The position numbers and the translations under genes are program-made. Under the pieces are notes generated by a model that saw only the letters and a list, made by a program, of their open reading frames with translations, ran no database searches and had not been told where the DNA came from. A stretch of 64,000 nt of DNA, from positions 2,782 through 66,781 of the forward strand of contig CAJUEI010000003.1 of the NCBI GenBank assembly GCA_910585255.1, in the 5' to 3' direction. The stretch's first letter is position 1, and the number at the start of each line of letters is the position of its first letter. This DNA comes from an uncultured Lachnospiraceae bacterium. GTDB taxonomy: Bacteria; Bacillota; Clostridia; Lachnospirales; Lachnospiraceae. Below, piece by piece: positions 1 through 64,000 of this stretch.

Positions 1-1
1 G

Positions 2-481
2 GAAGCGAATATCGTAGTGGCACACTGTGCGGATTCTAATATTAATATCTGCAGCGGGATTGCTCCTGTACGGCGTTTGGTAAAAGAAGGGGTTTGGGTA
101 ACACTGGGATCGGATATCGCCGGAGGGGCACAGCTTTCTATGGCAGAGGTGATTACTATGACCATTCGCTCTTCTAAGATTAAGGCGATGCAGGAAGGGG
201 AAGAGAAGGAGTTTCTCTCTGTAGCAGAAGGATATTATTTGGGAACGGTTTCAGGACATCGGTATTTTGGAGCGGGGGAAGGATTTTGCAGCGGGGATTT
301 TCTGCATGCAATTGTAGTAGAAGACAGTGACAGGATTTCGCTTGGAAGAGAGATGTCTTTAAAGGAACGATTTGAGCGTGTAATCTATCGGATGAAAAAA
401 GAAAATATTGCAGTAGTCTACTCAGAGGGAAGAAAAGTAATAGATAAAATACAAGTACAAGAAAGGATAAGAGCGGAATGA
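2..481 (+). CDS. C-terminal part of a metal-dependent amidohydrolase (guanine deaminase / chlorohydrolase-like); the 5' end lies upstream of the window
   Basis: The frame is open from nt 2 (EANIVVAHCADSN...). HCADSN...GSDIAGG resembles the His/Asp metal-ligand strands of the amidohydrolase superfamily. The stop overlaps the next start (ATGA at 478-481). Confidence 0.6.
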   Translation, partial: EANIVVAHCADSNINICSGIAPVRRLVKEGVWVTLGSDIAGGAQLSMAEVITMTIRSSKIKAMQEGEEKEFLSVAEGYYLGTVSGHRYFGAGEGFCSGDFLHAIVVEDSDRISLGREMSLKERFERVIYRMKKENIAVVYSEGRKVIDKIQVQERIRAE

Positions 482-1101
482 GTCAGAAGTTTTATGCAGT
501 AAGAAAGGGGAAAGAGCCGGGAGTCTATCAGGATTGGAAAACGTGCAGAGAACAGATCAGCGGGTTTTCTGGAGCGGTTTATAAAAGTTTTTTGACTAGA
601 GAGGAGGCAGAACAGTTTTTGGAGGGAGAGATAGAAGTAGAAGAGTCTTATTTATTAGAAAAGACAACAATTTTTACAAATGAAGAAACCGTGGTTGCCT
701 ATGTGGACGGGAGTTTTGAAAAGATAATTGGAAAATATGCCTATGCCTGTGTGATTTTATTTAAAGGAGAGATAACGGAACTGTCAGGAACAGGAGAGGA
801 AGAGGAGTATTTAAGTATGAATAATGTAGCGGGTGAGATACTGGGAAGTATTTGTGCCATTCAATGGGCAATCGAGCATCAGGCAAAAAAGATTCATATT
901 TATTATGACTATGAAGGAATTGCTAGATGGGCGGATGGGGACTGGAAGGCAAATAAGAAAAAAACAAAAGAGTATCAGGAGTTTGTAAAAGAAAGCCGGA
1001 AAAAAATCGCAATTTGTTTTACAAAGGTAGCGGCCCATACCGGGGTTGAGTTAAATGAACGGGCGGATAAGCTGGCAAAGCAGGCTTTAGGAGTTTTATA
1101 G
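478..1101 (+). CDS. rnhA: Type 1 ribonuclease H with an N-terminal hybrid-binding domain
   Basis: The N-terminus KFYAVRKGKEPGVYQDWKTCREQISGFSGAVYKSFLTREEAEQFL is the RNase H1 / caulimovirus-type hybrid-binding fold. The C-terminal part carries DEDD candidates (YVDGS, AGE, YYDYEG, NERADKLAK). Confidence 0.8.
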   Translation: MSQKFYAVRKGKEPGVYQDWKTCREQISGFSGAVYKSFLTREEAEQFLEGEIEVEESYLLEKTTIFTNEETVVAYVDGSFEKIIGKYAYACVILFKGEITELSGTGEEEEYLSMNNVAGEILGSICAIQWAIEHQAKKIHIYYDYEGIARWADGDWKANKKKTKEYQEFVKESRKKIAICFTKVAAHTGVELNERADKLAKQALGVL

Positions 1102-1117
1102 GAAAGAGGGAGAAGAG

Positions 1118-3760
1118 ATGGATATTAATCAGGTATTGGATACGTATGATGCTATGTTTGGAGCTTATAGTTTGGAACAGATAGATGCTTTTTTAGAAAA
1201 GATGATAGAGGAGGCACTGGCAGAAGGAGATGTTTCTTCGATTATTACTTTAGTAAATGAAATGATTGGATTCTGCCGGGATACTGGTAAGGAAGAGCGG
1301 GGAATTGCGTACTGCAGTCAGTTAATTACATTAATGCGGGATTTGGAGATGGAAGGTACCATTCCCTATGCAACTTCTATGCTGAATATAGGAAATGCCT
1401 ATCGGGCTTTTGGATGGTTAGAAGAGGCAATGGAGTGCTATCAGACGGTAGAAGTGATCTATGATCAGGATTTGGATGAATATGATTTTCGGTTTGCAAG
1501 TCTTTATAATAATTGGAGTCTGCTTTATCAGGAGATGGGGGAATTTGTCTATGCAAAGAAAGCACTTTATAAAGCACTTGCTATTGTTTTACTCTATGAT
1601 GAGGCTAAGATAGAACAGGCTGCAACACATACAAATTTGGCGGTTACACTGCTGCGGCTGGGGGAGATAGAGGAAGCAGAAAAACATTTAAAGCAGGGGC
1701 TTGAAATTTATGAAGAAAATGGAGGAGAAGATTTTCATTACAGCGGAGCATTAGCGGCAGCCGGAGATGCCTGTTATCTCAGGGGAAGGCAAGAAGAAGC
1801 CATTCACTATTATAAGACGGCAATGGAAAAATTGGAGAAACAGGTAGGAAGGACAGAGGCATATAAGCGGATTTCTGAAAATTGCCAAAAGGCGGAGGAA
1901 GAGCTTAAGCGGCAGAAGGAAGAAAAGCAGAAGCAGCAGGACAAAAAGGCAGAGATAATACAAAGCAGAGAAACAGAGAAAGAAGAAGAAAAGGACGAAG
2001 AAGAGAATAAAAATAGAATAATTAAAAAAGAAAAGGCAATAACAAAAGAAAAAACCATAGAAAAAGAAGCAGCGATAACAAAAGAAGAGCCTATAACAAA
2101 AGAGGAAGCACTTTCACCTACAAAAGAACGAACAGGGGTTTATTTAGAAAAGTGCAGAGAGTTCTATATGCAATATGCTGCTCCAATGATTCATGCACGT
2201 TTTCCAGAGTATGAACAGCAGATAGCGGTGGGGCTTGCAGGAGAGGGTTCAGAGTGCTTTGGATATGAGGACGAGATTTCAGCAGATCATGACTTTGCAC
2301 TAGGGCTTTGTCTTTGGATACCGGAGGAATTAAACTGGACAATAGGAAAAGAATTGGAGGCGGCTTATCAGGAACTTTTAAGCCATTCTGTATTAAAAGG
2401 AGAGAAGACAGCGGAATATTCGTCTGCTTTTCGGGAAAATCAACGGCGGGGCGTGATCACGATAAATGAGTTTTACCGCTATTTTTTAAGACAGCCGGGA
2501 CTGCCTGAACAACTTAAGGAATGGATGCAGATACCAGACGGAGCCTTGGCGGCAGCTACAAACGGGGCAGTATTTCGGGATGATGCTGGGATTTTTTCTG
2601 GTGTTCGGAAGAAGCTGAAGGAATATTATCCAGAGGAAGTATTTCGCTGCCGATTAGCAGAAGAACTTACGTATTTTTCTCAATACGGACAATATAATTA
2701 TTCTCGTATGATGGCAAGACAGGATTATGTAACAGCAAAGGTTTCTCTGTCTGAATGGATGGTGCATACCATGCGGATTGTATATTTGCTCAATCGAGCC
2801 TATGAGCCTTATTACAAATGGCTGCGGAAGGGGCTGCTCTCTTTGTCGATTTTACCGGAGATTGGGGATATTTTGGATGCAGTGGCAGATATGCCGGATC
2901 AGCGGGAGGCATGGAAAGATGTGCATTATTGTGCAGGCGAAGTAAATGGTGCTGATCAGATTGCACTTACGATTGAGCTGGTGGCACGTTATCTTTTGGC
3001 GGAGCTGCAGCGGCAGGGACTGGTCAGGGAAGAGAGTACGTATCTGGCTTTTCATGCAGAGGAATTGCTGCTGAATAAAAAGAAAAAAGGGTTTGAGCTG
3101 CAGGGAAAACCAAAAGAGCAGACAGAACAAAATAAGACAGAGTATATGGATTTAATTTCTAGAATTGTCCATCTGGAGTGGCAGCAGTTTTATAATGTGC
3201 AGCAAGAAGGAGAAAGGGCAGAGTGCCAGAGTGATTGGAAGACATTTCAGATTATGCGGAAGAGTCAGTATCTGACATGGAATCGGGAACTGCTAGTCAG
3301 CTATTTAGAAGATCTTTTGGAATCGGAAAAGAATGGATGGAATCTGATTATGGAGAAGTATGCCCGTATGATGGAATCGACAGCACCAGAAGAATATCAG
3401 AAGTTAAAGCCGCTGCTTCCTAAGCGTGAAATAGAAAGGATTGTCTTGCAGGAAGAGATTATTAAAATTCAGGTAAGCTGGATGGAGGAGTTTTCAAAAA
3501 AGTATCCTTTTATGGCAAGAAATGCAAGAAACATCTACAGTGTGCAGGATACGCCATGGGAGACCTCATATGAGACATATCTTCGCGGAGAACTTGGAAT
3601 TTATTCGGATCGAACGTTGGAACTTTATGGACGGTTTGTAGTTGAGCTGGCACAAAAGAAGAAAAATTTGGCTGAGATGATTATGGAAAATACAGCTGAA
3701 TTTTATGGCTATTCGTCAATAGATGAGGCAGAACAATCTCTGTTAAAAAAGCAGGAATAA
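1118..3760 (+). CDS. 880-aa fusion protein: TPR repeats, K/E-rich repeat linker, minimal nucleotidyltransferase-like domain (DUF4037-like), DUF4125-like C-terminus
   Basis: TPR-like helices at the N-terminus (NIGNAYRAFGWLEEAMECYQ, NLAVTLLRLGEIEEAEKHLKQ). GLAGEGSECFGYEDEISADHDF fits the G-S...D-x-D nucleotidyltransferase motif. RBS GGGAGAAGAG lies before the ATG. Confidence 0.6.
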   Translation: MDINQVLDTYDAMFGAYSLEQIDAFLEKMIEEALAEGDVSSIITLVNEMIGFCRDTGKEERGIAYCSQLITLMRDLEMEGTIPYATSMLNIGNAYRAFGWLEEAMECYQTVEVIYDQDLDEYDFRFASLYNNWSLLYQEMGEFVYAKKALYKALAIVLLYDEAKIEQAATHTNLAVTLLRLGEIEEAEKHLKQGLEIYEENGGEDFHYSGALAAAGDACYLRGRQEEAIHYYKTAMEKLEKQVGRTEAYKRISENCQKAEEELKRQKEEKQKQQDKKAEIIQSRETEKEEEKDEEENKNRIIKKEKAITKEKTIEKEAAITKEEPITKEEALSPTKERTGVYLEKCREFYMQYAAPMIHARFPEYEQQIAVGLAGEGSECFGYEDEISADHDFALGLCLWIPEELNWTIGKELEAAYQELLSHSVLKGEKTAEYSSAFRENQRRGVITINEFYRYFLRQPGLPEQLKEWMQIPDGALAAATNGAVFRDDAGIFSGVRKKLKEYYPEEVFRCRLAEELTYFSQYGQYNYSRMMARQDYVTAKVSLSEWMVHTMRIVYLLNRAYEPYYKWLRKGLLSLSILPEIGDILDAVADMPDQREAWKDVHYCAGEVNGADQIALTIELVARYLLAELQRQGLVREESTYLAFHAEELLLNKKKKGFELQGKPKEQTEQNKTEYMDLISRIVHLEWQQFYNVQQEGERAECQSDWKTFQIMRKSQYLTWNRELLVSYLEDLLESEKNGWNLIMEKYARMMESTAPEEYQKLKPLLPKREIERIVLQEEIIKIQVSWMEEFSKKYPFMARNARNIYSVQDTPWETSYETYLRGELGIYSDRTLELYGRFVVELAQKKKNLAEMIMENTAEFYGYSSIDEAEQSLLKKQE
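1900..2110 (+). repeat. Low-complexity A/G-rich coding repeat encoding the K/E-rich linker, with reiterated xITKE(E/K) units
   Basis: GCAATAACAAAAGAA, GCGATAACAAAAGAA and CCTATAACAAAAGAG recur within about 70 nt. The peptide reads KEKAITKEKTIEKEAAITKEEPITKEEA. Confidence 0.6.
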
Positions 3761-3854
3761 AGTGGTATTTTTTTAAAAAATAAAATAAACTGCTTGTATA
3801 ATAGAAGAAATTGTGTCAAAATATTGGGGAATAAATGAAAGGGAGTATTATGTA

Positions 3855-5171
3855 ATGGGAAAAAGTAATCAAAACAGGCAAGGAAAAGGAAGGCAGTCAT
3901 CAGAAGGAAAAGAAGGTGCAGAAAAGATTGTAACAAAGTACGATCGGAAGATGGAAGCCAGACGAATTCAGGCAGAAAAAGAAAGACTTGCGGCAAGACG
4001 CTGGAAGATTGGTACTTTAGCAGCAGGGCTTTGTCTGGTCTGTATTTTGGCAGGGGTAACCATTCGCTCTGTTGTAAAAAAACAGGCAGCCTTAAAGGAT
4101 GTCTATATTACGGTGGGCAGTCATGAACTGACCCAGTTAGAATATGACTATTATTATAACAGTGCGGTAAATAGTTATATTAATACGTATTATTCTTATC
4201 TCTCCTATATGGGACTGGATCTTTCAAAGGATTTTGCAGAGCAGAACTATAGTGATACTCTGACTTGGAAGGACAATTTTGATCAGATGGCAGTGGATAG
4301 TATAACAGAGATAAAGGCAGTAATGGACGATGCAAAGGCACAGGGATTTGAATATGATGTAACAGAAGACTATCAGTCTTATTTGGAGAATATAAAAAAT
4401 TCGGCATCGGAAGCAAAGATTTCTGTTGCCAAATATTACACTTCTTCTTTTGGAACCTATGCTACAGAGAGTAATATGGAGCCGTTTATAAAAGAGATGC
4501 TGTTTGCATCTGCTTATTATGAACATCTAAAAGAACTCTATGCCCCATCAGAAGAAGAAATTACCACTTATTACGAAGAAAATAAAAATAGTTATGATAA
4601 AGTGGACTATCATGAATTTTCATTTCAGGCGGAACTAGAAGAGGGGGCTTCTGAGGAAGCGATAACAACGGCTATGCGTGATTTGAATACACAGGCAGAC
4701 GAGATGATTCAGCGGTTAAAGGCAGGGGAAGATTTTGAGATTTTGTGTGAGGAATATGCAAAAGAGGATCAGAAAGCAGAGTACAGTGATCCAGAGACAG
4801 AAAAATCTTTCCATGCAGATGCTACTTATTTTTCGGTATCTTCTCAGTATGCCGAGTGGATATATGAAGAAGGACGTGCTGCAGGAGAGATAACAAAGGT
4901 AGAGGATACGGAAAATCATGCAGTTTATGTAGTACAGTTAGATGAGAGAAAATATGACGAGACCTGCCGCACTACAATTTCTGAACGGCTGGTCAATCAG
5001 ACAGTAAGCGAATATGTAGGCGGATTAAAAGAAAATTATTTGGTAACAGATAAAAAAGGAGAATTAACGTATTTAGTAAAGCAGCAGACAACATCAGAGG
5101 AAGGAGAATCTAGTTCAGGAGAAACAGATTCTTCCGAGGAGGGATCTGAAACACAGACAGCAGCAGAATAG
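3855..5171 (+). CDS. Membrane-anchored SurA/PrsA-like (degenerate parvulin-type) foldase, putative
   Basis: One N-terminal TM helix (IGTLAAGLCLVCILAGVTI) is followed by an extracytoplasmic domain ending in a parvulin-like ...GEITKVEDTENHAVYVVQL. I chose the ATG at 3855 behind GGGAG rather than the track GTG at 3813. The C-terminal tail is S/E-rich. Confidence 0.45.
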   Translation: MGKSNQNRQGKGRQSSEGKEGAEKIVTKYDRKMEARRIQAEKERLAARRWKIGTLAAGLCLVCILAGVTIRSVVKKQAALKDVYITVGSHELTQLEYDYYYNSAVNSYINTYYSYLSYMGLDLSKDFAEQNYSDTLTWKDNFDQMAVDSITEIKAVMDDAKAQGFEYDVTEDYQSYLENIKNSASEAKISVAKYYTSSFGTYATESNMEPFIKEMLFASAYYEHLKELYAPSEEEITTYYEENKNSYDKVDYHEFSFQAELEEGASEEAITTAMRDLNTQADEMIQRLKAGEDFEILCEEYAKEDQKAEYSDPETEKSFHADATYFSVSSQYAEWIYEEGRAAGEITKVEDTENHAVYVVQLDERKYDETCRTTISERLVNQTVSEYVGGLKENYLVTDKKGELTYLVKQQTTSEEGESSSGETDSSEEGSETQTAAE

Positions 5172-5190
5172 ACAGTAGATTGGAGAAGAA

Positions 5191-5237
5191 AAAGACTTTA
5201 GTAAAAGGGATAAGAACCCCCTACTAAAGTCTTTTTC
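5191..5237 (+). terminator. Rho-independent terminator
   Basis: AAAGACTTTAGTA (5191-5203) pairs with TACTAAAGTCTTT (5222-5234) and is followed by TT, directly after the stop at 5171. Confidence 0.7.
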
Positions 5238-5466
5238 CATCCATAAGGATAAGTATCGAATTGAATGTAAAAAAATGGATGCGGTTTCCCGCATTTATTA
5301 AGTAAAAGAAGAAATACAAAGGATAGAAAAATTGTAACATAAGAATAATAGATTGACAATCTTTTATCTATAGAATAGGTTTAAAAATTATTCTTATAGC
5401 TAACAAAGGCGAGAAAAAGCAGAAATAGTGACAAAATTCGACAAAATTCTTGTAATAAAATGCTAA

Positions 5467-5495
5467 TTGACACCTTTTCTTTGTTATAGAATAAT
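5467..5495 (+). promoter_or_regulatory. Candidate sigma-A promoter upstream of the XRE regulator
   Basis: TTGACA (5467-5472), 17 nt, AATAAT (5490-5495). A related TTGACA...TATAGAATA motif also occurs at 5353-5377. Confidence 0.3.
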
Positions 5496-5603
5496 AGAAC
5501 ATAGAAAAAATAAGGAAAAGGGAAAACGGGGAAGCAGTAAGATTAGAAATTTAAAAGCTGCGAAGCAATTAGGGAATGTCAACGGAAACGAGGGGAAAAT
5601 TTT

Positions 5604-5840
5604 ATGAACAATAATTACAGGGGAACAGATTATGAGGAAAAAACTGTAGGAGAGCGAATTGTGGAACTAAGCAGAGAAAAGGCGGTGACATATTATCGGA
5701 TTGCCGATAGAGCAGATATTCCTATGTCAACCATTATGAATCTGATTAGCGGTCGAATTAAAAATCCCACTTTAGATACACTGCAGGGAATCTGTCGTGG
5801 TTTGGAAGTCTCTTTAAACGAATTCTTTGCTGAAATGTAG
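5604..5840 (+). CDS. XRE-family helix-turn-helix transcriptional regulator
   Basis: 78 aa. VGERIVELSREKAVTYYRIADRADIPMSTIMNLISG is a typical Cro/C1 HTH. RBS GAGGGG lies before the ATG. Confidence 0.8.
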   Translation: MNNNYRGTDYEEKTVGERIVELSREKAVTYYRIADRADIPMSTIMNLISGRIKNPTLDTLQGICRGLEVSLNEFFAEM

Positions 5841-5934
5841 CTTCTATCGGAAAATGATTGAATTAAATTACAGAATCGGGTAAAATAAGACTAATTTGAT
5901 TTGTTCAAGTAAATTTTACCAGGAGGATGTGACC

Positions 5935-7887
5935 ATGAGGATAAAAGTATCGAATTATATTGCTCAATTATTGGTGGAACATGGGATTTCCCATGTATTT
6001 ACCGTTACAGGCGGAGGTGCTATGCATTTAAATGATGGATTAGGACATCAAGAGGGATTGACCTGTGTATATAATCATCATGAACAGGCTTGTGCCATTG
6101 CAGCGGAGAGTTATGCCAGAATTTATAATAAAATAGCAGCTGTCTGCGTTACGACAGGACCGGGGGGAACGAATGCCATTACAGGGGTAGTAGGAGGATA
6201 TTTGGATTCGATTCCTATGTTTATCTTGTCAGGGCAGGTGCGTTATGATACAACAGCCCGCAGCACGGGATTAAATTTGCGTGCGATGGGAGATCAGGAA
6301 TTTGATATTACAAAAGCAGTCAGCAGTATGACAAAGTATTGCGAAATGGTAATTGATACCAAGAAGATTCGCTATTGTGTAGAGAAAGCACTTTATATTG
6401 CACAGAGCGGAAGACCAGGACCTTGCTGGCTGGATATTCCAGTGGATATTCAGGGAAGCTATATTGATACAGAGGAGCAGACGGCGTTTGATCCAGAAGA
6501 ATATCAAAGAGAAAATAGGACAATCCTTCCTTCTTTGACAGAAGAAAAAACCGTACAGGCTGTACTTGCAAAGATAAAAGAGGCGAAAAGGCCCATATTT
6601 TATGCCGGAAACGGAATTCGGATTGCAGGAGCACATGCGGTTTTTCGGCGAGTAACAGAGAAACTAAATATTCCGGTCGTTACGGCATGGGACAGTATTG
6701 ATGCAATAGAGGATGCTCATCCTCTCTATGTGGGACGCGGCGGGATTATGGGAGATCGTGCAGGAAACTTTGCTGTACAAAACAGTGATTGCATTTTGGC
6801 TGTTGGAAACCGGCTGAGTATTCGTCAAGTTGGCTATCATGTAAAGACATGGGCAAGAGAGGCATTTGTGATTATGGTAGATGCTGATGCGGAAGAGATG
6901 AAGAAGCCAGTTCTTCACTGTGAGATGCCAATCCATGCCGATGCAAAAGAGTTTTTGGAAAAATTAGAAAAGGAATTGGAAAAGGAATTAGAGGGAAAAG
7001 AGACAAAATGGTTTCAGCAAGAAAAATGGCTGACCATATGCCAAAACTGGAAACAGAACTATCCAGTGGTACAGCAAAAGCACTATCAGCCGCAGCCTTG
7101 TGTCAATGTCTATGCATTTATTAAGGAGTTAAGCAGCCGGCTTTTGGAAAACCAAGTTACTGTTGTAGGAAACGGTTCGGCATGTGTAGTCGGAAGCCAT
7201 GGCTATATAATAAAAAAGGGACAGCGGTTTATTATTAATTCTGCAATCGCTTCAATGGGATATGATCTGCCGGCGGCAATCGGAGCATGTGTAGCTTTAT
7301 ACGGCAATCGGGTTTTAAAGAGGGCAAGACCAACGATAGATTCCTGCGGAAATCCTATTAAAACAGAAAAAGATATAGAAGAGCGGAAAGAAAAGAGTGA
7401 TTTGGATCTTATTTTAGTAACAGGAGACGGCAGTATTCAGATGAATCTGCAGGAGCTGCAGACCATTATTCACCATCGGATGCCGATTAAGATCTTTTTA
7501 ATTAATAATAATGGCTATCATTCCATTCGGCAGACACAGAGCAACTTTTTTGGAGAGCCTTTGGTTGGAATCGGATATGACAGCGGAGATTTAAGTTTTC
7601 CTGAGATGGAGAAACTAGCAGGGGCATATGGCTATCCCTATAGGAGAATCGAGAAAAATGAGCAGTTAGGGGAGCGGATAGAGGAGACATTGGCCATGGA
7701 AGGACCCGTTATCTGTGAGGTAATGGTCTCAATGGATCAGAAATTCGAACCAAAGTCTGCTACTCGGCGATTGGAGGACGGCACGTTGGTTTCTCCTCCT
7801 TTAGAGGATTTAGCACCATTTTTAGATCGGGAGGAATTAGAGAAAAATATGCTGATTCCTTTGGTGGAGGAATCTTATGGCAAGTAG
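5935..7887 (+). CDS. Thiamine-diphosphate-dependent enzyme, acetolactate-synthase large-subunit-like
   Basis: N-terminal pyrimidine-binding domain (VFTVTGGGAMHL, HEQACAIAAESYAR, TTGPGGTNAITG). C-terminal TPP motif GDGSIQMNLQELQT...INNNGY. I chose the ATG at 5935 behind AGGAGG instead of the TTG at 5896. Confidence 0.85.
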   Translation: MRIKVSNYIAQLLVEHGISHVFTVTGGGAMHLNDGLGHQEGLTCVYNHHEQACAIAAESYARIYNKIAAVCVTTGPGGTNAITGVVGGYLDSIPMFILSGQVRYDTTARSTGLNLRAMGDQEFDITKAVSSMTKYCEMVIDTKKIRYCVEKALYIAQSGRPGPCWLDIPVDIQGSYIDTEEQTAFDPEEYQRENRTILPSLTEEKTVQAVLAKIKEAKRPIFYAGNGIRIAGAHAVFRRVTEKLNIPVVTAWDSIDAIEDAHPLYVGRGGIMGDRAGNFAVQNSDCILAVGNRLSIRQVGYHVKTWAREAFVIMVDADAEEMKKPVLHCEMPIHADAKEFLEKLEKELEKELEGKETKWFQQEKWLTICQNWKQNYPVVQQKHYQPQPCVNVYAFIKELSSRLLENQVTVVGNGSACVVGSHGYIIKKGQRFIINSAIASMGYDLPAAIGACVALYGNRVLKRARPTIDSCGNPIKTEKDIEERKEKSDLDLILVTGDGSIQMNLQELQTIIHHRMPIKIFLINNNGYHSIRQTQSNFFGEPLVGIGYDSGDLSFPEMEKLAGAYGYPYRRIEKNEQLGERIEETLAMEGPVICEVMVSMDQKFEPKSATRRLEDGTLVSPPLEDLAPFLDREELEKNMLIPLVEESYGK

Positions 7888-8842
7888 GATAGAACATGCT
7901 GTCGTAACAGGAGCGACCGGAATGATTGGGATAGCACTGACAGACTATCTGCTAAGCCAGGGAGCTTGTGTAACAGCTTTGATAAGAAAAGGCTCAAAGA
8001 GGGCAGGGCGGCTTTCTGATCGGAAGGGATTAAAAAAAATAGAGTTGGATTTAACGGAACTTTCAAAGGAAGAAGTTTTATTGTCAAGCGGGGGAATAGA
8101 GCAGAAGCAGGACGTATTTTTTCATCTGGGGTGGGAGGGGACATTTGGAGATTCCCGAAATGATATGGACTTGCAAAATAACAATATTCGTTATACACTA
8201 GATGCAGTGCGGCTGGCAGCCCGTCTGGGCTGTCAGGTGTTTGTGGGTGCTGGTTCACAGGCGGAGTATGGACGGACGGAACAGAAACTGACGTCTGCTA
8301 CACCGGCATTTCCTGAGAATGGATATGGCATTGCAAAATTGGCAGCGGGGCAGATGAGCCGTATTTTGTGTCAATCTTTGGGGATGCGGCATGAGTGGGT
8401 AAGAATATTAAGTATCTATGGAGCATTTGATCTAGAGCGAACGATGATTATGTCAGCGATCCGCAAGTTTGCAGCAAAAGAGACGGCAGGATTTTCAAAA
8501 GCAGAACAGCTTTGGGACTATCTCTATGTAAAAGATGCGGCACGTGCATTATATTTAATTGCGGAGCGGGGAAGGGACGGAGCAGTTTATCCAATTGGAA
8601 GCGGAACAGCACGACCGCTGAAAGAATATATTTTTACGATTTGGGACAAGATGGATAGGGAAGGAGAGATTGCTCTTGGAGCAGTTCCTTATGCAAAAAA
8701 TCAGGTGATGTATTTGTGTGCCGATATTTCTGAACTGACAGAGGATACGGGGTTTGTGCCAAAGTATACATTTGAAGAGGGAATAGAAGAGACGATACAG
8801 TGGTATGGGAAAGGAACAGGTTTGATTCATGAAAAAGGTTAG
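7877..8842 (+). CDS. NAD(P)-dependent epimerase/dehydratase/reductase (extended SDR)
   Basis: VVTGATGMIGIAL Rossmann motif and YGIAK (YxxxK) catalytic motif. Overlaps the upstream gene by 11 nt. Confidence 0.8.
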   Translation: MASRIEHAVVTGATGMIGIALTDYLLSQGACVTALIRKGSKRAGRLSDRKGLKKIELDLTELSKEEVLLSSGGIEQKQDVFFHLGWEGTFGDSRNDMDLQNNNIRYTLDAVRLAARLGCQVFVGAGSQAEYGRTEQKLTSATPAFPENGYGIAKLAAGQMSRILCQSLGMRHEWVRILSIYGAFDLERTMIMSAIRKFAAKETAGFSKAEQLWDYLYVKDAARALYLIAERGRDGAVYPIGSGTARPLKEYIFTIWDKMDREGEIALGAVPYAKNQVMYLCADISELTEDTGFVPKYTFEEGIEETIQWYGKGTGLIHEKG

Positions 8843-9782
8843 TATTGTGGTTCCTTGTTTTAATGAGGAGGAGAATGTAGTTCCGTTAAGTGAAGCAATT
8901 ATTCGTACATTTCAGGAAGAGCTGCCTGGTTATGACTATGAGATTATTTTTATTGATAATGATTCTCAGGATAAAACACGAGGATTGCTAAAGGAAATGT
9001 GTGCGGGAAATTCGAAAATTAAGGCTATTTTAAATGCTAAAAATTTCGGACAGTTTAATTCTCCTTATTATGGGCTTTTGCAGATTACAGGGGACTGCGG
9101 TATTTTGGTAGCGGCAGATTTTCAGGACCCGATTGAGATGATTCCTAAATTTGTAAAGGAGTGGGAGAAAGGGTATAAGATTGTCTGTGGAATTAAGACC
9201 AGCAGCCGGGAGAGCAAATGGATGTATTTTTTTAGGAGCTGTTATTATAAGATGATTAAGAGGCTTTCTCAGGTGGAGCAGATTGAGCATTTTACGGGGT
9301 TTGGGCTGTATGACAGGAAGTTTATCGAGGTGTTAAAGCAGTTAGATGATCCGACACCTTTTTTGCGGGGGATTGTAGCGGAGCTGGGCTTTCGCAGAAA
9401 GGATTTGGAGTATACACAGCCTAAGAGGAGGGCTGGGAAGACCAGTAATAATTTTTACCGGCTTTATGATGCGGCGATGCTGAGTATTACTTCTTATACG
9501 AAGGTAGGGCTTCGACTGGCAACTTTGGTGGGGTTTTTGTGTGCGGCTTTTAGTATGGCGGTGGCAGCGGTTTATTTGGTGCTGAAGCTGATCTATTGGG
9601 ATCGCTTTATTGCCGGAACGGCACCTATTTTGATTGGGATGTTTTTGCTTGGATCGGTGCAGTTGTTTTTTATTGGGATGCTGGGGGAGTATGTGCTTAC
9701 GATTAATTCTAGGGTGATGAAGAGACCGCTTGTGGTGGAAGAGGAGAGGATTAATTTTGATTTGGAAGAGGATGGGGAATAA
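8829..9782 (+). CDS. GT2 glycosyltransferase, polyprenyl-phosphate sugar synthase type (GtrB/CsbB/DPM1-like) with two C-terminal TM helices
   Basis: VSIVVPCFNEEENV, FIDNDSQDKT and VAADFQDP motifs. The C-terminal hydrophobic segments are LATLVGFLCAAFSMAVAAVYLVL and ILIGMFLLGSVQLFFIGMLG. Confidence 0.8.
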   Translation: MKKVSIVVPCFNEEENVVPLSEAIIRTFQEELPGYDYEIIFIDNDSQDKTRGLLKEMCAGNSKIKAILNAKNFGQFNSPYYGLLQITGDCGILVAADFQDPIEMIPKFVKEWEKGYKIVCGIKTSSRESKWMYFFRSCYYKMIKRLSQVEQIEHFTGFGLYDRKFIEVLKQLDDPTPFLRGIVAELGFRRKDLEYTQPKRRAGKTSNNFYRLYDAAMLSITSYTKVGLRLATLVGFLCAAFSMAVAAVYLVLKLIYWDRFIAGTAPILIGMFLLGSVQLFFIGMLGEYVLTINSRVMKRPLVVEEERINFDLEEDGE

Positions 9783-9822
9783 AGGGAAAGAGGTCGATAG
9801 CGAGAGGTGGTTCCGAGGGGAC

Positions 9823-10066
9823 GATAGATGGGGAAGGCATCTTCTCACTGATACTCCGGTCTCCAGAAAGTAAGAAGTTCTAAGACTTCTGCATATTGGT
9901 GCATCCAGCCGGACGGACCGGGGTGCAATTCGCCCGTGCAACGGGCTAAACACACCCCTTTTTCGGGCACAAGTGCCCTCAAATCCTTTGTTTTCTAGCA
10001 GAAGTCAAAAACTTCTAACTTTCTTCCGAAGTCGTATCAGTGGGAAGATGCCTCCCCCATCTATCT
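9823..10066 (+). repeat. Copy A of a ~243-nt hairpin-forming intergenic element (long imperfect inverted arms plus a conserved asymmetric core)
   Basis: The arm at 9823-9892 pairs with 9998-10066. The core contains GGGGTGCAATTCGCCCGTGCAACGGGCTAAACACACCCCTTTTT. Related copies lie at 13752-13996 (inverted) and 24741-24981. Confidence 0.8.
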
Positions 10067-10181
10067 GTTTTCTGGATTAATAGGATGGTGGATTAGAGGT
10101 AAGAGAGAGTATGAGGAATTTTATTGTTTGGTTTAGGTAGGGATGGTTGGAGATTAAAAGATTACTGGAGATTAGGAAATT

Positions 10182-11414
10182 GTGAAAAAGAAATTGTGGA
10201 GAGGAAAAGAAGGTTTTCTGATAAAGTTGTTGGGGAATAAGATGCTTCAGGATGGAATTTTGTCGATTGGGGCAAAGTGTATTTTTTTTCTGGTTTTAAA
10301 GGGGTTGATTGAGCCTTGGATGAATCGGACATTAGGAGATGCGGCATTTGGGGATTATGTGGTGTATTATGGGTATATTTGTATTTTTTCTTATAGCTGC
10401 GGAGAGGCATTGAATCATATTCGGGTATTGAATCAGGAGACGGATCGGGAGCGGGCTAGGGACTATCGGCGGATTATAGCGGCGGAGGCTTTGATTAGTG
10501 TTTTGATTTTGTTCTGTTTTGGAATGGCTGTAGAACAGATGGGGGTGAGAGAAAGTGTTTTGTTTGGGATAACCTCTGTGGTGCTGATGGTGCGGCTGTA
10601 TTCGGAGTGTGTATTTCGGATTGAGATTAATTATAAGAAGATTTTGCTTTCTTCTGTACTGATGTCATTTGGATATTTGGCTGGTTATTTGGGGTTTCGG
10701 GCAACAGGGCAGTGGTATGTTATTTTTTTGATTGGAGAGACAGTTGCGGTTATTTATGCTGCTGTATCAGGAAAGTTATTTTGGGTGGATAGAAAAAAGG
10801 GAGTCAGTCAGTATTTTCTGCAGACTACGAAAAATGCAGCGACTCTGACAGGTTCTTATCTGATTAGCTATGCATTGATCTATATGGATCGGTTTTTGGT
10901 GCAGTTTCTTTTGGGGAGTGAGCAGGTGTCTACTTATTATATTGCGACTACTTATGGGAAATGTGTTGCATTAGTGATTCCTCCGATTACGGCGGTGCTG
11001 TTAAGCAATATTTCAAAGGGCACAATTTCGTTGGATAAGAAGATGGTTTATAAGGTGGTAGCGGGTTCTTTGGGGGCAGTTTTGTTGTTCTTTTTGGCGG
11101 GGATTCCTATGTCTAGAATCATGATTGGGATTCTTTATCCGGGGGCTTATAGGAACTGTTTGGCTGTGATGGATATGGGAAATCTGGCACAGATTGTATA
11201 TTATAGTTGTAGTATTGTAAATATGATGGCAATTCGGCTTTGTGATATGAAACTTCAGGTATTTGTGGAAACAGCCTATGCCATCCTTTATATTTTATTT
11301 GCTGTTATTGGTGCTGCGGCTGGCGGCTTGGTCGGGCTTGCAGTTGGAACATTGGGTGCCAATATTCTTCGGTTTATTTTATTAACCGTTCCGGTATATA
11401 GAAAGGTGAGGTAG
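10182..11414 (+). CDS. Polytopic membrane protein, oligosaccharide flippase (Wzx/MOP-like), putative
   Basis: About 12 hydrophobic segments, roughly 400 aa, located in a glycan locus. The start is uncertain (GTG 10182 or ATG 10242). Confidence 0.5.
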   Translation: MKKKLWRGKEGFLIKLLGNKMLQDGILSIGAKCIFFLVLKGLIEPWMNRTLGDAAFGDYVVYYGYICIFSYSCGEALNHIRVLNQETDRERARDYRRIIAAEALISVLILFCFGMAVEQMGVRESVLFGITSVVLMVRLYSECVFRIEINYKKILLSSVLMSFGYLAGYLGFRATGQWYVIFLIGETVAVIYAAVSGKLFWVDRKKGVSQYFLQTTKNAATLTGSYLISYALIYMDRFLVQFLLGSEQVSTYYIATTYGKCVALVIPPITAVLLSNISKGTISLDKKMVYKVVAGSLGAVLLFFLAGIPMSRIMIGILYPGAYRNCLAVMDMGNLAQIVYYSCSIVNMMAIRLCDMKLQVFVETAYAILYILFAVIGAAAGGLVGLAVGTLGANILRFILLTVPVYRKVR

Positions 11415-11415
11415 A

Positions 11416-12636
11416 ATGAAGCGTTCACAGGTATTTACATTGGTATTTTGTATTTCTATGTTTACATTGGGATTGATTACATTGACGTTATTTTTGCAGA
11501 ATCCGCAGGGAAGCCAGAGAAGTCTTCTTTTTCCGGATCAGGATGATTATTTTATGGATTTTTTTAATACTTTAAATTATACGGCAAATCGAAATCCCTA
11601 TCAGGACGGATATGGCGGATTGGTCAACCGGAATTATCTGCCTCTGGCATATTTGATTTTGTATCCATTTTCTAAATTGGGAGATTTTATTCATGAGCTG
11701 CCCAAAGAGATTCGCCCCGAACAGGCGGCAATGATCGGCTGTTTTGTATTTTTGCTGCTTTCTTTTGGGCTGTTTTTTTATTTGATGTATGAGGGAAAAA
11801 GCGGAAGGCGATTAGAAAAACTTTTTACTACTTTGGCATGTGCCTGTTCGGGGCTGATTCTTTATAATATTGACAGAGCCAATACAATCATTTTAGCGGT
11901 TGCTTTTTTATGGCTGTATCTATTGTTTTATCGGGATGAAAATCCAGTTTATCGCCATATTGCTTTAGTAGGGCTGGCGATTTCCGCTGCATTAAAAGTC
12001 TATCCGGCAATCTTTGGCGTGCTGCTTTTATATGAAAAACGTTGGAAAGATACAGCATGGGCAATTTTGTATGGGGTTATTGCGGTATTTCTGCCGTTTT
12101 TATTTTTTGAAGAAGGTTTTGCAGCCGTTCCTCAATTACTCTATAATGTACAATTAAACAGTAAAAAATATTATGGGGGAAGCTTCAGTATTGTAACCAA
12201 TCATATCTTAGATACGACCAATCTATTGTCCATTGGTTTTGGAATAGCAAAAGTACTGATGGTTCTTATTGCGGCAATGGCATGGCTTCAGGAAAAGTTT
12301 TGGAAAAGAATTTTGCTGCTGACCTGTGCACTGCTGCTTTCTCCGACACACAGCGGGTATTACTGCGGACTCTATCTGTTTATTCCGCTGATTTTCTTTT
12401 TAAACGAAGAAGATCACAGCAATTTAGACTGGCTGTATTTAGTTCTATTTATTTTGGCAGTTAGTCCGCTGCAGTTTCGTATCTCATTGCCTGAAACACG
12501 CTTGTTTCGGACACAGTTTGATAATTTTATGCTTCAAAATATGGCAGCAATAGGAATCTATCTAAGTTTAATTATAGAGACACTCTATTCAGCAGTAAAA
12601 CAATGGAATCTAAGAAAAAGACAGGTAGTTACATGA
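11416..12636 (+). CDS. Polytopic membrane protein, candidate polymerase (Wzy-like) or GT-C glycosyltransferase
   Basis: Ten or more TM segments with one larger loop. The ATG follows the preceding stop by 1 nt. No soluble domain is present. Confidence 0.4.
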   Translation: MKRSQVFTLVFCISMFTLGLITLTLFLQNPQGSQRSLLFPDQDDYFMDFFNTLNYTANRNPYQDGYGGLVNRNYLPLAYLILYPFSKLGDFIHELPKEIRPEQAAMIGCFVFLLLSFGLFFYLMYEGKSGRRLEKLFTTLACACSGLILYNIDRANTIILAVAFLWLYLLFYRDENPVYRHIALVGLAISAALKVYPAIFGVLLLYEKRWKDTAWAILYGVIAVFLPFLFFEEGFAAVPQLLYNVQLNSKKYYGGSFSIVTNHILDTTNLLSIGFGIAKVLMVLIAAMAWLQEKFWKRILLLTCALLLSPTHSGYYCGLYLFIPLIFFLNEEDHSNLDWLYLVLFILAVSPLQFRISLPETRLFRTQFDNFMLQNMAAIGIYLSLIIETLYSAVKQWNLRKRQVVT

Positions 12637-13565
12637 AAGAGAAAACGAGTTTAAAGAAAAAAATAGTAAAGATCGGCGGAATTCTGCTTGCAGCAGTAAT
12701 TCTAGGATTTATGGTAAAAGAATTTATACAAAACTGGCAGGATATCCGTCCCTATCTGGAAAATGCAAAACTAGGAATATTAGGAATTGCCATTTTACTC
12801 TATGCGGCTGCTTTTCTAGCAACCGGATATAATTGGGCATATCTGCTTTGGAGAATGGACAGCCGGCTGGAAAAAAGAGAATATCTGCATATTCATATGG
12901 TATCTGCTCTGGCACGCTATATTCCGGGAGGGATTTGGAATATTGTAGGAAAGGCATATATGTGTACAGAAAAAGGAGTAGAAAAATCGGCTACTACAGC
13001 CAGCATGATATTGGAATATGTATTTCAGATTTTATCAAGCGGCTTATTCCTGCTCTTTTTTTTACCAGTATTGATACAAGAATTTTTAACACCAATTTTA
13101 ACAGCAGGATTTATCCTAATTACCATTTTAATTCTTATCTTCCTTCCATGGATAGTCCGAATAGGAATCAAAATACTTGGAAAAGTATTCCGAGAAGATC
13201 TATCTGGGATGCAGATAAAAAATCGCTATGTTTATCAAATCTTAGCCCAATATGTCGGAGTCTGGCTATTTACTGGATTTGGATTAATTGTATTAGTAAG
13301 AGCCTTTGAAAACATTAGCTGGCTGCAGGGACTCTATCTTATGCTGTCCTATCCGATTTCCTGGGTAGCCGGTTTTTTAAGCCCCTCTCCCAATGGAATG
13401 GGAGTCCGGGAGGGAGTCCTTCGCCTGCTGTTAGGAGAACGCTACTCTTATGAACTATTACTATTAATTACATTAACAACCAGAATATGGACAATATTAG
13501 GAGAAGTAGTGGCATTTGCCGGATTTGAAAGTTACTATCATCTTAGAACCAAAAAGAGAAAATAA
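12633..13565 (+). CDS. Flippase-like / lysylphosphatidylglycerol-synthase TM-region family membrane protein
   Basis: The multi-TM protein with RYIPGGIWNIVGK and SPSPNGMGVREG motifs is typical of the UPF0104/LPG_synthase_TM family. I chose the ATG at 12633, which overlaps the upstream stop (ATGA). Confidence 0.6.
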   Translation: MKEKTSLKKKIVKIGGILLAAVILGFMVKEFIQNWQDIRPYLENAKLGILGIAILLYAAAFLATGYNWAYLLWRMDSRLEKREYLHIHMVSALARYIPGGIWNIVGKAYMCTEKGVEKSATTASMILEYVFQILSSGLFLLFFLPVLIQEFLTPILTAGFILITILILIFLPWIVRIGIKILGKVFREDLSGMQIKNRYVYQILAQYVGVWLFTGFGLIVLVRAFENISWLQGLYLMLSYPISWVAGFLSPSPNGMGVREGVLRLLLGERYSYELLLLITLTTRIWTILGEVVAFAGFESYYHLRTKKRK

Positions 13566-13751
13566 AAAAAGGAAATTCAGAATCTACTCCGCCACTTCCT
13601 CATAATCCCATGCTGCTATTGCAGCTTGTCAGATGGGACTTGCACCCTACCTGACACAAGGAAGTCCCTCAACCCACCGCTTTCGCCTTCACGGCTTAGA
13701 AACAGGGGACTTCCTCGATAGGTTAAAAAATGTACATTGCTGAAAAAACAA

Positions 13752-13996
13752 CCGGGTTTTGGAATTGGTCTTTTTCTGCTGTGACTTCGGAAGAAAGTTA
13801 GAAGGTCTTAGGCTTCTGCTCAAAAATCAGGATTTTTTGCCATCATCTGATGGCAAAAAAAGGGGTGTGTTTAGCCTCCTGCAGAGGCGAATTGCACCCC
13901 GTTCCGTCTGGTTGGATGCATGTTCCTGCAGAAGCCTTAGTCCTTCTTACTTTCTGGAGAGCGGAACAGCAGAAAAAGACCAATTCCAAAACCTGG
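13752..13996 (-). repeat. Copy B of the ~243-nt hairpin element, inverted relative to copies A and C
   Basis: The arm at 13752-13819 pairs with 13928-13996. The reverse complement of the core reads GGGGTGCAATTCGCCTCTGCAGGAGGCTAAACACACCCCTTTTTTT. Confidence 0.8.
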
Positions 13997-14144
13997 TGTC
14001 CTGCCCGGAAAAATCCAATAGGCAGAAAATAGATGCAGTAAGATACCAATCTTACCCCCAGTATTCTGCCCAAAAACACTTTTCCAGATTAAACCAGAGA
14101 CGAAAAATCAAAACCAAAACTAATTTAAGAAGGGACCCGTAAAA

Positions 14145-15101
14145 TTGAAGAAAAAAACACTATTTATCACAACCAAAAACTTAGACTACCTACGCAATAC
14201 ACAAGAAATCAATCTATTAAAAAAGCAGAATCAAGAAGTAAAAATAATAGGTTCTCTTTCCAAAAGCTATCCAAAACGGCTTCTTACCGTCTATACCAAA
14301 CTTTTCTTTCAAAACCTAAAAAAATATGATGAAGTTTTTATAGGCTTTGCCCCTCAGCTTATTCTCCCCTTTTGGCAGTGGAAATTTCGTAAAAAATCAG
14401 TTACAATCGATTTTTTTATTTCTATGTATGATACATTTATATTTGATCGAAAAAAATTCAAAAAAAACAGTCTATTTAGTAAATTTTTTCACTATTTAGA
14501 TCAAAAAACCATTTCCCTTGCCGATACTATTATCTGTGATACCAAGGAACATGGAAAATATTTTACAGAAGAATTCAACGCTTCTCCTAAACAACTGCAT
14601 ACTTTATATCTAGAGGCAGATACTACTATATATTATCCAAGAGAGAAGAAAAAAGAAAATGATTTTTTTGAGGTACTTTATTTTGGAAGTATTCTGCCTT
14701 TACAAGGCGTGGATATTGTGTTAAAATCAGCACAGATTTTGCGGAGAAATTCTGCCGTTCATTTTACTTTAATAGGACCAATTGAAAAGAAATATCAAAA
14801 AATAGAGAGTGATACCATTACGTATCTGTCCTGGCTTCCACAAGAGCAGCTTGCCGAAGCGATTGCTCAGGCGGATCTGTGTCTAGCCGGACATTTTAAT
14901 GGAGAGATCCAGAAAGCAAAGCGAACGATTCCAGGAAAGGCTTATATCTATCAGGCAATGAAAAAACCAATGATATTAGGCGACAATCCCGCTAATAGAG
15001 AACTCTATTCAGAGGACATGGAAGGGATTTATTTTGTAGAAATGGGTAATCCGCAGGCACTTGCTGAGAAAATTCTTGAGGTTAAAGGAGAAGACAAATG
15101 A
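14145..15101 (+). CDS. GT-B fold glycosyltransferase (GT4/GT1-like)
   Basis: TTG start. The C-terminal half FGSILPLQGVDIVLKSA...FTLIGP...PGKAYIYQAMKKPMILGD resembles the GT1/GT4 nucleotide-sugar binding domain. Confidence 0.55.
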   Translation: MKKKTLFITTKNLDYLRNTQEINLLKKQNQEVKIIGSLSKSYPKRLLTVYTKLFFQNLKKYDEVFIGFAPQLILPFWQWKFRKKSVTIDFFISMYDTFIFDRKKFKKNSLFSKFFHYLDQKTISLADTIICDTKEHGKYFTEEFNASPKQLHTLYLEADTTIYYPREKKKENDFFEVLYFGSILPLQGVDIVLKSAQILRRNSAVHFTLIGPIEKKYQKIESDTITYLSWLPQEQLAEAIAQADLCLAGHFNGEIQKAKRTIPGKAYIYQAMKKPMILGDNPANRELYSEDMEGIYFVEMGNPQALAEKILEVKGEDK

Positions 15102-16060
15102 AACTGATTATTCAGATACCGTGCTATAATGAAGAAGAGACGCTTCATATCGCACTAAACGATTTGCCCAAGCAGATCGATGGAATTGATAAAATTGAAT
15201 ATTTGATTATTAATGACGGAAGTAAGGATAAGACAGTAGAAGTAGCAAAAAAATGGGGTGTTAATTATGTCGTAAATTTTAAACGAAATAAAGGGCTTGC
15301 CTATGGATTTATGGCAGGATTAGACGCCTGTCTGCGAAATGGGGCAGATATTATTGTAAATACCGATGCCGATAACCAATATGTAGCAGAAGATATTGAA
15401 AAATTGGTCAGACCCATTTTGGAGGGAAAGACCGATATTGTGATTGGAGAGCGGCCGATTGATCAGACAGCACATTTTTCACCGCTGAAAAAGAAACTAC
15501 AGCATTTTGGAAGCTATGTGGTGCGAATTGCTTCTAAAACTGATATTCCAGATGCCCCAAGTGGTTTTCGTGCCTTTAGCCGGGAAGCGGCACTTCGTCT
15601 GAATGTGGTAAATGAGTATACCTATACTCTAGAGACAATCGTACAGGCAGGACGGGAGAAAATCGCTATGACCTCCGTACCGATTCGTACCAATCCCGAG
15701 CTTCGGAAGTCTCGTCTGTTTAAAAGTATGTTTGGATATGTAAAAAAGTCTATTGTAACCATTGTCCGTGCCTTTGTGATGTATAAACCCATGCAGTTTT
15801 TTTCTCTGGTAGGAGGAACCGTGTTTGCACTTGGGTTTATTCTTGGCGTGCGGTTTTTGGTATTTATTGCAATGGGAGAAGGGAATGGACATGTACAGTC
15901 CCTTATCTTAGCAAGTACACTGATGATGCTTGGATTTCAGACTTTTATTGTGGGGCTTCAGGCAGATATTATTGCAGCAAACAGAAAGATTTTAGAAGAT
16001 ATTCAATATCGAGTAAGAAAGATGGATTACGACAATGATGCAGAAAAAGAAAATAAATAA
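15098..16060 (+). CDS. GT2 polyprenyl-phosphate sugar synthase (CsbB/GtrB-like) with C-terminal TM helices
   Basis: IIQIPCYNEEETL, INDGSKDKT and NTDADNQY motifs, plus two C-terminal TM segments. ATGA overlap with the upstream gene. Overlaps the yfhO-like gene downstream. Confidence 0.8.
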   Translation: MKLIIQIPCYNEEETLHIALNDLPKQIDGIDKIEYLIINDGSKDKTVEVAKKWGVNYVVNFKRNKGLAYGFMAGLDACLRNGADIIVNTDADNQYVAEDIEKLVRPILEGKTDIVIGERPIDQTAHFSPLKKKLQHFGSYVVRIASKTDIPDAPSGFRAFSREAALRLNVVNEYTYTLETIVQAGREKIAMTSVPIRTNPELRKSRLFKSMFGYVKKSIVTIVRAFVMYKPMQFFSLVGGTVFALGFILGVRFLVFIAMGEGNGHVQSLILASTLMMLGFQTFIVGLQADIIAANRKILEDIQYRVRKMDYDNDAEKENK

Positions 16061-18854
16061 TTTTTTAAAGGCGAACTGGCCAATTCTTCTGGGAATTTTT
16101 GGGGCGGTTCTTTATGTATATCGGGATATGATCTTTGGGGTATACCGCTTGTCTTACTCAAATCTAGTTTATCGTATGATGCCTTGGAAAAGTCTGGGAG
16201 TAGCTACAAAGGGACCGATTCTTTCGGATACGATGGACAACCTGATTCAGACTATTTTTTCTACGATGAGAAGCGGAGAACCTTATCAGTTTTGGAACAA
16301 TATGATTGGAATGGGGGCAAAAGAAGATATTTCGATTGTGATGTACCCGCTCTATCTGCTCTATCTGCTTCCGCTGGGGGCTGCTACCTTTATAAAATCG
16401 GTATTTCAGTTTATTATGGCATTTTTTGCAATGTATTGCCTGGTGCGGGAGTTTGGGTGCAGAAAACTGCCGTCAGTTGTGAGCGGAATTTTATATACAT
16501 TTTGTTCCTCATTAGTATGCTGGCATAGCTGGCCTCACAGCGATGTGGCGTTGTTTGCTCCTTTTGCATTTTTGCTGGTATGGCGGTTGGTTCAGAATCG
16601 GAAAGTATCGGACAGTATTTGGCTTGCATTCGTGCTTTATCTTATGCTGGCAGCAGGGATGCCGACTTTTGCTGCCTATTTTTTATATTTGCTGGGTCTT
16701 TGGATTGTGGTGCTTACGATTCACCGCTATCGGACAGAGATACGAAAGATTTTGGTGGTTTTTTGTGAATTCGGCAGCTCGGTTGTGATAGCAGGACTGA
16801 TGAGTTTTCCTTATACAGCACAGCTTTTGTTTTCAGTTGGTTCAAATGGCTATACTGAATCTAGGAGAAATCAGGGGTTTGATACATTGGAGACATTTTA
16901 TCTATCCCTTTCTTATTATCCAGACTGGACACAGGAATTAGCACGTCATTTTAATGAGTGTACCTTTTATATTGGAATGTTGGGGCTGATTTTGTTGCTC
17001 TGTACATTTATTCGGCTGCATAAGCGGAAGAATATTTGGTATTGGGCGGGAGCGGCGGTGGTGCTGCTGCTTTTAACTTATACACATACATTGGATTTTA
17101 TCTATACACGGCTGCCGGCTGTCAATACTTCGAATAAGTTTCGGGTACTGGTGCTTTTAAATTTTACGATTTCTATTCTTGCCGGGTTTCATATAGAGGA
17201 TTTGATAGAAAATCGGGCATACTATAAAAAACATTGGTATCTGTTCTTGCCGGCTGTTTTGATTGTACTGGGCGGATGGGTATATTTTTCTGAATTAGAT
17301 ATCAAGATGCTGTCAGAGACACTTACTGATACAAAAATCATTACACTGTGCTATATTTTGGCAAGTGCTCTGTGTTTGATTTTTTATGCATGGTGGGGGA
17401 GAAAGGAAATTTTAGCGGTGCTCTGTATAGTTGCTGTCTTGGATTTAGGAGGATTTGCCAGCAGCTATCTGCCCTTTATTGAAAAGGGAGAAAAGGATGT
17501 TCCCGATCCGACTGATTCCATTGCCTACCTGCAGGAACATACGCCGAATGGGGAGCGGATTACGGCAGTGGATACCTGGACGCTGTTTCCAAATATGAAT
17601 GTGTTTTATGGGCTAAAGGATACTCGTTCACATAATTTAATTAATACGAATCCAGATTTGACGTTGTACTTTACGGTAATGGATGAGTGGTATTATACAA
17701 CGCCGACTCGGACGGCTGTCTGGGAGATTCAGAATTATAATCTGTTAAAATATCTGGGGGTGAAGTATATTGCGGATACGACCAAGTATGAGACAGAGGT
17801 CTATGTAGAGAATCGGGACGGACAGACTTCTGTAGGGGATCTGCATGGAGAAAAGTATGTAAGGCAGACGTTTACGGTAGAGAGGGACGGATTTTCATCT
17901 CTTCAGATACAGGCGGCTACGTTTGGAAACGTCTATGACAGTTTGGAGGAGCTTCGGGTGCAGCTGACCGAGAAGGGCAGCGGACGGGTGATTTGTGAAG
18001 AGGCATACCCGCTTGCTACATTTCAGGATAATGATTATCTATTAATGGAGTTTGATACGGTTGCTGATTCGGCAGGGAGGGTCTATGAATTGTATATTTA
18101 TAATTCGGCACAGGACGAAAAGCTGCCGGTTACAGTGTGGCGTGCGGGAAAAGATGTATATAAGGGGGATTTAATTGTAAATGGAGAGACGGTGGATGGG
18201 GATTTGATTTTAATTGCCGGGTTTGTCAATGAGAATTGGATGCCTGTCTATGACGGAAAGGATGGTTTATTTATTAAACAGATGAATGAGTGGACAGAGC
18301 GATTTACGCTTTGTGATACGGCATTTATCGGGGATTCGGAGAAGACAACGATTGCTTGGATGGCAGAGGAGTTTTTGCCGCATACGGTGTTTATTTCTAC
18401 GGATTATTACAGCGGGAGCGTGACGGAAGCACAGTTGTGGGATCGGGTGGATACCGTAAAATCGACTGATCCACGCAATGCACCTTATGGACGGATTGCG
18501 TTTTCGAAGTTGGGGGAGGAGGAGCAGGTTACGCTGGTTTCGGAGCGGGATGACTGTACCGTTTTGGAGGTTTCGGTTTCGGAGGGAAGGTTTTTGCTGT
18601 TTAATGAGTATTATGATGATGAGTGGGCGGTTTATATCGATGGAGAGAGAGCGGAGTTGTTAAAGGCGAATTTTTTGATGCGGGCGGTTTATCTGCCGGA
18701 GAGGGGAGTACATCAGGTGGAGTTTCGGTATGAGCCGGTATCGGTTTGGAGGATGATTGGGGTTGCTGGGTGCGGCGTGTTGATTTTATTGGGGGTTTTG
18801 GTGTTTCGGAGGAGGATTCAAATGGGGGTGGATAGGGTTTCAAATAGGAGATAG
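16035..18854 (+). CDS. YfhO-family GT-C membrane glycosyltransferase
   Basis: 939 aa, with many N-terminal TM helices, a large extracytoplasmic C-terminal domain and a final TM anchor. This architecture, and the pairing with a CsbB-like GT2, is typical of YfhO. Confidence 0.75.
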   Translation: MMQKKKINNFLKANWPILLGIFGAVLYVYRDMIFGVYRLSYSNLVYRMMPWKSLGVATKGPILSDTMDNLIQTIFSTMRSGEPYQFWNNMIGMGAKEDISIVMYPLYLLYLLPLGAATFIKSVFQFIMAFFAMYCLVREFGCRKLPSVVSGILYTFCSSLVCWHSWPHSDVALFAPFAFLLVWRLVQNRKVSDSIWLAFVLYLMLAAGMPTFAAYFLYLLGLWIVVLTIHRYRTEIRKILVVFCEFGSSVVIAGLMSFPYTAQLLFSVGSNGYTESRRNQGFDTLETFYLSLSYYPDWTQELARHFNECTFYIGMLGLILLLCTFIRLHKRKNIWYWAGAAVVLLLLTYTHTLDFIYTRLPAVNTSNKFRVLVLLNFTISILAGFHIEDLIENRAYYKKHWYLFLPAVLIVLGGWVYFSELDIKMLSETLTDTKIITLCYILASALCLIFYAWWGRKEILAVLCIVAVLDLGGFASSYLPFIEKGEKDVPDPTDSIAYLQEHTPNGERITAVDTWTLFPNMNVFYGLKDTRSHNLINTNPDLTLYFTVMDEWYYTTPTRTAVWEIQNYNLLKYLGVKYIADTTKYETEVYVENRDGQTSVGDLHGEKYVRQTFTVERDGFSSLQIQAATFGNVYDSLEELRVQLTEKGSGRVICEEAYPLATFQDNDYLLMEFDTVADSAGRVYELYIYNSAQDEKLPVTVWRAGKDVYKGDLIVNGETVDGDLILIAGFVNENWMPVYDGKDGLFIKQMNEWTERFTLCDTAFIGDSEKTTIAWMAEEFLPHTVFISTDYYSGSVTEAQLWDRVDTVKSTDPRNAPYGRIAFSKLGEEEQVTLVSERDDCTVLEVSVSEGRFLLFNEYYDDEWAVYIDGERAELLKANFLMRAVYLPERGVHQVEFRYEPVSVWRMIGVAGCGVLILLGVLVFRRRIQMGVDRVSNRR

Positions 18855-18894
18855 ATGGTTTGGGTAGGTTTCAAATGGGAGACAGATGGTTTGG
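18835..18894 (+). repeat. Tandem ~30-bp duplication spanning the yfhO-like stop codon
   Basis: GGGTTTCAAATAGGAGATAGATGGTTTGG (18835-18863) is followed by AGGTTTCAAATGGGAGACAGATGGTTTGG (18866-18894). Confidence 0.7.
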
Positions 18895-18908
18895 ATAGTA
18901 GTCAGGAC

Positions 18909-19048
18909 GCAGACAGCCTAGAGGGAATCTCTGCTGGGGCCGTTTGCACTAAGGCTTCCTCGCAGCGGGCACATAAGATGCTAAAAGACAGCATCTAAGT
19001 GCCGGCGGGAAGCAATACCCCTGCAGAGATTCCCTCTAGGCTGTCTGC
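18909..19048. repeat. ~140-nt long imperfect palindrome (a second type of hairpin element)
   Basis: GCAGACAGCCTAGAGGGAATCTCTGC (from 18909) is the reverse complement of GCAGAGATTCCCTCTAGGCTGTCTGC (ending at 19048). An inner hairpin reads GGCACATAAGATGCT...AGCATCTAAGTGCC. Confidence 0.75.
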
Positions 19049-19210
19049 TGTGTGTTCCGGGCGGTATGAAATCTTTATGAGAAGTGGAGACGTGGGATAT
19101 TTCGGGGGTAATGAAAGATAGATTGTTTTTGGTGGTTGGAAGGGAAAGGAGAAGATGCTCTTTCTATTTAAAGATAGTTTAAGAATAGTTGGGTGTGCGG
19201 AGGGTGTTTT

Positions 19211-21079
19211 ATGAAGAATATTCCAAAGAAGTGTATAAAGGCGGTTAGGATTTTGATGAGGGAAGGTCCTTCTGTGTTGATGAAGAAGGTGGCAAGTCAG
19301 TTAAAACCGCAGATGGATTATATGGAGTGGCGGAAGGCGGGACTTCCTTCTAGGGAGGAATTGCTTCGTCAAAGTGGGGAGCAGTTCGAGAGACAGGTAA
19401 AATTTAGTATTTTGGTGCCTCTTTATAATACCCCGCTTTCTTTTTTAGAAGAGATGGTGCAGTCGGTTTTGGATCAGAGTTATTCGGATTGGCAATTGTG
19501 TCTGGCGGATGGAAGTGATTCGGAGCACGGAGAGGTTGGGGACTGGTGCAGGGCACTGGTTCAGAGGGAGAATCGGGTAAGGTATCAGAAACTGGAGAAG
19601 AATGGAGGAATTTCGGAGAATACCAATGCCTGTATTTTAATGGCTTCGGGAACGTATTTGGCGTTGTTTGATCATGATGATTTGCTGGCACCGGATGCCT
19701 TGTATGAAGTGTATCAGGCTATTGAGAATCGGCAGGCGGAGATTGTTTATACGGATGAAGATAAGGTGAATGAAGAGGGGACTTTGTATTCGGAGCCGCA
19801 TTTTAAGTCTGATTTCAATTTGGATCTGCTGCGGTCTAATAATTATATCTGTCATTTTTTTGTAGTGAAGCGGGAGATTGTGGAACGGGTCGGAGGATTC
19901 CGCAGTGAATATAATGGCTCGCAGGACTATGATTTTATCTTTCGCTGTGTGGAGCAGACAAAACAGATTGTGCATATTCCTAAGGTGCTGTATCACTGGC
20001 GGATGCATAGAAATTCTACGGCGGCGAATCAGCAGAGTAAGATGTACTGTTATACGGCGGGGCAGAGGGCGATTGCTTCTCATTTGGAACGCTGCGGGGT
20101 AAAAGGGGAAGTTGCGATGCAGGAACATCTTGGATTTTATCGGGTTACTTATCCGGTACAGGGGGAACCGCTGATTTCGATTTTGATTCCGAATAAGGAT
20201 GAAAGGGAGACGTTAAAGACTTGTATCGATTCGATTTTGGAGAAATCTACGTATCGAAATTTTGAAATTATTGTGATAGAAAATAATAGTGTTCAGGCAG
20301 AGACGTTTGCTTTTTATCGGGAGTTGGAGCAGAGGGATAAAGGGAATCGGATTCGGGTAGTGGAGTGGAAAGGGAAATTTAATTTTTCTGAAATTAATAA
20401 TTATGGGGTGTCGTTTGCAGAGGGAGAATATCTGTTGTTTTTAAATAACGATATGGAAGTGATTTCAGAGGATTGGATGGAGCGGATGCTTTCAAATTGT
20501 CAGAGAGAAGAGGTTGGGATTGTCGGAGCGAAGCTGTATTATCCCGATAAGACGATTCAGCATGGCGGGGTAATTCTTGGGCTTGGAGGAATTGCCGGAC
20601 ATGCTTTTTCTAGACAGCTTGGAATGGAACCTGGGTATTTTGCAAGGGCGGTGTGTCAGCAAAACCTTTCGGCAGTTACGGCGGCTTGTATGATGGTTTC
20701 GAAGCAGGATTTTGAGAAGGTAGGGGGATTGGATCAGGAGCTTGCGGTTGCGTTTAATGATGTGGATTTTTGTTTGAAGGTAAGGCATTTGTTGGGAAAA
20801 TTGGTGGTGTATGATCCGGGCGTGGAGTTGTTTCATTATGAATCAAAATCACGGGGAGCAGAGGATACGCCGCAGAAACAGAGACGGTTTCATCGGGAGA
20901 TTGTACGGTTTGCAGAGAAGTGGGAGGAGGATTTAAAGGGGGATCCTTATTATAATCCGAATCTGACCTTGATTGCTGGAGATTTTTCTTTGAAGAGACC
21001 AGAGGAGCGGTTTCGGAAGGATTTGGAGTATGTACAGATGATTCGAGGGATGTTGGAAAAGGAAGGTGACAAGGTATGA
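19211..21079 (+). CDS. Two-domain GT2 glycosyltransferase
   Basis: Two GT-A modules: FSILVPLYNTPLSFL...CLADGSD...FDHDD, then ISILIPNKDERETL...IENNS...LNNDME. I chose the ATG at 19211 behind GGAGGG. Confidence 0.8.
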   Translation: MKNIPKKCIKAVRILMREGPSVLMKKVASQLKPQMDYMEWRKAGLPSREELLRQSGEQFERQVKFSILVPLYNTPLSFLEEMVQSVLDQSYSDWQLCLADGSDSEHGEVGDWCRALVQRENRVRYQKLEKNGGISENTNACILMASGTYLALFDHDDLLAPDALYEVYQAIENRQAEIVYTDEDKVNEEGTLYSEPHFKSDFNLDLLRSNNYICHFFVVKREIVERVGGFRSEYNGSQDYDFIFRCVEQTKQIVHIPKVLYHWRMHRNSTAANQQSKMYCYTAGQRAIASHLERCGVKGEVAMQEHLGFYRVTYPVQGEPLISILIPNKDERETLKTCIDSILEKSTYRNFEIIVIENNSVQAETFAFYRELEQRDKGNRIRVVEWKGKFNFSEINNYGVSFAEGEYLLFLNNDMEVISEDWMERMLSNCQREEVGIVGAKLYYPDKTIQHGGVILGLGGIAGHAFSRQLGMEPGYFARAVCQQNLSAVTAACMMVSKQDFEKVGGLDQELAVAFNDVDFCLKVRHLLGKLVVYDPGVELFHYESKSRGAEDTPQKQRRFHREIVRFAEKWEEDLKGDPYYNPNLTLIAGDFSLKRPEERFRKDLEYVQMIRGMLEKEGDKV

Positions 21080-22050
21080 AGACAACGGTAATTATTCCAA
21101 ATTATAATGGGAAGCATTTTTTAGAGGATTGTCTGAAGGCACTTTCTAAGCAGACACAGACAGATTTTTATACCTTGGTTATTGACAATGGTTCTTCGGA
21201 TGGCAGTGTAGAGTATATTCGGGAGTATTTTCCGAAGGTAGAGGTGGTTTCTTGTAAAAAGAATTACGGGTTTTGCGGGGCGGTGAATCGGGGGATTCGA
21301 ATGGCAAAGACGCCTTATGTGTTGCTGCTAAATAATGATACAGAGGCGGAGGCGGGGTTGATTGAGGAGTTAGAGAGGGCGATAGAGCGGCATCCTAAGG
21401 CATTTTCGGTCAGCAGTAAGATTCTTCAGTTTCGGGAGAGGGAGCGGATGGATGATGCCGGTGATATGTATTGTCTGGTGGGGTGGCAGTTTCAGCGTGG
21501 GGTGGCACGATCGGAGAAGTATTTTGTAAAAGAGGAGCGGATATTTTCTGCCTGTGCTGCTGCTGCGATTTACCGCAGGAAAGTATTTGAGAAAATCGGA
21601 TATTTTGACGAACAGCATTTTGCTTATTTAGAGGATATGGATATTGGGTTTCGTGCTCGGATTTATGGGTATCAGAATTGGTTTTGTCCGGCAGCTCGGG
21701 TTTATCATGTGGGGAGCGGAACAAGCGGTTCAAAATATAATTCATTTAAAGTGAAACTTTCTGCAAGAAACAGCGTGTATATGAATTATAAGAATATGCC
21801 GTCTGGAATGTTGGCTGTTAATTTTCTTCCTCTGCTGATTGGATATCTGGTAAAATGGGGGTTTTTTATTCGAAACGGATTTGGAAAGGACTATGGTGCC
21901 GGGGTGTTGGAGGGAATACGAAAGAGGAAAAAATTAAGAAAAGTTTCATTTGCTTTTTCCCGGATTTGGAATTATATTGAAATCGAGTGGGAATTGTTTC
22001 GAAATTGTTTTCTTTATGTTTATGAGTTTATACAGCGGCGGGTGGAATAA
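21076..22050 (+). CDS. GT2 glycosyltransferase (rhamnosyltransferase-like subgroup)
   Basis: TVIIPNYNGKHFL, IDNGSSDGS and LLNNDTE motifs. ATGA overlap with the upstream gene. Confidence 0.75.
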   Translation: MKTTVIIPNYNGKHFLEDCLKALSKQTQTDFYTLVIDNGSSDGSVEYIREYFPKVEVVSCKKNYGFCGAVNRGIRMAKTPYVLLLNNDTEAEAGLIEELERAIERHPKAFSVSSKILQFRERERMDDAGDMYCLVGWQFQRGVARSEKYFVKEERIFSACAAAAIYRRKVFEKIGYFDEQHFAYLEDMDIGFRARIYGYQNWFCPAARVYHVGSGTSGSKYNSFKVKLSARNSVYMNYKNMPSGMLAVNFLPLLIGYLVKWGFFIRNGFGKDYGAGVLEGIRKRKKLRKVSFAFSRIWNYIEIEWELFRNCFLYVYEFIQRRVE

Positions 22051-22097
22051 ATCAAGACAAAAGTTTGGAAACTGGGAAAGGACTTGTGTGAGGAATC

Positions 22098-23495
22098 GTG
22101 ATAAAAGATAATCAAAAGTATTTTAACCGTATGCATGTGGTATTAGACGGGATTATTATTTTAATTTCATATTTGCTTGCTTACTATATTCGGCTGGAGT
22201 CAGGACTGTTTCCGCAGAAGGCAGAAGAGGGGATGCGGATGCGGGAATATATGCTGATGATCAGCATTATTGTGCCCTATTATTTGGTGCTTTATGCGAT
22301 CTTTCATTTATATACGCCAAAGCGGGTGCAGGGCAGGCGGCTGGAGCTTTCTAATATTGTAAAGGCAAATACGGTTGGATTGATGATCTTTATTGTCGGG
22401 CTTTATATTCTTCGGCTGATGGAGTTTTCCCGGCAGATGATGTTTATCTTTTATGTGATTAATATTTTCTTTGAGACATTGGAGCGAAATTTGATTCGGA
22501 TGGTTCTGCGATCGTTTCGAAAGAAAGGATTTAATTTAAAGCATATTCTTTTGGTGGGCTATAGCCGGGCAGCAGAAGGGTATATTGATCGGATTCATGC
22601 AAATCCGCAGTGGGGGTATATTGTGCGGGGAATTTTGGATGATGAAGTGGAGGCAGGTACGGTCTATAAGGGCGTGAAAGTGTTGGGATGTATTGACAAT
22701 TTGAATATTATACTGCCTGAGAATAAATTGGACGAGATTGCGATTACGCTTGGGATTACACAGTATGCACGGTTAGAAGAGGTTGTAAATATGTGTGAGA
22801 AGTCTGGAGTGCATACAAAGTTTATTCCCGATTATAATCATATTATTCCTACTAAGCCGTATACAGAGGATTTATTGGGGCTTCCTGTAATTAATATTCG
22901 TTATGTGCCGCTTTCTAATACGGTAAATATGGTGGTAAAGCGGATTGTGGATCTGATTGGATCGATTGTGGCTTTGGTGCTTTTTTCTCCAGTTATGCTG
23001 GTGACGGCGATTGCCATTAAGTGCACTTCTCCCGGACCGATATTTTACAGTCAGGAACGGGTGGGGCTGCACAATCGTCCTTTTAAAATGTATAAATTTC
23101 GGTCTATGCAGGCAGCGGAAGTAAAGGATGGGTGGACGACAAAGAATGATCCTAGAGTAACCGGGGTGGGGCGGTTTATTCGAAAGACCAGTATTGACGA
23201 GCTGCCGCAGCTTTACAATGTGCTTCGGGGAGATATGAGTCTGGTAGGTCCCAGACCGGAACGGCCTTTTTATGTGGAGAAGTTTAAGGAGGAGATTCCT
23301 AGGTATATGGTAAAACATCAGGTTCGCCCGGGGATGACAGGATGGGCACAGATTAATGGGTATCGGGGGGATACTTCGATACGGAAGCGGATCGATTGTG
23401 ATCTCTATTATATTGAGAATTGGACAATTGGGCTGGATTTTAAGATCTTGTTTTTAACGTTTTTTAAGGGGTTTATTAATAAAAATGCTTATTAG
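22098..23495 (+). CDS. Polyprenyl-phosphate hexose-1-phosphate transferase (WcaJ/CpsE-type priming glycosyltransferase)
   Basis: N-terminal TM helices, a central Rossmann-like region and the C-terminal bacterial sugar transferase domain (KRIVDLIGS..., PGPIFYSQERVG, FKMYKFRSM, DELPQLYNVLRGDMSLVGPRP). GTG start. Confidence 0.85.
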   Translation: MIKDNQKYFNRMHVVLDGIIILISYLLAYYIRLESGLFPQKAEEGMRMREYMLMISIIVPYYLVLYAIFHLYTPKRVQGRRLELSNIVKANTVGLMIFIVGLYILRLMEFSRQMMFIFYVINIFFETLERNLIRMVLRSFRKKGFNLKHILLVGYSRAAEGYIDRIHANPQWGYIVRGILDDEVEAGTVYKGVKVLGCIDNLNIILPENKLDEIAITLGITQYARLEEVVNMCEKSGVHTKFIPDYNHIIPTKPYTEDLLGLPVINIRYVPLSNTVNMVVKRIVDLIGSIVALVLFSPVMLVTAIAIKCTSPGPIFYSQERVGLHNRPFKMYKFRSMQAAEVKDGWTTKNDPRVTGVGRFIRKTSIDELPQLYNVLRGDMSLVGPRPERPFYVEKFKEEIPRYMVKHQVRPGMTGWAQINGYRGDTSIRKRIDCDLYYIENWTIGLDFKILFLTFFKGFINKNAY

Positions 23496-23581
23496 GGTGA
23501 TCTGGGATTGATTAGAGGGTGCCAGGGTGGAATAGAAATAACAGAAGAAATTGGGTATGGCGGAAAGGAAAAGGTTGAAAT

Positions 23582-24688
23582 ATGAGTAAGAAAAAGTTGA
23601 CGGGACAGCAGAGGAAGAAGAAACTGGCAAGACGCAGAAGGCGGAAAAAGATTCTGATTGTTGTGGAACTTTTGATTTTGCTGGTGCTGGGGGTGGGGGT
23701 TTATGCTGCTTCTAAGTTTAATCTGTTGGAGGTCAATCCGATTGCTGATTCGGATGTGATGATGAATGAGGAAGTGACAAAGAATAAGGAGTTAAAGGCA
23801 TATACCAATATTGCTTTATTTGGAATTGATTCTAGGGATGAGTCGCTGGGGGACGGGAATCGGAGTGATACGATTATAGTGGCTAGTATTAATAATAAGA
23901 CAAAGGAAATTAAGATGGTTTCTGTCTATCGGGATACGTATCTTCTGATTCCAAAGGAGGATCGTACATATGACAAGGCAAATTTGGGGTATTTTTATGG
24001 GGGACCGGAATTGGCGATTAATGAGTTAAATCGAAACTTGGATTTGGATATTACGGATTATGTGTCGGTGAACTTTTCAGCTTTAATTGATACGATTGAT
24101 GCTTTGGGTGGGATTGATGTAGAGATTACGGAGAAGGAATGTTTTTATATTAATGGATATATGACGGAGACGGCGGAAATTACCGGGAAAGAGAAGGTGG
24201 AGCTTTATGAAAGCGGGCTGGTGCATCTCAATGGGATGCAGGCAACGGCTTTTTGTCGAATTCGATATGTGCCTACTGTGAATGGGACAAATGATGACTA
24301 TGGGAGGACGGAGCGGCAGAGATTGGTGATTAGTAAGATTGCGGAAAAGGCGAAGAAGGCGGATCTGCTTACGTTGAATAAGGTGGTGGATACGGTGCTG
24401 CCTAATATTTCGACCAGTTTGACTGCAGGGGAGATTTTGGGGTTGATTTCTGGGGTTGCAAAGTATGAATTGGTGGATAATGCGGGGTTTCCATTTGAGA
24501 AGGTGGGGACTGGAATGGGGAGCAAGGGGGATTGTGTGGTGCCTGTGGATTTGGAGTATAATGTGGAGGAACTGCATCGATTTTTGTTTGGGGTGGAGGA
24601 TTATGCTGTGTCGGAGACGGTGAAGGAGATTAGTGAACGGATTGTTGAGGTGTCTGGGCTGAGACATAAGGAAGTTGGAGTGGAATAA
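23582..24688 (+). CDS. LytR-CpsA-Psr (LCP) family glycopolymer ligase
   Basis: Basic N-terminus plus a TM helix, then NIALFGIDSRDE...GNRSDTIIVASIN, typical of the LCP domain. Confidence 0.85.
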   Translation: MSKKKLTGQQRKKKLARRRRRKKILIVVELLILLVLGVGVYAASKFNLLEVNPIADSDVMMNEEVTKNKELKAYTNIALFGIDSRDESLGDGNRSDTIIVASINNKTKEIKMVSVYRDTYLLIPKEDRTYDKANLGYFYGGPELAINELNRNLDLDITDYVSVNFSALIDTIDALGGIDVEITEKECFYINGYMTETAEITGKEKVELYESGLVHLNGMQATAFCRIRYVPTVNGTNDDYGRTERQRLVISKIAEKAKKADLLTLNKVVDTVLPNISTSLTAGEILGLISGVAKYELVDNAGFPFEKVGTGMGSKGDCVVPVDLEYNVEELHRFLFGVEDYAVSETVKEISERIVEVSGLRHKEVGVE

Positions 24689-24740
24689 ATGGGGGAGATT
24701 GGGAGATTAGGAGGGAATTGACAGTGGGGGAGGGGACGCT

Positions 24741-24981
24741 AGAGTGGGGAAGTGCTCCCTTCCTGCTGTTCCGCTCTCCGAAAAGTAAGAAAGTCTTATG
24801 CCTCTGAGTCTGGATGCATCCAACCGGACGAACCGGCACGCAATTCGCCTCTGCAGGAGGCTAAACACGTGCCTTTTTTTGTCATCAGGAGATGACAAAA
24901 AATTCTAGGGAGCTGACAGAGGCATAAGACTTTCTTACTTTTCTCCGAAGTTACAGCAGGAAGGGAGCACTTTCCCACTCT
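24741..24981 (+). repeat. Copy C of the ~243-nt hairpin element
   Basis: The arm at 24741-24806 pairs with 24917-24981. The core reads GGCACGCAATTCGCCTCTGCAGGAGGCTAAACACGTGCCTTTTTTT followed by GTCATCAGGAGATGAC. Confidence 0.8.
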
Positions 24982-25155
24982 GGCTGTTTTTTTCTGCTTG
25001 TAGAGTTGTTGTGGGTGTGCCTTTGGATTATTGGATTGTGTTTGATTGGGGATGATAGAGTGTTTGTTGGGGTGCAGCGGTGGTTAGGGAAAATCCTTTG
25101 TTTTTAGGCATGGGGTGTGTCAATAGAATGGATAGAGTAAGTGAGGAAATTTGGA

Positions 25156-27474
25156 ATGAATCCACAGATGATATTAAAACAATACTTTGGTTATGATAAT
25201 TTTCGTGAGGGGCAGCGGGAATTGATTGATTGGATTTTAGAGGGTGGAGATGTACTTGGGATTATGCCTACGGGTGCTGGTAAGTCGATTTGTTATCAGG
25301 TGCCGGCTTTGATGTTTTCGGGGATTACGGTTGTGATTTCACCGCTGATTTCTCTTATGAAGGACCAGGTTTATTCGTTATCACAGGCAGGAATTTCTGC
25401 TGCTTATATTAATAGTTCTTTGAGTGATGCACAGATATATAGAACGTTTAAAAATGCCGGATTGGGAAAGTATAAAATTCTTTATATTGCACCGGAACGG
25501 CTGGATACTTCATTATTTTTGGAGTTTATTGCTTATGCGGATATTTCTTTGGTGGCGGTGGACGAGGCACACTGTGTTTCGCAGTGGGGGCAGGATTTTA
25601 GACCTAGTTATCTGAATATTGCACCGTTTGTAGCACAGCTTCAAAAGCGACCAGTTTTGTGTGCATTTACTGCTACTGCTACCAGTGAGGTAAAAGATGA
25701 TATTTTATGTATTTTAGGATTGAGACAGCCGAAGTTGTTAATTACGGGGTTTGATCGGAAGAATCTGTATTTTGCGGTAAAGCATGTGAAAAAGAAGAAG
25801 CAGGAAATCTTGGGTTATGTGAAGGAACATCGGGATCAGTGTGGGATTATTTATTGTTCTACTAGAAATAATGTAGATGAAGTGTATCAGATGTTATGTG
25901 AGAACGGGATAGATGCAGCCCGGTATCATGCCGGAATGAGTAAGGAAGAGCGGACGAAGAGTCAGGAGGAGTTTATCTATGATGTAGAGACGGTTATGGT
26001 TGCTACAAATGCATTTGGTATGGGGATTGATAAATCAAATGTTCGTTATGTTCTGCATTACAATATGCCGCAGAGTATGGAGAATTATTATCAGGAAGCG
26101 GGAAGGGCAGGGAGAGACGGAGAAAATTCGGAGTGTATTTTGTTTTATGAGCCAAGGGATGTGCATATTAATAAGTTTTTAATTGAGAATAAAGAGTCAA
26201 AAAAGGAACTGACAGAAGAGGAAGAGGCGGCGATTCGGGAACGGGATTATAAGCGGCTTCGGGAGATGACGTTTTATTGTACAACCAAGGAATGTCTTCG
26301 AAATTTTATTTTAAAGTATTTTGGAGAGCGGACTGGGGCAGATTGTAATAACTGCAGTAACTGTCTGACTGATTATGAGAAGACGGATGTAACTGAGTTA
26401 AGCCGGAAGATTTTAAATTGTGTTTATGAATTGAGACAGCGTTTTGGGATTAATATTGTGATAGGAGTGTTAAGAGGGAGCAAGGCGGCTCGGATATTGG
26501 AGAATGGGTTTGATAAGTACCGAACGTATGGAACATTGACAGAGTATGCGGAGAGTTCGCTTCGGCAGATTATTGATGCACTGATTCAGGAGAATATGCT
26601 GATTCAGACAGAGGATCAATATCCGGTGCTGCGGCTGGGGGCGGATTATCTGAAATTAAAGGATGAGGCAAATCGAATTTATATAAGAAGTGAAGTTCGC
26701 CGGGCAAAGGAAGTGGCAAAGCCGGTGGATGGAAAGAAGAGCATTTTAACCAATAAAGGATATGCCTTATTTGAGAAGCTGCGTCTTTTGCGGATGGAGA
26801 TTGCAAAGGAGGAGAATATCCCTCCTTATATTGTATTTTCGGATAAGACGTTAAGTGATATGTGCAGGAAGCTGCCGTTTACGCCGGAAGAGATGCTTTC
26901 AGTAACCGGGGTGGGACAAAATAAGAAGGAAAAGTATGGGCGGCGGTTTTCTGAATTGATTTTGCAGGTGACAGGCGGGGATAGGGAAGGTTATTCCTGG
27001 ACAGAACCGAATTCGTCTGTTGGGCAGAAAGAGGCAGAGATAGTAAAGAAGAAAAAGGAATTAGAGAGGAGGGAATTGGAAAAGAAAAAAGAGTTAGAAA
27101 AAAAGACAGAAAATCATGCAGTAGGAAAGAAGGGAAAGGAAGAGTTTTATTTTACAAGGTGGATGGCGGAGCGGATTAACTGTAGAGGGGATTGTATGCT
27201 GGCTGAATTTGTAAAGAAATTAAATGAACAAATTGATGCAGAGCAGGTAAAAAGACTGACAACTTCTTTTATAGAAAGACGATTAGAAGAGGGAGGGTAT
27301 ATTCACTGTGAACATCATATGCGTTCGGTTGTGATTGTAAAAGAGAAAGGAAAAAGGCAGGGATTTTTTGTTGCACAGCGGATTAGTCAGAATGGAAATA
27401 AGTATGATGTACTGATGTTAAATGAGCAGTCACAGAGGTGGTTATTGGGGAAGGTTGTAGAGAAAAATCTGTAA
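25156..27474 (+). CDS. recQ: ATP-dependent DNA helicase RecQ with an extra C-terminal domain
   Basis: FGYDNFREGQRE, MPTGAGKS, VAVDEAHC (DEAH box), SQWGQDFRP, a zinc-binding C...C..C..C cluster and an HRDC-like segment (YIVFSDKTLSDM). I chose the ATG at 25156. Confidence 0.9.
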   Translation: MNPQMILKQYFGYDNFREGQRELIDWILEGGDVLGIMPTGAGKSICYQVPALMFSGITVVISPLISLMKDQVYSLSQAGISAAYINSSLSDAQIYRTFKNAGLGKYKILYIAPERLDTSLFLEFIAYADISLVAVDEAHCVSQWGQDFRPSYLNIAPFVAQLQKRPVLCAFTATATSEVKDDILCILGLRQPKLLITGFDRKNLYFAVKHVKKKKQEILGYVKEHRDQCGIIYCSTRNNVDEVYQMLCENGIDAARYHAGMSKEERTKSQEEFIYDVETVMVATNAFGMGIDKSNVRYVLHYNMPQSMENYYQEAGRAGRDGENSECILFYEPRDVHINKFLIENKESKKELTEEEEAAIRERDYKRLREMTFYCTTKECLRNFILKYFGERTGADCNNCSNCLTDYEKTDVTELSRKILNCVYELRQRFGINIVIGVLRGSKAARILENGFDKYRTYGTLTEYAESSLRQIIDALIQENMLIQTEDQYPVLRLGADYLKLKDEANRIYIRSEVRRAKEVAKPVDGKKSILTNKGYALFEKLRLLRMEIAKEENIPPYIVFSDKTLSDMCRKLPFTPEEMLSVTGVGQNKKEKYGRRFSELILQVTGGDREGYSWTEPNSSVGQKEAEIVKKKKELERRELEKKKELEKKTENHAVGKKGKEEFYFTRWMAERINCRGDCMLAEFVKKLNEQIDAEQVKRLTTSFIERRLEEGGYIHCEHHMRSVVIVKEKGKRQGFFVAQRISQNGNKYDVLMLNEQSQRWLLGKVVEKNL

Positions 27475-27482
27475 TATCACTG

Positions 27483-27509
27483 TAAATTATTTATTAAATC
27501 TACCGATAT
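27483..27509 (+). promoter_or_regulatory. Sigma-28 (SigD/FliA) type promoter for flaG-fliD-fliS
   Basis: TAAA (27483-27486), a 15-nt spacer, then ACCGATAT (27502-27509), against the consensus TAAA-N15-GCCGATAT. Confidence 0.75.
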
Positions 27510-27586
27510 GTATAGTAGAAATGGAGAACACGGATGTACTCCTTTATTTATAATAGTTTTATTAAAAATACACGGAGGTGATTTTA

Positions 27587-28033
27587 ATGGCAATCGAATC
27601 AGTTGCGAATGTAGGAATGGGAAATGCAGCATCTTATCAAACAACTGTATCCAAGGCACCAAAAGCAGTGGAGGCTGTGACAGAGCCGGTAAAGGTAGCA
27701 CCGAAGCCAGCGGTAAAGTCACAGATTACAGAAGGAGTAACACCGAACAGCAGTGAGGGAAAGGAATTTTCGGCTAGTAGTGCAGCAGATACATTAAAGA
27801 TGCAGAATGAGATGACACAAGAAAAAGTGCATAAAGCATTGGACGATATCAATAGAAAATTGTCTTCTACATCTTGTGAGTATGGTTACGATGATACAAC
27901 AAACCGAGTAACAATTAAAATTATTGATAAGGAAACAGATGAAGTAATCAGAGAACTTCCGCCGGAGAAAACATTGGAAATGATTGCAAAGGCATGGGAG
28001 CTGGCTGGATTGTTGGTAGATGAGCGGTTGTAA
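27587..28033 (+). CDS. flaG: Flagellar protein FlaG
   Basis: The C-terminal YGYDDTTNRVTIKIIDKETDEVIRELPPEKTLEMI is the FlaG signature. I chose the ATG at 27587, 10 nt after GGAGG. Confidence 0.8.
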   Translation: MAIESVANVGMGNAASYQTTVSKAPKAVEAVTEPVKVAPKPAVKSQITEGVTPNSSEGKEFSASSAADTLKMQNEMTQEKVHKALDDINRKLSSTSCEYGYDDTTNRVTIKIIDKETDEVIRELPPEKTLEMIAKAWELAGLLVDERL

Positions 28034-28045
28034 GGAGGGAAAAAT

Positions 28046-29563
28046 ATGCCAATTAGAATATCGGGTATGATATCAGGTATGGATACCGATGCTATGGTAA
28101 AAGAATTAGTATCGGCATATCAGACTAAAACAGACAAATATAAGAAAGCACAAACAAAATTAGAGTGGAAGCAGGATGCGTGGAAGGAACTAAATTCAAA
28201 GATATATAAGTTATATACAAATATGTTTAGTCGGACGTTATCTTCAAATTATAATAAAAAGAAGACGGTAAGTTCAGATGAATCAAAGGCATCTGTAGTA
28301 GCTGCGAATGGTTCTGTAATAGGAACACAAACATTAAAAATTAACAAACTTGCAAAATCTGGTTATTTAACAGGTGCAGAAATTGAGACAGAGAGTGGAG
28401 AACATGCGACAGCTGATACAACTCTTAGTGAGCTTGGAATTACAGATGCAACTAGTTTTAAAATTAAAGTAGGTAAGGAAGAACAGACAATTGAGTTGAC
28501 TGGTTCAATGAAAATCGGTGATTTGGTTAAGGAATTAAATAAAACAGGTGTAACAGCTAGTTTTGATGAAAAGAATCAAAGATTTTTTATTAGTTCCAAG
28601 TCTAGTGGAGGAGCAAATAATTTTGAAATTGATTCAGATGATACACAAGCATTAGAAGCATTAGGTTTAAAATATTCTACTAAAGATAGTGAAAATGTAG
28701 GTTCAAAGGAAGCTCATAAGGTTACAGGTACTGATGCAGAGATTGTATTAAATGGAGCAACATTTACTTCTGAAACAAATAGTTTTAGTATTAATGGATT
28801 GACTATTACAGCAAAAGCAGTAACAGATAAAGATACAAATGAGACTCTTACTTTATCAACAGATACAGATGTAGATGCAATTTATGATTCTATTAAAGAG
28901 TTTATAAAAGAATATAATGAATTGATTAAGGAAATGGATACTCTTTATAATGCAAAATCAGCAAAGGGTTATGAACCATTGACAGATGAAGAAAAAGATG
29001 CTATGTCTGATACGGAAGTGGAAAAGTGGGAAAGTAAGATTAAGGATTCATTATTAAGAAGAGATCAGACTTTGGGCAGCGTAACTTCTCTTATGAAAAA
29101 TGTAATGCAGAAATCTTTTGAAATAGATGGAGAAAAATTATCTCTTTCAAGTTTTGGAATAGCAACGGCAGGATATTTTGATTCTGGTGAAAATGAAAAA
29201 GGTTTGTATCATATTGATGGAGATCCAAATGATTCTTCAACAAAAGGAAACAGTGACAAATTAAAGACAATGATTGCATCTGATCCAGATAAAGTAGCAT
29301 CTTTCTTCAGTCAATTGTCGAAGAGTCTTTATGACGAATTAGGAAAAAAGATGACTTCCACTTCATTAAGCAGTGCGTTTACTGTATATAATGATAAACA
29401 GATGAAGAGTGAGTATGATAACTATACAAAAACGATTAAGAAATGGGAAGATTATGTAACAGAGCAAGAAGAGAAATGGTTTAAAAAATTTTCCGCAATG
29501 GAGTCTGCACTTGCAAAATTACAGTCTAGTACATCTGCTTTATCAGGATTATTAGGCAGTTAA
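28046..29563 (+). CDS. fliD: Flagellar filament cap protein FliD (hook-associated protein 2)
   Basis: N-terminal ISGMISGMDTDAMVKELV and C-terminal FSAMESALAKLQSSTSALSG coiled-coil signatures. Position next to fliS. Confidence 0.9.
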   Translation: MPIRISGMISGMDTDAMVKELVSAYQTKTDKYKKAQTKLEWKQDAWKELNSKIYKLYTNMFSRTLSSNYNKKKTVSSDESKASVVAANGSVIGTQTLKINKLAKSGYLTGAEIETESGEHATADTTLSELGITDATSFKIKVGKEEQTIELTGSMKIGDLVKELNKTGVTASFDEKNQRFFISSKSSGGANNFEIDSDDTQALEALGLKYSTKDSENVGSKEAHKVTGTDAEIVLNGATFTSETNSFSINGLTITAKAVTDKDTNETLTLSTDTDVDAIYDSIKEFIKEYNELIKEMDTLYNAKSAKGYEPLTDEEKDAMSDTEVEKWESKIKDSLLRRDQTLGSVTSLMKNVMQKSFEIDGEKLSLSSFGIATAGYFDSGENEKGLYHIDGDPNDSSTKGNSDKLKTMIASDPDKVASFFSQLSKSLYDELGKKMTSTSLSSAFTVYNDKQMKSEYDNYTKTIKKWEDYVTEQEEKWFKKFSAMESALAKLQSSTSALSGLLGS

Positions 29564-29577
29564 AGGAGGAACCAAAT

Positions 29578-29955
29578 ATGGCAGCATCTGGGTATAATGC
29601 ATACCAGCAGAATAAAATTGCAACAGCGTCACCAGCAGATCTTACACTTATGCTTTATGAGGGAGCAATTAAGTTTTGTAATATAGCAATAGTAGGGATT
29701 GAGCAAAAGGATATTCAAAAGGCACATGATAATATTAAAAAAGTAGAAGCTATTATTGTAGAATTTCGTTCTACATTAGATTTTAAATATGAGGTAGCAA
29801 AGGATTTTGACAATGTGTATGAATATCTTTATGACCGTCTGATAGAAGCAAATATTAAGAAAGATAAAGAAATACTGGAAGAAGTATTGGGGCATTTACG
29901 TGGGATGCGTGATACTTGGAAAGAAGTTATGGTAAGGGCAAAACAAAAATCATAA
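29578..29955 (+). CDS. fliS: Flagellin-specific export chaperone FliS
   Basis: YQQNKIATASPADLTLMLYEGAIKF is the typical FliS N-terminus. 125 aa. Confidence 0.9.
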   Translation: MAASGYNAYQQNKIATASPADLTLMLYEGAIKFCNIAIVGIEQKDIQKAHDNIKKVEAIIVEFRSTLDFKYEVAKDFDNVYEYLYDRLIEANIKKDKEILEEVLGHLRGMRDTWKEVMVRAKQKS

Positions 29956-29964
29956 AAAGTGATA

Positions 29965-30030
29965 GAAAGTTTCCTGTTTATATTAATTTGTTGTATTGAA
30001 TTAATATAACAGGAAAATTTCTTATTTATA
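29965..30030 (+). terminator. Long AT-rich hairpin, probable terminator or attenuator after fliS
   Basis: GAAAGTTTCCTGTTTATATTAATT pairs with GAATTAATATAACAGGAAAATTTC (one bulge, one mismatch) and is followed by TTCTTATTT. Confidence 0.55.
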
Positions 30031-30049
30031 GAAAGAGGTAAGAACGGGG

Positions 30050-30526
30050 ATGGAAAAAAATTATTTAAAGATTATGATTGGTAGTTTATATAAGAAAATT
30101 GCAGTTTTGGATGATATTTCAGAAGAAAATGAAAAACAGAGATTATTGTTTCTGAAGGAGGATATAGAACCAGAGGATTTAGAAGAAACATTAGAAAGGA
30201 AACAAGAGTTGATCGATAAATTAAATGAGTTAGATGAAGGTTTTCAGTCAATTTATGATAGATTAAAAGAAGAGTTGCAAGGACATCCAGAAAAGTATAA
30301 AGATGAAGTAAAAGAAATGAAAGAATTAATTAGTCAAATTACAGGAAAAAGTATGGTGGTACAGACAGAGGAGGAACGAAATAAATTGGCAGTACAGGAA
30401 TACTTTAGCAGGTTTAAGAGCGGGATTCGTCAGGCAAGAACCAGTCAGAAGGCAGCAGTAAATTATTATAATAATATGAATAAATTAAATCATATAGGAG
30501 CACAGTTTATGGATCGGAAGAAATAG
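30050..30526 (+). CDS. Small coiled-coil protein, FlgN/FliT-like flagellar chaperone, putative
   Basis: 158 aa, all-helical and E/K-rich, positioned between fliS and a flagellin gene. I recognised no sharper motif. Confidence 0.4.
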   Translation: MEKNYLKIMIGSLYKKIAVLDDISEENEKQRLLFLKEDIEPEDLEETLERKQELIDKLNELDEGFQSIYDRLKEELQGHPEKYKDEVKEMKELISQITGKSMVVQTEEERNKLAVQEYFSRFKSGIRQARTSQKAAVNYYNNMNKLNHIGAQFMDRKK

Positions 30527-30702
30527 TATTAGGAAGAGTATTTTTATGTTGATGTAAAATTGAAGATATAAAAAAGTTATAAATTTTTAATTTGAAATAA
30601 TGTTAAATATAGTGGGAAATTAAATTAAGCAATTATTGTGTATGATAAAAGAAGAAATAATCAAGGATAAGATTAATTTTAAGATTGCAGGGAGGCTGAC
30701 AT

Positions 30703-33700
30703 ATGCAAATAATAGCACACAATTTAGCATCTATGTTTACAAACAGACAACTAAATATTACAACAAAGAATAAGTCTAAAGCTGTAGAAAAGTTATCGTC
30801 TGGTTATCGAGTAAATCGAGCGGCAGATGATGCGGCAGGTTTATCAATTTCAGAAAAAATGCGTTATCAAATTCGGGGGTTAGATCGAGGAAGCAAAAAT
30901 ACAGAGGAAGGTATCTCTTTTATTCAAGTAGCAGATGGAGCAATGCAGGAAATTCATTCTATGATTCAACGGATTAGAGAACTTTCAGTACAAGCATCAA
31001 ATGATACAAATACAACATCTGATAAACAATGTATTAATGAAGAAATTAAACATATCAGAAATGAAATTAACAGAGTTTGTGCAGATACAGAATTTAATAA
31101 TCAACCAGTATTTGAAAATTCTGCAGTATCAATAGAAATTGGGAGAAGACCAGAAGATTTACAGATATTTGATGCTACTTATGATGATGGAACAGGACAA
31201 GTGACGTATGGAGGTTTTATTTTTCATGGGGAAAGACTTACTTGGGACATGATAGATCCTGATATGGTAAAAACGGATACAATAACGGGAGAACAAATTT
31301 TTTTAGGTGGAGATTATACTTATACGGATCAGGATACAGGATATACATTTCAGATTTCTTGTAATGTTGGTGATACTGTTCCTAAAATTAGTAGAACAAT
31401 TAATATTTCTGCAGATAATAAAGGGGTTATAGTAGATGGAAAACATTTTTCTTGGTATCATTTAAGTGATAAAGATGGAAAATTACTTTCAGATCATACT
31501 ATTCATGCTGGAATATGGAATTTAAATTATCAAGGAACAAATATTGAATTTCAAGTGGGAGCAAGTGCTAATACTGTTTCGGATATGGCAAAAGCGATTA
31601 ATTCTATGGATTATGTATGTGAAATCATATATAGTGGTGTGACTGAAGAAAAGGCAGTAGATGCAGATGTAATAAAAAATTTACGTGTTTCGAACAATTT
31701 ACTTAATATTTTGGGTGGCTCAGATAAATTGGATATCCGGGTTAGAGCAGGGAAGGATGCAGTAAATCAACAGGATGGTATTTGGTTGGAAAAGAGTGAT
31801 GGGACAGTGATAGCAGGTTCTTATCGAACATGGGCAAGTATGGGAATTACTTCATGGGATTCAGGAAAAGATATTAATAGTTCTTATAGTTATATTTACC
31901 ATGATGATGATGGAAGTAATGATACTTATTTTTCATTTGAATATAATTTATCAGATGTAACAAGTGTTGATTCTGTAATTGATGGATTGGATAATATGGT
32001 GATTTGTTCAGATGGAGTTACAACGAAATATGGGATTAATACAAGTGTAACAATTCCGAAAGATGGAAATTTAATTTCTGCAACACATAATCATAATGGA
32101 GAAAATATTTCTTTTCAAGAAGAGAAAGTTTTAGGAAGAGATTTTGATAAGAAGCAGATTAATGGAGTAGCAAGTACAGATCTTGTATATGATTCAAAAA
32201 GTAGCAACGTAAAAGCTATATTTGCAGATGCAAATGGAAATCCAGTCATTACCTATAATGGAAGTACAACACAAATAGAAAAGGAATTGTATACCGATTT
32301 AACATCTTATATTTCTTATGTATTAAGCAGAAAAAAGGCTCTTGCACTTAATGGAAAAGATCCGCAGAAAGAGGATTTAACAAAAGGAGATTTGTCACAG
32401 ATAGTAGGAGCAGGAAATATTACATCATCTGGTTATTTTGATGAAGTAATAACAATTGATAGTACTTCTATGAAGCTGACAAATGGAGCTCCTGGAGTAG
32501 ATGGTGTAAAATATCCGGGTGCATATATTGATTTTTCTGATTTTGGAAATACTTATACAGCCGATACTTTGATTGGATTAGGATTTAATTCTACTTGTAA
32601 GACGTGTTCGAATCACTATAGTATTGTATTTGTAGAAGATGCATCTTTAAGTACTACACCACAGGGATATAAATATAATTATAAGTCACAGAATAATGAT
32701 TATGCACTTCAGATTGATATAAATTCTATCAATGCAAAGAATGGAGAAGAATTAGCAAGTGCTTTAATTGATATTGTTTCAGAGTGTTTTGATTTTCATT
32801 TTACACAATATGCAGCAGAAGGAAGTAAATTGTATATTTATGATAATAGACCAAGTAATAGTGGAACCATGGATGCAACTTTTGAAACAAAACCACATCT
32901 TGATATTTATAAGGATGTATTTTCTGTTTCTTTAAATACTAATGATGGGAAAACTTTAAATTTTAACTATACTTATGATTATGAAGATATAAAAGATGAT
33001 GTTATTGTAGAGATGGTACAGGATAATAATGGAGATTATATACAAAGGGGAGATGGAAGCTACGAGAAATACGATTCTTCAGATGCGTCTATGGTAGGAA
33101 GTCAAAGATATAATTTAAATGTGAGTTATAAAAAACATTCGGATTCATCTGTTGCAGTGGGGATAGATGAACTGATTCGTGATTGTACAGAAGGTGCATT
33201 AACAGAAATGATTCAAAATTCACATGTCCGGTTAGATGCAAAAGATTATACTTATATGCAAATTTCTGGTGATGAGAGTCCAAATGTTGCAATTAAGGCT
33301 GTATTTACTCCTAATATAGCAGAAAAATATCTGGATAAGGGATTAATTATTCAGAATAGTTCTAATAGCAAAGACATTGTTAAAATTCCAAGATTTTCGG
33401 TTAATACATCACTCCTAAAATTAGATGATATTGATGTGGAGAGTTATGAGGCAGCACAAAATACGATTCGCTGTTCTGATTATGCAATTAATTATATTTC
33501 AAGTAAGAGAAGTTTGTATGGGGATTACCAGAATCGTTTAGAATATATATATAATAATAGTAGGAACACTTTGGAAAATACACAGGCAGCAGAGTCACGA
33601 ATTCGTGATGCAGATATGGCAAAGGAAATGGTATCTTATTCTAAAAGTATATTGTTAGAACAAGTGACACAAACGATGCTTTCTCAGGCAAATCAGCAAA

Positions 33701-33732
33701 AAGATAGTGTGATGCAATTATTACAAGAATAA
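30703..33732 (+). CDS. Giant flagellin (1009 aa) with conserved D0/D1 termini and a ~750-aa unique central region
   Basis: The N-terminus is IAHNLASMFTNRQLN...KLSSGYRVNRAADDAAGLSISEKM. The C-terminus is YQNRLEYIYNN...TQAAESRIRDADMAKEMVSYSKSILLEQVTQTMLSQANQQ. RBS GGGAGG. Confidence 0.9.
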   Translation: MQIIAHNLASMFTNRQLNITTKNKSKAVEKLSSGYRVNRAADDAAGLSISEKMRYQIRGLDRGSKNTEEGISFIQVADGAMQEIHSMIQRIRELSVQASNDTNTTSDKQCINEEIKHIRNEINRVCADTEFNNQPVFENSAVSIEIGRRPEDLQIFDATYDDGTGQVTYGGFIFHGERLTWDMIDPDMVKTDTITGEQIFLGGDYTYTDQDTGYTFQISCNVGDTVPKISRTINISADNKGVIVDGKHFSWYHLSDKDGKLLSDHTIHAGIWNLNYQGTNIEFQVGASANTVSDMAKAINSMDYVCEIIYSGVTEEKAVDADVIKNLRVSNNLLNILGGSDKLDIRVRAGKDAVNQQDGIWLEKSDGTVIAGSYRTWASMGITSWDSGKDINSSYSYIYHDDDGSNDTYFSFEYNLSDVTSVDSVIDGLDNMVICSDGVTTKYGINTSVTIPKDGNLISATHNHNGENISFQEEKVLGRDFDKKQINGVASTDLVYDSKSSNVKAIFADANGNPVITYNGSTTQIEKELYTDLTSYISYVLSRKKALALNGKDPQKEDLTKGDLSQIVGAGNITSSGYFDEVITIDSTSMKLTNGAPGVDGVKYPGAYIDFSDFGNTYTADTLIGLGFNSTCKTCSNHYSIVFVEDASLSTTPQGYKYNYKSQNNDYALQIDINSINAKNGEELASALIDIVSECFDFHFTQYAAEGSKLYIYDNRPSNSGTMDATFETKPHLDIYKDVFSVSLNTNDGKTLNFNYTYDYEDIKDDVIVEMVQDNNGDYIQRGDGSYEKYDSSDASMVGSQRYNLNVSYKKHSDSSVAVGIDELIRDCTEGALTEMIQNSHVRLDAKDYTYMQISGDESPNVAIKAVFTPNIAEKYLDKGLIIQNSSNSKDIVKIPRFSVNTSLLKLDDIDVESYEAAQNTIRCSDYAINYISSKRSLYGDYQNRLEYIYNNSRNTLENTQAAESRIRDADMAKEMVSYSKSILLEQVTQTMLSQANQQKDSVMQLLQE

Positions 33733-33789
33733 TTAAAAGGAGAATTTTATAATTTCCAAATTTTAATATAAAAAATTTTAAAAAGAGTC

Positions 33790-33816
33790 TAAAGTATTTT
33801 GAATTAAACCCGATAT
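33790..33816 (+). promoter_or_regulatory. Sigma-28 (SigD/FliA) type promoter of the canonical flagellin gene
   Basis: TAAA (33790-33793), a 15-nt spacer, then CCCGATAT (33809-33816). Confidence 0.8.
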
Positions 33817-33904
33817 ATAAGGTGTAAATAACTTAAAGAGTTAAATAAAATGAAGCGCGCAATCATTAAGAGAACTTTAAGGTTATTAAAGAAATCAGAT
33901 AAGT

Positions 33905-33945
33905 GCAGCAAGGAAGCTGCTAGTCAAATCAAATTTCAAGGAGGA
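33905..33945 (+). promoter_or_regulatory. Candidate CsrA-binding sites in the flagellin 5' leader
   Basis: The hairpin GCAGC-AAGGAA-GCTGC (33905-33920) presents GGA in its loop. A second GGA lies in the Shine-Dalgarno AAGGAGG (33938-33944). Confidence 0.5.
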
Positions 33946-33952
33946 AACAATT

Positions 33953-35161
33953 ATGTCTATGGTAGTACAACACAATCTTACAGCGATGAACGCTAACAGA
34001 CAGTTGGGTGTCACAACTAGTTCCCAGGCAAAAGCAACTGAAAAATTATCTTCTGGTTATAGAATCAATCGTGCAGGTGATGATGCTGCTGGATTAAAGA
34101 TTTCTGAAAAAATGAGAAGTCAGGTTAGAGGTCTTACTAAAGCATCTACAAATGCACAGGATGGAGTATCTCTTATTCAGACAGCAGAAGGTGCTTTAAA
34201 TGAAGCTCATTCTATTCTTCAGAGAATGAATGAATTAGCAGTACAGGGTGCTAATGATACAAATGAAAGCATTGACCGTGATGCAATTAATGAGGAATTG
34301 GAAGCATTGACAACGGAATTAGATAGAATTTCTTCTACAACGCAGTTTAATAAGCAAAATTTATTAGATGGTAGTTTTCAGGATAAAAATCTTCATGTTG
34401 GAGCAAATGCTAATCAGAGAATTGCAATTAGTATTGGCAATATGGACGCTACAACTTTAGGATTAAGAAAGATTACGGGTAGTGATGGAGAAGCAAAAGC
34501 TCAGGAAGGTTTAAAGCCGAATAAATATGTTTATGGTACAGTTTCTGGAACTTATGATTCAACTAGTTCTATGAATTGGAATAAGAAGGCTGCTATTTCA
34601 GCAGTTAAACAACAAGTAAGTACGGTAATTACTGCTAGCCAATATGCACCAAAGTTTGATACTTCTGTTTATTATGTAGCTAATTCTGATAGTCAGAAAT
34701 ATGCTACTCTTTCAAAGGCAATGGCGGCGGATAAATCTGCATATAAACAAACTGTTAGTAAAGATATAACAGCTAATTTTACAAATTATATTACAACTTC
34801 TGCTGTTGAGGCGAAAAGTGCAAGTCCATTAACTCCAAGTGGAGATTTTGATTTAAAGGCACCAAATGTAAGTACTTATGCAAGAGCAAATGCAACTATT
34901 TCTGCAGTTCAGGAAGCTATTAATAGGGTTTCTTCTCAAAGATCTGCTCTTGGTGCATTACAGAATAGATTAGAGCATACAATTGCTAATTTGGATAATG
35001 TTGCTGAAAATACTCAAGCAGCAGAATCGCGTATTCGTGATACAGATATGGCTTCTCAGATGGTTGAATATAGTAAGAATAATATTCTTGCTCAGGCTGG
35101 ACAGTCTATGTTGGCACAAGCAAATCAATCAAATCAGGGTGTATTATCATTACTTGGTTAG
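33953..35161 (+). CDS. fliC: Flagellin (canonical size, 402 aa)
   Basis: VQHNLTAMNANRQLG...KLSSGYRINRAGDDAAGLKISEKM at the N-terminus, LQNRLEHTIANLDN...AESRIRDTDMASQMVEYSKNNILAQAGQSMLAQANQ at the C-terminus. Strong RBS and its own sigma-28 promoter. Confidence 0.95.
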   Translation: MSMVVQHNLTAMNANRQLGVTTSSQAKATEKLSSGYRINRAGDDAAGLKISEKMRSQVRGLTKASTNAQDGVSLIQTAEGALNEAHSILQRMNELAVQGANDTNESIDRDAINEELEALTTELDRISSTTQFNKQNLLDGSFQDKNLHVGANANQRIAISIGNMDATTLGLRKITGSDGEAKAQEGLKPNKYVYGTVSGTYDSTSSMNWNKKAAISAVKQQVSTVITASQYAPKFDTSVYYVANSDSQKYATLSKAMAADKSAYKQTVSKDITANFTNYITTSAVEAKSASPLTPSGDFDLKAPNVSTYARANATISAVQEAINRVSSQRSALGALQNRLEHTIANLDNVAENTQAAESRIRDTDMASQMVEYSKNNILAQAGQSMLAQANQSNQGVLSLLG

Positions 35162-35186
35162 TAATTGAGTAAAGATGAAAAAGAAT

Positions 35187-35220
35187 AAAAGAGTTGGTGA
35201 AACCAACTCTTTTATTTTAT
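35187..35220 (+). terminator. Rho-independent terminator of the flagellin gene
   Basis: AAAAGAGTTGGT - GAA - ACCAACTCTTTT followed by ATTTTAT. Confidence 0.85.
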
Positions 35221-35238
35221 AAATATTGGAGATAGATT

Positions 35239-35574
35239 ATGTATGATAATATAAAAAAATTGGAACAACAAATAGATGATATTGCTGTTGGATATTTATT
35301 TAGACAAGAAAGAAAGAATATAGAATTAGTAAAGAAGATTGTTCCACAAATACAAGAATTTGTTTTTTGGTTTTTAAATGGGAATAGATATGGGATAGAA
35401 GAAAAATTATACAAAGATTTGAGTAATAATTTGATTTATATTTTAGAGGATATATTGGAAGCTTTAGAACAGGGAGATAGAGTACTTTTGCATGATGCTT
35501 TAACATATGGATTGAAAGAATATTTATTATTATTTTTACAAAAGAAGGAGGATAACATAAATGAATATATATGA
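35239..35574 (+). CDS. Hypothetical 111-aa helical protein, translationally coupled to the Maf-like gene
   Basis: The ORF overlaps the next gene by 14 nt. I recognised no family. Confidence 0.4.
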   Translation: MYDNIKKLEQQIDDIAVGYLFRQERKNIELVKKIVPQIQEFVFWFLNGNRYGIEEKLYKDLSNNLIYILEDILEALEQGDRVLLHDALTYGLKEYLLLFLQKKEDNINEYI

Positions 35575-37420
35575 AAAGAATCTTAAAACATTAACTAAAT
35601 ATTATCCTCGAATAGATGAATTAATTGAAGATGCAAAGATAAATTTAAAACCGGAATTAGAGGTAATAGAAGATTATGCGGATAATAAAGAGATAATTTT
35701 AAAAGTTAAAAAAGATGGGAAAACTTTTTATTTGAATGGAAAACGAAATACACAAGAACCTGCACAGATATGGGTAGATAGTTTAGGAGAATTACAAAGC
35801 AATGCTCCAATATTTATGATGGGGATTGGAAATCCAACTTATTTACAAAGATTAGTAAATCAAGTAGAAAAAAAAATAGTAATTGTTATATATGAGCCAT
35901 CTATTCAAATATTTCTTAAATTTTTAGAGATATATGATTTAGAAAAATGGATGGATAAGCATGTGATTATATTTTGGGTAAAAGGATTAGAAGGAATGGA
36001 TGAAGAAAATATGAAGAGAATAATGGTACAACTATTAAGATACGAGATGCTGATGTATTTTAGAAGTTTAGTTTTACCCAATTATGATGTTCTATTTTCA
36101 GAAGAAGCAGTTAAATTTATGAAAATATGTAGAGATGTTGCAAAAGATCAGATAATTGAATATAACACAAATAATAAATATAATACTGTAGTAACAAAAA
36201 ATTTATTATATAATGCAAAATATTTATGTGACGGATATAAGACAACACAACTTGTAGATGTAATACCAAGAGATATTCCAGGAATAGTGGTTGCTGCAGG
36301 TCCATCTTTGAATAGGAATATTAATAATTTAAAAAAAGCAAAAGGAAAAGCATTTATTATAGCTGTGGATACTGCATTAAAACCACTTTTAAAACAAGGA
36401 ATTATGCCAGATATGTTTGTGTTAGTAGATCCTAAAAAACCATTAGATTTAGTTAGTTTAGAAGCAGTAAAAACAATTCCACTTCTTACATCAATAAGTG
36501 CATCTAGTGATATTTTACAGTTTCATACAGGAATGAAATTTTTTTACAATGAAGGATATTTATTTGCAGAAAAGATTCTTTTAAAAAGTTCATTAAAGAT
36601 TGGAAAAGTAGAGTGTGGGGGTTCAGTTGCAACAGCTGCATTTTCTTTATTATACAAAATTGGTATAAATCATATTATATTAGTTGGTCAAGATCTTGCA
36701 TATACAAATAATAAATCTCATGCAGACGGAACATTTCATGAGATTATGGAAGAAGCGGATACTAGTAATTTTATAACTGTAGAGGGAAATTTTGAGGAAA
36801 AAGTACCTACACGACCAGATTTTAAAATATATCTTGATTGGTATAATATGTATATTAAGGGCTGTAAGGAACAAGTAAAAGAATTATATGTGATTAATGC
36901 GACAGAAGGAGGTGCTAAGATTGAAAATACAGATGTAATGACCTTAGAAGATGCAATTAATCAAGAGTGTAAAAAAGAAATAAATATTCAAGAATGTTTG
37001 GAAAAACTTTCTCCTATGTTAGATGAAAAAAATAGAGAGTGGGCAAAAGAATATTTAAAAAATTTACCAAAGGATTTTTATAAATTAGTAATTAATTCTA
37101 AAAAAGCAAAAAAAATGTATCAAAAATTGGATAAGGTATGTGATAAAAAGAAAATTGATAAAAAAGAATATCAAAGTATTTTAAAAAAATTAGGAATTAT
37201 AATAAAAAATATTGAAGAACAAAGTGTATATCAGCTTATTACATTAACAATAGTTAATGCACAATGTATTTTAAAAAATGAGCAGTTTATGCAAGAAGAT
37301 ACGATACAAAAAGAAGGAAAAGAAATTGCAAGAAAAGGAATATTGTATATGGAAACTGTACAAAAATTAGCAGAATTGTTTGAAGAAATAGCAGGAGAGG
37401 CCTTTAATAATTGGAATTAA
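35561..37420 (+). CDS. Motility-accessory-factor (Maf, DUF115/MptE-like) putative flagellin glycosyltransferase
   Basis: The central IVVAAGPSLNRNI...AFIIAVDTALKPL...PDMFVLVDP...GGSVATAAFSLL...ILVGQDLAY matches the Maf/DUF115 core. Located directly after the flagellin genes. Confidence 0.75.
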   Translation: MNIYEKNLKTLTKYYPRIDELIEDAKINLKPELEVIEDYADNKEIILKVKKDGKTFYLNGKRNTQEPAQIWVDSLGELQSNAPIFMMGIGNPTYLQRLVNQVEKKIVIVIYEPSIQIFLKFLEIYDLEKWMDKHVIIFWVKGLEGMDEENMKRIMVQLLRYEMLMYFRSLVLPNYDVLFSEEAVKFMKICRDVAKDQIIEYNTNNKYNTVVTKNLLYNAKYLCDGYKTTQLVDVIPRDIPGIVVAAGPSLNRNINNLKKAKGKAFIIAVDTALKPLLKQGIMPDMFVLVDPKKPLDLVSLEAVKTIPLLTSISASSDILQFHTGMKFFYNEGYLFAEKILLKSSLKIGKVECGGSVATAAFSLLYKIGINHIILVGQDLAYTNNKSHADGTFHEIMEEADTSNFITVEGNFEEKVPTRPDFKIYLDWYNMYIKGCKEQVKELYVINATEGGAKIENTDVMTLEDAINQECKKEINIQECLEKLSPMLDEKNREWAKEYLKNLPKDFYKLVINSKKAKKMYQKLDKVCDKKKIDKKEYQSILKKLGIIIKNIEEQSVYQLITLTIVNAQCILKNEQFMQEDTIQKEGKEIARKGILYMETVQKLAELFEEIAGEAFNNWN

Positions 37421-37493
37421 AGAGTGTAATTGTATAGTATAATATTTTTCTTGTTATGTTAAAGAACATAGAATAGTTATAAAGAGGGAAAAA

Positions 37494-38702
37494 ATGAATT
37501 ATAAAGTCATATTTTTATATAATCAAGAATTACGCCAAGAAGTTGTAGATTTATGGAATTTGTTTAGAGAAGTGGAAATGCAAGTAGAAGATAAAGAACT
37601 ATTGATTAAAATAGTTGATGAATTAAAGAAAATGGAACATATGTTAGGACTTGGATTAGAAGAAAAATTTTTTGAGATATTAAAACAATGGATTCAAGAA
37701 GATGAATGGTTAGTTGCAAAAAAGAATATATTACAGTATTTAATTAATTTATTAGAATTATTAGATTCTTTTTCATGTAAAAATATAATTGACGATAAAT
37801 TTTGTGATATATATAGATATATACTAAATTTAGGAGTAGATGGATTATATGAACAAATGATACAAGAATTTAATCAGTATTGTGAGAAGGAACCAGTAAA
37901 ATCAAGATTCTTAATGAAGTCTTATAATCGAGTGTTATACTGGGGGGGTATTGATTATGATAGAGGAAATTATGAAATGCTTAGAAATCGGGCTGAATCT
38001 TTGGTAGACAATGCTAACGAATTTATATGGATGTATTTAAAATTAAGTGATTATACATCTAAGAGAATATTAAATAACATAATTATAAATTGGATTACGT
38101 TTTCACATGAAGTTTTAGATAAAATACCTCGTAATCAATATGATCAATATTTTGATTTTGATATTATAAGTGATGCTGGTAAAGTATTTGTAGATGCAGG
38201 TGCTTGTAAAGGAGATACGATAGAGTCTTTTATAAGAAATTATAGAAATTATGAAAAAATATATTCATATGAGATAACGCCAGATACGTTTCAGATATTA
38301 TTAGGTAATGTTTCAAGGTATGAAAATGTGGATTGTAGATGTAAAGGAGTATCGAATAAGTCGGGATTAATGTATGTTACTATATGTGAAGATATAGGGG
38401 GAAATCGATTAGGAGAGAATGGAGATATAGAAGTGCCAGTTGTTACATTAGACGAGGATATTGTTGAAAAAATTGATTTTATAAAAATGGATATTGAAGG
38501 GGCAGAATATAATGCATTATTAGGAGCAAAGGGGCATATTCAGAAGGAACATCCATGTCTTGCTATAGCAGCATATCATAATAATGTTGATATTTTTCGA
38601 TTAGCAAAATTAATTTATGAGATGGATGAAAATTATAAATTTTATTATCGTTATTATGGCGGTTCATTGTATCCAAATGATTATGTATTATATGCAATTT
38701 AA
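37494..38702 (+). CDS. FkbM-family SAM-dependent methyltransferase with a ~200-aa N-terminal extension
   Basis: VFVDAGACKGDT (SAM motif I) and IDFIKMDIEGAEYNAL are typical of FkbM. Confidence 0.7.
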   Translation: MNYKVIFLYNQELRQEVVDLWNLFREVEMQVEDKELLIKIVDELKKMEHMLGLGLEEKFFEILKQWIQEDEWLVAKKNILQYLINLLELLDSFSCKNIIDDKFCDIYRYILNLGVDGLYEQMIQEFNQYCEKEPVKSRFLMKSYNRVLYWGGIDYDRGNYEMLRNRAESLVDNANEFIWMYLKLSDYTSKRILNNIIINWITFSHEVLDKIPRNQYDQYFDFDIISDAGKVFVDAGACKGDTIESFIRNYRNYEKIYSYEITPDTFQILLGNVSRYENVDCRCKGVSNKSGLMYVTICEDIGGNRLGENGDIEVPVVTLDEDIVEKIDFIKMDIEGAEYNALLGAKGHIQKEHPCLAIAAYHNNVDIFRLAKLIYEMDENYKFYYRYYGGSLYPNDYVLYAI

Positions 38703-38854
38703 AGGCTTAATAATAGAAAATGAAAAATATTTTAGCGTTTAAATGTATCATTTTAAAAGATAAATAGCAATGTAAAAGACAAGGTTTTTGTAAAAAAGAA
38801 AGGAATTTAGTTATTAAATATATTAATTTTAATAATTATGGTATGAGAAAATAA

Positions 38855-39895
38855 ATGAATAGATATGATGAATTATATAATTTTAGAATTGCTTCCCGAA
38901 AGGATATTGATTCTGTTATGCTGTTTTTAAAGACAGAGTGGGGAGAAAACCATATTTTAGCAAATGATAAAGAATTTTTTATCTGGCAGTATGGAAATGA
39001 ACAATATGGAGATCATAGTACCATTAATTTTGTATTAATGGAAGATAAAAAGGGAACTCTTGTAGGGGTAAATGGTTTTATTCCATATGCCCCGGCAGGA
39101 AAAAGACGTTATGTATCAAGTGCAATTACAAAAGTGAAATCAGATATAAAGATACCAATGGCAGGGATAGAGTTAATCAAGAGATTTAAAGAATTAGTAC
39201 CGGCAGATGCTTATTATAGTTCAGGTACAAATCCAAAAACAATGATTCCTATAGGGGCAAAAGTATTTCATTATACAACCGGAATTTTACAACAGTATTA
39301 TGTATTAAATCCTACCAGAAAGGAGTTTAAAATTGCATTTTTAAAAGAAGAATTGCTAGAGAAAAAAATGCTAAAGGATATCTGGAAATTAAGAGAAATT
39401 CTATCATTTCATGAGATAAACGAACATTATGATTTACAAAAACAATATGCTTATCAGGGGTATAAATCACCAGAATATATAGAAAAGCGTTATTTTCAGC
39501 ATCCAATTTATAAATATAAAGCATTTGGTCTATATCAGGAAGATCAGATAGAGTATAGTGGAATATTAGTAGCAAGAGAAATTCAGGTAAATGACAGTAA
39601 AATATTACGATTTGTTGACTATTTAGGAGAAATTCGTAATTTATCGGGGATCGGTGTTTCTTTACAAAATTTATTGATACAATCGGGATATGAATATGCA
39701 GATTTTGTAGTAGGTTCTATAGAAGAGGAACTATTGGAAGGTTCTGGTTTTAGATTAAGAAAAGAAGAAGCAATTATTCCTATGTATTTTGATCCATTTC
39801 TTAGAGAAAATATAGAAATTTGGTATCAAAAAAGTAAAGAGGAAATTGTAATATTTAAAGCAGACGGCGATCAGGATCGACCGAATCATCGCTAG
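38855..39895 (+). CDS. Hypothetical protein, possibly a GNAT-fold acyltransferase
   Basis: The N-terminal IASRKDIDSVMLFLKTEWGENHIL...LVGVNGFIP resembles GNAT beginnings. This is a weak assignment. Confidence 0.3.
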   Translation: MNRYDELYNFRIASRKDIDSVMLFLKTEWGENHILANDKEFFIWQYGNEQYGDHSTINFVLMEDKKGTLVGVNGFIPYAPAGKRRYVSSAITKVKSDIKIPMAGIELIKRFKELVPADAYYSSGTNPKTMIPIGAKVFHYTTGILQQYYVLNPTRKEFKIAFLKEELLEKKMLKDIWKLREILSFHEINEHYDLQKQYAYQGYKSPEYIEKRYFQHPIYKYKAFGLYQEDQIEYSGILVAREIQVNDSKILRFVDYLGEIRNLSGIGVSLQNLLIQSGYEYADFVVGSIEEELLEGSGFRLRKEEAIIPMYFDPFLRENIEIWYQKSKEEIVIFKADGDQDRPNHR

Positions 39896-39934
39896 TATCT
39901 TTTAATAGTCAAATGAAGATGTAGGAGATAAAAT

Positions 39935-41359
39935 ATGGCATTTTATAATGAATTAAGTAAGTATGGTGATAGAGCAGCATTGATAGGAGAAGAGGGAACG
40001 ACAATTACTTATCAGGAATTGGAAAATTTGTCAAATGATTTTGGGAAAATAATACCAGAAAGAGAATTGGTATTTGTTCTTTGTAGGAATATACCAGGGT
40101 CAGTGGGTGGTTATTTATCATTTTTGGCTAAAGATATTGTTCCTCTTTTATTAAGTGCAGAAATTAATAAAGATCTTTTAGAGAATTTACTTTCTATTTA
40201 TCAGCCCTCTTATTTATATGTACCAGAACAAATGAGTCAGGAATTTGATAAGTCAGAGTTGTTATATAAGAAATATGGATATTGTTTATTATGTATAGAT
40301 AGTAGAGAAGAGGTAAAATTATATCCTGATTTGGCATTGCTTCTTACTACTTCTGGCTCTACTGGGAGTCCTAAATTAGTACGTCAAAGTTATACGAATA
40401 TTCAAGCGAATGCAGAATCAATTGCTTCTTATCTTCATTTAGATGAAAGAGAACGTCCAATTACAACATTACCTATGAATTATACGTATGGGCTTTCTAT
40501 TATTAATAGTCATATTTTGGTAGGAGCAACGATTTTAATGACAGAACAGACTTTAGTAAATCGGAATTTCTGGAATTTCTTTCGTGAACAGGAAGCAACT
40601 TCATTTGGCGGAGTCCCTTATACTTATGAAATTTTAAAGAAGTTAAAATTTTTCCATATGGAACTTCCAAGTTTAAGAACATTTACACAGGCGGGAGGGA
40701 AATTACCTCCTTCTTTGCATCAGGAATTTGCGGAGTATGCAGAGGAAACAAATAAAAATTTTGTTGTAATGTATGGACAAACAGAAGCAACGGCAAGAAT
40801 GGGATATTTACCTCCAGAGTATGCATTAGAGAAAAAAGGTAGTATGGGGATTGCTATACCAGGTGGAACGCTTTGGTTAAAAGATATAGAAGGAAATGAA
40901 ATTACAGAAGCAGATAAAGTGGGAGAATTGGTATATGAGGGAAAAAATGTAACATTGGGATATGCAGAGTGTAGGGAAGATCTGCAAAAAGGGGATGAGC
41001 GTAATGGAATATTGGAAACAGGAGATATGGCAAAGCGTGATAAAGATGGATTTTTTTATATTGTGGGAAGAAAGAAACGTTTTTTAAAGATTTATGGGAA
41101 TCGTGTAAATTTAGATGAGACAGAGCGAATGATTCAGGCAGAATATTTGGACATGGATTGTGCCTGTGCAGGTATGGATGATAAATTATATGTATTTATT
41201 ACGAATCAATCAGAGGAAAGAAGAGAAGAAGTGCAGCATTTTCTTTCTAATAAGACAGGATTAAATCCAATTGCTTTTTATGTAAAGTCCATATCAGAAA
41301 TTCCAAAAAGCGATGCAGGAAAGACATTATATATAAAGTTGGAGGAGTATTATGATTGA
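39935..41359 (+). CDS. AMP-forming adenylating enzyme (acyl/aminoacyl-carrier-protein or CoA ligase, ANL superfamily)
   Basis: LLTTSGSTGSPKLV (A3), YGQTEA (A5), TGDMAKRDKDGFFYIVGRKKRFLKIYGNRV (A8) core motifs. Confidence 0.85.
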   Translation: MAFYNELSKYGDRAALIGEEGTTITYQELENLSNDFGKIIPERELVFVLCRNIPGSVGGYLSFLAKDIVPLLLSAEINKDLLENLLSIYQPSYLYVPEQMSQEFDKSELLYKKYGYCLLCIDSREEVKLYPDLALLLTTSGSTGSPKLVRQSYTNIQANAESIASYLHLDERERPITTLPMNYTYGLSIINSHILVGATILMTEQTLVNRNFWNFFREQEATSFGGVPYTYEILKKLKFFHMELPSLRTFTQAGGKLPPSLHQEFAEYAEETNKNFVVMYGQTEATARMGYLPPEYALEKKGSMGIAIPGGTLWLKDIEGNEITEADKVGELVYEGKNVTLGYAECREDLQKGDERNGILETGDMAKRDKDGFFYIVGRKKRFLKIYGNRVNLDETERMIQAEYLDMDCACAGMDDKLYVFITNQSEERREEVQHFLSNKTGLNPIAFYVKSISEIPKSDAGKTLYIKLEEYYD

Positions 41360-42431
41360 TTATAAAGAGATCTTAATGATTCCGCCTTATAAATTGGAAA
41401 AAAAAGAGAAACAAGAACAGATGAACCAGCGTATGGTAGAATTAGTTATGCATCATTATCATTCTTGTCCTGCATATAAGAATATTTTGGATGTACTGGG
41501 ATATCGGATAGAAGAAAAATTTGATTATAAACAAATGCCATATTTACCAGTACGTTTATTTAAAGATTTGGAATTAAAAAGTATTTCTTCAGAACAGATA
41601 TTTAAAACAATGACTTCTTCCGGTACAACGGGTCAAGCTGTATCAAAAATATATTTGGATAAAGAAACGGCTTCTAATCAACAAAAGACATTGGTTAAAA
41701 TTGTATCTAGCTTTTTGGGTAGAAATCGTGTGCCAATGTTAATAATGGACTGTCCTTCTGTAATAAAAGATAGAAATAAATTTTCTGCAAGAGGAGCAGG
41801 AATTCTAGGTTTTTCTATTTTCGCATCAGATAGATGGTATGCTTTTACAGACGATATGGAATTAGATTATAGTGGAATAGAAGCATTTTTAGAAAAACAT
41901 AGAGGAGAGAAAATTTTATTATTTGGTTTTACCTTTATGATTTGGCAGTTTTTTTATAAAAGATTGCTAGAAGATAAAAAGAAATTAGATTTGTCTAATG
42001 CAGTTATGATTCATGGAGGTGGATGGAAAAAGTTAATTGCAGAGTCGGTTTCAGCATCTGAATATAAGGAACAATTGCAGAGTGTATGTGGGATTTCTTC
42101 TATTCATGACTACTATGGAATGGTAGAACAGACAGGATGTATTTATATGGAGTGTGAATATGGACATTTACATGCCAGTGTTTTTTCAGATGTAATAACA
42201 AGAAGGGCAAAAGATTTTTCTATTTGTGAATATGGAGAGAAAGGAATTCTTCAGGTAATTTCGATGATACCAGAGTCTTATCCAGGTCATTCTTTATTAA
42301 CAGAAGATGAAGGGATTATTTTAGGAGAAGATGATTGTCCTTGCGGCAGAAAAGGAAAGTATTTTAAGGTAGTAGGAAGAATTAAAAATGCAGAAGTTAG
42401 GGGGTGCAGCGATACATATGAAAAGAGGTGA
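41352..42431 (+). CDS. LuxE-like acyl-protein synthetase
   Basis: MTSSGTTGQ adenylation loop, ~360 aa, immediately upstream of a LuxC-like gene. Overlaps the upstream gene by 8 nt. Confidence 0.65.
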   Translation: MIDYKEILMIPPYKLEKKEKQEQMNQRMVELVMHHYHSCPAYKNILDVLGYRIEEKFDYKQMPYLPVRLFKDLELKSISSEQIFKTMTSSGTTGQAVSKIYLDKETASNQQKTLVKIVSSFLGRNRVPMLIMDCPSVIKDRNKFSARGAGILGFSIFASDRWYAFTDDMELDYSGIEAFLEKHRGEKILLFGFTFMIWQFFYKRLLEDKKKLDLSNAVMIHGGGWKKLIAESVSASEYKEQLQSVCGISSIHDYYGMVEQTGCIYMECEYGHLHASVFSDVITRRAKDFSICEYGEKGILQVISMIPESYPGHSLLTEDEGIILGEDDCPCGRKGKYFKVVGRIKNAEVRGCSDTYEKR

Positions 42432-43602
42432 AGCAGAGTATCTATTTGGAGAAAAGGAGATTCAAGTAATTCCTATGATTCCATTTGAAGATCAGGTATG
42501 TGAATTTTTAGATCGATTATCAAAAGCGTTAAGAGAAGATTTAGAAGCAAAACAATACCCGGATATTATGACATTTGCATTTTGGATTAGAAAAGCAAAT
42601 ATTTTGAAATTAAAAACACTTTATCAAAAAAAAGAAGTACGAGTAGGAAAAGGGCTGATCTTTCATATCGCACCTTCTAATGTGCCGATTAATTTTGCTT
42701 ATACTTTTGTATTTGGTCTACTTTCAGGAAATTCTAATATTGTGAAAGTTTCTTCTAAAAGATTTATACAGACGGATCTAATCTGTAAAATAATGAATCA
42801 GCTTATTTTAGAGGGATTTGATTGGGTAGCTAAGAGAAATGCAATTGTTTTATATAGACAAGAGGAAGTAGAATTAACCAGAGAATTTTCTTATGCATGC
42901 GATGGAAGGGTGATTTGGGGTGGAGATCAGACGATAGCGGAGATAAGAAAAGCACCTTTACAGCCTCGTAGTGTAGAGATAACATTTGCTGATAGATATT
43001 CTTTTGGAATTATCTCAGCAAAGGCGATTTTAGATGCATCCGATAAAGAAAGAGTTATTTTAGCAAAGAATTTTTATAATGATACTTATTTAATGGATCA
43101 AAATGCATGTTCTACGCCGCATCTTATCTGTTGGATGGGAACAGAGGAAGAGGTAGAGGTAGCGAAGGAGTTGTTTTGGAAAGAAGTGTATCAGAAATCG
43201 AAGAGTTATCCATTAGAGGAAATAAAAGCAAGTGAAAAATATACAATATTTTGTGAGATGGCTGCTAATGGAGTATTATCTTCTTGGAAACGATATGATA
43301 ATTTTCTTTATGTTGGTCAATTATTGGAATTGCCAAAGGATATTTGCAGATTACGTGGAAAGTTTGGTTTATTTTATGAATATCATTTAAAAGATTGGAA
43401 AGAATTGTCTGGACATTTAGGAAAGAAAGTACAAACTTGTGCCATATATGGAATTGAGTCATCTGAAGTATCGGAGTGGATTGTAGAAAGTCATAGTATG
43501 GGAGTGGATCGGATTGTTCCATTTGGAAAAACATTGGATATGGGATTAATTTGGGATGGATATGATATAATTTATACATTTTCTCGTTGTATTGTATTAT
43601 AA
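42418..43602 (+). CDS. LuxC-like acyl-CoA/acyl-protein reductase (aldehyde-forming)
   Basis: IFHIAPSNVPINFAYTFVFGLLSGNSNIVKVSSK and NDTYLMDQNACSTPH resemble the LuxC family. I chose the ATG at 42418 behind AGGGGG. Confidence 0.65.
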   Translation: MKRGEAEYLFGEKEIQVIPMIPFEDQVCEFLDRLSKALREDLEAKQYPDIMTFAFWIRKANILKLKTLYQKKEVRVGKGLIFHIAPSNVPINFAYTFVFGLLSGNSNIVKVSSKRFIQTDLICKIMNQLILEGFDWVAKRNAIVLYRQEEVELTREFSYACDGRVIWGGDQTIAEIRKAPLQPRSVEITFADRYSFGIISAKAILDASDKERVILAKNFYNDTYLMDQNACSTPHLICWMGTEEEVEVAKELFWKEVYQKSKSYPLEEIKASEKYTIFCEMAANGVLSSWKRYDNFLYVGQLLELPKDICRLRGKFGLFYEYHLKDWKELSGHLGKKVQTCAIYGIESSEVSEWIVESHSMGVDRIVPFGKTLDMGLIWDGYDIIYTFSRCIVL

Positions 43603-43662
43603 AGACATTTATATAGTTAAAATATAATAGTATTAAAAATAAGAAGAAATTGGAGTAACAGT

Positions 43663-45243
43663 ATGAATGAAATAGAAGTGATTGGTGTATTATGTAGTGA
43701 GATTGAGAATGAATTAATAATTTATGGAGATTATGTTTCGAATAATTTGATAGATAAAACTAATATATTGCTTCAGATTATTGATAAAGCACCAGTAGAA
43801 TATAAAGTAGCAGTAGAAAAACAATTATTAGCATTTACAACTAAAGCACAGGGATATTCAAAGGTATGGTTATATTCAGCGATAATTAGATTAACATATA
43901 ACTCGAAAATATTAGAAGAATTTTTAGATTATATTATTAAAGAAGAAAAATTTAGTGCTAATATTAAGTATTTTATTTATTATCAAATCAAGAGTACAGT
44001 ATTTTGTTATATTAATTTAGATAATGATAATACGAAATATTTAAGATGGAAATTATTAAAACAAGTAGTTGAATTATTTAAAAAAGAAATGATGGATTTA
44101 CTAATACCAATACCTGAAAAAGAAAGAAATCAAAATATGGTATTAGTGATTACAGAACAGGTATTGTCTGAAAAACATGGACCAACTAAAATAGTTTTTG
44201 ATAGGTGTAAAATTCTTATAGAAGAAATGAGGAAAAAGGTATTGTTGGTTAATACTGCAGAAATATTGTCACAAGTTGGTAGTATTCCATATTATAGTCA
44301 AGAAAAAGGAAATTATTTTGAAGAATATTTAACAAAGGAAGAATTAGATTGGAAAGGAACAAAAATTCCATATTTTCAATGTGAAAATAATATGCCTAAT
44401 ATTAATGAATTGCGAGTGTTATTACAAATGGTAAGAAATATAAAGCCAGGATTAGTTGTTACGGTTGGAGGAAGTGGTGTTTTAATAAATTTGATTGATA
44501 CAATTATCCCCGTATTGTGTATTGGATTGGGTCCGTTTGAGTTAGAAACAACAATGGTTACATGTCAAACGTTAAGTCGGTCATTAAAAGAAAAAGATAA
44601 AAAATTACTCGCTCGGATTGGAAAGGATGAGCAAAGCGTTATTCAAAGTATATTTACATCTAGCTTGCAGCCGCAGAGAATTAAAGTTACAAGAACAGAA
44701 TTAGGATTACCAGAGGATAAGTTTATTATAGTTATAGTGGGGTATCGTTTGGATACAGATATTAGTAAGGAATTTATGGAGATGTTGGATGAAGTTGTAG
44801 ATGATAGTATAGTGGTAGCTTTAATTGGTATATTTGAATCTTATAAAAGTTATATGCTGGAATTTCCAAAGCTGAGAGATAAAGTATATTTGTTAGGATT
44901 GACAAATGATATTTTAGCATGGATAGAGGTTTGTGATTTATATGTAAATCCACATCGAAAGGGAGGAGGAACTTCTGGTGTAGAAGCATTGTTCCAAGGA
45001 TTGCCTGTTGTTACAACATATTATGGAGATGTTGCGGTAAATGTTGGAGAAGATTTTTGGACAGAATCATATAAAACGATGCCAGATTTGATTAGAAAAT
45101 ATAAAGATGATAAAGATTTTTATAATCAGATGTCAGCAAAAGCAAGAATGAGAGCAAAGATTTTGTTAGATACAAGAAGTGAGTTTAAGAGTATTATAAA
45201 AGAGTTTGAATATCGAACAAGAAATAAATTACAAGACAAATAA
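43663..45243 (+). CDS. Glycosyltransferase with a GT-B C-terminal domain and an uncharacterised N-terminal region
   Basis: The C-terminal LYVNPHRKGGGTSGVEALFQGLPVVT resembles the GT1/GT4 E-x7-E region. Confidence 0.5.
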   Translation: MNEIEVIGVLCSEIENELIIYGDYVSNNLIDKTNILLQIIDKAPVEYKVAVEKQLLAFTTKAQGYSKVWLYSAIIRLTYNSKILEEFLDYIIKEEKFSANIKYFIYYQIKSTVFCYINLDNDNTKYLRWKLLKQVVELFKKEMMDLLIPIPEKERNQNMVLVITEQVLSEKHGPTKIVFDRCKILIEEMRKKVLLVNTAEILSQVGSIPYYSQEKGNYFEEYLTKEELDWKGTKIPYFQCENNMPNINELRVLLQMVRNIKPGLVVTVGGSGVLINLIDTIIPVLCIGLGPFELETTMVTCQTLSRSLKEKDKKLLARIGKDEQSVIQSIFTSSLQPQRIKVTRTELGLPEDKFIIVIVGYRLDTDISKEFMEMLDEVVDDSIVVALIGIFESYKSYMLEFPKLRDKVYLLGLTNDILAWIEVCDLYVNPHRKGGGTSGVEALFQGLPVVTTYYGDVAVNVGEDFWTESYKTMPDLIRKYKDDKDFYNQMSAKARMRAKILLDTRSEFKSIIKEFEYRTRNKLQDK

Positions 45244-45307
45244 TGTAGTATAATTTAAAATAATTATATATTAAATTAATATATATATTATATGGGAGAT
45301 ATTATTA

Positions 45308-46237
45308 ATGAAAAAAGTATTAATTTTAGGTGGAACGGGGTTTATTGGTATTAATTTGACGCTATATTTTTTAAAGAATTTTGAATATGAAATTACTGTA
45401 TTTGGTCGAAACTTGAATTACTATCCTCTAGATTTACAAGAGGATAGTCGAATAAAAATTGTTAAGGGAGAATTTAGTTCTAGTTGTGATTTTGATAGTT
45501 TGGTAAAAGAAAAAGATATTATTTTTCATTTGATTAGTACAACTGTACCAACTACTTCTAATAGAAATATTGCAAAAGAAATTGCTGAAAATATTGAAAG
45601 TACATCTGTATTGTTAGAGGCATGTTTAAAGTATAAAGTAAAAAAGGTTATATTTCTTTCAAGCGGAGGTACAGTTTATGGAATTACCAGTAATAGGAAA
45701 ATTTTTGAGGATATGCAGACAAATCCGATTACATCTTATGGATTACAAAAACTTTCTATTGAAAAACTTTTTTATTTATATTCTTATATAGGGGAATTGG
45801 ATTATCGAATTGTAAGGTTATCAAATCCTTATGGTCCTTATCAGAAAGTGAATGGATTACAAGGAGTAATTGTTAATTTTATTTATAATTTATTGTATAA
45901 TAAAGAATTACTTGTTTATGGAGATGGAAGTATAGTAAGGGATTATTTATATATAGATGATGCAATTTGTGCTATTATGAATATTTCTGGTGATAATGCG
46001 AAGGAAAAAATATACAATGTTGGAAGTGGGATAGGACTAAGTATTAATGAGATTATTATAAAAATACAACAGATTTTAGGTATAGAAGCTAAAGTGAGAT
46101 ATGTAGAAAATCGAAAAGTTGATGTACCTGTAAATATATTGGATATTAGTAGATATGAAAAGGAATTTGGTCAGGTAAATCTTACTTCATTTCGGGATGG
46201 AATATTAAAAACAACAGCATTTATAAAACAACAATAG
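45308..46237 (+). CDS. NAD-dependent sugar epimerase/dehydratase (extended SDR)
   Basis: ILGGTGFIGINL Rossmann motif and YGLQK (YxxxK). Confidence 0.8.
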   Translation: MKKVLILGGTGFIGINLTLYFLKNFEYEITVFGRNLNYYPLDLQEDSRIKIVKGEFSSSCDFDSLVKEKDIIFHLISTTVPTTSNRNIAKEIAENIESTSVLLEACLKYKVKKVIFLSSGGTVYGITSNRKIFEDMQTNPITSYGLQKLSIEKLFYLYSYIGELDYRIVRLSNPYGPYQKVNGLQGVIVNFIYNLLYNKELLVYGDGSIVRDYLYIDDAICAIMNISGDNAKEKIYNVGSGIGLSINEIIIKIQQILGIEAKVRYVENRKVDVPVNILDISRYEKEFGQVNLTSFRDGILKTTAFIKQQ

Positions 46238-46277
46238 TTATAATGTTCAAATTTTTCTAGGAAGGTAATTTATAAAT

Positions 46278-47192
46278 ATGAGAGTAATTGTTACAGGAGC
46301 GGTAGGTTTTGTTGGAAAATGGTTAGTAGATGAGTTGTTGTATCAAAAAGATGAAATAGTAATTATTGTGAGAGATATTCAATATGTTCCTGAAAACTGG
46401 AAAAATAAGTTGCATATTATAGAAATGTCATTGCAGGATTTGGATAAGTTAGAAGAGTCATATTTTCCCTGGGAGGAAGCAGATATATTTTTTCATTTAT
46501 CATGGGATGGTACATCAGGAGAACATAGAGCAGACATTTCATTGCAGTTAGAAAATATAATAAATACTTGTAATGCTGTTGAGCTTGCTGAAAAATTGAA
46601 ATGTAAGCGATTTGTAAACGCTGGTAGTATTATGGAATATGAAGCAATGCAATATATTCCACTTGAATATGCTAAACCAGGAGAAAAGTATATATATAGT
46701 ACAGCTAAGCTTGCAGCGGATTTTATTGCAAAGATAATGACTGTTAATAAATATATGGAATATATTAATGTGGTAATTTCAAATATATATGGTCCAGGTG
46801 AGCGGTCGGAGCGATTCATTAATTCTACAATCAGAAAAATGCTAAAAAATGAAAAGATTTTTTTTACGCATGCAATGCAATTGTATGATTTTATTTATAT
46901 TAAAGATGCAGTAAAAGAAATTATATTGGCAGGAAAAAAAGGAGAAAGGAATAGTGTTTATTATATTGGGAATGGAGAACCTAAGATATTAAAATATTTT
47001 ATTTTGCAGATGAAGGAAGTATTACATAGTGAGTCAGAATTATTTTTTGGTAGTATACCATTTCAAGGTGTAATGCTTACATATAAGGAGTTTGATACGA
47101 GAAAAGTATTGAAATTAGGATTTGTACCTGAAATTACATTTGAAGAAGGAATTATATTATTACAAAAATGGATTTTAGAGGAGGAAAAATGA
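46278..47192 (+). CDS. NAD(P)-dependent sugar epimerase/reductase (extended SDR)
   Basis: VTGAVGFVGKWL Rossmann motif and YSTAK (YxxxK). Confidence 0.8.
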   Translation: MRVIVTGAVGFVGKWLVDELLYQKDEIVIIVRDIQYVPENWKNKLHIIEMSLQDLDKLEESYFPWEEADIFFHLSWDGTSGEHRADISLQLENIINTCNAVELAEKLKCKRFVNAGSIMEYEAMQYIPLEYAKPGEKYIYSTAKLAADFIAKIMTVNKYMEYINVVISNIYGPGERSERFINSTIRKMLKNEKIFFTHAMQLYDFIYIKDAVKEIILAGKKGERNSVYYIGNGEPKILKYFILQMKEVLHSESELFFGSIPFQGVMLTYKEFDTRKVLKLGFVPEITFEEGIILLQKWILEEEK

Positions 47193-47749
47193 ATATTGAT
47201 TTTGAAATACAGGAACAGAAGATAGAAGGAATAAAATTGATTAATCCTTTTTATATAGAGGATAAACGGGGGTATTTTATGAAAAGTTTTGAAAAGGATA
47301 TTTTTAAAAGTTTTGGTATACAGACAGAAATATATGAAGATTTTGAATCTTATTCCATTGGGGGGGTAATACGTGGATTGCATTTTCAAACACAATATCC
47401 TCAAAGTAAACTTGTACGAGTAATAAAGGGAGAGATACGAGATGTTGTTGTAGATTTACGAAAAAATTCAAAAACTTTTGGCAAGTATATGGATATAGTG
47501 TTAAATGAAAAAAATCATTATATGTTATGGATTCCTGCAGGGTTTGCACATGGATTTGAAGTTTTATCAGAAAATGCAATTATGTCATATAAATGTTTTG
47601 GAAAATATAGAAAAGAGTATGATACAGGTATCCGATGGAATGATAAAGATATTTCAGTAGAATGGATAACTTTGAATCCGATCCTTTCAGAAAAAGATAT
47701 GTTTTTAATGACGTTTGATGAATTTGTAAGGAAATATATAGGATTATAG
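47189..47749 (+). CDS. dTDP-4-dehydrorhamnose 3,5-epimerase-like cupin (RmlC family)
   Basis: DKRGYFMKSF, RGLHFQ, KLVRVIKGEIRDVVVDLR and IPAGFAHGF motifs. I chose the ATG at 47189, which overlaps the upstream stop (ATGA). Confidence 0.85.
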   Translation: MNIDFEIQEQKIEGIKLINPFYIEDKRGYFMKSFEKDIFKSFGIQTEIYEDFESYSIGGVIRGLHFQTQYPQSKLVRVIKGEIRDVVVDLRKNSKTFGKYMDIVLNEKNHYMLWIPAGFAHGFEVLSENAIMSYKCFGKYRKEYDTGIRWNDKDISVEWITLNPILSEKDMFLMTFDEFVRKYIGL

Positions 47750-47760
47750 GAGAAAAAGAT

Positions 47761-49194
47761 ATGGATTCAAATGTTATATTTAGTATTTTTATGTGTGCAA
47801 GAAATGCTGAAAAAACAATTAATCGTGCAATAGATTCCGTGATATTTCAAAATTGTAAAAATTGGGAATTGATAATGATAGATAATGGTAGTGAAGATAA
47901 AACCTGGTTATTAATGCAAGCAGCTATGGAAAGGGATTCAAGAATACATGGAATTCATTTAGAGCATGGAATTGGTTGGCCTAAAGGGGTAAGTATATGT
48001 ATGGAATATGCTGTCGGGAAATATATGACATTTCTTGCAGCAGATGATTTTTTTGTAAGTCCAGGAAGTTTATATGCAGTAGAATGTGTGTTATCAGAAA
48101 ATCCAGATATAGTTTTCTGTGGTCATATGACAGTACAATTAAATAAAAATATGTATAATATATGTAATGGAATTATTCCGGAAAGAAAGATATATCAGGG
48201 TAAAGATAAGATTTTTGAATTGTTTGATATTATGACTAGTGTTTATTATAATTCATTTTTTCATTTTGTTAGTTTAGAGGTTCTTAGGAAAAATAAAATT
48301 GATTTTTATGAACCTTTTTATGCAGATTATGAGGGCATGACAGAAGCGATTTGTAGATCGTCTAAAATTATTGTTATAGATTATGCAATATATGCATTAA
48401 CGATTAATACTTCACAGAGTAAAGGAATGATATGGAAAAATTATGTTATGCAATGGAGAAGTGTAAAACGTACAATAATAGAAAATGGAAAATTTGATAA
48501 GGATAGATTATGTCATATTGCATTTATAATTTTTAATAATAATTTTTCAATTTTAAAAAATATGTGTTTTGGAGGGAAAATCCAAGATAAAGAAATGAAT
48601 TTTATAACTATTTCTTGTATGGAGAAGTTGAGATTTGTGGAAGAGTTATTGGAAAAAGAAGAAACAGTGGAAATGCTTTTCTTTACAAAAAGAAGATATT
48701 ATACAGAAAAAATTTTTGAATGTGCTAAATATGTATATTCTCAGGGTATATTAGCAGGAGATTCAAATAATGTAGTTAAGATAAAATGGATTGATAAACT
48801 TATATTGGGATTATGTTTTTTTGATGGAGAAAAATTTATTGATAAAACAGAGTTTTATAAACAAGACTTTCAAAATGTCTATTATGCTTTGTGCAATGAA
48901 AATAATATAGGAATGTTTGGCTATGAATTAATTAGTGTTATGCAAATATTTGTTACACCGGAAGTAGAAAAAATTTGGCTAGAAATATTTGTAAGATATA
49001 TAGACTTGATAAAACAGAAGATATATGAATTTTTGTTTATGGCGACAGAAATTAAAAAGCGTGGAAGATGGCAAGAGGTTGTGATTATTCTGAAAGAAAG
49101 TATAAGTCTCTTACAACAAATTGCACCTTATTTAGTAGAAAAAGATTTAATGCAGATTAAAAATGATTTGAAAATGGTTATTGATAGAGGATAG
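47761..49194 (+). CDS. GT2 glycosyltransferase with a ~230-aa C-terminal extension
   Basis: FSIFMCARNAEKTI, MIDNGSEDKT and LAADDF motifs. Confidence 0.7.
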   Translation: MDSNVIFSIFMCARNAEKTINRAIDSVIFQNCKNWELIMIDNGSEDKTWLLMQAAMERDSRIHGIHLEHGIGWPKGVSICMEYAVGKYMTFLAADDFFVSPGSLYAVECVLSENPDIVFCGHMTVQLNKNMYNICNGIIPERKIYQGKDKIFELFDIMTSVYYNSFFHFVSLEVLRKNKIDFYEPFYADYEGMTEAICRSSKIIVIDYAIYALTINTSQSKGMIWKNYVMQWRSVKRTIIENGKFDKDRLCHIAFIIFNNNFSILKNMCFGGKIQDKEMNFITISCMEKLRFVEELLEKEETVEMLFFTKRRYYTEKIFECAKYVYSQGILAGDSNNVVKIKWIDKLILGLCFFDGEKFIDKTEFYKQDFQNVYYALCNENNIGMFGYELISVMQIFVTPEVEKIWLEIFVRYIDLIKQKIYEFLFMATEIKKRGRWQEVVIILKESISLLQQIAPYLVEKDLMQIKNDLKMVIDRG

Positions 49195-49310
49195 ATTTTT
49201 GTATTGATTAATAATTATATTAAAAATGAATAAGTTGATATTTTCATAATAAATGAAATATAAGTTGAAATATTTTTATAATATGAAAAAGTCAGAAAGG
49301 ATATCATATT

Positions 49311-50273
49311 GTGAATAAAATATATATTGTTATGTATCACTATGTACGCAATTTAAAAGGAAGTCGTTATCCAGAAATAAAAGGTTTGGATTATGCACTT
49401 TTTAAAAAGCAGATTCAATTTTTTTCTGAGAACTTTCATGTAATAACAATGGAAGATGTGATTCATTATTATACAGAAGGTTATCCGCTTCCACCGAATG
49501 CACTTTTATTAACATTTGATGATGGCTATATTGATAATTATACTTATGTTTGGCCTGTGCTTTTGGAATATAAAATGCAAGGTTCATTTTTTGTTCCTGC
49601 GAAAACATTTTGTGAAAATTGCTTATTGGATGTAAATAAAATTCATTTTATTTTAGCAAGTACTCCTATTGAAGAATTGTGCAGAGAGTTATATGAACAA
49701 TTAGATTATTATCGTAGCAAAGAATGGGATTATCCGTCTAATGAGGAACTTTTCCATAAGTATGCAATAGCAAATAGGTTTGATACAAAAGAAACTATTT
49801 TTTTTAAACGAATTTTACAAGCAGTTTTACCAGAAGAGCTAAGAGGGATTATATCAAGTAGTATATTTAAAAAATATGTAGGGATTTCGGAAGAAGTAAT
49901 GGCACAGGAACTTTATATGAATTATGATCAAATGAAAGTAATAAAAAGACAAGGTGGTTTTTTTGGAATTCATGGATATAATCATTATTGGATGAATCGT
50001 TTAGAAAAGAATGAATTATTAACAGATATTGATTTGGCATTAGATTCAATGAGTGAATTGGTTGATAGAAAGCAGTGGGTAATTAATTATCCATATGGAT
50101 CTTACAGTGAAAAGGTAATAGAATGGATTCAAGGGAAAGGGTGTTTGCTTGGCTTATCTACAGATGTAAAGGTAGCAGATTTGGAAAGAGATAACCAATT
50201 TGTGCTACTGAGATTAGATACAAATGATTTTCCACCTAAAAGTGAAAATTTTAAATCTTATGATATTGGATAA
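49311..50273 (+). CDS. Polysaccharide deacetylase (NodB homology, CE4)
   Basis: LLTFDDGYIDNYTYVWPVL (the DD metal/catalytic motif) and HGYNHYWM. GTG start behind AAAGGA. Confidence 0.75.
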   Translation: MNKIYIVMYHYVRNLKGSRYPEIKGLDYALFKKQIQFFSENFHVITMEDVIHYYTEGYPLPPNALLLTFDDGYIDNYTYVWPVLLEYKMQGSFFVPAKTFCENCLLDVNKIHFILASTPIEELCRELYEQLDYYRSKEWDYPSNEELFHKYAIANRFDTKETIFFKRILQAVLPEELRGIISSSIFKKYVGISEEVMAQELYMNYDQMKVIKRQGGFFGIHGYNHYWMNRLEKNELLTDIDLALDSMSELVDRKQWVINYPYGSYSEKVIEWIQGKGCLLGLSTDVKVADLERDNQFVLLRLDTNDFPPKSENFKSYDIG

Positions 50274-50357
50274 TTTTGGTTATCAATGGTTTAGATTTTA
50301 ATAGAGGATAAGATTTAATCAATAAAAATAAATAAGAATAATTTTAACATTTTTATT

Positions 50358-50396
50358 AAAAGCCTAGACTCTTTAACAGAGAGTCTAGGCTTTTAG
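50358..50396. terminator. Bidirectional rho-independent terminator between convergent operons
   Basis: AAAAGCCTAGACTCT - TTAACAG - AGAGTCTAGGCTTTT, flanked by T/A runs on both sides. Confidence 0.85.
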
Positions 50397-50455
50397 AAAA
50401 ATATTTTTATAATGTGTTATGTGAAATACAGTAACTTATTGTTAATATAATTCCA

Positions 50456-50716
50456 TTAAATTTCTATTTTATATGTTTCTTTAAGAATTTCAATTCCTTT
50501 TTCATAGGAACTGAGATCAATAATATCGTCAGTATCCATTGTAATTTCAAAACTGTCTTCTAATTCTGCAATTAAGGACATATGACCGACAGAATCCCAT
50601 TCTGGAATACTCATATACTCTAAGCCAGTTAGTTTATTTTTTTCAATTGCAAATGTTTCCATAAAAGCTGCATCATATTTTTCCCTATTAGTCATAATTA
50701 AGTTCCTCTCTTTCAA
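50456..50716 (-). CDS. Acyl/peptidyl carrier protein (ACP-1)
   Basis: 86 aa, acidic. EWDSVGHMSLIAELE contains the phosphopantetheine serine context. Confidence 0.75.
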   Translation of the reverse strand: MKERNLIMTNREKYDAAFMETFAIEKNKLTGLEYMSIPEWDSVGHMSLIAELEDSFEITMDTDDIIDLSSYEKGIEILKETYKIEI

Positions 50717-50730
50717 TTTTATATAATTAA

Positions 50731-51771
50731 TTATATTTCGTTAGCAATGGCATTTTCTTGGATTAAGGTATCTTCTTCTACATCAATTAATAGCTTTTTA
50801 CCTATAAGCCATTCAATTTTATCAGGACTTAAACCGGTGCCAGGGCGTTTTAGATCGAGATCGTCTTCTGAAAGTATTGTCCCAGCTTTTAGATTTCTTT
50901 TGCTTACGATACTTCTCCGCATTTTTAACCTTTGTTCTAATTCTTCAGAAGAAACACATCTTTCTTCACTTCCTAAGGCAATTGACACAGAGTGACAATT
51001 TTTTACTAATTGCTTCATTTCTTCTTTTTCTATTGCCATCTGGTTATCCATACCAATTTTAGAACGATCTAAAGTAAAGTGTTTTTCTATTAAGCTTGCT
51101 CCTAAAGCAATAGAGGCGGGAGCTAATTCTATTCCAAGGGAATGATCGGAAAAACCAATTGGATAATTAGGAAAATATTTTTTTAGCCCCAAAATATTTT
51201 TTAGATAAATTTTATCTTTTGTTGTTGGATAAATGGAAGTACAATGTAAAATACAAATATTATAATTATCAGCATCTTCTATTGTTTTAATTGCTGCACG
51301 TATTTCTTCTAAACTACCCATTCCAGTAGATAAAACAATAGGAGCTTTTGTTTTTGCTATATATTTAAGAAAAGGATAATTATTTAAGTCCATAGAAGCT
51401 ATCTTAATATATGGTACATCACAGTATTCTAAAAGAAAATCTACTTCTTTTTCAGAGTATGGAGTGGATGCAAATGCAATTTTTTTCTCTTTACTATATT
51501 TGGCAACTTCTAAAAGTTGTTCATTAGAGAAAGCAAATTTTTTTACAAAACGTTCTGCTATAGGGTTTTCTTTATAATAGCTTTTAGAATAAAGGGTTTT
51601 AGAGGACCAAGATTGAAATTTTACACAATCACAGCCAGCTTGTTTAATTTCATCAATCATCTTTTTAGCTGTTTCTACACTTCCATTGTGACTGGTATTT
51701 ACTTCAGCTACAATATAAGGAGAATAAGAGTTACCAATTTTTCTTTTATCTAGGAATACACATTCTGTCAT
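50731..51771 (-). CDS. NeuB-family PEP-condensing synthase (NeuB/PseI/LegI-like) with a C-terminal SAF domain
   Basis: YIVAEVNTSHNGSVETAKKMIDEIKQAGCDCVKFQSW, ILHCTSIYPT, GFSDHS, EKHFTLDR, then a SAF-like RSIVSKRNLKAGTIL...LKRPGTGL. Confidence 0.85.
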   Translation of the reverse strand: MTECVFLDKRKIGNSYSPYIVAEVNTSHNGSVETAKKMIDEIKQAGCDCVKFQSWSSKTLYSKSYYKENPIAERFVKKFAFSNEQLLEVAKYSKEKKIAFASTPYSEKEVDFLLEYCDVPYIKIASMDLNNYPFLKYIAKTKAPIVLSTGMGSLEEIRAAIKTIEDADNYNICILHCTSIYPTTKDKIYLKNILGLKKYFPNYPIGFSDHSLGIELAPASIALGASLIEKHFTLDRSKIGMDNQMAIEKEEMKQLVKNCHSVSIALGSEERCVSSEELEQRLKMRRSIVSKRNLKAGTILSEDDLDLKRPGTGLSPDKIEWLIGKKLLIDVEEDTLIQENAIANEI

Positions 51772-51788
51772 TTTTGTAACCTCCTTTC

Positions 51789-53576
51789 TTATTGATCAAT
51801 GGGTTCTATTATCATTTCTGATAGAAATAGTTCTCTATCTAAAAAAGGAGCCTGATCTTCAAGTGGTCTACGTACAATCTTTTTAGATTGGTTTCTAGCA
51901 TATGAATTACAAATATATTCTTGATTTTCTACCCCTATAATTTCACAAAGTACAGAAGAATCTAATTGCAGAATACTGGATAATTGTTCTTCTAGATTTT
52001 TACTGGTTTCTATTTTGATATAAGTCATATCGAAACATTCAGCGATTTTCTTGAAGTTAGGACAACTAACACCATTATTGGAGTCTGTACCAATTGTTCG
52101 AGTTCTGAAAAGATCTTGTTGTCTTTTTCGTATAATGGAGTATATATTATTATTAATAACAAATATTTTTATAGGAAATTGATGATAACGGATGGTTTCT
52201 AATTCTTGGAGATTCATCATAATAGAACCATCACCAATTACAGCTATTACATTTTTATTGCCAGTTGAAGCAATACCAATTGTTCCAGGAAGTGCAAATC
52301 CCATGGCACCTTGCATAGGAGAATGAATACATCTCATATTTTTTTTAAATGAGATATTAGATGGAAGAATAAGTTCCTCTAGTCCAGCATCGCATAAAAA
52401 TACAGAATTTTCAGGTAAAGTATTAGTAAAACCTTCCGCTAAACGATAAAGATCTACTTTTGATTGATTTTTATATTTATCTTCACATTTTGGAAAGATA
52501 TTTTTCCAATGGAGACATTTTTCTTGCCATTCTATTGATGTAGTTTTTATTTTTTTATCTAATATAGATGTAAGGAAATATTTTATATCTACAATCAGCA
52601 GTTTATCAATTTGAACAGATCTTTTGGAATGTTCTATTTTATCAATATCAATAACAATGATTTTAGCAGCACGTGCAAATTTTTCATATTCTTCGCCAGT
52701 TGTCATAGAAGATAAACGACATCCTAGAATAAGTAATAAATCGGAATTTTGTACAGCAAAATTTCCTGCCCTTGTTCCACATAAACTACCTACAGTTCCA
52801 ATTGATAAAGGATTTTCTAATCCATATAAATCTGTAGCTGTATGTGAATAGGTAACAGGTATTTTAGTTTTTTCTACAAATTTATAAAATAATTCTTTAG
52901 AATTTGAGGTTCTTACTCCACTGCCAATTAATAAAATAGGTCTTTTTGCAGTATTAATTGCTTGGCAGATTTCTTCTATATTTGTATCTAGGTAATTAAA
53001 ATTTTCTTTTTTTTCTTCAGGGATATATCGTTCTAGTTTTTCTGGTTCAATTCTCATATTTTGAATATTAATTGGAATGTCTATCCAAACAGGTCCTTTT
53101 CTTTCTGAATTTGCATAATAAAAAGCTTTATCTAATTCATATGCAATTTGCTCAGCAGAGGTAATCATAGTTGCATATTTTGTAATTGACTTAACAATTG
53201 GAATAATATTTGTTTCTTGTGAACCGTATGTTCGAATAGGTATTTTTGTGTAATTTACAGTTTCATTTAATATATTTTGTCCGGAAATAAAGATACAAGG
53301 TATTCCATCTTGCCAAGCTTCCAATACGCCTGTGATTGTATTCGTAGATGCACAACCTGTAGATACAAGACAAGCACCAATTTTTTCAGTATATTGAGCA
53401 TTAGCGGTTGCAGCAAAGGCGGCAGCCTGTTCATGATGCATAGAAATATTTTTAATTTTTTCAAATTTTGCTACTGCATCTGATAAATACAGTATTCCTC
53501 TTCCTGTAATAGAAAAGATATTTTTTACTCCTTCTTCATAAAGTCTTTCTATGATATAATCGGCTACTCTAATCAT
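51789..53576 (-). CDS. Thiamine-diphosphate-dependent enzyme, acetolactate-synthase-like (second copy in the window)
   Basis: HHEQAAAFAATANAQ and STGCASTNTITG in the N-domain. GDGSIMMNLQELET...INNNIY is the TPP motif. Confidence 0.85.
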   Translation of the reverse strand: MIRVADYIIERLYEEGVKNIFSITGRGILYLSDAVAKFEKIKNISMHHEQAAAFAATANAQYTEKIGACLVSTGCASTNTITGVLEAWQDGIPCIFISGQNILNETVNYTKIPIRTYGSQETNIIPIVKSITKYATMITSAEQIAYELDKAFYYANSERKGPVWIDIPINIQNMRIEPEKLERYIPEEKKENFNYLDTNIEEICQAINTAKRPILLIGSGVRTSNSKELFYKFVEKTKIPVTYSHTATDLYGLENPLSIGTVGSLCGTRAGNFAVQNSDLLLILGCRLSSMTTGEEYEKFARAAKIIVIDIDKIEHSKRSVQIDKLLIVDIKYFLTSILDKKIKTTSIEWQEKCLHWKNIFPKCEDKYKNQSKVDLYRLAEGFTNTLPENSVFLCDAGLEELILPSNISFKKNMRCIHSPMQGAMGFALPGTIGIASTGNKNVIAVIGDGSIMMNLQELETIRYHQFPIKIFVINNNIYSIIRKRQQDLFRTRTIGTDSNNGVSCPNFKKIAECFDMTYIKIETSKNLEEQLSSILQLDSSVLCEIIGVENQEYICNSYARNQSKKIVRRPLEDQAPFLDRELFLSEMIIEPIDQ

Positions 53577-53607
53577 TATATATTCCTTTCTATATGAATT
53601 AGTTTTT

Positions 53608-54084
53608 TTATTTTTTTGGTTTAAAAGAATTTAAAATATCTGGAATAGCTATTACGAATTCTGCTGAACAAGCTTCTTCATCATTAACAAAACTTTTTAC
53701 ATATCCTTTAGCAATACCTCTTCGGAAGGACAAAAGTTCTGCATAAATATCAAGTTGATCTCCTGGAATAATTTTACGTTTAAATTTTATATTATTGGCA
53801 CTTACAAAACTTGTTTTTTTCCCTTTATATTCATCCATACATAAAAAAGTCATAATAAATGTTTGGGCAAGACATTCTATCTGAATAAAACCTGGAACAT
53901 TGGGATCATCTGCGAAATGTGCAGGAAAATACCATTCATTATAACTAAAATTTTTTATACCATGTGCCGTTTTTCCTGGTTCGATTGCTATTATTTTATC
54001 AATGAATAATAGAGGATATCTGTTTTGTTGGGAATTTTGAATGTCTATTATCCCTAAATTAGTTAGAATTTCATTATTTTTCAT
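53608..54084 (-). CDS. FabZ/FabA-like hotdog-fold dehydratase (FabZ-like 1)
   Basis: NRYPLLFIDKI, FPAHFADDPNVPG (catalytic His) and IECLAQ (catalytic Glu). Confidence 0.75.
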   Translation of the reverse strand: MKNNEILTNLGIIDIQNSQQNRYPLLFIDKIIAIEPGKTAHGIKNFSYNEWYFPAHFADDPNVPGFIQIECLAQTFIMTFLCMDEYKGKKTSFVSANNIKFKRKIIPGDQLDIYAELLSFRRGIAKGYVKSFVNDEEACSAEFVIAIPDILNSFKPKK

Positions 54085-54192
54085 AGTGATTTTATCCTTT
54101 TTATTTATAATAATCTTAATTTTATTATTATGTGTATTTTTATTAAATTTTATTTTTGATATGCTTATAAAATTTTTTTAGATTTGTTAAAA

Positions 54193-54389
54193 AATATTTT
54201 ATGGTTTCGAGAAAAGTGTACTTTTTCCAAAACTTGTACTTGTATAATTTTAATATAAAATTTAAAAAAAATCAAGAGCATCATTAACCTTTTTAGCAAA
54301 AATATTGTTTAAATTTGTGTTTATAAAGAATATAATTTTATATTTTATAGTTTTGGAAAAAGTACACTTTTTACGAAACTATAAAATAT
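54193..54389. promoter_or_regulatory. 41-bp inverted repeat pair (54193-54233 and 54349-54389) bracketing a 115-bp AT-rich segment in the divergent promoter region
   Basis: The arms are reverse complements at 38/41 positions (hand alignment). Each arm contains the palindrome AAAAGT-GT-ACTTTT. Inside the bracketed segment a leftward TTGATT-17-TAAAAT promoter-like match lies at 54274-54246. Confidence 0.8.
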
Positions 54390-54453
54390 GAAAAAAGTAG
54401 TTATTTCCAAGGTTTGAAAGGATTCAAATTATAATTTCAGGAGGAAGATTAAA

Positions 54454-54699
54454 ATGACAAATTATGAAAAATATGTAGAAGCATTTAAAACAGGGCTTGG
54501 CATTGATGGAGATAAGGTAACAAAGGAGTTGACATATCAATCTGTAATGGAATGGGATTCAGTAGGGCATATGGAATTAGTTGCTGAATTGGAAGAAGTA
54601 TTTAACATTTCTATGGATACGGATGATATTGTTGACTTTAATTCATTTGAGGCAGGAATAAAGATCCTTAAAAAATATAATATAAAGATTGAGGAATAA
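54454..54699 (+). CDS. Acyl/peptidyl carrier protein (ACP-2), paralogue of ACP-1
   Basis: 81 aa. EWDSVGHMELVAELEEVF...MDTDDIVDF is closely parallel to the 50456-50716 product. RBS GGAGGAAG. Confidence 0.75.
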   Translation: MTNYEKYVEAFKTGLGIDGDKVTKELTYQSVMEWDSVGHMELVAELEEVFNISMDTDDIVDFNSFEAGIKILKKYNIKIEE

Positions 54700-54705
54700 A
54701 CAGAG

Positions 54706-55446
54706 ATGATTAAAGATAAGTATGCTGTTGTAACAGGAACAAGCAGAGGAATTGGGCGTGCAGTAGCAGAAAAATTAGCACAGTGTGGGGCTGATCTATT
54801 TGTGTGTGCAAGAACCAGAACAGATGAATTTGAAGAGTGGGTAACACAACTTCAGATTCAGACAAATAGAAAAATTATGTCTGTTTATTTTGATTTACAG
54901 GATGAAAATCAGATAAAAGAAGCATTTTTACAGATTAAAAAGGCGTCTGTTCCTATTGATATTTTAGTAAATGTAGCAGGCTGTGTGTATAGTGCAAATT
55001 TTCAAATGACCGGAATAAGTAAAATGAAGGAATTATTTGCAATTAATTATTTTAACCAAATACAGTTTACGCAATATATTTTAAAGCTTATGTTAAAACA
55101 ACATAAAGGAAGTATTGTAAATATTGCATCAAGTGGCGGAATAGATGGAAATCCAGGCAGAACTGCTTATAATGCTACAAAGGCATCCATTATTTCTACT
55201 ACTAGAACAATGGCAAAAGAATTGGGTAAAAATGGAATTCGAGTAAATGCTATTGCTCCAGGATTAATTGATACAGATATGGCAAGAAATTATACTCCCG
55301 ATTCTATTATGAAACTTGAATTAGAAAATACTTGTATGGGACGTATAGGAAAAGCAGAGGAAGTTGCAAATGTGGTAGAATTTCTTGCATCTGATGCAGC
55401 ATCTTATGTAACAGGACAGGTATGGCGTGTGGACGGAGGAATGTAG
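54706..55446 (+). CDS. Short-chain dehydrogenase, 3-oxoacyl-ACP reductase (FabG)-like
   Basis: VVTGTSRGIGRAVA, NVAG, S...YNATK catalytic residues and PGLIDTDM. Confidence 0.85.
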   Translation: MIKDKYAVVTGTSRGIGRAVAEKLAQCGADLFVCARTRTDEFEEWVTQLQIQTNRKIMSVYFDLQDENQIKEAFLQIKKASVPIDILVNVAGCVYSANFQMTGISKMKELFAINYFNQIQFTQYILKLMLKQHKGSIVNIASSGGIDGNPGRTAYNATKASIISTTRTMAKELGKNGIRVNAIAPGLIDTDMARNYTPDSIMKLELENTCMGRIGKAEEVANVVEFLASDAASYVTGQVWRVDGGM

Positions 55447-55448
55447 TT

Positions 55449-56303
55449 TTGGATGAGAAAACGATCAATAAGATAAGTGAATTTGCTTTTCATATGAGAA
55501 AGCATGCTCTAACTATGTCATATGCATCTGGGAATCATGCAGTTCATTTTGGTGGTGGTATGTCTGTAATTGATATTTTGGCAGTTTTATATGCAGAGAT
55601 ATTAAAATTGGATAGGGAGAATCCTGTTTGGGAAGACAGAGATAGATTTATTATGAGTAAAGGTCATGGTGTAATTGGATATTATGCGGCATTAGCAGAA
55701 GTTGGTTATATCCCTTTAGAAGAGCTGAAAAAATTTGAACAAGAGAATTCTTATTTAATGGGTCATCCTGTTTATACTCCTAAATATGGAATCGAATTTA
55801 CAAACGGAAGCCTTGGTATGGGAGTTTCCCTTGGAATAGGAACAGCATTGTCAGCTAAAAAGAAAGGAAAAAACTATAAAACTTATATATTAATCGGTGA
55901 TGGAGAAGCAGATGAAGGTTCCATATGGGAAGCTGCTATGTCTGCAGTTCAGTTTCAGTTAGATAATTTATGTGTGATTATAGATCGGAATCGTCTACAA
56001 CTTGGCGGGGATACAGAAGAAATTATGGCACATGGTGATTTAAGAAAGAAATATGAGATATTTGGATGGAATTCTTATGAAGTGAATGGGCATAATGTGA
56101 AAGAATTGTGTCATGTATTTCATGAAATACCAGTAAATAAAAAACCATCAATTATTATTGCTAATACGATAAAAGGAAAAGGATTTCATTTTTCAGAAAA
56201 TAATAATTCCTGGCATCATGCAGTAATGACAGAATCACAATATGAAGCAGCATTAAAAGAGCTGGAGGATAGCTATTATGGAAATAACAGCAAAAAATGT
56301 TAA
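55449..56303 (+). CDS. Split transketolase, N-terminal (TPP-binding) subunit
   Basis: HFGGGMSVIDILAVLY, RDRFIMSKGHG and GDGEADEGSIWEA. The likely start is TTG 55449, 9 nt after GGAGG; the track ORF begins at 55422. Confidence 0.8.
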   Translation: MDEKTINKISEFAFHMRKHALTMSYASGNHAVHFGGGMSVIDILAVLYAEILKLDRENPVWEDRDRFIMSKGHGVIGYYAALAEVGYIPLEELKKFEQENSYLMGHPVYTPKYGIEFTNGSLGMGVSLGIGTALSAKKKGKNYKTYILIGDGEADEGSIWEAAMSAVQFQLDNLCVIIDRNRLQLGGDTEEIMAHGDLRKKYEIFGWNSYEVNGHNVKELCHVFHEIPVNKKPSIIIANTIKGKGFHFSENNNSWHHAVMTESQYEAALKELEDSYYGNNSKKC

Positions 56304-57243
56304 AAAATGGTCTACGGTAGGAGCACGACCTACATTTGGAATGACTATGGTGGAATTAGCGAAGACAAATCCAAATATGATAGTACTTACTGCAGATGTA
56401 TCTACTTCAGCAGGATTAGAACGTTATAAAAAGATGTTTCCAGAGCAATTTATTGATGTGGGTATTGCAGAACAAAATATGATGGGAATTGCGACAGCTC
56501 TTTCAAAAGAAGGATATTGTGTGGTTACAACAACATTTGCACCATTTCAATCTATGAGGTGTTTAGAGCAGATTCGAGTAAATCAAGGATATATGGGTCT
56601 GCCTGTTATTATGGTTGGACTTTCAAGCGGATTATATCATTGTTATTTAGGAAATACACACTGTTGTTTTGAAGATGCAGCTATTTTACGCTCTATTCCT
56701 AATATTGCAGTTGTGACACCTGCAGATGGTGCTGAGATTGTAAAAACATTTGAATATGCTGTTAATTATCATAAATCAATATATGTTCGTTTGATTGAGG
56801 GAAAAAATCTTCCAATTATATATAAGGAAGACTTTTCATTTTCAATAGGAAAAGCAAATATTTTAAGAGAAGGACAGGATATTGTAATATTGGCAAATGG
56901 TACTATGGTGGCTCAGGCTTTAACAGCAGCAGATATTTTACAAGAAAGGGGTATATCCTGTAAAGTTATTGATTTTCATACGATAAAACCATTAGATACA
57001 GAGTTATTGGATTCTGTTATAGATTATCCATTATTAATTACCATAGAAGAACATAGCGTAATTGGAGGATTAGGTTCCGCTGTAGCAGAGTATATGATAC
57101 AAAAGAGAAGAAAACCAAGGCAGCTTTTCATGGGAATTCAAGATTTTTATCCACATTCTAGTGACTATGAGACCGTGTTAAAGCAGTGTGGATTGACGGC
57201 AAAGCAGATTGCAGAAAAAATAGTAAGCGAGATAGGTGAGTAA
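56278..57243 (+). CDS. Split transketolase, C-terminal (pyrimidine-binding) subunit
   Basis: FIDVGIAEQNMMGIATALS, TFAPF, and the C-terminal domain IDFHTIKPLD. Confidence 0.8.
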   Translation: MEITAKNVKKWSTVGARPTFGMTMVELAKTNPNMIVLTADVSTSAGLERYKKMFPEQFIDVGIAEQNMMGIATALSKEGYCVVTTTFAPFQSMRCLEQIRVNQGYMGLPVIMVGLSSGLYHCYLGNTHCCFEDAAILRSIPNIAVVTPADGAEIVKTFEYAVNYHKSIYVRLIEGKNLPIIYKEDFSFSIGKANILREGQDIVILANGTMVAQALTAADILQERGISCKVIDFHTIKPLDTELLDSVIDYPLLITIEEHSVIGGLGSAVAEYMIQKRRKPRQLFMGIQDFYPHSSDYETVLKQCGLTAKQIAEKIVSEIGE

Positions 57244-57247
57244 AAAT

Positions 57248-58276
57248 ATGGGTTACGTAGATAAAAAAAGAGTGCTTCAAAAACTTCACAATTTTCATAA
57301 GGCTGTAAAAGAAAATGGCGGGAAAATTGGAACAGCACCAAGAATTATTGATTTAAGTTATGATAATGCATGTAATTTTAAATGTCAGCATTGTTTTACA
57401 AAAGCACCAGAAGGAATTAATACATTAAAACATATGCCAATGGAAATGATAACGAAATTAGCGGATGAAGCAGATACCTTAGGATTTTATGAGTTTGATT
57501 TACAGGGAGGAGAATTATTGATTCGTCCTGAACAATTTTTTGATTTGGTAAAAGCAGTAGGAGCAGAAAGATTTTATATTTATTTAACAACGAATGGGTA
57601 TTTTCTAGATCAAAATATGGCACATCGATTAGCTCAGGCAGGAATTGACAGGGTATCTGTCAGCATTGATGGCTTAGATGCAAAAGAACATGATTCTTTT
57701 CGAGGAAAAAGTGGAGCATTTGATAGGGCAATTCATGCATTAAAGTATGTAAAAGAAGAAGGAATGGAACCTTTTATGAATATTACAATAGGTCATTACA
57801 ATGCCTTCTCAAAAGAATTAGAAGAACAACTTGCTTATTCCTATGAAAATGGTTTTAAATCAATTTTAAACGCAGCTGTTCCGGCTGGATGCTGGAAAAA
57901 TAATTATGATATTATGCTGACAGAGGAAGATACAAAACATATTGAACAGTTGAGAAAAAAGTATCCCAATATGATAAGGGATATATGGGATCCTTTTGAT
58001 CGGAAACAAGAAAAAATATTGGGATGTAATGCAGGAAATATTTTATACATTACTCCTTGGGGAGACGTTTTGCCATGTCCATTTATTCATATAAAATTAG
58101 GAAATATTTATGAAATGAGTTTAGAAGAGATTGTAAATTATACATTTTCATTGGATGCGTTTTCTGAATATTCGGATAAATGTTTAGCCGGGGAAGACAA
58201 AGATTTTGTGAAAAAATATATGAGTGGAGATATATCAACTCAAAATCCTGTAAGTGCGGCAGAAATTTTTAGATAA
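57248..58276 (+). CDS. Radical SAM enzyme with a SPASM/twitch-like C-terminal Cys cluster
   Basis: CNFKCQHC (CxxxCxxC) near the N-terminus. The C-terminus has GCNAG...PWGDVLPCPF. I chose the ATG at 57248 behind AGGTGAG. Confidence 0.8.
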   Translation: MGYVDKKRVLQKLHNFHKAVKENGGKIGTAPRIIDLSYDNACNFKCQHCFTKAPEGINTLKHMPMEMITKLADEADTLGFYEFDLQGGELLIRPEQFFDLVKAVGAERFYIYLTTNGYFLDQNMAHRLAQAGIDRVSVSIDGLDAKEHDSFRGKSGAFDRAIHALKYVKEEGMEPFMNITIGHYNAFSKELEEQLAYSYENGFKSILNAAVPAGCWKNNYDIMLTEEDTKHIEQLRKKYPNMIRDIWDPFDRKQEKILGCNAGNILYITPWGDVLPCPFIHIKLGNIYEMSLEEIVNYTFSLDAFSEYSDKCLAGEDKDFVKKYMSGDISTQNPVSAAEIFR

Positions 58277-58291
58277 GTAGGAGGAAATGGT

Positions 58292-58765
58292 ATGGAGGAA
58301 AAGTTGAGTTTGGATATTGTTCAGATTCAGGAATATGAAGCGAATCGTTATCCATATTTATTAATTGATAAAGTAACAGAAATTGTTCCGGGAAAGTATG
58401 CAAAGGGATATAAAAATCTTACATTTAATGAATGGTTTTTTCCCTGTCATTTTGAAGGGTGTCCGAATATGCCAGGGATGCTTCAAATAGAAGCATTATC
58501 TCATGTATTTATTTTATTATTTCTAACATTACCTGGAAATAAAGGAAAAATTACTAATATTCTAGGGGCAAATAATTTAAAATTTTATCAAAGGGTATTA
58601 CCAGGAGATAGATTAGAGATAGAAGCAGAATTGAATTCATGGAAACGTGGAATTGGAATTGGACCTGCACGGGGATATGTAGATGGAAAATTGGTATGTG
58701 AAGCAGAATTTAAAATTTGTATCCCAGAAATTTTACAGCAATATACACCTAAAAGTAATAAATAG
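58292..58765 (+). CDS. FabZ/FabA-like hotdog-fold dehydratase (FabZ-like 2)
   Basis: NRYPYLLIDKV, FPCHFEGCPNMPG and IEALSH. The C-terminus parallels FabZ-like 1. Confidence 0.75.
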   Translation: MEEKLSLDIVQIQEYEANRYPYLLIDKVTEIVPGKYAKGYKNLTFNEWFFPCHFEGCPNMPGMLQIEALSHVFILLFLTLPGNKGKITNILGANNLKFYQRVLPGDRLEIEAELNSWKRGIGIGPARGYVDGKLVCEAEFKICIPEILQQYTPKSNK

Positions 58766-58773
58766 TAAGGGAA

Positions 58774-59934
58774 ATGGTATTGTTATATGAAGTAATGATT
58801 AGAGAGGATGGGAATACGGTGTTAGAATTATCAGAAATAACTTTTTCAATGGATAAAACGCAAAGTTATATTATTTATGGACCAGGTGAAAATGGAAGAA
58901 TGTTAAAGCGGGTGCTAGATATATTAAATCAAAAAGTTTCTTGCTTTATTTGTAGTACTGGACATAAGAAAGTAACTGAAATAGATGGAATTCCAGTATT
59001 TGAATTGTCAGAGTATTTAAATTCTAAAGAAAAGAATTTGGACAAAATCTTAATGACTGTATGTGGGGGGGTAGACTCTATTTTAGAGGGGTTGAAGAGG
59101 CAACTGGAAAATGTGATTTGCCAAATTAATTCATCACAAGATATTTGTAAAGTATATGAATATTTTTATAGAAATTATTTTTTACAAAGAGGGGTTGATT
59201 TGAGCGGAGATTTTATAAAGCTAAAGGAAATGGAATTTATTAATCCGTTTAAAGCAGAACTATCTTATTCATTGGCTTTTTATATGTCGTGTGGGGATAT
59301 TATTCTTCCAACTATATATAAGGATTTATCTTGTAGTTGGGAGGGATCATATGAAGTATCTCCTGTTCTGTTGCAGGAAAATGATATTGTTATAGATTGT
59401 GGAAGCAATATGGGACTTTTTTCAATTATAGCAGCTAATCGATGTGCAAAATCATATGCATTTGAATGTGTGCCATCTACTTATCATTATATCAATCAAA
59501 TTTGTAAAAAATACAATAACATAGAATTGGTAAAGAAAGCGATAGGAGCATTTGTAGGTAAGGTTAGATTTTCTATGGATGAGGATCTTAATTGTAATAA
59601 TCGGATTGTATGGGAGGATGGAGAAATTGGACATAATCCAGTAAAATTTGGTGCTCCTGAAAACTTTCAATTAGTTGATATGATAACAATAGATGAATTT
59701 GTAAAAGAATATAAATTAGATAAAGTAGATTTTATAAAAGCTGATATTGAAGGGGCAGAGCGAGATATGCTTAGAGGGGCACAAGAGACTTTGAGAAAAT
59801 ATTCTCCTAAATTGGCTATATGTGAATATCATATGCTAGATGATCCGGAAGTGCTTGAAAAGATTATATTGGATGCAAATCCAAATTATGTTGTTTTTCA
59901 TAAATATAAAAAATTATATGCTTATGTACCTTAA
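58774..59934 (+). CDS. FkbM-family methyltransferase (second copy) with an N-terminal extension
   Basis: VIDCGSNMGLFS (SAM motif I) and VDFIKADIEGAERDML. Confidence 0.7.
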   Translation: MVLLYEVMIREDGNTVLELSEITFSMDKTQSYIIYGPGENGRMLKRVLDILNQKVSCFICSTGHKKVTEIDGIPVFELSEYLNSKEKNLDKILMTVCGGVDSILEGLKRQLENVICQINSSQDICKVYEYFYRNYFLQRGVDLSGDFIKLKEMEFINPFKAELSYSLAFYMSCGDIILPTIYKDLSCSWEGSYEVSPVLLQENDIVIDCGSNMGLFSIIAANRCAKSYAFECVPSTYHYINQICKKYNNIELVKKAIGAFVGKVRFSMDEDLNCNNRIVWEDGEIGHNPVKFGAPENFQLVDMITIDEFVKEYKLDKVDFIKADIEGAERDMLRGAQETLRKYSPKLAICEYHMLDDPEVLEKIILDANPNYVVFHKYKKLYAYVP

Positions 59935-60009
59935 GATTAGGATAAGCTGTTTTGATTTTGTGGTTGTATAAAAAGTTTATAAAAATTGGTATATTAAAGG
60001 AAATTATAA

Positions 60010-60953
60010 TGATGAAAGAAATTCAAGATAAAATTAAGAGAATTTGTTCTATGCTTCAAATTGATATTCCTATTTTACAAGGGGCAATGGCTTATATTGC
60101 TAATTATAAATTGGCGGCAGCAGTTTCTGAATATGGTGGATTAGGAATTCTTGCAGCAGGTGGATTGAAATCAGAGCAGCTAGAATATGAAATTAATGAA
60201 TTAAAGAAGTGTACTAAAAAAAGTTATGCAGTTAATATTGCATTAAAAAGTGATAATGTAGAAGAGATTATTTGTATTTTAAAAGATCAGAAAGTGCCTA
60301 TTGTTGTTACAGGAGCGGGAAATCCTGAAAAATATATTTCTGAATTAAAGGGATATGGAGCGAAAGTGATTCCTGTAGTTGCTTCTGTAGCATTGGCAAA
60401 AAGAATGGCTAGATATGGTGCGGACGCAGTAATAGCTGAAGGAAGTGAATCAGGTGGTCATATTGGAAATACAAATACTATGTGTTTAATACCGCAAGTT
60501 GTAGATGCAGTAGATATTCCTGTTATAGCAGCTGGTGGAATCGCTGATGGGCGTGGAGCAGCTGCTTCTTTTATTCTTGGAGCTTGTGCCGTTCAGATGG
60601 GAACACGGTTTCTTGTATCAAGTGAAAGTCCAGCTCATAAAAATTACAAGGAATTACTTTTAAGGGCAAAAGATATTTCAACTGTTGTATTAAATACTAC
60701 ACAAAATGATCAGGATAATATTAGGGCAGTAAAGAGTTTATTGACGGGACAATATTTAGAGGCAGAATTTCGTGGTAGGGAAAATCCAGGATGGATGTTA
60801 AAAGATGCTTTAAAAAAAGCAGCTAAGAATGGAGACAGCAGTCAAGGTCTTTTTATGGCAGGACAATGTGCGGGTTTGATAAAAGAGGAAATGTCAGTTG
60901 AAGAAATTTTAAAACAAGTATGGGGAGATGTTTGTAAATATTTAGAATTATAA
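60010..60953 (+). CDS. FMN-dependent enoyl-ACP reductase II (FabK) / nitronate monooxygenase family protein
   Basis: PILQGAMAYIANYKLAAAVSEYGGLGILAAG, DAVIAEGSESGGHIG and IAAGGIADGRG. I chose the ATG at 60010. Confidence 0.75.
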
Positions 60954-60997
60954 GTGTTTGATTAATAGATAAAAAATAGTTTAAGTTGGGAGAAAAG

Positions 60998-61435
60998 ATG
61001 GAGGAGATAAAATTAGATATAGAGGGAATTAAAAAATATATAAAAATTAGATATCCTGTTTTAATGCTAGATGGAGCAACAGTAATTCCTGGTGTTAGTG
61101 CAGAAGGATTTAAAATATTAGATGGAAAAGAGGAATTTTGGAAAGGACATTATCCAGAATATCCTATTATGCCTGGAACTTATCAATTAGAAGCATTGGC
61201 ACAGCTTTTTTCATTGAGTTTTTTGGTTTTAAATGATTATAGTGAGATAATTCCTAAATTGGTTGGGTTTGAGAAAGTACGATTTTATAAAGAAGTAAAA
61301 CCAGGAGAAAAAAATCATAGCTTAATAATGTCAGCAAAATTACTTTCCTTTAAGCATAATGTTGCAAAAGGAGAAGCAAAAGGAATGGTTAATGGAGAGA
61401 TTGTATGTAGTGCAGAAATTAAGACCTTTTTATAG
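60998..61435 (+). CDS. FabZ/FabA-like hotdog-fold dehydratase (FabZ-like 3, most divergent)
   Basis: IRYPVLMLD, GHYPEYPIMPG and LEALAQ. I chose the ATG at 60998 behind GGGAGAAAAG. Confidence 0.65.
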   Translation: MEEIKLDIEGIKKYIKIRYPVLMLDGATVIPGVSAEGFKILDGKEEFWKGHYPEYPIMPGTYQLEALAQLFSLSFLVLNDYSEIIPKLVGFEKVRFYKEVKPGEKNHSLIMSAKLLSFKHNVAKGEAKGMVNGEIVCSAEIKTFL

Positions 61436-61577
61436 TAAACGGGATAAGTTTTTAATTTAATTGGATAAGAATTATGATTGATTTTATAATAAAAATTAAT
61501 TTATCTCAATTTCAAAATATATAAGAATATAATTTTTTATTATAAAGTTTTAAATATAGTAGCTTAGAAAAAATTTT

Positions 61578-61670
61578 TGTAGTGGGTGGATTGAAATCAG
61601 AATAGTTTTCGTATGAAATTAGTAAACAAAAGAAATAGACTAAAAAGACATGTAATTAATAATATATTTA
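61578..61670 (+). pseudogene. Decayed fragment homologous to an internal part of the FabK-like gene (compare 60157-60245)
   Basis: GGTGGATTGAAATCAGA is identical to 60159-60175. It is followed by TATGAAATTA, AAAGAA and ACTAAAAA blocks in the same order as in the gene. The fragment is interrupted by stops. Confidence 0.5.
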
Positions 61671-61680
61671 GAAAATGTAT

Positions 61681-61730
61681 TATATAAACAAGGGCAAAAT
61701 CGATTTTAAGGTTTTGTCCTTGTTTATATA
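61681..61730 (+). other. Hairpin (possible operon-end terminator, no clear U-tract)
   Basis: TATATAAACAAGGGCAAAAT ... GTTTTGTCCTTGTTTATATA, about 19 bp with one mismatch. Confidence 0.4.
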
Positions 61731-62168
61731 GGACAAACTTATAAACTAAATTTTTTATAAAATCACCATTTTTTATCGTATTTTCAGAATAAGTTTTTTG
61801 AAATATTGAAATTTTTATCTTAAAGATCGTATACAGAAGAGCAATTTAACACTTTTGTAATTTTATAAGTTTATCGTTTATATAATACATGTTGTATCAT
61901 TTTTTAAATTTGTGTTATAATAAGGATTAAAAATAATAATCTTTATTTTAACTAATTATTTTAGAAAAATTCTATCAATACTATTTGTAAAATTGGTATT
62001 ATTAAAGGTTTTTTCTTTTAAAGAAAATCTAAAAAATTGATAATATAATGTTTTTATATAAAAGTATTTGTCCTAAAAATATGATAAATTTTTTGTTCGA
62101 ATGATTAGTTTGTTGAGATATAGAGTGAGTTAAGGTTTTGGATTTTGGAAAAATAAAAGGAGGAATTT

Positions 62169-63764
62169 ATGGGAATTTATCTGAATCCAGGAAATGAAGC
62201 GTTTCAAATTTCAATTGCTAGTGAGATATATGTAGATAAGACAGAAATGATTTCTTTTGTTAATAAAAGATTAGGACAAGAGAAGAGATTTTTGTGTGTA
62301 AGCAGACCACGTAGATTTGGAAAGTCTATGGCAGCAAATATGCTTTGTGCTTATTATGATAGAGAATGTGATTCCAAGGAATTGTTTAAAAGGTTCAGTA
62401 TAGCAAAAGAGATTTCTTTTGAACAACATCTTAATCAATATGATGTAATTTTTTTAAATATTCGGCAATTGATACATACAGCTGATAAGATAGAAAATTT
62501 AGTTGATACAATAGAAGGACAAGTTTTAGAAGAGATAAAAGAGAACTATAAAGAATTTTTAAATGATTCCATTACAACTTTACCACTTGCACTTACTACT
62601 ATTTTTACAAAAGAGAGCAGATTAAAAAAAGGATTTATATTTATTGTGGATGAATGGGACTGCATTTTTCGTGAAGCAAAAGAAAATGTACAAGTTCAAA
62701 AAAAATATTTAGATTTTCTACAAGATTTATTTAAAGATCGGACTTATGTAAAATTAGTGTATATGACAGGTATTTTACCTATAAAAAAGTATGGAACACA
62801 TTCTGCACTTAATATTTTTGATGAGTTTTCTATGACAGCACCAAAAAAATTAGCAAAATATGTTGGTTTTACAGAGGAGGAAGTAAAGGAATTATGTTAT
62901 ACTTTTTCCATGAATTTTGAAGATATGAAACGTTGGTATGATGGATATCATTTAAGACAAGGTATTCATATCTATAATCCTAAATCAATAGTGGATGCTA
63001 TTATGGAAGAGGAAATTCATAGTTATTGGAATAATACAGAAACTTATGAGGCACTTAAGATTTATATTGATATGAATTTTTCTGATTTAAAAAACTCTGT
63101 GATAACTTTATTAGGAGGAGGAAAATGTAAAATTAATTCAAGAAAATTTCAGAATGATATGACAAGTTTTGAAAGTAAAGATGATATTTTTACACTTTTG
63201 GTACATTTAGGTTATCTCTCTTTTGATGAAGAAACACAAGAAGTTTGTATTCCTAATCAAGAAATTGGAGAGGAGTTTAAGAATGTGATAGAAGGAGAAA
63301 GTGGATGGGGAATATTAGCGGATATGTTACAATATTCAGAAAAATTATTAGAAGCAACCTTACGTCATGATACAAATATAGTAACAAGCATATTAAATAA
63401 AGTTCATGTGGAACAAACTTCTGTTTTATCTTATAATGACGAGAATTCTTTAAGTTGTGTAATAACACTTGCTTATTTTAGTGCGAAAAAAGATTATATA
63501 TTTATAAGAGAGTTTCCTACAGGAAAAGGATTTGCAGATATAGTGTTGCTTCCACGTAAACAGTCAGATAAACCAGCAATAGTGATAGAATTGAAGTGGA
63601 ATCATTCTGTTAATGGAGCGATTCAGCAGATAAAGGAAAAAGCATATATTTCGGCATTGGAAAATTATACAGGAGAAATTTTGCTTGTTGGAATTAATTA
63701 TAGTAAGAAAACAAAAGAGCATCAATGTATAATAGAAACATATAAAAAAAGTAAAGGAAAATAA
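62169..63764 (+). CDS. AAA-ATPase-like N-domain fused to a PD-(D/E)xK nuclease-like C-domain (the family formerly named DUF1703)
   Basis: The N-terminal YVDKTEMI...VSRPRRFGKSM is a P-loop. The C-terminal GKGFADIVLLP...AIVIELKW is a D...E-x-K motif. RBS AAAGGAGG. Confidence 0.7.
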   Translation: MGIYLNPGNEAFQISIASEIYVDKTEMISFVNKRLGQEKRFLCVSRPRRFGKSMAANMLCAYYDRECDSKELFKRFSIAKEISFEQHLNQYDVIFLNIRQLIHTADKIENLVDTIEGQVLEEIKENYKEFLNDSITTLPLALTTIFTKESRLKKGFIFIVDEWDCIFREAKENVQVQKKYLDFLQDLFKDRTYVKLVYMTGILPIKKYGTHSALNIFDEFSMTAPKKLAKYVGFTEEEVKELCYTFSMNFEDMKRWYDGYHLRQGIHIYNPKSIVDAIMEEEIHSYWNNTETYEALKIYIDMNFSDLKNSVITLLGGGKCKINSRKFQNDMTSFESKDDIFTLLVHLGYLSFDEETQEVCIPNQEIGEEFKNVIEGESGWGILADMLQYSEKLLEATLRHDTNIVTSILNKVHVEQTSVLSYNDENSLSCVITLAYFSAKKDYIFIREFPTGKGFADIVLLPRKQSDKPAIVIELKWNHSVNGAIQQIKEKAYISALENYTGEILLVGINYSKKTKEHQCIIETYKKSKGK

Positions 63765-63768
63765 TAGA

Positions 63769-63810
63769 AAATCCCTGCATATTATTTAAAAAATAAAGAT
63801 GCAGGGATTT
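63769..63810. terminator. Hairpin between convergent genes; on the minus strand it is followed by a T-run
   Basis: AAATCCCTGCAT ... ATGCAGGGATTT. On the minus strand it is followed by TTTTCT. Confidence 0.55.
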
Positions 63811-63823
63811 AAAAATATCAATA

Positions 63824-64000
63824 TTATAGTTTGAAATTTTTTCGAGGATGTTTTGTGGTTAATATATCTTTTTGTTTAGCCATAGCTACATGAGTATAAA
63901 TTTGTGTTACACTGATAGAACTGTGTCCAAGCATTTCTTGAATATAACGGATATCTACATCAGCTTCTAATAGGTAAGTAGCAAAGGAGTGGCGAAACAT
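63824..64000 (-). CDS. 3' end of a tyrosine site-specific recombinase/integrase (XerC/D-like); it continues beyond the window and is absent from the ORF track
   Basis: My translation of the reverse complement reads [58 protein letters not shown]-stop. It contains the RHSFAT (H-x-x-R), LGH and catalytic Y (IYTHV) box II motifs. Confidence 0.8.

What the first reader, a model, noticed from the sequence alone, without database searches (positions are those of the whole stretch)
38855..43602. Possible GNAT-fold protein, AMP-ligase, LuxE-like and LuxC-like genes: an acid-activating, aldehyde-forming module inside a flagellin glycosylation island
LuxE activates a carboxylic acid and LuxC reduces the activated acyl group to an aldehyde. 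Homologues of both are tightly packed here with overlapping start and stop codons, together with a separate ANL adenylating enzyme and a possible acyltransferase. They lie between a methyltransferase and glycosyltransferases. An aldehyde is exactly the acceptor type used by the PEP-condensing NeuB-family synthase and by the TPP carboligases encoded about 8 kb downstream. The island may therefore build a non-canonical keto-acid or an acylated sugar. I know of no characterised flagellin glycan pathway that uses LuxC/LuxE homologues.
Basis: inference. Interest (0 to 1): 0.7.

Follow-up and report, generated by a model that had tools for sequence, protein, structure and literature searches.

The report
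Flagellin-glycan acyl-tailoring gene module
Four adjacent genes in the flagellar locus of a gut Lachnospiraceae bacterium belong to a widespread, horizontally shared cassette that most likely reduces a small organic acid to an aldehyde, loads the finished acid on a carrier protein and attaches it to the sugar decorating flagellin. The cassette has been noticed in other bacteria, but its chemistry has never been worked out.

Summary
Window 38855-43602 encodes a tandem-GNAT-fold protein, an ANL adenylating enzyme, a LuxE homologue and a LuxC homologue. They are translationally coupled and sit between Maf/FkbM and glycosyltransferase genes, downstream of two flagellin genes.

The catalytic residues of the lux acyl relay are present and invariant in 73-86 homologues. 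The AMP-ligase/LuxE/LuxC trio is a mobile unit with LuxE 62-69% identical across phyla. An ACP gene is present in 63 of 80 loci, and the three enzymes occur fused in other organisms.

The trio is not new to flagellin islands. It has been annotated in Aeromonas, Enterobacteriaceae and Dickeya, and it mirrors the Vibrio cholerae O1 tetronate genes. No biochemical characterisation was found.

Most likely it builds an unusual N-acyl group. LuxE and LuxC reduce a carboxyl to an aldehyde, and neighbouring enzymes process it. The ligase loads the acid on ACP. The GNAT protein, paired elsewhere with a deacetylase, then swaps it onto a nonulosonic-acid or amino-sugar amine.

The window's NeuB is a cassette-specific paralogue.

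Verdict: a new member of a known but uncharacterised kind, of moderate interest.

The parts
35561..37420 (+). Maf-type (MptE-like) flagellin nonulosonic-acid glycosyltransferase
   Evidence: Pfam MptE-like E 1.5e-40. NCBIfam PseD domain E 1.7e-25.
37494..38702 (+). FkbM-family methyltransferase
   Evidence: PF05050 E 5.9e-14. TIGR01444 above its cut-off.
38855..39895 (+). ORF346: a tandem-GNAT-fold protein of an undescribed family, predicted to be an acyl-ACP-dependent N-acyltransferase
   Evidence: No Pfam, NCBIfam or PDB sequence hit. 162 homologues, all named 'hypothetical'. AF2 model pLDDT 92. Foldseek matches tandem GNATs. An ACP and an AMP-ligase lie nearby in all 11 contexts examined.
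39935..41359 (+). ANL adenylating enzyme, predicted acid-ACP ligase
   Evidence: PF00501 E 1.7e-40. Below every NCBIfam equivalog cut-off. The A10 lysine K463 is invariant in 71 homologues. It lies directly upstream of LuxE in 74 of 80 loci, and an ACP gene is present in 63 of 80.
41352..42431 (+). LuxE-family acyl-protein synthetase
   Evidence: PF04443 E 2.1e-51. Aligns end to end with LuxE 7xc6_E, E 6e-13. K226, R343 and C352 are invariant in 86 homologues.
42388..43602 (+). LuxC-family thioester reductase; the true start is probably ATG 42418
   Evidence: PF05893 E 1.1e-27. AF2 model pLDDT 88.8. The best PDB fold match is LuxC 7xc6_A, E 2.5e-15, TM 0.68. Cys241 is invariant in 73 homologues.
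43663..49194 (+). Glycan-building block: GT1, two SDR epimerase/dehydratases, RmlC and GT2
   Evidence: Pfam. RmlC TIGR01221 above its cut-off.
49311..50273 (+). Polysaccharide deacetylase family protein, predicted to unmask the acceptor amine
   Evidence: PF01522 E 1.1e-16. A homologue is adjacent to ORF346 in L013, L024, L053, L088 and L089 and lies in the cluster in L085, L087 and L090.
50456..50716 (-). Second ACP (ACP2), the last gene of the minus-strand operon
   Evidence: 58% identical to ACP1 and carries the WDSVGHM serine motif.
50731..51771 (-). Cassette-type NeuB paralogue (PEP-aldehyde condensing enzyme)
   Evidence: PF03102 E 1.8e-74 plus SAF. Below the NeuB and PseI equivalog cut-offs. 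60% identical to the Lysinibacillus cassette NeuB and 30% to its NeuC-linked NeuB.
51789..53576 (-). ALS/pyruvate-oxidase-like TPP enzyme
   Evidence: Three TPP domains. Below all NCBIfam cut-offs. Syntenic with the cassette NeuB in 12-13 of 80 loci.
53608..54084 (-). FabA/FabZ-like dehydratase
   Evidence: PF07977 E 5e-19.
54454..54699 (+). ACP1
   Evidence: NCBIfam ACP models, E 1e-8. Ser36 is invariant in 63 homologues.
54706..57243 (+). FabG-like SDR plus split transketolase (N and C halves)
   Evidence: Pfam. The order FabG-TktN-TktC-ACP-AMPligase-LuxE-LuxC is the commonest layout in the 80 loci.
57236..61435 (+). Radical SAM/SPASM enzyme, FabZ-like, second FkbM methyltransferase, FabK-like enoyl reductase, FabZ
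   Evidence: Pfam and NCBIfam. The same run lies contiguous with ORF346 and AMPligase-LuxE-LuxC in L086.

Best explanation
The four genes are the core of an acyl-tailoring module inside a flagellin glycosylation island of about 26 kb (35.5-61.5 kb) in an uncultured Lachnospiraceae bacterium.

Proposed mechanism:
1. LuxE adenylates a carboxyl group of a small, probably hydroxylated or dicarboxylic, acid and passes the acyl group to its own C-terminal Cys352.
2. LuxC takes the acyl group on Cys241 and reduces it with NAD(P)H to an aldehyde.
3. The aldehyde is then either reduced (FabG-type SDR) or extended and tailored. The candidates are the cassette NeuB paralogue with the ALS-like TPP enzyme and FabZ, or the split transketolase with the radical-SAM enzyme, FabZ, the FabK-like reductase and the FkbM methyltransferases.
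4. The AMP-ligase loads the acid on one of the two dedicated ACPs. The order of loading and reduction is not known.
5. The polysaccharide-deacetylase homologue removes an N-acetyl group from a nonulosonic acid or amino sugar.
6. The tandem-GNAT protein ORF346 transfers the new acyl group from ACP to that amine.
7. Maf and the GTs put the sugar on flagellin.

Shown here: the family and fold assignments, the conserved catalytic residues, the conserved synteny and the gene fusions. Inferred: every chemical step, the substrate, the acceptor and the direction of flux.
For: Relay residues:
- LuxE Lys226, Arg343 and Cys352 and LuxC Cys241 align with the functional residues of the solved LuxC-LuxE complex.
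- They are invariant in 86 and 73 homologues. ACP Ser36 and ligase Lys463 are invariant too.
- The LuxC model's best PDB match is LuxC itself.

The trio is one unit:
- In 80 genome loci the ligase is present in 74, LuxC in 76 and an ACP in 63, in fixed order.
- Fusions exist: LuxE-LuxC, AMP-binding-LuxE, LuxE-LuxC-AMP-binding and Fe-ADH-LuxE.

Glycan N-acylation context:
- Immediate neighbours include GT2, GT1, DegT aminotransferases, PglD-like hexapeptide acyltransferases, Polysacc_synt_2 and NeuB.
- A Rhizobium plasmid carries the cassette with a LpxA-like acyl-ACP acyltransferase, DegT and a GT.

ORF346:
- In 11 contexts it always has an ACP and an AMP-ligase nearby, including two without LuxE/LuxC.
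- A deacetylase homologue is present in 9 of the 11 and adjacent in 5.
- Nonulosonic-acid or flagellar genes are present in 10 of the 11.

Precedent and island structure:
- The V. cholerae O1 tetronate genes VC0248-0252 make 2,4-dihydroxybutanoyl for perosamine N-acylation. RfbL is described as loading it on CoA or on the carrier protein RfbK (PMC3441752, PMC12208996).
- One database source names a 70%-identical LuxE homologue 'acyl protein synthase/acyl-CoA reductase RfbN'.
- No ketosynthase is encoded in the island.
- No terminator-like site lies on the + strand between 37.4 and 50 kb.
Against: - Nothing biochemical is known for this cassette in any organism in the searchable literature.
- The substrate is unknown.
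- The window holds no canonical nonulosonic-acid pathway genes (no CMP-transferase, DegT or NeuC), so the acceptor sugar is inferred only from Maf.
- Only 7 of 80 cassette loci have a flagellin, Maf, FliD or FliS gene within 10 kb.
- In Lachnospiraceae KM106-2 the cassette sits between housekeeping genes with no transferase nearby.
- ORF346 is present in only 4 of 80 cassette loci, so other transferases must serve elsewhere.
- There is no Fe-ADH in the window, unlike V. cholerae.
- I could not compare sequences directly with V. cholerae RfbK/L/N.
Confidence: 0.6

Rival explanations
1. Liposugar reading, as suggested in the Aeromonas and Enterobacteriaceae papers. LuxE and LuxC reduce a long-chain fatty acid made by the FabG/FabZ/FabK/ACP genes to a fatty aldehyde, and the flagellin glycan carries a lipid.
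For: - Canonical LuxE/LuxC act on myristate (PMC9157457).
- The island holds an ACP, FabG-like, three FabZ-like and a FabK-like gene.
- The literature proposes a liposugar.
Against: - No ketosynthase is present in the island, so no ordinary chain elongation is possible.
- All the Fab-like proteins score below their NCBIfam equivalog cut-offs.
- LuxC here is about 85 residues shorter than P. phosphoreum LuxC, including about 29 fewer residues after the catalytic Cys. That is the size of the C-terminal element forming the long hydrophobic cleft. This is suggestive only.
- Partner genes are transketolase, NeuB, ALS-like and LDH/MDH-like enzymes, which act on small polar substrates.
- The V. cholerae analogue makes a C4 acid.
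Confidence: 0.1
2. The LuxC aldehyde is the acceptor for the NeuB paralogue, and the product is a new 3-deoxy-2-ulosonic acid sugar. That sugar is itself activated and transferred to flagellin by Maf, rather than serving as an N-acyl side chain.
For: - NeuB-AMPligase-LuxE-LuxC are contiguous in 12-13 of 80 loci.
- The window's NeuB is the cassette paralogue, and no other NulO synthase lies in the window.
- Maf enzymes are reported to be promiscuous for ulosonic acids (abstract of PMC11339370).
Against: - An ACP and an acid-ACP ligase accompany the cassette in 63 of 80 loci, and a FabZ follows the TPP enzyme. These features point to an acyl-ACP product.
- Loci L085 and L087 carry a second, NeuC-linked NeuB for the sugar itself.
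- No CMP-transferase accompanies the cassette NeuB in the window.
- ORF346 and the deacetylase have no role in this model.
Confidence: 0.15
3. The trio is only a passenger in the island. Its product goes to another surface polymer or is a free metabolite, and flagellin is not the target.
For: - Most cassette loci lack flagellar genes within 10 kb.
- KM106-2 carries the cassette between ftsY/ilvA and recA.
- S-layer or capsule contexts are seen in L087, L088 and L090.
Against: - In this window the genes are co-directional and tightly packed between Maf/FkbM and the GTs, with no terminator-like site.
- The same gene set follows flagellin-Maf in Lysinibacillus, and LuxC is followed by flagellin and Maf genes in Roseburia zhanii L013.
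Confidence: 0.1

Closest known systems
Vibrio cholerae O1 tetronate genes rfbKLMNO / wbeK-O (VC0248-VC0252)
   Same: Both are ACP plus AMP-ligase plus LuxE/LuxC-type gene sets inside a glycan locus, needed to make an unusual N-acyl group. In V. cholerae this is 2,4-dihydroxybutanoyl on perosamine. WbeL is 471 aa and the ligase here is 474 aa. Basis: PMC3441752, PMC12208996, a source annotation 'RfbN' on a 70%-identical LuxE homologue, and a Fe-ADH-LuxE fusion in the family. That RfbN is a LuxE-LuxC fusion and RfbM a Fe-ADH is from my own memory of Morona et al. 1995, which I could not read.
   Different: LuxE and LuxC are separate genes here. There is no Fe-ADH. The transferase is a tandem GNAT rather than RfbO. 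The target is presumably a flagellin glycan, not O-antigen. The island carries extra C-C bond-forming enzymes (NeuB paralogue, ALS-like, transketolase, radical SAM). The V. cholerae pathway is itself only a homology-based proposal. No direct sequence comparison was possible.
Bacterial luminescence fatty acid reductase LuxC-LuxE (P. phosphoreum, PDB 7XC6)
   Same: Both fall in the same Pfam families. LuxE aligns end to end, without the ANL C-terminal subdomain. Lys/Arg/C-terminal Cys of LuxE and the catalytic Cys of LuxC are conserved. The genes are adjacent and translationally coupled.
   Different: Scores fall far below the NCBIfam equivalog cut-offs (64.8 against 550, and 30.4 against 750). 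There is no luxA, luxB or luxD. LuxC here is about 85 residues shorter. The partners are an ACP, an AMP-ligase and sugar genes.
'Fatty-acid-synthesis-like' genes of flagellin glycosylation islands in Aeromonas (group II, orf1-5), Enterobacteriaceae and Dickeya zeae
   Same: All share the set ACP, FabG, AMP-ligase (FadD/CaiC), LuxE and LuxC. Dickeya also has tktA, tktB and fkbM. All lie next to flagellin or pse genes.
   Different: Those reports come from Gammaproteobacteria and rest on annotation only. The present island is from a Firmicute. It adds ORF346, the deacetylase, the cassette NeuB/TPP/FabZ operon, a second ACP and radical-SAM and FabK-like genes.
LpxC/LpxD logic in lipid A synthesis (own knowledge)
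   Same: In both, a de-N-acetylase is followed by an acyl-ACP-dependent N-acyltransferase acting on a sugar amine.
   Different: The protein families are unrelated (carbohydrate esterase 4-type deacetylase and tandem GNAT here). The resemblance is one of logic only.

Membership tests
LuxE acyl-protein synthetase family (Pfam PF04443) | Profile score above the gathering cut-off | tested here: met
   175.5 bits against 24.9, covering profile positions 21-386 of 391.
LuxE acyl-protein synthetase family (Pfam PF04443) | Catalytic Lys238/Arg355 pair and the acyl-accepting C-terminal Cys364 | tested here: met
   K226, R343 and C352 align with them. They are invariant in 86 homologues.
Luminescence LuxE orthologue (NCBIfam NF052244 equivalog) | Score above the equivalog cut-off, with the lux operon context (luxA, luxB, luxD) | tested here: not met
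   64.8 bits against 550. No luciferase or LuxD family was found among the window ORFs scanned.
LuxC acyl-thioester reductase family (Pfam PF05893, ALDH superfamily) | Profile score above the cut-off, the catalytic Cys296, and an ALDH-type fold closest to LuxC | tested here: met
   97.4 bits against 21. Cys241 aligns with Cys296 and is invariant in 73 homologues. The top Foldseek hit is 7xc6_A, E 2.5e-15.
Luminescence LuxC orthologue (NCBIfam NF052251 equivalog) | Score above the equivalog cut-off | tested here: not met
   30.4 bits against 750.
Luminescence LuxC orthologue | C-terminal segment (P460-P488) forming the long hydrophobic cleft for C14 chains | tested here: inconclusive
   The protein has about 29 fewer residues after the catalytic Cys than P. 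phosphoreum LuxC. No residue-level structural alignment of the C-terminus was made.
ANL adenylate-forming enzymes (PF00501) | AMP-binding profile, P-loop and the A10 lysine | tested here: met
   E 1.7e-40. TSGSTG at residue 139, and PKSDAGK with K463 invariant in 71 homologues.
ANL adenylate-forming enzymes (PF00501) | Acceptor is ACP rather than CoA | not testable with these tools
   Context only. An ACP gene is present in 63 of 80 loci.
GNAT acyltransferase superfamily (ORF346) | Sequence match to a GNAT profile | tested here: not met
   No Pfam or NCBIfam hit. The only Pfam line (SAM_BAF, E 0.0065) is below its cut-off. No PDB sequence hit even at E 10.
GNAT acyltransferase superfamily (ORF346) | GNAT fold, here duplicated in tandem | tested here: met
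   Model pLDDT 92, pTM 0.90. Foldseek finds 218 PDB hits at E<=1e-3; the 50 listed are GNAT-superfamily proteins, led by 2ozg, Eis2, NMT and MAB_4324.
V. cholerae-type tetronate (RfbKLMNO) system | ACP, acid ligase, LuxE/LuxC-type reductase and an acyltransferase in one glycan locus | tested here: met
   All four functions are encoded in the island.
V. cholerae-type tetronate (RfbKLMNO) system | Fe-dependent alcohol dehydrogenase (RfbM) and an RfbO-type transferase | tested here: not met
   No Fe-ADH family hit in the island. The transferase is a tandem GNAT.
V. cholerae-type tetronate (RfbKLMNO) system | Direct sequence orthology to VC0248-VC0252, and a 2,4-dihydroxybutanoyl product | not tested
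The product needs chemistry.

The most novel reading that the evidence does not exclude
LuxE/LuxC, the cassette-specific NeuB paralogue, the ALS/pyruvate-oxidase-like TPP enzyme, FabZ and the acid-ACP ligase together form a ketosynthase-independent route. The route builds deoxy-polyhydroxy acyl chains from an aldehyde plus PEP, or, in the transketolase variant, from an aldehyde plus a C2 ketol.

The finished chain is swapped onto the N-acetyl position of a nonulosonic acid by a previously undescribed deacetylase plus tandem-GNAT pair.

This would explain orphan flagellin-glycan substituents such as the 2-methoxy-4,5,6-trihydroxy-hexanoyl group of Treponema denticola and the unexplained 102 Da moiety and 376 Da Pse derivative of Aeromonas piscicola.
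Probability: 0.25. Interest if true: 0.7.

Novelty: new member of a known kind. Interest (0 to 1): 0.45.

Why it matters
Flagellin glycans shape motility, filament assembly and immune recognition, and their N-acyl decorations are a major source of diversity whose genetics is largely unassigned.

This cassette is abundant. The LuxE search saturated at more than 8000 hits, and the family comprises 2131 clusters at 50% identity. It moves between phyla of gut bacteria, including Lachnospiraceae, Oscillospiraceae, Melainabacteria, Alphaproteobacteria, Synergistota and Spirochaetales.

It has been annotated as 'fatty acid synthesis' for a decade without any chemistry. A defined minimal unit (ACP, ligase, LuxE, LuxC), a candidate transferase family (ORF346) and a candidate deacetylase partner make the question directly testable. 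They could also assign genes to orphan glycan masses already in the literature.

Tried and rejected
- Shewanella sfmABCDE. I recalled these as LuxC/LuxE-like, but the paper shows a PseI-like protein, FabG, a methyltransferase and an ATP-grasp enzyme, not LuxCE. Dropped.
- Morona et al. 1995 (tetronate pathway) and Kurniyati et al. 2017 (T. denticola glycan genes) are not held in the library. The RfbM/RfbN details and the T. denticola gene content therefore remain unverified.
- The promoter and terminator scan of 35-54.7 kb was uninformative in this AT-rich DNA: 140 promoter-like sites against 133 expected, and 2 terminator-like sites against 4.7 expected.
- Sequence searches for ORF346 in Pfam, NCBIfam and PDB gave nothing. 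Only the fold comparison was informative.
- The Pfam SAM_BAF line for ORF346 (E 0.0065, below its cut-off) was treated as spurious.
- The Clostridium Pse survey (PMC13317340) does not mention these genes.
- I considered that the window's NeuB is the ordinary nonulosonic acid synthase. I rejected this as the simplest reading, because it groups with the TPP-linked paralogue (60%) rather than the NeuC-linked one (30%) and falls below both equivalog cut-offs.
- A plasmid search found the cassette in Rhizobium, Ponticoccus and Deinococcus plasmids but no characterised example.

Full report
**What is there**

The window is low-GC DNA from an uncultured Lachnospiraceae bacterium. Identical proteins occur in Lachnospiraceae MAG records, for example MCX4268297 and MCX4268299.

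From 27.6 kb the window encodes FlaG, FliD, FliS, a FlgN-like protein, a 1009-aa flagellin, a 402-aa flagellin, a Maf-type transferase and an FkbM methyltransferase. The four ORFs of the finding follow on the same strand:
- ORF346, 38855-39895.
- An AMP-binding enzyme, 39935-41359 (PF00501, E 1.7e-40).
- A LuxE homologue, 41352-42431 (PF04443, E 2.1e-51).
- A LuxC homologue, 42388-43602 (PF05893, E 1.1e-27).

Ligase and LuxE overlap by 8 nt. LuxE and LuxC overlap by 14 nt if LuxC starts at the conserved Met11 (ATG 42418, with GGGGGT upstream), or by 44 nt otherwise.

Downstream lie:
- GT1, two SDR epimerases, RmlC, GT2 and a polysaccharide deacetylase.
- A minus-strand operon: FabZ-like, ALS-like TPP enzyme, NeuB and a second ACP.
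- A plus-strand operon: ACP, FabG, split transketolase, radical-SAM/SPASM enzyme, FabZ-like, FkbM, FabK-like and FabZ.

No ketosynthase and no canonical nonulosonic-acid pathway gene (CMP-transferase, DegT, NeuC) is present in the 64 kb.

**The 'possible GNAT'**

ORF346 matches nothing in Pfam, NCBIfam or PDB by sequence. Its family is small: 162 hits, all named 'hypothetical', and those that carry an organism name are Firmicutes.

An AlphaFold model built on 34 homologues is confident (pLDDT 92, pTM 0.90). Its best PDB matches are two-domain GNAT proteins: 2ozg, Eis2, N-myristoyltransferases and the tandem GNAT MAB_4324 (E 2e-10 to 1e-8, TM about 0.5). The fold call is therefore right, and the protein is a tandem GNAT of an undescribed family.

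**Are LuxE and LuxC working enzymes of the lux type?**

LuxE aligns end to end with LuxE of the solved P. phosphoreum complex (7xc6_E, E 6e-13). The residues assigned functions there are Lys238, Arg355 and the acyl-carrying Cys364 (PMC9157457; PMC12041015). They correspond to Lys226, Arg343 and Cys352 here.

LuxC Cys241 aligns with the catalytic Cys296. The LuxC model (pLDDT 88.8) finds LuxC 7xc6_A as its best PDB match, ahead of all other aldehyde dehydrogenases (E 2.5e-15, TM 0.68).

In homologues taken from 80 genome loci these residues are invariant (86 LuxE, 73 LuxC). So are the ACP serine (63 homologues) and the ligase A10 lysine (71 homologues).

Both proteins nevertheless score far below the NCBIfam equivalog cut-offs for luminescence LuxE and LuxC (64.8 against 550, and 30.4 against 750). 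They are family members that very probably use the same Cys-to-Cys acyl relay and reduction. They are not lux orthologues.

**The unit and its spread**

A scan of one genome per species returned 569 relatives. The 80 best have LuxE 62-69% identical to the window protein, yet they come from many lineages: Lachnospiraceae, Oscillospiraceae, Acetobacterium, Melainabacteria/Gastranaerophilales, gut Alphaproteobacteria, Smithella, Synergistota and Spirochaetales. This pattern indicates horizontal transfer.

Homologue counts within these loci:

| Gene | Loci of 80 |
|---|---|
| AMP-ligase | 74 |
| LuxC | 76 |
| ACP | 63 |
| FabG | 51 |
| Split transketolase | 33-36 |
| NeuB | 22 |
| FabZ | 21 |
| ALS-like TPP enzyme | 12 |

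Three layouts recur:
- FabG-ACP-ligase-LuxE-LuxC.
- FabG-TktN-TktC-ACP-ligase-LuxE-LuxC.
- ACP-FabZ-TPP-NeuB-ligase-LuxE-LuxC.

The window carries one trio, both accessory sets and two ACPs, rearranged. The same genes are contiguous in Lysinibacillus (L085) and in a Lachnoclostridium MAG (L086).

A search of 1.84 billion cluster representatives found 2131 LuxE relatives, 459 of them below E 1e-30. Many are fusions: LuxE-LuxC, AMP-binding-LuxE, LuxE-LuxC-AMP-binding and Fe-ADH-LuxE. The three enzymes therefore act as one functional unit.

**What the unit serves**

Immediate neighbours of the cassette, with counts among 148 genes scanned, include:
- Metallo-beta-lactamase-fold proteins (12).
- LDH/MDH-type dehydrogenases (9).
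- NeuB (8) and GT2 (8).
- Hexapeptide/PglD-like acyltransferases (6).
- DegT aminotransferases (5) and thioesterases (5).
- GT1 (4).

A Rhizobium plasmid has the cassette with a LpxA-like acyl-ACP acyltransferase, DegT and a GT.

Only 7 of 80 loci have a flagellin, Maf, FliD or FliS gene within 10 kb. In Lachnospiraceae KM106-2 the cassette lies between housekeeping genes. The trio is therefore a general acyl-building unit, used in several glycan contexts and not specific to flagella.

ORF346 is the island-specific part. I examined 11 contexts: the window, L013, L024, L041, L053 and L085-L090.
- An ACP and an AMP-ligase are always nearby, including the two contexts that lack LuxE/LuxC.
- A polysaccharide-deacetylase homologue is present in 9 and directly adjacent in 5.
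- Nonulosonic-acid or flagellar genes are present in 10.

This supports a swap mechanism. The deacetylase frees a sugar amine, and the tandem GNAT re-acylates it from acyl-ACP.

**The NeuB/TPP link**

The window's NeuB is 60% identical to the Lysinibacillus NeuB that sits between the TPP enzyme and the ACP. It is only 30% identical to the second Lysinibacillus NeuB, which sits next to a NeuC-like epimerase. It also falls below both the NeuB and PseI equivalog cut-offs.

It is therefore a cassette paralogue. The ACP, the ligase and FabZ argue that the end product is an acyl-ACP rather than a free sugar acid.

**What was already known**

The set ACP, FabG, AMP-ligase, LuxE and LuxC has been described in three earlier surveys:
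- Aeromonas group II flagellin glycosylation islands (PMC7874193).
- Enterobacterial islands (PMC4875605).
- Dickeya zeae, together with tktA, tktB and fkbM (PMC7575072).

Each interpreted the genes as fatty-acid or liposugar genes. None did any biochemistry, and further full-text searches found none.

The closest functional precedent is the V. cholerae O1 tetronate gene set VC0248-0252. It supplies 2,4-dihydroxybutanoyl for N-acylation of perosamine. RfbL is described as loading that acid on CoA or on the carrier protein RfbK. One source names a 70%-identical LuxE homologue 'RfbN'.

**Leads, not results**

The A. piscicola glycan contains an unexplained 102 Da moiety and a 376.14 Da Pse derivative.
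- 102.03 Da equals C4H6O3, a dihydroxybutanoyl residue.
- 316.13 - 42.01 + 102.03 = 376.15 (my arithmetic).

The T. denticola flagellin glycan is a 2-methoxy-4,5,6-trihydroxy-hexanoyl nonulosonic acid (PMC13439194). That acyl skeleton is what PEP plus a C3 aldehyde would give after reduction and O-methylation. A Spirochaetales MAG carries TPP-NeuB-...-ligase-LuxE-LuxC (L051). I could not test the T. denticola genome.

**Verdict**

This is a new, elaborate member of a known but biochemically uncharacterised kind of glycan-tailoring cassette.

Three results here appear to go beyond the literature I could search:
- The tandem-GNAT family paired with a deacetylase.
- The cassette-specific NeuB paralogue.
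- The gene fusions.

Noticed in passing
window 50456-50716 (-): A second ACP gene, unannotated in the finding. It is 58% identical to the ACP at 54454-54699, carries the same WDSVGHM serine motif, and ends the minus-strand FabZ-TPP-NeuB operon. I found it through a 126-nt inverted repeat between the two ACP genes.
   Followed up: yes
window 54194-54252 / 54331-54389: A 59-nt imperfect palindrome (81% complementary, arms 78 nt apart) in the divergent intergenic region between the minus-strand FabZ operon and the plus-strand ACP-FabG-transketolase operon. It may be an operator or a bidirectional control site.
   Followed up: no
window 30703-33732 (+): A giant flagellin of 1009 aa, with Flagellin_N and Flagellin_C only at its ends and about 780 residues of unassigned central region, next to an ordinary 402-aa flagellin. 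An 898-aa flagellin also follows LuxC in a Fretibacterium locus (L047 10942-13638).
   Followed up: partly
window 1-27000 versus 28000-64000: A GC step from 0.36-0.46 to 0.26-0.33 at about 28 kb. The higher-GC part is a cell-wall polysaccharide locus (GT2s, GT87, LCP, Bac_transf, a LPG_synthase_TM protein and another ALS-like TPP enzyme at 5896-7887) followed by RecQ.
   Followed up: no
L081 (Lachnospiraceae bacterium KM106-2, AP018794.1 816122-837195): The cassette has two LuxE-LuxC pairs and a short DAHP-synthase/NeuB-like gene. It sits between ftsY/ilvA-like genes and recA, with no transferase or glycosyltransferase nearby. Several other loci also carry two LuxE-LuxC pairs (L033, L040, L043, L059, L061, L063).
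   Followed up: partly
L082-L084 and about 9 of the 80 loci (for example L001 12224-13198): An LDH/MDH-family dehydrogenase directly follows LuxC, and a metallo-beta-lactamase-fold gene sits between the ACP and the ligase in Melainabacteria/Alphaproteobacteria-type loci. This hints at a 2-hydroxy or 2-oxo acid substrate such as malate.
   Followed up: no
window 37494-38702 and 58774-59934: Two FkbM-family methyltransferases, each with about 200-230 N-terminal residues that match no profile.
   Followed up: no
window 1118-3760 (+): An 880-aa protein combining TPR repeats with DUF4037 and DUF4125. It is unrelated to the finding.
   Followed up: no

What the first reader, a model, noticed from the sequence alone, without database searches (positions are those of the whole stretch)
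50456..54084. NeuB-family synthase operon with a carrier protein, a FabZ-like dehydratase and an ALS-like TPP enzyme, with no other nonulosonic-acid genes seen in the window
The only minus-strand operon encodes a FabZ-like dehydratase, a TPP carboligase-type enzyme, a NeuB/PseI/LegI-family PEP-condensing synthase and an ACP. Canonical pseudaminic, legionaminic or neuraminic acid pathways also need a 4,6-dehydratase, an aminotransferase, an N-acetyltransferase, a hydrolase or epimerase and a CMP-transferase. By motif reading I found none of those between 27.5 and 64 kb. Linking a NeuB-type enzyme to carrier-protein chemistry suggests either an acyl-decorated nonulosonate or condensation of PEP with a non-sugar aldehyde.
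Basis: partly seen in the sequence, partly recalled or inferred. Interest (0 to 1): 0.8.

Follow-up and report, generated by a model that had tools for sequence, protein, structure and literature searches.

The report
NeuB-like enzyme in acyl-carrier cassette
The NeuB-type enzyme here is probably not the cell's sialic-acid-like sugar synthase (a standard one lies just past the window) but part of a widespread, uncharacterised seven-gene cassette that most likely builds an unusual acyl decoration for the flagellin sugar coat.

Summary
The four minus-strand genes are real: a FabZ-like dehydratase, a ThDP enzyme, a NeuB+SAF synthase and a small ACP. No other nonulosonate gene lies in the 64 kb window. 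However, the same contig carries a complete legionaminic-acid-type pathway, with its own canonical NeuB, starting 3.2 kb past the window end. The in-window synthase belongs to a separate, monophyletic NeuB-like clade found in 203 species genomes across many phyla. It scores below NCBIfam's NeuB and PseI cut-offs. In 49 well-flanked loci it sits with an AMP-ligase (49), LuxE (47), LuxC (47), an ACP (47), and FabZ plus a YerE-like ThDP enzyme (43). Canonical NeuB (4) and CMP-transferase (3) are rare neighbours. In the window the ligase, LuxE and LuxC lie at 39.9–43.6 kb, next to a protein predicted to be a tandem-GNAT acyltransferase. My best model is inferred, not shown. LuxE/LuxC make a non-sugar aldehyde and the NeuB-like enzyme adds PEP to give a 4-hydroxy-2-oxo acid. 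The ThDP enzyme and FabZ remodel that acid, and the ligase and ACP activate it. A GNAT then N-acylates an amino sugar of the flagellin glycan, probably the legionaminic-type sugar. This is a new variant of a known kind.

The parts
53608..54084 (-). FabZ-like 3-hydroxyacyl-ACP dehydratase (FabZ1), first gene of the minus-strand unit
   Evidence: PF07977 E 5e-19; NF000582 114.1 bits vs cut-off 113. The FabZ-type His (..PAHF..) and Glu (..QIECLAQ..) are visible in the translation. It sits immediately upstream of the ThDP enzyme in nearly all related loci; FabZ is present in 43 of 49.
51789..53576 (-). YerE-like ThDP-dependent enzyme (595 aa)
   Evidence: Three TPP domains. Below all ALS equivalog cut-offs. 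Best solved relatives are JanthE 8rph (336 bits, full length including the C-terminal PLEDxxPF tail) and 5ahk (246 bits), ahead of plant and bacterial ALS at 216 bits or less. 31% identical to JanthE and 34% to the paralogue at 5896-7887. The HHEQ Glu and GDG..NN ThDP motif are present.
50731..51771 (-). NeuB-like PEP-condensing synthase (346 aa, NeuB + SAF domains) of a distinct clade
   Evidence: PF03102 E 2e-74 and PF08666. TIGR03569 319.6 bits < cut-off 399.65; TIGR03586 261.8 < 340.25. 52-68% identical to cassette homologues across phyla, but only about 35% to canonical NeuB. Monophyletic and apart from N. meningitidis NeuB and PseI in the tree. The residues aligned to N. meningitidis E25, K53, Q55, K129, H215, E234, H236, D247 and R314 are conserved.
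50456..50716 (-). Small acyl carrier protein (ACP1); probable true start is the ATG at 50695 (79 aa)
   Evidence: 56-57% identical to ACP2 at 54454-54699, which hits PF00550. DSVGH serine motif. RBS AGAGAGGA lies upstream of the ATG at 50695. An ACP is present in 47 of 49 related loci.
50357..50395 (.). Hairpin between the convergent ACP1 and deacetylase genes; probable bidirectional terminator
   Evidence: 16-bp perfect stem; dG -28.5 kcal/mol for the 71-nt stretch folded (50340-50410); z-score -8.85 vs shuffles. The consensus scanner missed it because the T-run is short.
54085..54453 (.). Divergent intergenic region between FabZ1 (-) and ACP2 (+); presumed promoters of both units
   Evidence: 369 bp with no ORF. 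Promoter-like hexamers occur on both strands but no more often than in shuffled sequence. In relatives L080, L032 and L033 the two units form one co-directional operon.
38855..39895 (+). Predicted tandem-GNAT N-acyltransferase (346 aa, previously 'hypothetical')
   Evidence: No Pfam, NCBIfam or PDB sequence hit. Only 162 homologues, all unnamed. AF2 model pLDDT 92.5, pTM 0.90. Foldseek top hits are tandem GNATs: 2ozg E 4e-11, N-myristoyltransferases, Eis2, MAB_4324; probability 1.0, TM about 0.45-0.55. In related loci it is embedded in the cassette and occurs only together with the deacetylase, 4 of 4.
39935..41359 (+). AMP-forming ligase (474 aa), presumed loader of the ACP
   Evidence: PF00501 E 2e-40. 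Present in 49 of 49 well-flanked loci. The best solved relatives are o-succinylbenzoate-CoA and oxalate-CoA ligases, but the hits are weak at 87-89 bits.
41352..42431 (+). LuxE-type acyl-protein synthetase (359 aa)
   Evidence: PF04443 E 2e-51. The C-terminus ...EVRGCSDTYEKR keeps the Gly-Cys of the LuxE acyl-carrying arm, motif TRxxKGCxLS with Cys364 (PMC9157457). Present in 47 of 49 loci.
42388..43602 (+). LuxC-type acyl-thioester reductase (404 aa), aldehyde-forming
   Evidence: PF05893 E 1e-27. Overlaps LuxE by 44 nt. Present in 47 of 49 loci.
49311..50273 (+). Polysaccharide-deacetylase-family protein; proposed to free the sugar amine that is then re-acylated
   Evidence: PF01522 E 1e-16. 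54-65% identical orthologues in three related Firmicute loci (L007, L020, L080); a weak 18% match in L011. In well-flanked loci it always occurs with the tandem-GNAT and never with a DegT aminotransferase.
54454..57243 (+). ACP2 (54454-54699), FabG-like reductase (54706-55446) and split transketolase (55422-56303, 56278-57243): the divergent half of the same system
   Evidence: Pfam and NCBIfam hits. In L080, L032 and L033 the order FabG-TKN-TKC-ThDP enzyme-NeuB-like (preceded by an ACP in L080 and L032) is one co-directional operon. The window FabG is 45-46% identical to the FabG of several loci that lack the ThDP enzyme and FabZ (L017, L019, L030, L069, L084).
57236..61435 (+). Probable extension: radical SAM/SPASM, FabZ2, FkbM methyltransferase, FabK-like enoyl reductase, FabZ3
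   Evidence: Pfam and NCBIfam hits. FabK TIGR03151 scores 369 bits vs cut-off 453. These genes were not found in related loci, so their membership is tentative.
35561..37420 (+). Maf/MptE-like flagellin glycosyltransferase, next to two flagellin genes (30703-33732, 33953-35161)
   Evidence: PF01973 E 1.5e-40; weak PseD-domain hit. 58% identical orthologue in L007, next to a flagellin and the cassette.

Best explanation
The four genes are one half of a conserved cassette: ACP, AMP-ligase, LuxE, LuxC, FabZ, a YerE-like ThDP enzyme and a NeuB-like synthase. The cassette builds an unusual acyl group on a carrier protein. That acyl group is then amide-linked to an amino sugar of the flagellin glycan. 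In this genome the target is probably the legionaminic-acid-type sugar, whose own pathway and canonical NeuB lie just past the window.

Proposed steps (all inferred from family chemistry and gene co-occurrence):
1. LuxE adenylates a small carboxylic acid and LuxC reduces it to an aldehyde.
2. The NeuB-like enzyme condenses this non-sugar aldehyde with PEP to give a 4-hydroxy-2-oxo (3-deoxy-2-ulosonic) acid.
3. The YerE-like ThDP enzyme acts on the 2-oxo group. It either decarboxylates the acid as an acyl-anion donor or uses it as an acetolactate-synthase-type acceptor. FabZ removes the resulting beta-hydroxyl. In lineages that lack these two genes, a FabG-like reductase reduces the 2-oxo group instead.
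4. The AMP-ligase loads the acid onto the ACP.
5. A deacetylase frees a sugar amine and the tandem-GNAT transfers the acyl group. Maf and the glycosyltransferases put the glycan on flagellin.

What is shown: the gene identities, the clade separation, the cassette conservation, the second canonical NeuB, and the predicted acyltransferase fold. What is inferred: the substrates, the order of steps and the acceptor sugar.
For: - Distinct clade. The synthase scores below the NCBIfam NeuB and PseI cut-offs (319.6 < 399.65; 261.8 < 340.25). The contig's other NeuB passes at 511.7 bits. The NJ tree puts all cassette synthases in one clade, apart from N. meningitidis NeuB, PseI and the canonical NeuBs of L004, L015, L053 and L060.
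- Cassette conservation. 203 species genomes encode a relative, and 80 loci were fetched. In 49 non-redundant loci with at least 8 kb on both sides: ligase 49, LuxE 47, LuxC 47, ACP 47, FabZ 43, ThDP enzyme 43. Canonical NeuB occurs in only 4 and CMP-transferase in 3.
- Two synthases side by side. In L004-L006 the cassette sits next to a full nonulosonate pathway with its own NeuB, and the same is true of this contig.
- Aldehyde supply. LuxE keeps the C-terminal Gly-Cys acyl arm.
- Competent chemistry. The aligned PEP, metal and catalytic residues of NeuB are conserved, while aligned positions near them differ (which of these contact substrate is from memory): G27N, I28T, N29S, H57W, E134D, N184S, and P246-I248-V249 becoming M-N-Q.
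- The ThDP enzyme is YerE-like. Characterised relatives ErwE and JanthE accept 4-hydroxy-2-oxo acids (PMC9306805; PMC12188165).
- The FabG-only variants lack both the ThDP enzyme and FabZ, and they are scattered within the clade. This suggests FabG and ThDP/FabZ are alternative fates of one intermediate.
- Amine and transferase partners. DegT neighbours occur in 35 of 49 loci, and 48 of 51 carry the catalytic Lys. A GNAT lies right after the synthase (seen in L055 and L041; a homologue is present in 16 of 49 loci). A hexapeptide acyltransferase occurs in 13, and a 242-aa protein with a marginal GNAT hit (E 0.44) in 7. The tandem-GNAT occurs in 4, always with the deacetylase.
- Chemical precedents. 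[quoted passage not shown] T. denticola flagellin carries a nonulosonate acylated with 2-methoxy-4,5,6-trihydroxyhexanoyl. That is a 2-O-methyl-3-deoxyhexonoyl group, the pattern expected from PEP plus a C3 aldehyde, 2-oxo reduction and O-methylation (PMC13439194).
Against: - No enzyme of the cassette has been assayed, and no glycan structure is known for any carrier I could identify.
- DegT aminotransferases and acetyltransferases are common in any glycan locus, so their presence is weak evidence on its own.
- A non-oxidative ThDP decarboxylation gives an aldehyde, not an acid or thioester. The route to a FabZ substrate therefore needs an extra oxidation or an unprecedented transfer.
- The cassette has two adenylating enzymes. 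This fits a dicarboxylic acid tethered to the ACP at least as well as the free-acid route described.
- The Aeromonas-type cassette works without any NeuB-like gene.
- The window also has RmlC and two SDRs, one of them 35% identical to the SDR paired with the paralogous ThDP enzyme. That fits a branched-sugar role instead.
- I could not check whether T. denticola carries the cassette.
Confidence: 0.5

Rival explanations
1. Acyl-branched sugar pathway of the erwiniose or caryophyllose type. LuxE/LuxC supply an aldehyde. The NeuB-like enzyme plays the role of the pyruvate aldolase and makes a 4-hydroxy-2-oxo acid. The YerE-like ThDP enzyme transfers the decarboxylated chain onto the keto group of an NDP-4-keto-6-deoxyhexose, and an SDR reduces the side-chain ketone. 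The result is a long C-branched sugar in the flagellin glycan.
For: The ThDP enzyme's best solved relatives are YerE-like. The published scheme has the same logic: ErwJ (acylating aldehyde dehydrogenase), ErwI (aldolase), ErwE (ThDP enzyme that needs 4-hydroxy-2-oxo acids) and ErwF (reductase) (PMC9306805). The window has a bona fide RmlC (208 bits vs cut-off 156) and two sugar SDRs. One of those SDRs is 35% identical to the SDR that overlaps the paralogous ThDP gene at 5896-8842.
Against: This model leaves the ACP, the AMP-ligase, FabZ and the embedded GNAT-type transferases without a role, although they are as conserved as the ThDP enzyme. The neighbouring DegT proteins are aminotransferases with the catalytic Lys in 48 of 51 cases. 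The His-type 3-dehydrases expected for 3,6-dideoxy-4-keto acceptors occur only in L053, L060 and L066, and there they sit next to a second, separate YerE-like gene. Five well-flanked loci keep the NeuB-like gene but have no ThDP enzyme (a sixth, L083, has only ThDP pseudogene fragments). The two window SDRs are not conserved partners of the cassette.
Confidence: 0.2
2. Second nonulosonate (or other ulosonic acid) synthase. The NeuB-like enzyme condenses PEP with a hexosamine-type sugar to make a second sialic-acid-like sugar, much as C. jejuni has three NeuB paralogues. The ACP genes only decorate it.
For: The full NeuB + SAF architecture and catalytic residues are present. A Maf transferase and a Leg-type pathway lie on the same contig. 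The cassette adjoins nonulosonate genes in L004-L006 and L015.
Against: The synthase fails both NCBIfam equivalog cut-offs and forms a separate clade. A CMP-transferase lies within 10 kb in only 3 of 49 loci. Many carriers (Rhizobium, Chromobacterium, Novosphingobium) link the cassette to dTDP-6-deoxy-amino-sugar genes instead: RmlA/B/C, a C-methyltransferase and DegT. The tight universal linkage to LuxE/LuxC is unexplained. The 10 kb flank limit means nonulosonate genes further away would be missed, as they are in this window.
Confidence: 0.1
3. The ACP-tethered dicarboxylate version of the acyl model. The ligase loads a dicarboxylic acid on the ACP. LuxE/LuxC reduce the free distal carboxyl to an aldehyde while it is tethered, as I recall was proposed for V. 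cholerae O1 tetronate. The NeuB-like enzyme extends that tethered aldehyde with PEP. The ThDP enzyme or FabG then works on the new 2-oxo-acid end. This gives an acyl chain ending in a keto-acid or sugar-acid-like group.
For: It explains why there are two adenylating enzymes. It also explains why the Aeromonas and enterobacterial cassettes (ACP, FabG, ligase, LuxE, LuxC) work without a NeuB-like gene (PMC7874193; PMC4875605). The best solved relatives of the ligase activate dicarboxylic acids, although the hits are weak. AMP-ligase-LuxE-LuxC is the commonest gene adjacency across the loci.
Against: FabZ would act on a 3-hydroxyacyl-ACP only if the tethered acid were malonate-length. A NeuB-type enzyme acting on a protein-bound aldehyde has no precedent. 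The T. denticola acyl group is linked through the PEP-derived carboxyl, not a distal one.
Confidence: 0.15

Closest known systems
Nonulosonic acid synthases NeuB / LegI / PseI (e.g. N. meningitidis NeuB 1xuu; PseI 8h2c)
   Same: Same fold and domain pair (NeuB TIM barrel plus SAF domain). The aligned metal, PEP and catalytic residues are conserved. The expected chemistry is the same: PEP plus an aldehyde gives a 3-deoxy-2-ulosonic acid.
   Different: Only about 35% identity. Below both curated equivalog cut-offs. A separate monophyletic clade. The gene neighbours are LuxE/LuxC, a ligase, an ACP, FabZ and a ThDP enzyme, not a 2-epimerase or CMP-transferase. The genome has a separate canonical NeuB that passes the cut-off.
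Erwiniose / caryophyllose acyl-branched sugar pathway: ErwJ, ErwI, ErwE, ErwF (Steitz et al. 2022, PMC9306805)
   Same: The same chain of chemistry: an aldehyde-forming acyl reductase, a C3 addition giving a 4-hydroxy-2-oxo acid, then a YerE-like ThDP enzyme that uses such acids.
   Different: The aldolase is replaced by a PEP-dependent NeuB-family enzyme, and ErwJ by LuxE/LuxC. The cassette adds an ACP, an AMP-ligase, FabZ and GNAT-type transferases. Its sugar partners are mostly aminotransferases, not 3,6-dideoxy-4-keto sugar genes.
YerE-like ThDP lyases JanthE (8rph) and 5ahk (deposited as acetolactate synthase II; PpYerE by my recollection)
   Same: Best solved relatives over the full length, including the C-terminal PLEDxxPF tail. 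JanthE accepts 4-hydroxy-2-oxovalerate as a donor, and its physiological role is unknown.
   Different: Only 31% identity to JanthE, so not an orthologue. All cassette enzymes are 31-37% identical to it. The window enzyme has the canonical GDG motif, not JanthE's CDG.
ACP / FabG / AMP-ligase / LuxE / LuxC genes of Aeromonas group II and enterobacterial flagellin glycosylation islands, and V. cholerae O1 RfbN of the tetronate pathway
   Same: The same ligase-LuxE-LuxC-ACP core in flagellin or O-antigen loci. It has been noted in the literature as 'fatty-acid-like' genes of unknown role. [quoted passage not shown]
   Different: As described in those papers, those cassettes list no NeuB-like or ThDP gene, and FabZ in only one strain. 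My ten literature searches found no paper that describes the extended cassette.
T. denticola flagellin glycan: 2-methoxy-4,5,6-trihydroxyhexanoyl nonulosonic acid
   Same: A flagellin nonulosonate N-acylated with a 3-deoxy-2-oxygenated acid. This is the signature expected from PEP or pyruvate plus an aldehyde, followed by 2-oxo reduction and O-methylation. The window has FkbM methyltransferases and a FabG.
   Different: The link is chemical analogy only. I could not examine the T. denticola genome, and that sugar is pseudaminic-type, whereas the one here is legionaminic-type.

Membership tests
NeuB/LegI/PseI nonulosonate synthases | NeuB catalytic domain plus C-terminal SAF (antifreeze-like) domain | tested here: met
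   PF03102 E 1.8e-74 (residues 38-270) and PF08666 E 8.6e-11 (285-341).
NeuB/LegI/PseI nonulosonate synthases | Conserved metal, PEP and catalytic residues (N. meningitidis E25, K53, Q55, K129, H215, E234, H236, D247, R314; the roles are from my memory of the published structure) | tested here: met
   All align to identical residues (E23, K51, Q53, K123, H210, E229, H231, D242, R309), and all are invariant in the clade alignment.
NeuB/LegI/PseI nonulosonate synthases | Score above the curated equivalog cut-off (TIGR03569 NeuB_NnaB, TIGR03586 PseI) | tested here: not met
   319.6 < 399.65 and 261.8 < 340.25. The second NeuB on the same contig scores 511.7.
NeuB/LegI/PseI nonulosonate synthases | Clusters phylogenetically with characterised synthases | tested here: not met
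   The NJ tree places all cassette synthases in one clade, separate from N. meningitidis NeuB, PseI 8h2c and four canonical NeuBs. No bootstrap was run and no characterised LegI sequence was available.
NeuB/LegI/PseI nonulosonate synthases | Gene neighbourhood of a nonulosonate pathway (2-epimerase or hydrolase, CMP-transferase) as regular partners | tested here: not met
   Canonical NeuB in 4 of 49 loci, CMP-transferase in 3 of 49 and Epimerase_2 in 1 of 49, all within +/-10 kb. In this contig such genes exist, but with their own NeuB 16 kb away.
NeuB/LegI/PseI nonulosonate synthases | Condenses PEP with ManNAc or a 2,4-diacetamido-2,4,6-trideoxyhexose | not testable with these tools
   Needs an enzyme assay.
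YerE-like ThDP carboligases | Three-domain decarboxylase-superfamily ThDP enzyme closer to YerE-type enzymes than to acetolactate synthases | tested here: met
   JanthE 336 bits and 5ahk 246 bits, against 216 bits or less for ALS. Shares the C-terminal tail with JanthE.
YerE-like ThDP carboligases | Clustered with genes for an NDP-3,6-dideoxy-4-keto-hexose acceptor (E1/ColD-type dehydrase) and a YerF-type reductase | tested here: inconclusive
   The window has no DegT-family gene. His-type dehydrases occur in only 3 loci, next to a different ThDP gene. The window does have RmlC and an SDR that is 35% identical to the SDR paired with the paralogue.
YerE-like ThDP carboligases | Transfers an acyl anion from a 2-oxo acid to a ketone | not testable with these tools
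   Needs an enzyme assay.
Biosynthetic acetolactate synthase (IlvB/IlvI) | Score above the equivalog cut-offs | tested here: not met
   Best score is TIGR00118 at 334.3 bits vs a cut-off of 538.35. All others are further below. The flanking genes are FabZ and the NeuB-like gene, not ilv genes.
FabZ 3-hydroxyacyl-ACP dehydratase | FabA/FabZ hotdog domain with catalytic His and Glu | tested here: met
   PF07977. NF000582 114.1 bits vs cut-off 113, although TIGR01750 gives 110.5 < 155.15. The His and Glu motifs are visible in the translation.
LuxCDE fatty-acid reductase | LuxE synthetase with a C-terminal acyl-carrying Cys, plus LuxC reductase | tested here: met
   PF04443 E 2e-51; PF05893 E 1e-27. 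The C-terminus ends ..RGCSD...
LuxCDE fatty-acid reductase | Equivalog-level similarity, a LuxD transferase and luciferase genes | tested here: not met
   LuxE 64.8 bits vs cut-off 550; LuxC 30.4 vs 750. No Pfam hit to LuxD or luciferase among the ORFs scanned between 28 and 64 kb.
GNAT-superfamily N-acyltransferase (for 38855-39895) | Tandem GNAT fold | tested here: met
   AF2 pLDDT 92.5. Foldseek probability 1.0 to tandem GNATs and N-myristoyltransferases, E as low as 4e-11, but TM only 0.4-0.55 and 10-14% identity.

The most novel reading that the evidence does not exclude
The NeuB-like enzyme, the YerE-like ThDP enzyme and FabZ form a ketosynthase-independent chain-extension module that LuxE/LuxC can re-prime. 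The cycle would run: aldehyde plus PEP gives a 4-hydroxy-2-oxo acid; loss of CO2 gives a 3-hydroxyacyl unit on the ACP; dehydration gives an enoyl-ACP; reduction back to an aldehyde starts the next round. This would be a non-Claisen, PEP-driven way to grow carbon chains, used to build polyol, enoyl or sugar-acid-like tails on glycans. It would explain why this island has two ACPs, a ketoreductase, three dehydratases and an enoyl reductase but no ketosynthase.
Probability: 0.12. Interest if true: 0.9.

Novelty: new variant of a known kind. Interest (0 to 1): 0.66.

Why it matters
NeuB-family enzymes are treated as markers of sialic-acid-like sugar synthesis and are annotated that way automatically. 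This clade is present in at least 203 species across more than ten phyla. It appears instead to work on a non-sugar aldehyde inside a carrier-protein pathway. If so, many 'N-acetylneuraminate synthase' annotations are misleading.

It would also explain the 'fatty-acid-like' LuxC/LuxE/ACP genes long noted in flagellin and O-antigen islands of Aeromonas, Pectobacterium and others. It would give a physiological context to YerE-like enzymes such as JanthE, whose natural substrates are unknown.

The acyl groups on flagellin and O-antigen sugars shape antigenicity, phage recognition and immune evasion. The enzymes (PEP-aldehyde condensation followed by ThDP carboligation) would be useful biocatalysts. 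Cultured carriers exist, so the question is directly testable.

Tried and rejected
- JanthE as an orthologue of the cassette ThDP enzyme: rejected. It is 31-37% identical to every cassette enzyme and to the paralogue alike.
- DegT neighbours as E1/ColD-type 3-dehydrases, which would favour the branched-sugar model: rejected for 48 of 51, which carry the catalytic Lys.
- Sequence searches for the 346-aa protein against Pfam, NCBIfam and PDB gave nothing. Only the predicted fold was informative.
- The 242-aa protein that takes its place in other loci shows no sequence similarity to it, and only a marginal GNAT hit at E 0.44.
- Ten literature searches found no description of a NeuB-like/ThDP/FabZ/LuxCE/ACP cassette.
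- The Kurniyati 2017 T. denticola paper is not held.
- My last homologue search, seeded with a spirochaete member, returned no named Treponema protein. The T. denticola link is therefore untested. The search did reveal the cassette in Pectobacterium brasiliense next to fliA.
- PDB relatives of the AMP-ligase were too distant to assign a substrate.
- The promoter and terminator consensus scan was uninformative: hits were at the level of shuffled sequence and the scan missed the real hairpin.
- Looking upstream of the window start found only housekeeping genes and no nonulosonate genes.

Full report
**1.

ORF listing shows four tightly packed minus-strand genes at 53608-54084, 51789-53576, 50731-51771 and 50456-50716. 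Pfam and NCBIfam identify them as follows.
- A FabA/FabZ-type dehydratase: NF000582 114 bits against a cut-off of 113.
- A three-domain ThDP enzyme that scores below every acetolactate-synthase cut-off.
- A NeuB + SAF synthase: PF03102, E 2e-74.
- A weakly scoring ACP.

The ACP is 56-57% identical to the clearer ACP at 54454-54699. It probably starts at the ATG at 50695, behind a good ribosome-binding site. A strong hairpin at 50357-50395 ends the unit (dG -28.5, z -8.85). The unit is the only real minus-strand operon in the window, and GC skew collapses over it.

**2. Context inside the window**

Positions 28-64 kb form a low-GC (26-33%) flagellin glycosylation island, set against 36-46% GC upstream. 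In order, the island encodes:
- FliD, FlgN and two flagellins;
- a Maf/MptE-like flagellin glycosyltransferase (35561-37420);
- an FkbM methyltransferase;
- an unannotated 346-aa protein;
- an AMP-ligase, LuxE and LuxC;
- GT1, two sugar SDRs, a bona fide RmlC and GT2;
- a polysaccharide deacetylase;
- the minus-strand unit;
- then, divergently, ACP2, FabG, a split transketolase, a radical SAM/SPASM protein, FabZ2, FkbM, a FabK-like reductase and FabZ3.

No ketosynthase was found in any ORF scanned.

tblastn with canonical nonulosonate genes found none in the whole window apart from the NeuB-like gene itself, at 35% identity.

**3. Just outside the window**

I looked up the last gene of the window (62169-63764) and recovered its contig: NCBI GCA_949012915.1, CARLBU010000011.1, 79,325 bp (locus L090). 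Locus position equals window position minus 52168.

After an integrase, an unknown gene and a methyltransferase come six genes, at window-equivalent 67.2 to at least 73.8 kb (the fetched locus ends inside the last gene). All but the cytidylyltransferase score above curated cut-offs.

| Gene | Score (bits) | Cut-off |
|---|---|---|
| NeuD/PglB-family acetyltransferase | 188 | 161 |
| Canonical NeuB (TIGR03569) | 511.7 | 399.65 |
| NeuC-type 2-epimerase | 471 | 236 |
| Cytidylyltransferase (PseF-like) | 175 | 206 (below) |
| LegB 4,6-dehydratase | 524 | 475 |
| LegC-family aminotransferase | 436 | 420 |

This is a complete legionaminic-acid-type pathway with its own synthase.

**4. The in-window synthase is a different kind of NeuB**

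It scores 319.6 and 261.8 bits against the NeuB and PseI equivalogs, below both cut-offs. More than 100 protein clusters at 61-68% identity exist in metagenomes. A scan of one genome per species found relatives in 203 genomes. They span Clostridia, Bacteroidota, Spirochaetota, Elusimicrobiota, Nitrospira, Melainabacteria, Margulisbacteria and all proteobacterial classes. One locus is 100% identical to the window: an 'uncultured Clostridia bacterium' MAG (isolate MGBC122997).

A neighbour-joining tree puts all of these in one clade. That clade is separate from N. meningitidis NeuB, PseI (8h2c) and the canonical NeuBs that sit beside the cassette in four loci.

The residues aligned with the metal, PEP and catalytic residues of N. 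meningitidis NeuB are conserved and invariant in the clade. Aligned positions near them differ: G27N, I28T, N29S, H57W, E134D, N184S and the P246-I248-V249 stretch. The residue roles are from my memory of the published structure.

**5. The cassette**

Neighbourhoods of three unrelated homologues first showed the pattern. I then mapped window proteins onto 80 loci by blastp. The counts below are for 49 non-redundant loci with at least 8 kb on both sides.

| Neighbour | Loci (of 49) |
|---|---|
| AMP-ligase | 49 |
| LuxE | 47 |
| LuxC | 47 |
| ACP | 47 |
| FabZ | 43 |
| ThDP enzyme | 43 |
| Canonical NeuB | 4 |
| CMP-transferase | 3 |

- In the window the cassette is split. The tandem-GNAT, ligase, LuxE and LuxC lie at 38.9-43.6 kb on the plus strand. 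FabZ, the ThDP enzyme, the NeuB-like gene and the ACP are inverted at 50.5-54.1 kb.
- A minority variant replaces FabZ and the ThDP enzyme with a FabG-like reductase. It occurs in L017, L018, L019, L030, L061, L069, L084 and L089, and these members are scattered within the clade.
- A third variant (L032, L033, L080) places FabG and a split transketolase directly upstream of the ThDP and NeuB-like genes in one operon. This shows that the window's divergent plus-strand genes belong to the same system.
- In L004-L006 the cassette sits beside a complete nonulosonate pathway with a second NeuB, as in this contig.

**6. The ThDP enzyme**

Its best solved relatives are JanthE (8rph; 336 bits, full length including a shared C-terminal tail) and 5ahk (246 bits; deposited as an acetolactate synthase II, which I recall is PpYerE). 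Both score ahead of the true acetolactate synthases, at 216 bits or less.

YerE-like enzymes attach acyl branches to keto sugars. ErwE requires 4-hydroxy-2-oxo acids, which are made by an aldolase from an aldehyde supplied by an acylating aldehyde dehydrogenase (PMC9306805). JanthE also accepts 4-hydroxy-2-oxovalerate, and its natural role is unknown (PMC12188165).

JanthE is only 31-37% identical to the cassette enzymes, so it is not an orthologue.

A paralogue (34% identity) lies at 5896-7887 with an overlapping SDR and a GtrB-like GT2. That SDR is 35% identical to the SDR at 46278-47192.

**7. Partners that point to N-acylation**

- DegT-family neighbours occur in 35 of 49 loci, and 48 of 51 carry the catalytic lysine, so they are aminotransferases. 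The three His-type dehydrases sit beside a second, separate YerE-like gene.
- In Chromobacterium and Rhizobium loci the cassette is flanked by RmlA/B/C, a sugar C-methyltransferase, DegT and an O-methyltransferase. A GNAT lies directly after the NeuB-like gene.
- Across the 49 loci, four candidate transferases were counted: a GNAT homologous to that one (16), a hexapeptide acyltransferase (13), a 242-aa protein with a marginal GNAT hit (7), or the 346-aa protein (4). At least one of them is present in 40 of the 49.
- The 346-aa protein occurs only together with the deacetylase and never with DegT.
- The 346-aa protein has no sequence-level annotation and only 162 homologues. Its AlphaFold model (pLDDT 92.5) matches tandem-GNAT N-acyltransferases such as N-myristoyltransferase and Eis, with probability 1.0.
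- LuxE keeps the C-terminal Gly-Cys arm that carries the acyl group to LuxC.

**8. Best explanation**

Everything below the level of gene identities is inferred.

1. LuxE/LuxC reduce a small acid to an aldehyde.
2. The NeuB-like enzyme adds PEP to give a 4-hydroxy-2-oxo acid.
3. The ThDP enzyme acts on the 2-oxo group and FabZ on the hydroxyl. In the variant, FabG reduces the 2-oxo group instead.
4. The ligase loads the acid on the ACP.
5. A deacetylase frees a sugar amine and the tandem-GNAT transfers the acyl group.
6. Maf and the glycosyltransferases place the glycan on flagellin.

Two precedents support this kind of chemistry.
[quoted passage not shown] From memory, this acid is the N-acyl group of perosamine.
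- The T. denticola flagellin sugar is a nonulosonate carrying a 2-methoxy-4,5,6-trihydroxyhexanoyl group (PMC13439194). Its 3-deoxy-2-oxygenated pattern is what PEP plus a C3 aldehyde, 2-oxo reduction and O-methylation would produce.

I could not test whether T. denticola has the cassette.

Weak points of the model:
- A plain ThDP decarboxylation gives an aldehyde, not a FabZ substrate.
- Two adenylating enzymes fit an ACP-tethered dicarboxylate equally well.
- RmlC and the SDRs would suit a branched sugar.

**9. Rivals**

The branched-sugar (erwiniose-like) model has the best published precedent for the ThDP step. It leaves the ACP, the ligase, FabZ and the embedded acyltransferases unexplained. 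It also does not fit the aminotransferase partners or the variants that lack a ThDP enzyme. I give it about 0.2.

A second nonulosonate synthase is unlikely, at about 0.1. The reasons are the clade separation, the failed cut-offs, the rare CMP-transferase linkage and the dTDP-sugar contexts. The 10 kb flank limit does under-count nonulosonate genes, as this window itself shows.

**10. Novelty**

The ligase/LuxE/LuxC/ACP core has been noted in Aeromonas and enterobacterial flagellin islands as 'fatty-acid-like' genes of unknown role (PMC7874193, PMC4875605). None of my ten literature searches found the extended cassette with the NeuB-like and YerE-like enzymes.

It also occurs in cultured Pectobacterium brasiliense next to fliA, with DegT and a PglD-like acyltransferase. 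This gives a tractable test system.

I rate it a new variant of a known kind: a NeuB-family enzyme recruited into carrier-protein acyl-group synthesis for glycans. Interest 0.66.

Noticed in passing
window 5896-9782 (+): A second YerE-like ThDP enzyme (663 aa, 34% identical to the one in the finding). An SDR overlaps its end (7877-8842) and a GtrB-like GT2 follows (8829-9782). All three sit in the higher-GC cell-wall polysaccharide cluster and look like a YerE/YerF-type branched-sugar pair. The trio is conserved in L093-L095.
   Followed up: partly
L090 14999-21596 (window-equivalent about 67.2-73.8 kb, same contig): A complete legionaminic-acid-type pathway: NeuD-like acetyltransferase, canonical NeuB, NeuC-like epimerase, cytidylyltransferase, LegB and LegC. 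It lies just past the window end. An AAA-ATPase/PD-(D/E)XK gene (62169-63764), an integrase, an unknown 330-aa gene and a methyltransferase separate it from the island.
   Followed up: yes
window 30703-33732 (+): A 1009-aa flagellin with normal N- and C-terminal flagellin domains and an insert of about 780 aa between them. It lies next to an ordinary 402-aa flagellin.
   Followed up: no
window 54454-61435 (+): A fatty-acid-synthase-like set without any ketosynthase: ACP, FabG, two more FabZ paralogues and a FabK-like enoyl reductase (369 bits vs cut-off 453). A split transketolase, a radical SAM/SPASM protein and an FkbM methyltransferase sit among them. The only C-C bond-forming enzymes in the island are the NeuB-like enzyme, the ThDP enzyme and the transketolase.
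   Followed up: partly
window 28000-64000 vs 1-28000: The flagellin glycosylation island has 26-33% GC, against 36-46% for the preceding polysaccharide and housekeeping region. This suggests horizontal acquisition. The GC skew sign is lost only over the inverted block at 50-54 kb.
   Followed up: partly
L096 (Pectobacterium brasiliense, GCA_040224195.1), 4028-15390: The same cassette in a cultured plant pathogen, next to fliA/fliZ. The order is DegT, methyltransferase, PglD-like acyltransferase, ACP, FabZ, ThDP enzyme, NeuB-like, a metallo-beta-lactamase-fold protein, ligase, LuxE, LuxC. NCBI names the synthase 'N-acetylneuraminate synthase family protein'.
   Followed up: partly
L053, L060, L066, L074: Some beta- and alphaproteobacterial loci carry two YerE-like ThDP genes. 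One lies in the cassette. The other lies next to a His-type (E1/ColD-like) DegT-family 3-dehydrase in L053, L060 and L066 (in L074 no such gene was seen; the second ThDP gene lies at the contig edge), which looks like a true branched-sugar module beside the acyl cassette.
   Followed up: no

What the first reader, a model, noticed from the sequence alone, without database searches (positions are those of the whole stretch)
54193..54389. 41-bp inverted repeats bracketing 115 bp between the two divergent carrier-protein operons: candidate invertible promoter or mirrored operator pair
**What the sequence shows**
- nt 54193-54233 (ATATTTTATGGTTTCGAGAAAAGTGTACTTTTTCCAAAACT) and nt 54349-54389 are reverse complements at 38 of 41 positions.
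- The enclosed 115 bp contain a leftward TTGATT-17 nt-TAAAAT match (54274 to 54246). As drawn it points at the FabZ/TPP/NeuB/ACP operon. If the segment flipped, it would point at the ACP/FabG/transketolase operon.

**Reading 1: invertible promoter**
- Long inverted repeats flanking a short promoter-bearing segment are the architecture of known phase-variable promoter switches, for example the Clostridioides difficile flagellar switch and the Bacteroides capsule promoters.
- A tyrosine recombinase gene lies 9.4 kb away, at 63824-64000.

**Reading 2: mirrored operator pair**
- Each arm contains a 6-2-6 palindrome (AAAAGT GT ACTTTT) typical of a dimeric repressor site.
- The arms may therefore be duplicated operator or leader sequences that give both operons the same control.

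**Consequence**
- Under either reading, two partly paralogous glycan-modification modules are co-ordinately or alternately controlled from this spot.
Basis: partly seen in the sequence, partly recalled or inferred. Interest (0 to 1): 0.85.

Follow-up and report, generated by a model that had tools for sequence, protein, structure and literature searches.

The report
Invertible promoter between flagellin-glycan operons
A 114-bp stretch of DNA between two back-to-back gene clusters that decorate the flagellum with sugars is found flipped in some otherwise identical strains of an uncultured gut-type Lachnospiraceae bacterium, so it is a real DNA-inversion switch of a well-known kind in a setting not described in the literature I could search.

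Summary
The repeat is real, with a 1-nt offset: 54194-54234 and 54349-54389 are reverse complements at 38 of 41 positions, against at most 30 of 41 in 60 shuffles.

Public contigs of the same organism carry the enclosed 114 bp (54235-54348) in both orientations. Thirteen samples match the window and seven are flipped. Both states occur in three sub-lineages, one with 0 mismatches in 2.8 kb of flank. They also occur in strains where a different left-hand operon abuts the switch.

Each arm is a 32-bp palindromic site: 15-nt half-sites around an asymmetric GT (left) or AC (right). This fits a recombinase core site. One strain carries a reciprocal off-target inversion whose crossover lies within TGTA at the centre of the left site.

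The segment holds two outward-facing promoter-like elements, so flipping would swap which promoter faces which operon. This step is inferred.

The nearby recombinase is a 306-aa XerC/D-like enzyme with all six catalytic residues. It stays in the island in both island versions. Its link to the switch is unproven.

Verdict: a genuine inverton, a new member of a known kind, acting on flagellin glycan-modification operons. A variable poly-G tract in the right operon adds a second layer of phase variation.

The parts
54203..54234 (.). Left recombination site. It reads GGTTTCGAGAAAAGT-GT-ACTTTTTCCAAAACT, i.e. 15-nt half-sites around a central GT. The outer arm similarity extends to 54194.
   Evidence: The outer half stays with the left flank in both orientations. 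The centre, 54217-54220, is the breakpoint of the off-target inversion in L002.
54349..54380 (.). Right recombination site. It reads AGTTTTGGAAAAAGT-AC-ACTTTTTACGAAACT. The central AC is the reverse complement of the left site's GT, so the two sites are in inverted orientation. The palindrome extends to 54336-54393.
54235..54348 (.). The 114 bp that reads differently in the two orientations. The crossover lies within the shared arm cores, so the physically inverted DNA is about 54220-54363.
   Evidence: Differences between the window and L004 are confined to 54235-54348. Flipped copies are L004, L005, L035, L036, L038, L056 and L057. Forward copies are in 13 public samples.
54308..54336 (+). 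Rightward sigma-70-type promoter-like element, TTTAAA-17-TATAAT, preceded by an A-tract. In the window orientation it faces the ACP/FabG/transketolase operon.
   Evidence: 10 of 12. Both hexamers are conserved in all sub-lineages. Consensus match only.
54247..54275 (-). Leftward promoter-like element, TTGATT-17-TAAAAT (TAAACT in lineage B). In the window orientation it faces the FabZ/TPP/NeuB operon. Its -10 hexamer sits at the exact mirror position of the rightward -10.
   Evidence: Consensus match only.
50456..54084 (-). Left operon: FabZ-like dehydratase (53608-54084), acetolactate-synthase-like TPP enzyme (51789-53576), NeuB-like synthase (50731-51771) and a small ACP-like ORF (50456-50716).
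   Evidence: The small ORF has no Pfam hit, but its DNA is 79% identical to the right-hand ACP gene over 87 nt.
54454..61435 (+). Right operon: ACP, FabG, split transketolase, radical SAM/SPASM, FabZ, FkbM methyltransferase, NMO/FabK-like and FabZ.
63824..64000 (-). 3' end of the candidate invertase gene. It encodes a 306-aa XerC/D-like tyrosine recombinase. The full gene is L009:11656-12576.
   Evidence: R, K, H, R, H and Y align with the E. coli XerD catalytic residues. The gene is kept in the island in lineage B too.
52875..52878 (.). Pseudo-site inside the TPP gene. In contig L002 it recombined with the centre of the left site, inverting 52878-54217.
   Evidence: The event is reciprocal, no bases were lost or gained, and the exchange lies within the shared TACA/TGTA.
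59065..59071 (+). Poly-G tract (G7) inside the FkbM methyltransferase gene of the right operon. Its length varies between strains and breaks the reading frame.
   Evidence: G7 in the window, with the gene intact. G8 in L055 and L057, and G9 in L060. L035, L037, L038 and L040 are one base shorter, and their gene is split.

Best explanation
**What it is**
This is an inverton. Two 32-bp recombinase core sites lie in inverted orientation. Each has 15-nt half-sites (consensus ARTTTWGNAAAAAGT) around an asymmetric centre, GT on the left and AC on the right. They bracket a short intergenic segment that is flipped by conservative site-specific recombination, with the crossover at the site centres.

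**What it probably does**
The segment carries two outward-facing, non-identical sigma-A-type promoter-like elements in mirror positions. Each transcript would begin just inside a site and carry it as a 5' hairpin. Flipping exchanges which promoter faces which operon. That would change the relative expression of two operons that build acyl or keto-acid decorations for the flagellin glycan, and so produce flagellar glycoform variation within a clone.

**Shown and inferred**
- Shown: the inversion, the site anatomy, and the region where crossover occurs.
- Inferred: promoter activity and its asymmetry (probability about 0.6), and the island-encoded XerC/D-like recombinase as the invertase (about 0.5).
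For: **Both orientations occur in nature with unchanged flanks.**
- The window and 13 public samples are forward; 7 samples are flipped.

**Both states occur in three sub-lineages.**
- A1b: L058 forward against L055 and L056 flipped. They share the same private variants in the segment.
- A2: L039 forward against L005 flipped, with identical segment sequence.
- B: L037, L040 and L053 forward against L038 flipped, with 0 mismatches in 2,800 nt of right flank.

**The switch travels with different neighbours.**
- In lineage B a different left operon abuts it. That operon's ATG is only about 28 nt from the left-site core, so its promoter must lie inside the invertible segment.

**The differences are sharply bounded.**
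- They are confined to 54235-54348. The outer half-sites stay with their flanks.
- The identity shared between the arms is only 23 nt (lineage A) or 18 nt (lineage B).

**An off-target event maps the crossover.**
- L002 is a reciprocal inversion with no bases lost or gained. Its crossover lies within TGTA at the exact centre of the left site.

**Some contig ends suggest mixed orientations within a sample.**
- Two contigs from different assemblies end exactly 55 nt outside a divergence point (L006, and L040 = L054). This is what a k=55 assembly-graph fork would give if both orientations were in the sample.

**Promoters and recombinase.**
- The promoter-like hexamers are conserved and mirror-placed.
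- The recombinase has an intact catalytic hexad and island-like GC of 30.7%. In both island versions it is in the island, and on the same contig as the switch wherever a single contig spans both.

**The locus varies in a second way.**
- A poly-G tract in the right operon changes length between strains.
Against: - No read-level data were available, so mixed orientations within one population are only suggested. Other contig ends lie 59, 76 and 126 nt from a divergence point and fit no single k.
- No expression data exist. Promoter calls are consensus matches in DNA of about 25% GC, where such matches are common: 11 found against 7.3 expected.
- Because promoters face both ways, the size and even the direction of any regulatory effect is unknown.
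- Lineage A also has weak promoter-like matches outside the switch, upstream of FabZ.
- Homologues of the recombinase (56-72% identical) in 15 other genome loci, mostly Lachnospiraceae, lie among unrelated genes; the two loci whose neighbours I annotated carry housekeeping genes. None has a comparable inverted repeat within 10 kb. Proximity here may therefore be coincidental.
- In L002 the exchange is confined to 4 nt or fewer. This fits a serine-type 2-bp crossover better than a 6-8-bp tyrosine-recombinase overlap.
Confidence: 0.75

Rival explanations
1. The arms are mirrored operators or leader hairpins, as in the reader's second reading. They would serve a dimeric repressor or RNA-level control that gives both operons the same regulation. 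The inversion would be an incidental by-product.
For: - Each arm is a long palindrome placed just downstream of a -10 hexamer.
- As RNA, the arms fold into 5'-terminal hairpins; the right leader folds at -22.9 kcal/mol.
Against: - Inversion recurs in at least three sub-lineages and in two gene contexts.
- A reciprocal off-target event cuts exactly at the palindrome centre.
- No regulator gene lies next to the operons, and the motif occurs nowhere else in the window.
- The two roles are not mutually exclusive.
Confidence: 0.1
2. The two orientations are old, fixed alleles produced by rare RecA-dependent recombination between the inverted repeats. They would not be a programmed reversible switch.
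For: - Only consensus assemblies were available. Each contig shows a single orientation.
Against: - Both states occur in backgrounds with 0 of 2,800 flank mismatches and with identical private variants inside the segment.
- Exact arm identity is only 18-23 nt. From general knowledge, this is at or below the minimal length for efficient RecA recombination.
- Two contigs end exactly 55 nt from a divergence point.
- The L002 event used only 4 nt of shared sequence.
Confidence: 0.08
3. The inversion is programmed, but a serine invertase or another recombinase encoded elsewhere in the genome catalyses it. The neighbouring XerC/D-like enzyme would not be involved.
For: - The sites are palindromes around a 2-bp asymmetric centre, like hix sites.
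- The L002 exchange is confined to TGTA, which includes that dinucleotide.
- Homologues of the neighbouring recombinase in other genera are not next to inverted repeats.
- In C. difficile most switches are flipped by a distant recombinase (PMC5903667).
Against: - No resolvase/invertase domain turned up among the window ORFs I scanned. These were nearly all ORFs of 100 aa or more on the coding strand, plus three shorter ones.
- A 32-bp site read as 13-6-13 is also typical of Cre/Xer-type enzymes.
- The tyrosine recombinase is retained in the island in both island versions.
Confidence: 0.35
4. The flipped copies are assembly artefacts caused by the inverted repeat.
For: - Inverted repeats can confuse assemblers, and several contigs break near the switch.
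Against: - Exact arm identity (18-23 nt) is shorter than the k values in use. The 'k141_' contig names and the 55-nt contig ends point to k=141 and k=55. From general knowledge, Logan contigs are built with k=31 and metaSPAdes ends at k=55. Read k-mers therefore span each arm into unique sequence.
- Flipped copies come from four sources: Logan, SPAdes-style ENA contigs, MEGAHIT-style ENA contigs and an NCBI MAG.
- Flipped copies carry lineage-specific variants consistently.
Confidence: 0.02

Closest known systems
Clostridioides difficile flagellar switch (Cdi4, upstream of flgB) and cwpV switch, flipped by the tyrosine recombinase RecV
   Same: - Clostridia.
- A short intergenic invertible segment of about 150-200 bp, flanked by imperfect inverted repeats.
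- A flagellum-related output.
- A tyrosine recombinase as the known or candidate catalyst, which need not be adjacent (PMC5903667).
   Different: - In C. difficile the promoter lies outside the switch and orientation acts on the leader RNA (own knowledge). Here the segment sits between divergent operons. In lineage B it must contain the promoter.
- The target here is flagellin glycan modification, not flagellar assembly genes.
- The arms here are full palindromic sites 32 bp long. I could not compare the recombinase with RecV.
Salmonella H-segment / Hin and the Gin/Cin/Pin family (hix/gix sites)
   Same: - Flagellar antigen variation by flipping a promoter-bearing segment.
- Recombination sites are imperfect palindromes around a 2-bp asymmetric centre where crossover occurs (own knowledge).
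   Different: - Those systems use a serine invertase encoded inside a roughly 1-kb segment, plus a Fis enhancer.
- Here the segment is 114 bp with no gene inside. No serine recombinase was found in the window.
- The half-sites are 15 nt, not 12.
Bacteroides fragilis capsular polysaccharide promoter invertons (Mpi, Tsr recombinases)
   Same: - Surface-glycan diversity in a gut commensal is driven by invertible promoters (PMC12355684; PMC5903667).
   Different: - Those are one-way ON/OFF promoters in front of single loci, with short conserved repeats shared by many loci under one master serine recombinase.
- Here a single switch lies between two divergent operons, with promoter-like elements facing both ways.
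Campylobacter jejuni phase-variable flagellin glycosylation genes (poly-G tracts in maf and related genes)
   Same: - The biological output is the same: stochastic variation of nonulosonic-acid-type flagellin glycans (PMC13130089 and PMC13317227, listed).
- This island also has variable poly-G tracts.
   Different: - Campylobacter uses only slipped-strand mispairing. A DNA inversion acting on flagellin glycosylation genes did not turn up in my literature searches.
Cre/loxP, FLP/FRT and Xer/dif simple tyrosine-recombinase core sites
   Same: - Two inverted binding arms of 11-13 bp surround a 6-8-bp asymmetric spacer. The site here can be read as 13-6-13 with spacer GTGTAC.
- The enzyme here is XerC/D-like, with the full catalytic hexad.
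   Different: - The site has no sequence resemblance to dif.
- The enzyme scores below NCBI's XerC and XerD equivalog cut-offs (232 bits against about 330).
- The L002 junctions suggest an overlap of 4 nt or fewer.

Membership tests
Inverton (site-specific invertible promoter switch) | Inverted repeats flank a short intergenic segment | tested here: met
   38 of 41 matches, against a maximum of 30 in 60 shuffles. The arms bracket 114 bp between divergent operons.
Inverton (site-specific invertible promoter switch) | Both orientations exist in closely related or isogenic genomes | tested here: met
   Seven flipped and 13 forward public samples. Both states occur in three sub-lineages, one with 0 of 2,800 flank mismatches.
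Inverton (site-specific invertible promoter switch) | Both orientations coexist within one population (read-level heterogeneity) | tested here: inconclusive
   No reads were available. Two contigs end exactly 55 nt from a divergence point, consistent with a k=55 graph fork. Other contigs end at 59, 76 and 126 nt.
Inverton (site-specific invertible promoter switch) | A promoter inside the segment, with orientation-dependent expression of neighbouring genes | tested here: inconclusive
   Two conserved outward-facing consensus matches. Lineage B leaves no room for a promoter outside the segment. There are no transcript data.
Inverton (site-specific invertible promoter switch) | Inversion is catalysed by a site-specific recombinase | not testable with these tools
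   A candidate with intact catalytic residues lies 9.4 kb away. The reciprocal 4-nt crossover in L002 points to conservative recombination.
XerC/XerD-type tyrosine recombinases (the candidate invertase) | Phage_integrase catalytic domain with the R-K-H-R-H-Y residues and an N-terminal SAM-like domain | tested here: met
   Pfam PF02899 and PF00589. The alignment to XerD 1A0P shows all six residues.
XerC/XerD-type tyrosine recombinases (the candidate invertase) | Score above the XerC or XerD equivalog cut-off (a true chromosome-dimer resolvase) | tested here: not met
   232 bits against cut-offs of 329.6 (XerD) and 335.15 (XerC).
Serine invertase system (Hin/Gin type) | Palindromic site with a 2-bp asymmetric crossover centre | tested here: met
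   15-2-15 sites with GT and AC centres. The L002 exchange lies within TGTA.
Serine invertase system (Hin/Gin type) | A resolvase/invertase gene in or next to the segment | tested here: not met
   The 114-bp segment contains no ORF. None of the window ORFs I scanned has a resolvase domain. These were nearly all ORFs of 100 aa or more on the coding strand, plus three shorter ones.
Repressor operator pair | A cognate DNA-binding regulator, and the same operator at other regulon members | tested here: not met
   No transcription-factor gene lies beside the operons. The motif is absent from the rest of the window and from all fetched loci except at the switch.

The most novel reading that the evidence does not exclude
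The switch would be a promoter-swap inverton. A nearly symmetric 114-bp cassette carries two unequal outward-facing promoters between two divergent operons. One flip would then raise one flagellin-glycan pathway and lower the other at the same time. This would be a two-state glycoform toggle, not an ON/OFF switch.

The recombinase sites would also serve as 5' leader hairpins. A poly-G frameshift tract in the same operon would multiply the number of possible states. In gut Lachnospiraceae, whose flagellins are major immune antigens, this would be a previously unrecognised route to flagellar antigenic variation.
Probability: 0.35. Interest if true: 0.65.

Novelty: new member of a known kind. Interest (0 to 1): 0.55.

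Why it matters
- Invertons are well known and have been catalogued by the tens of thousands. The mechanism class is therefore not new.
- The new element is the target and the layout. An inversion switch sits between two flagellin glycan-modification operons in an uncultured Lachnospiraceae bacterium. It is conserved while the neighbouring operon is swapped, and a poly-G frameshift tract adds a second layer.
- From general knowledge, Lachnospiraceae flagellins are dominant antigens in intestinal immunity. A clone that can vary the sugars on its flagella could change antibody and innate recognition without changing the protein.
- The case is directly testable. The public runs that carry each orientation are named here.

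Tried and rejected
**Searches that found nothing useful**
- Rfam found nothing credible in the intergenic region: only spurious microRNA hits with E above 6.
- The JGI metagenome scan with the shared 21-mer gave five unrelated single chance hits. The organism is absent from that collection.
- Literature searches found no inversion switch on flagellin glycosylation genes.

**The recombinase in other genomes**
- A genome-collection scan found 15 homologous loci (56-72% identical, apart from one outlier at 34%). They share no synteny with the island.
- They lack the core motif and have no comparable inverted repeat, apart from a weak 38-nt, 79% pair in L017.
- Neighbours of two homologues are housekeeping genes. 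I therefore could not establish a family-wide link between this recombinase and invertons.

**Leads that turned out to be something else or unclear**
- I suspected a second inverton upstream of the recombinase, because several contigs end there. No repeat was found.
- Four other near-perfect inverted repeats in the window looked like more invertons. Two of the four match the known TwoAYGGAY RNA motif and a third is their sequence relative; the fourth stays unassigned.
- Contig-end distances as evidence of within-sample mixing fit k=55 in only two of six cases.
- The first 30 nt of contig L057 match nothing fetched and were set aside as a likely low-coverage chimera.
I reached it through a homology search instead.
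Full report
**1. Observation**

The inverted repeat is real. It matches the reverse complement of 54349-54389 at 38 of 41 positions. In 60 first-order Markov resamplings of the 369-bp intergenic region, the best 41-nt inverted repeat had a mean of 26.6 matches and a maximum of 30. At 81% identity the repeat extends to 59 nt per arm.

Each arm is itself a palindrome, so the pair is also reported as a direct repeat. The core is a 15-nt half-site, a 2-bp centre and a second 15-nt half-site:
- Left: GGTTTCGAGAAAAGT-GT-ACTTTTTCCAAAACT (54203-54234).
- Right: AGTTTTGGAAAAAGT-AC-ACTTTTTACGAAACT (54349-54380).

The right copy is palindromic over 28-2-28, with 24 of 28 pairs. The two centres, GT and AC, are reverse complements, so the two sites lie in inverted orientation. 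The 15-nt core AAAAGTGTACTTTTT occurs nowhere else in the window. Rfam finds nothing credible here.

**2. Context**

The window runs from a cell-wall polysaccharide locus at about 42% GC into an island at about 30% GC. The island begins with FlaG, FliD, FliS and FlgN. It continues with two flagellins (1,009 aa and 402 aa) and a Maf/PseD-like flagellin modification protein. After these come FkbM methyltransferases, AMP-ligase/LuxE/LuxC genes, glycosyltransferases and rhamnose-pathway genes.

The finding sits between two divergent operons:
- The leftward operon encodes FabZ, a TPP enzyme, NeuB and a small ACP-like ORF.
- The rightward operon encodes ACP, FabG, a split transketolase, a radical SAM/SPASM protein, FabZ, FkbM, an NMO-type protein and a further FabZ.

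Downstream lie an AAA-ATPase/PD-(D/E)XK protein and, at the window edge, the 3' end of a tyrosine recombinase gene. In longer contigs the recombinase is followed by PglD-, NeuB-, NeuC-, NeuA-, PseB- and PseC-like genes, so it is embedded in the flagellin glycosylation island. NCBI names for identical proteins assign the organism to an uncultured Lachnospiraceae bacterium.

**3. The segment is found in both orientations**

I looked up contigs that encode exactly the flanking proteins. L001, L003 and L006-L010 match the window. L004 and L005 are about 98.3% identical to the window over 6.4 kb, but the 114 bp between the arms is reverse-complemented. Differences between the window and L004 are confined to 54235-54348. 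The outer half-sites keep their own left-specific and right-specific variants.

A variant of the ACP protein led to a second island type, lineage B. There the same right operon and the same switch face a different left operon: a 337-aa protein, an SDR, an ACP, an AMP-ligase, a 284-aa protein, LuxE and LuxC. Both orientations occur there too. L037, L040 and L053 are forward. L035, L036 and L038 are flipped.

Sorting by private variants inside the segment gives three sub-lineages that each show both states:

| Sub-lineage | Forward | Flipped | Evidence |
|---|---|---|---|
| A1b | L058, L059 | L055 (= L004), L056, L057 | Several come from one ENA study |
| A2 | L039 | L005 | Identical segment sequence |
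| B | L037, L040, L053 | L035, L036, L038 | L037 and L040 against L038: 0 mismatches in 2,800 nt of right flank. L037 against L038: 99.75% over 20 kb, counting the misaligned switch |

In all, 13 public samples plus the window are forward and 7 are flipped.

The exact identity between the arms is only 23 nt in lineage A and 18 nt in lineage B. That is shorter than the k values the contigs point to: 'k141_' contig names and 55-nt contig ends. From general knowledge, Logan contigs are built with k=31. The flipped copies also come from four kinds of source. An assembly artefact is therefore very unlikely.

**4. Where the crossover happens**

Forward and flipped copies in lineage B share only AAAAAGTGTACTTTTTCC at each boundary, so exchange lies inside that stretch.

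Contig L002 adds resolution. It carries a different inversion, of window 52878-54217. This turns round FabZ and the first 242 codons of the TPP gene. Both junctions are present and no base is lost or gained. The exchange lies within TGTA at 54217-54220, the exact centre of the left site. The partner is a TACA inside the TPP gene that otherwise resembles the site only weakly.

The bases on either side of TGTA differ between the partners. Each product takes its left base from one parent and its right base from the other. The overlap is therefore 4 nt or fewer and includes the central GT. This is the signature of conservative site-specific recombination at the site centre. It fits a 2-bp serine-type crossover more simply than a 6-8-bp tyrosine-type overlap, but one event cannot settle that.

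**5. Is it switching now?**

I had no reads. Indirect signs come from contig ends:
- L006 (an NCBI MAG) ends exactly 55 nt outside the right divergence point.
- L040 (= L054, a SPAdes contig at 48x coverage) starts exactly 55 nt outside the left divergence point.
- That is where a k=55 graph would fork if both orientations were in the sample.
- Other contigs start 59, 76 and 126 nt away, or inside the switch.

This evidence is suggestive only. The stronger argument is the repeated occurrence of both states in near-identical backgrounds.

**6. What flipping would do**

The promoter scan finds two elements, both inside the segment and facing outward:
- A rightward TTTAAA-17-TATAAT at 54308-54336 (10 of 12), preceded by an A-tract.
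- A leftward TTGATT-17-TAAAAT at 54275-54247 (9 of 12).

The hexamers are conserved across sub-lineages. The leftward -10 is TAAACT in lineage B. The two -10 hexamers occupy exact mirror positions, 54331-54336 and 54247-54252. Each predicted transcript would start a few bases inside the segment and read through a recombination site, which folds as a 5' hairpin. The leader from the TATAAT promoter carries the longer stem (-22.9 kcal/mol for the right leader, against -16.9 after a flip).

In lineage B the left operon's ATG is about 28 nt from the left-site core. No promoter can sit outside the segment on that side.

My reading is that a flip exchanges two unequal promoters between the two operons. 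This is inference. Such matches are common in AT-rich DNA (11 found against 7.3 expected), and I have no transcript data.

**7. Which enzyme?**

The neighbouring gene encodes a 306-aa protein with Phage_int_SAM_1 and Phage_integrase domains.
- It is XerC/D-like but scores below the equivalog cut-offs (232 bits against about 330).
- It aligns with E. coli XerD so that R, K, H, R, H and Y are all present.
- Its GC content (30.7%) matches the island, not the core genome.
- In lineage B a 97%-identical copy sits on the same contig as the switch, again beside the AAA-ATPase gene.

Against a dedicated role:
- The family is very large: 7,996 of the 8,000 scored candidates passed E <= 1e-40, and the 120 best are 67-100% identical.
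- In 15 other genome loci, mostly Lachnospiraceae, the homologues lie among unrelated genes. The two loci whose neighbours I annotated carry housekeeping genes. None has the motif or a comparable inverted repeat nearby.

No serine recombinase domain turned up among the window ORFs I scanned. These were nearly all ORFs of 100 aa or more on the coding strand, plus three shorter ones. I put the neighbouring enzyme at about 0.5 and an unseen recombinase acting in trans at about 0.35.

**8. Comparison with known systems**

This works like the classical invertons. Examples are the C. difficile flagellar and cwpV switches flipped by RecV, Salmonella Hin, E. coli fimS and the Bacteroides capsule promoters (PMC5903667; PMC11602134; PMC12355684).

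| Defining feature | Result |
|---|---|
| Flanking inverted repeats | Met |
| Both orientations in near-isogenic genomes | Met |
| Internal promoter | Inconclusive |
| Within-population mixing | Inconclusive |
| Recombinase dependence | Could not be tested |

It differs in three respects:
- It sits between divergent operons, with promoter-like elements facing both ways.
- Its arms are full 32-bp palindromic sites.
- Its target is flagellin glycan modification.

The nearest functional analogue is Campylobacter, which varies the same kind of genes through poly-G tracts. My literature searches found no inversion switch on flagellin glycosylation genes.

**9. Second layer of variation**

The FkbM methyltransferase gene of the right operon contains a poly-G tract at 59065-59071.
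- It is G7 in the window, where the gene is intact at 386 aa.
- It is G8 in L055 and L057, and G9 in L060.
- It is one base shorter in L035, L037, L038 and L040. In these strains the gene is called as two fragments.

Two more G7 tracts lie in island genes, at 37942-37948 and 47360-47366. This supports the view that the island is under selection for stochastic variation.

**10. Verdict**

The feature is a genuine DNA-inversion switch, a new member of a known kind.

| Claim | Confidence |
|---|---|
| The DNA inverts naturally | About 0.93 |
| It acts as a promoter swap on the two operons | About 0.6 |
| The neighbouring XerC/D-like enzyme is the invertase | About 0.5 |

Interest is moderate (0.55). 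The mechanism class is familiar. The target, the layout and the link to Lachnospiraceae flagellar antigens make it worth a direct test with the public reads named above.

Noticed in passing
window 59065-59071 (also 37942-37948 and 47360-47366): A poly-G tract lies inside the FkbM methyltransferase gene of the right operon. It is G7 in the window, G8 in L055 and L057, and G9 in L060. It is one base shorter in L035, L037, L038 and L040, which splits the gene. This looks like slipped-strand phase variation, as in Campylobacter flagellin glycosylation genes. Two more G7 tracts sit in FkbM1 and RmlC in the 30%-GC island.
   Followed up: partly
window 9823-10065, 13751-13997, 24738-24984 and 18909-19048: Four near-perfect long inverted repeats sit in intergenic gaps of the polysaccharide locus. 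Their arms are 27-32 nt and 89-100% complementary. Two match Rfam RF01731 TwoAYGGAY RNA above the gathering score: 13786-13961 on the + strand (65 bits) and 9859-10030 on the - strand (59.6 bits). The element at 24738 is a sequence relative of these. The copy at 13751 has its centre in the opposite orientation to the other two. Contigs L048 and L049 break there.
   Followed up: partly
L002 (Logan SRR20488358_657), equal to window 52878-54217: A 1.34-kb reciprocal inversion joins the centre of the left switch site to a weak pseudo-site inside the TPP gene. It splits that gene into fragments of 305 aa and 242 aa. It was seen in one contig only.
   Followed up: yes
L035-L038, L050, L051 and L053 (lineage B): The island is mosaic. 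In other strains the switch and right operon are unchanged, but the left operon is replaced by a 337-aa protein, an SDR, an ACP, an AMP-ligase, a 284-aa protein, LuxE and LuxC. The orf346/AMP-ligase/LuxE/LuxC block lies downstream of the right operon there, not upstream as in the window.
   Followed up: partly
window 62169-63764; L015:11217-12827: An AAA-ATPase_like/PDDEXK_9 protein lies convergent with the recombinase gene in both island types. A distant relative (26% identity) sits in the same position beside a 72%-identical recombinase homologue in an unrelated MAG. It may be a partner protein.
   Followed up: no
L010, L013, L014 and L043 (just beyond the window's 3' end): Several contigs end about 185-255 nt upstream of the recombinase start codon, and the genes beyond differ between strains. 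No inverted repeat was found there. It is probably a strain-variable junction.
   Followed up: partly
window 30703-33732 and 33953-35161: Two flagellin genes lie side by side. One is unusually long (1,009 aa) with a large central region between the conserved N-terminal and C-terminal domains.
   Followed up: no
window 50517-50602 and 54550-54635: The small ORF at the end of the left operon (50456-50716) has no Pfam hit. Its DNA is 79% identical over 87 nt to the right-hand ACP gene, so the two operons do carry paralogous carrier proteins.
   Followed up: partly
L031:1108-1185 (JACCDW010455526.1, unrelated metagenome contig): At least four tandem copies of a 21-nt unit, AGTGTACTTTTTCGTAAAAAT, share the GTGTACTTTTT core of the switch sites. 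It was a chance find of the 21-mer scan and looks iteron-like.
   Followed up: no
L057:1-30 (ENA ERZ13404099 NODE_2333): This contig enters the flipped switch from a 30-nt sequence that matches nothing else fetched. It is either a low-coverage chimera (6x) or another rearrangement at the switch.
   Followed up: partly
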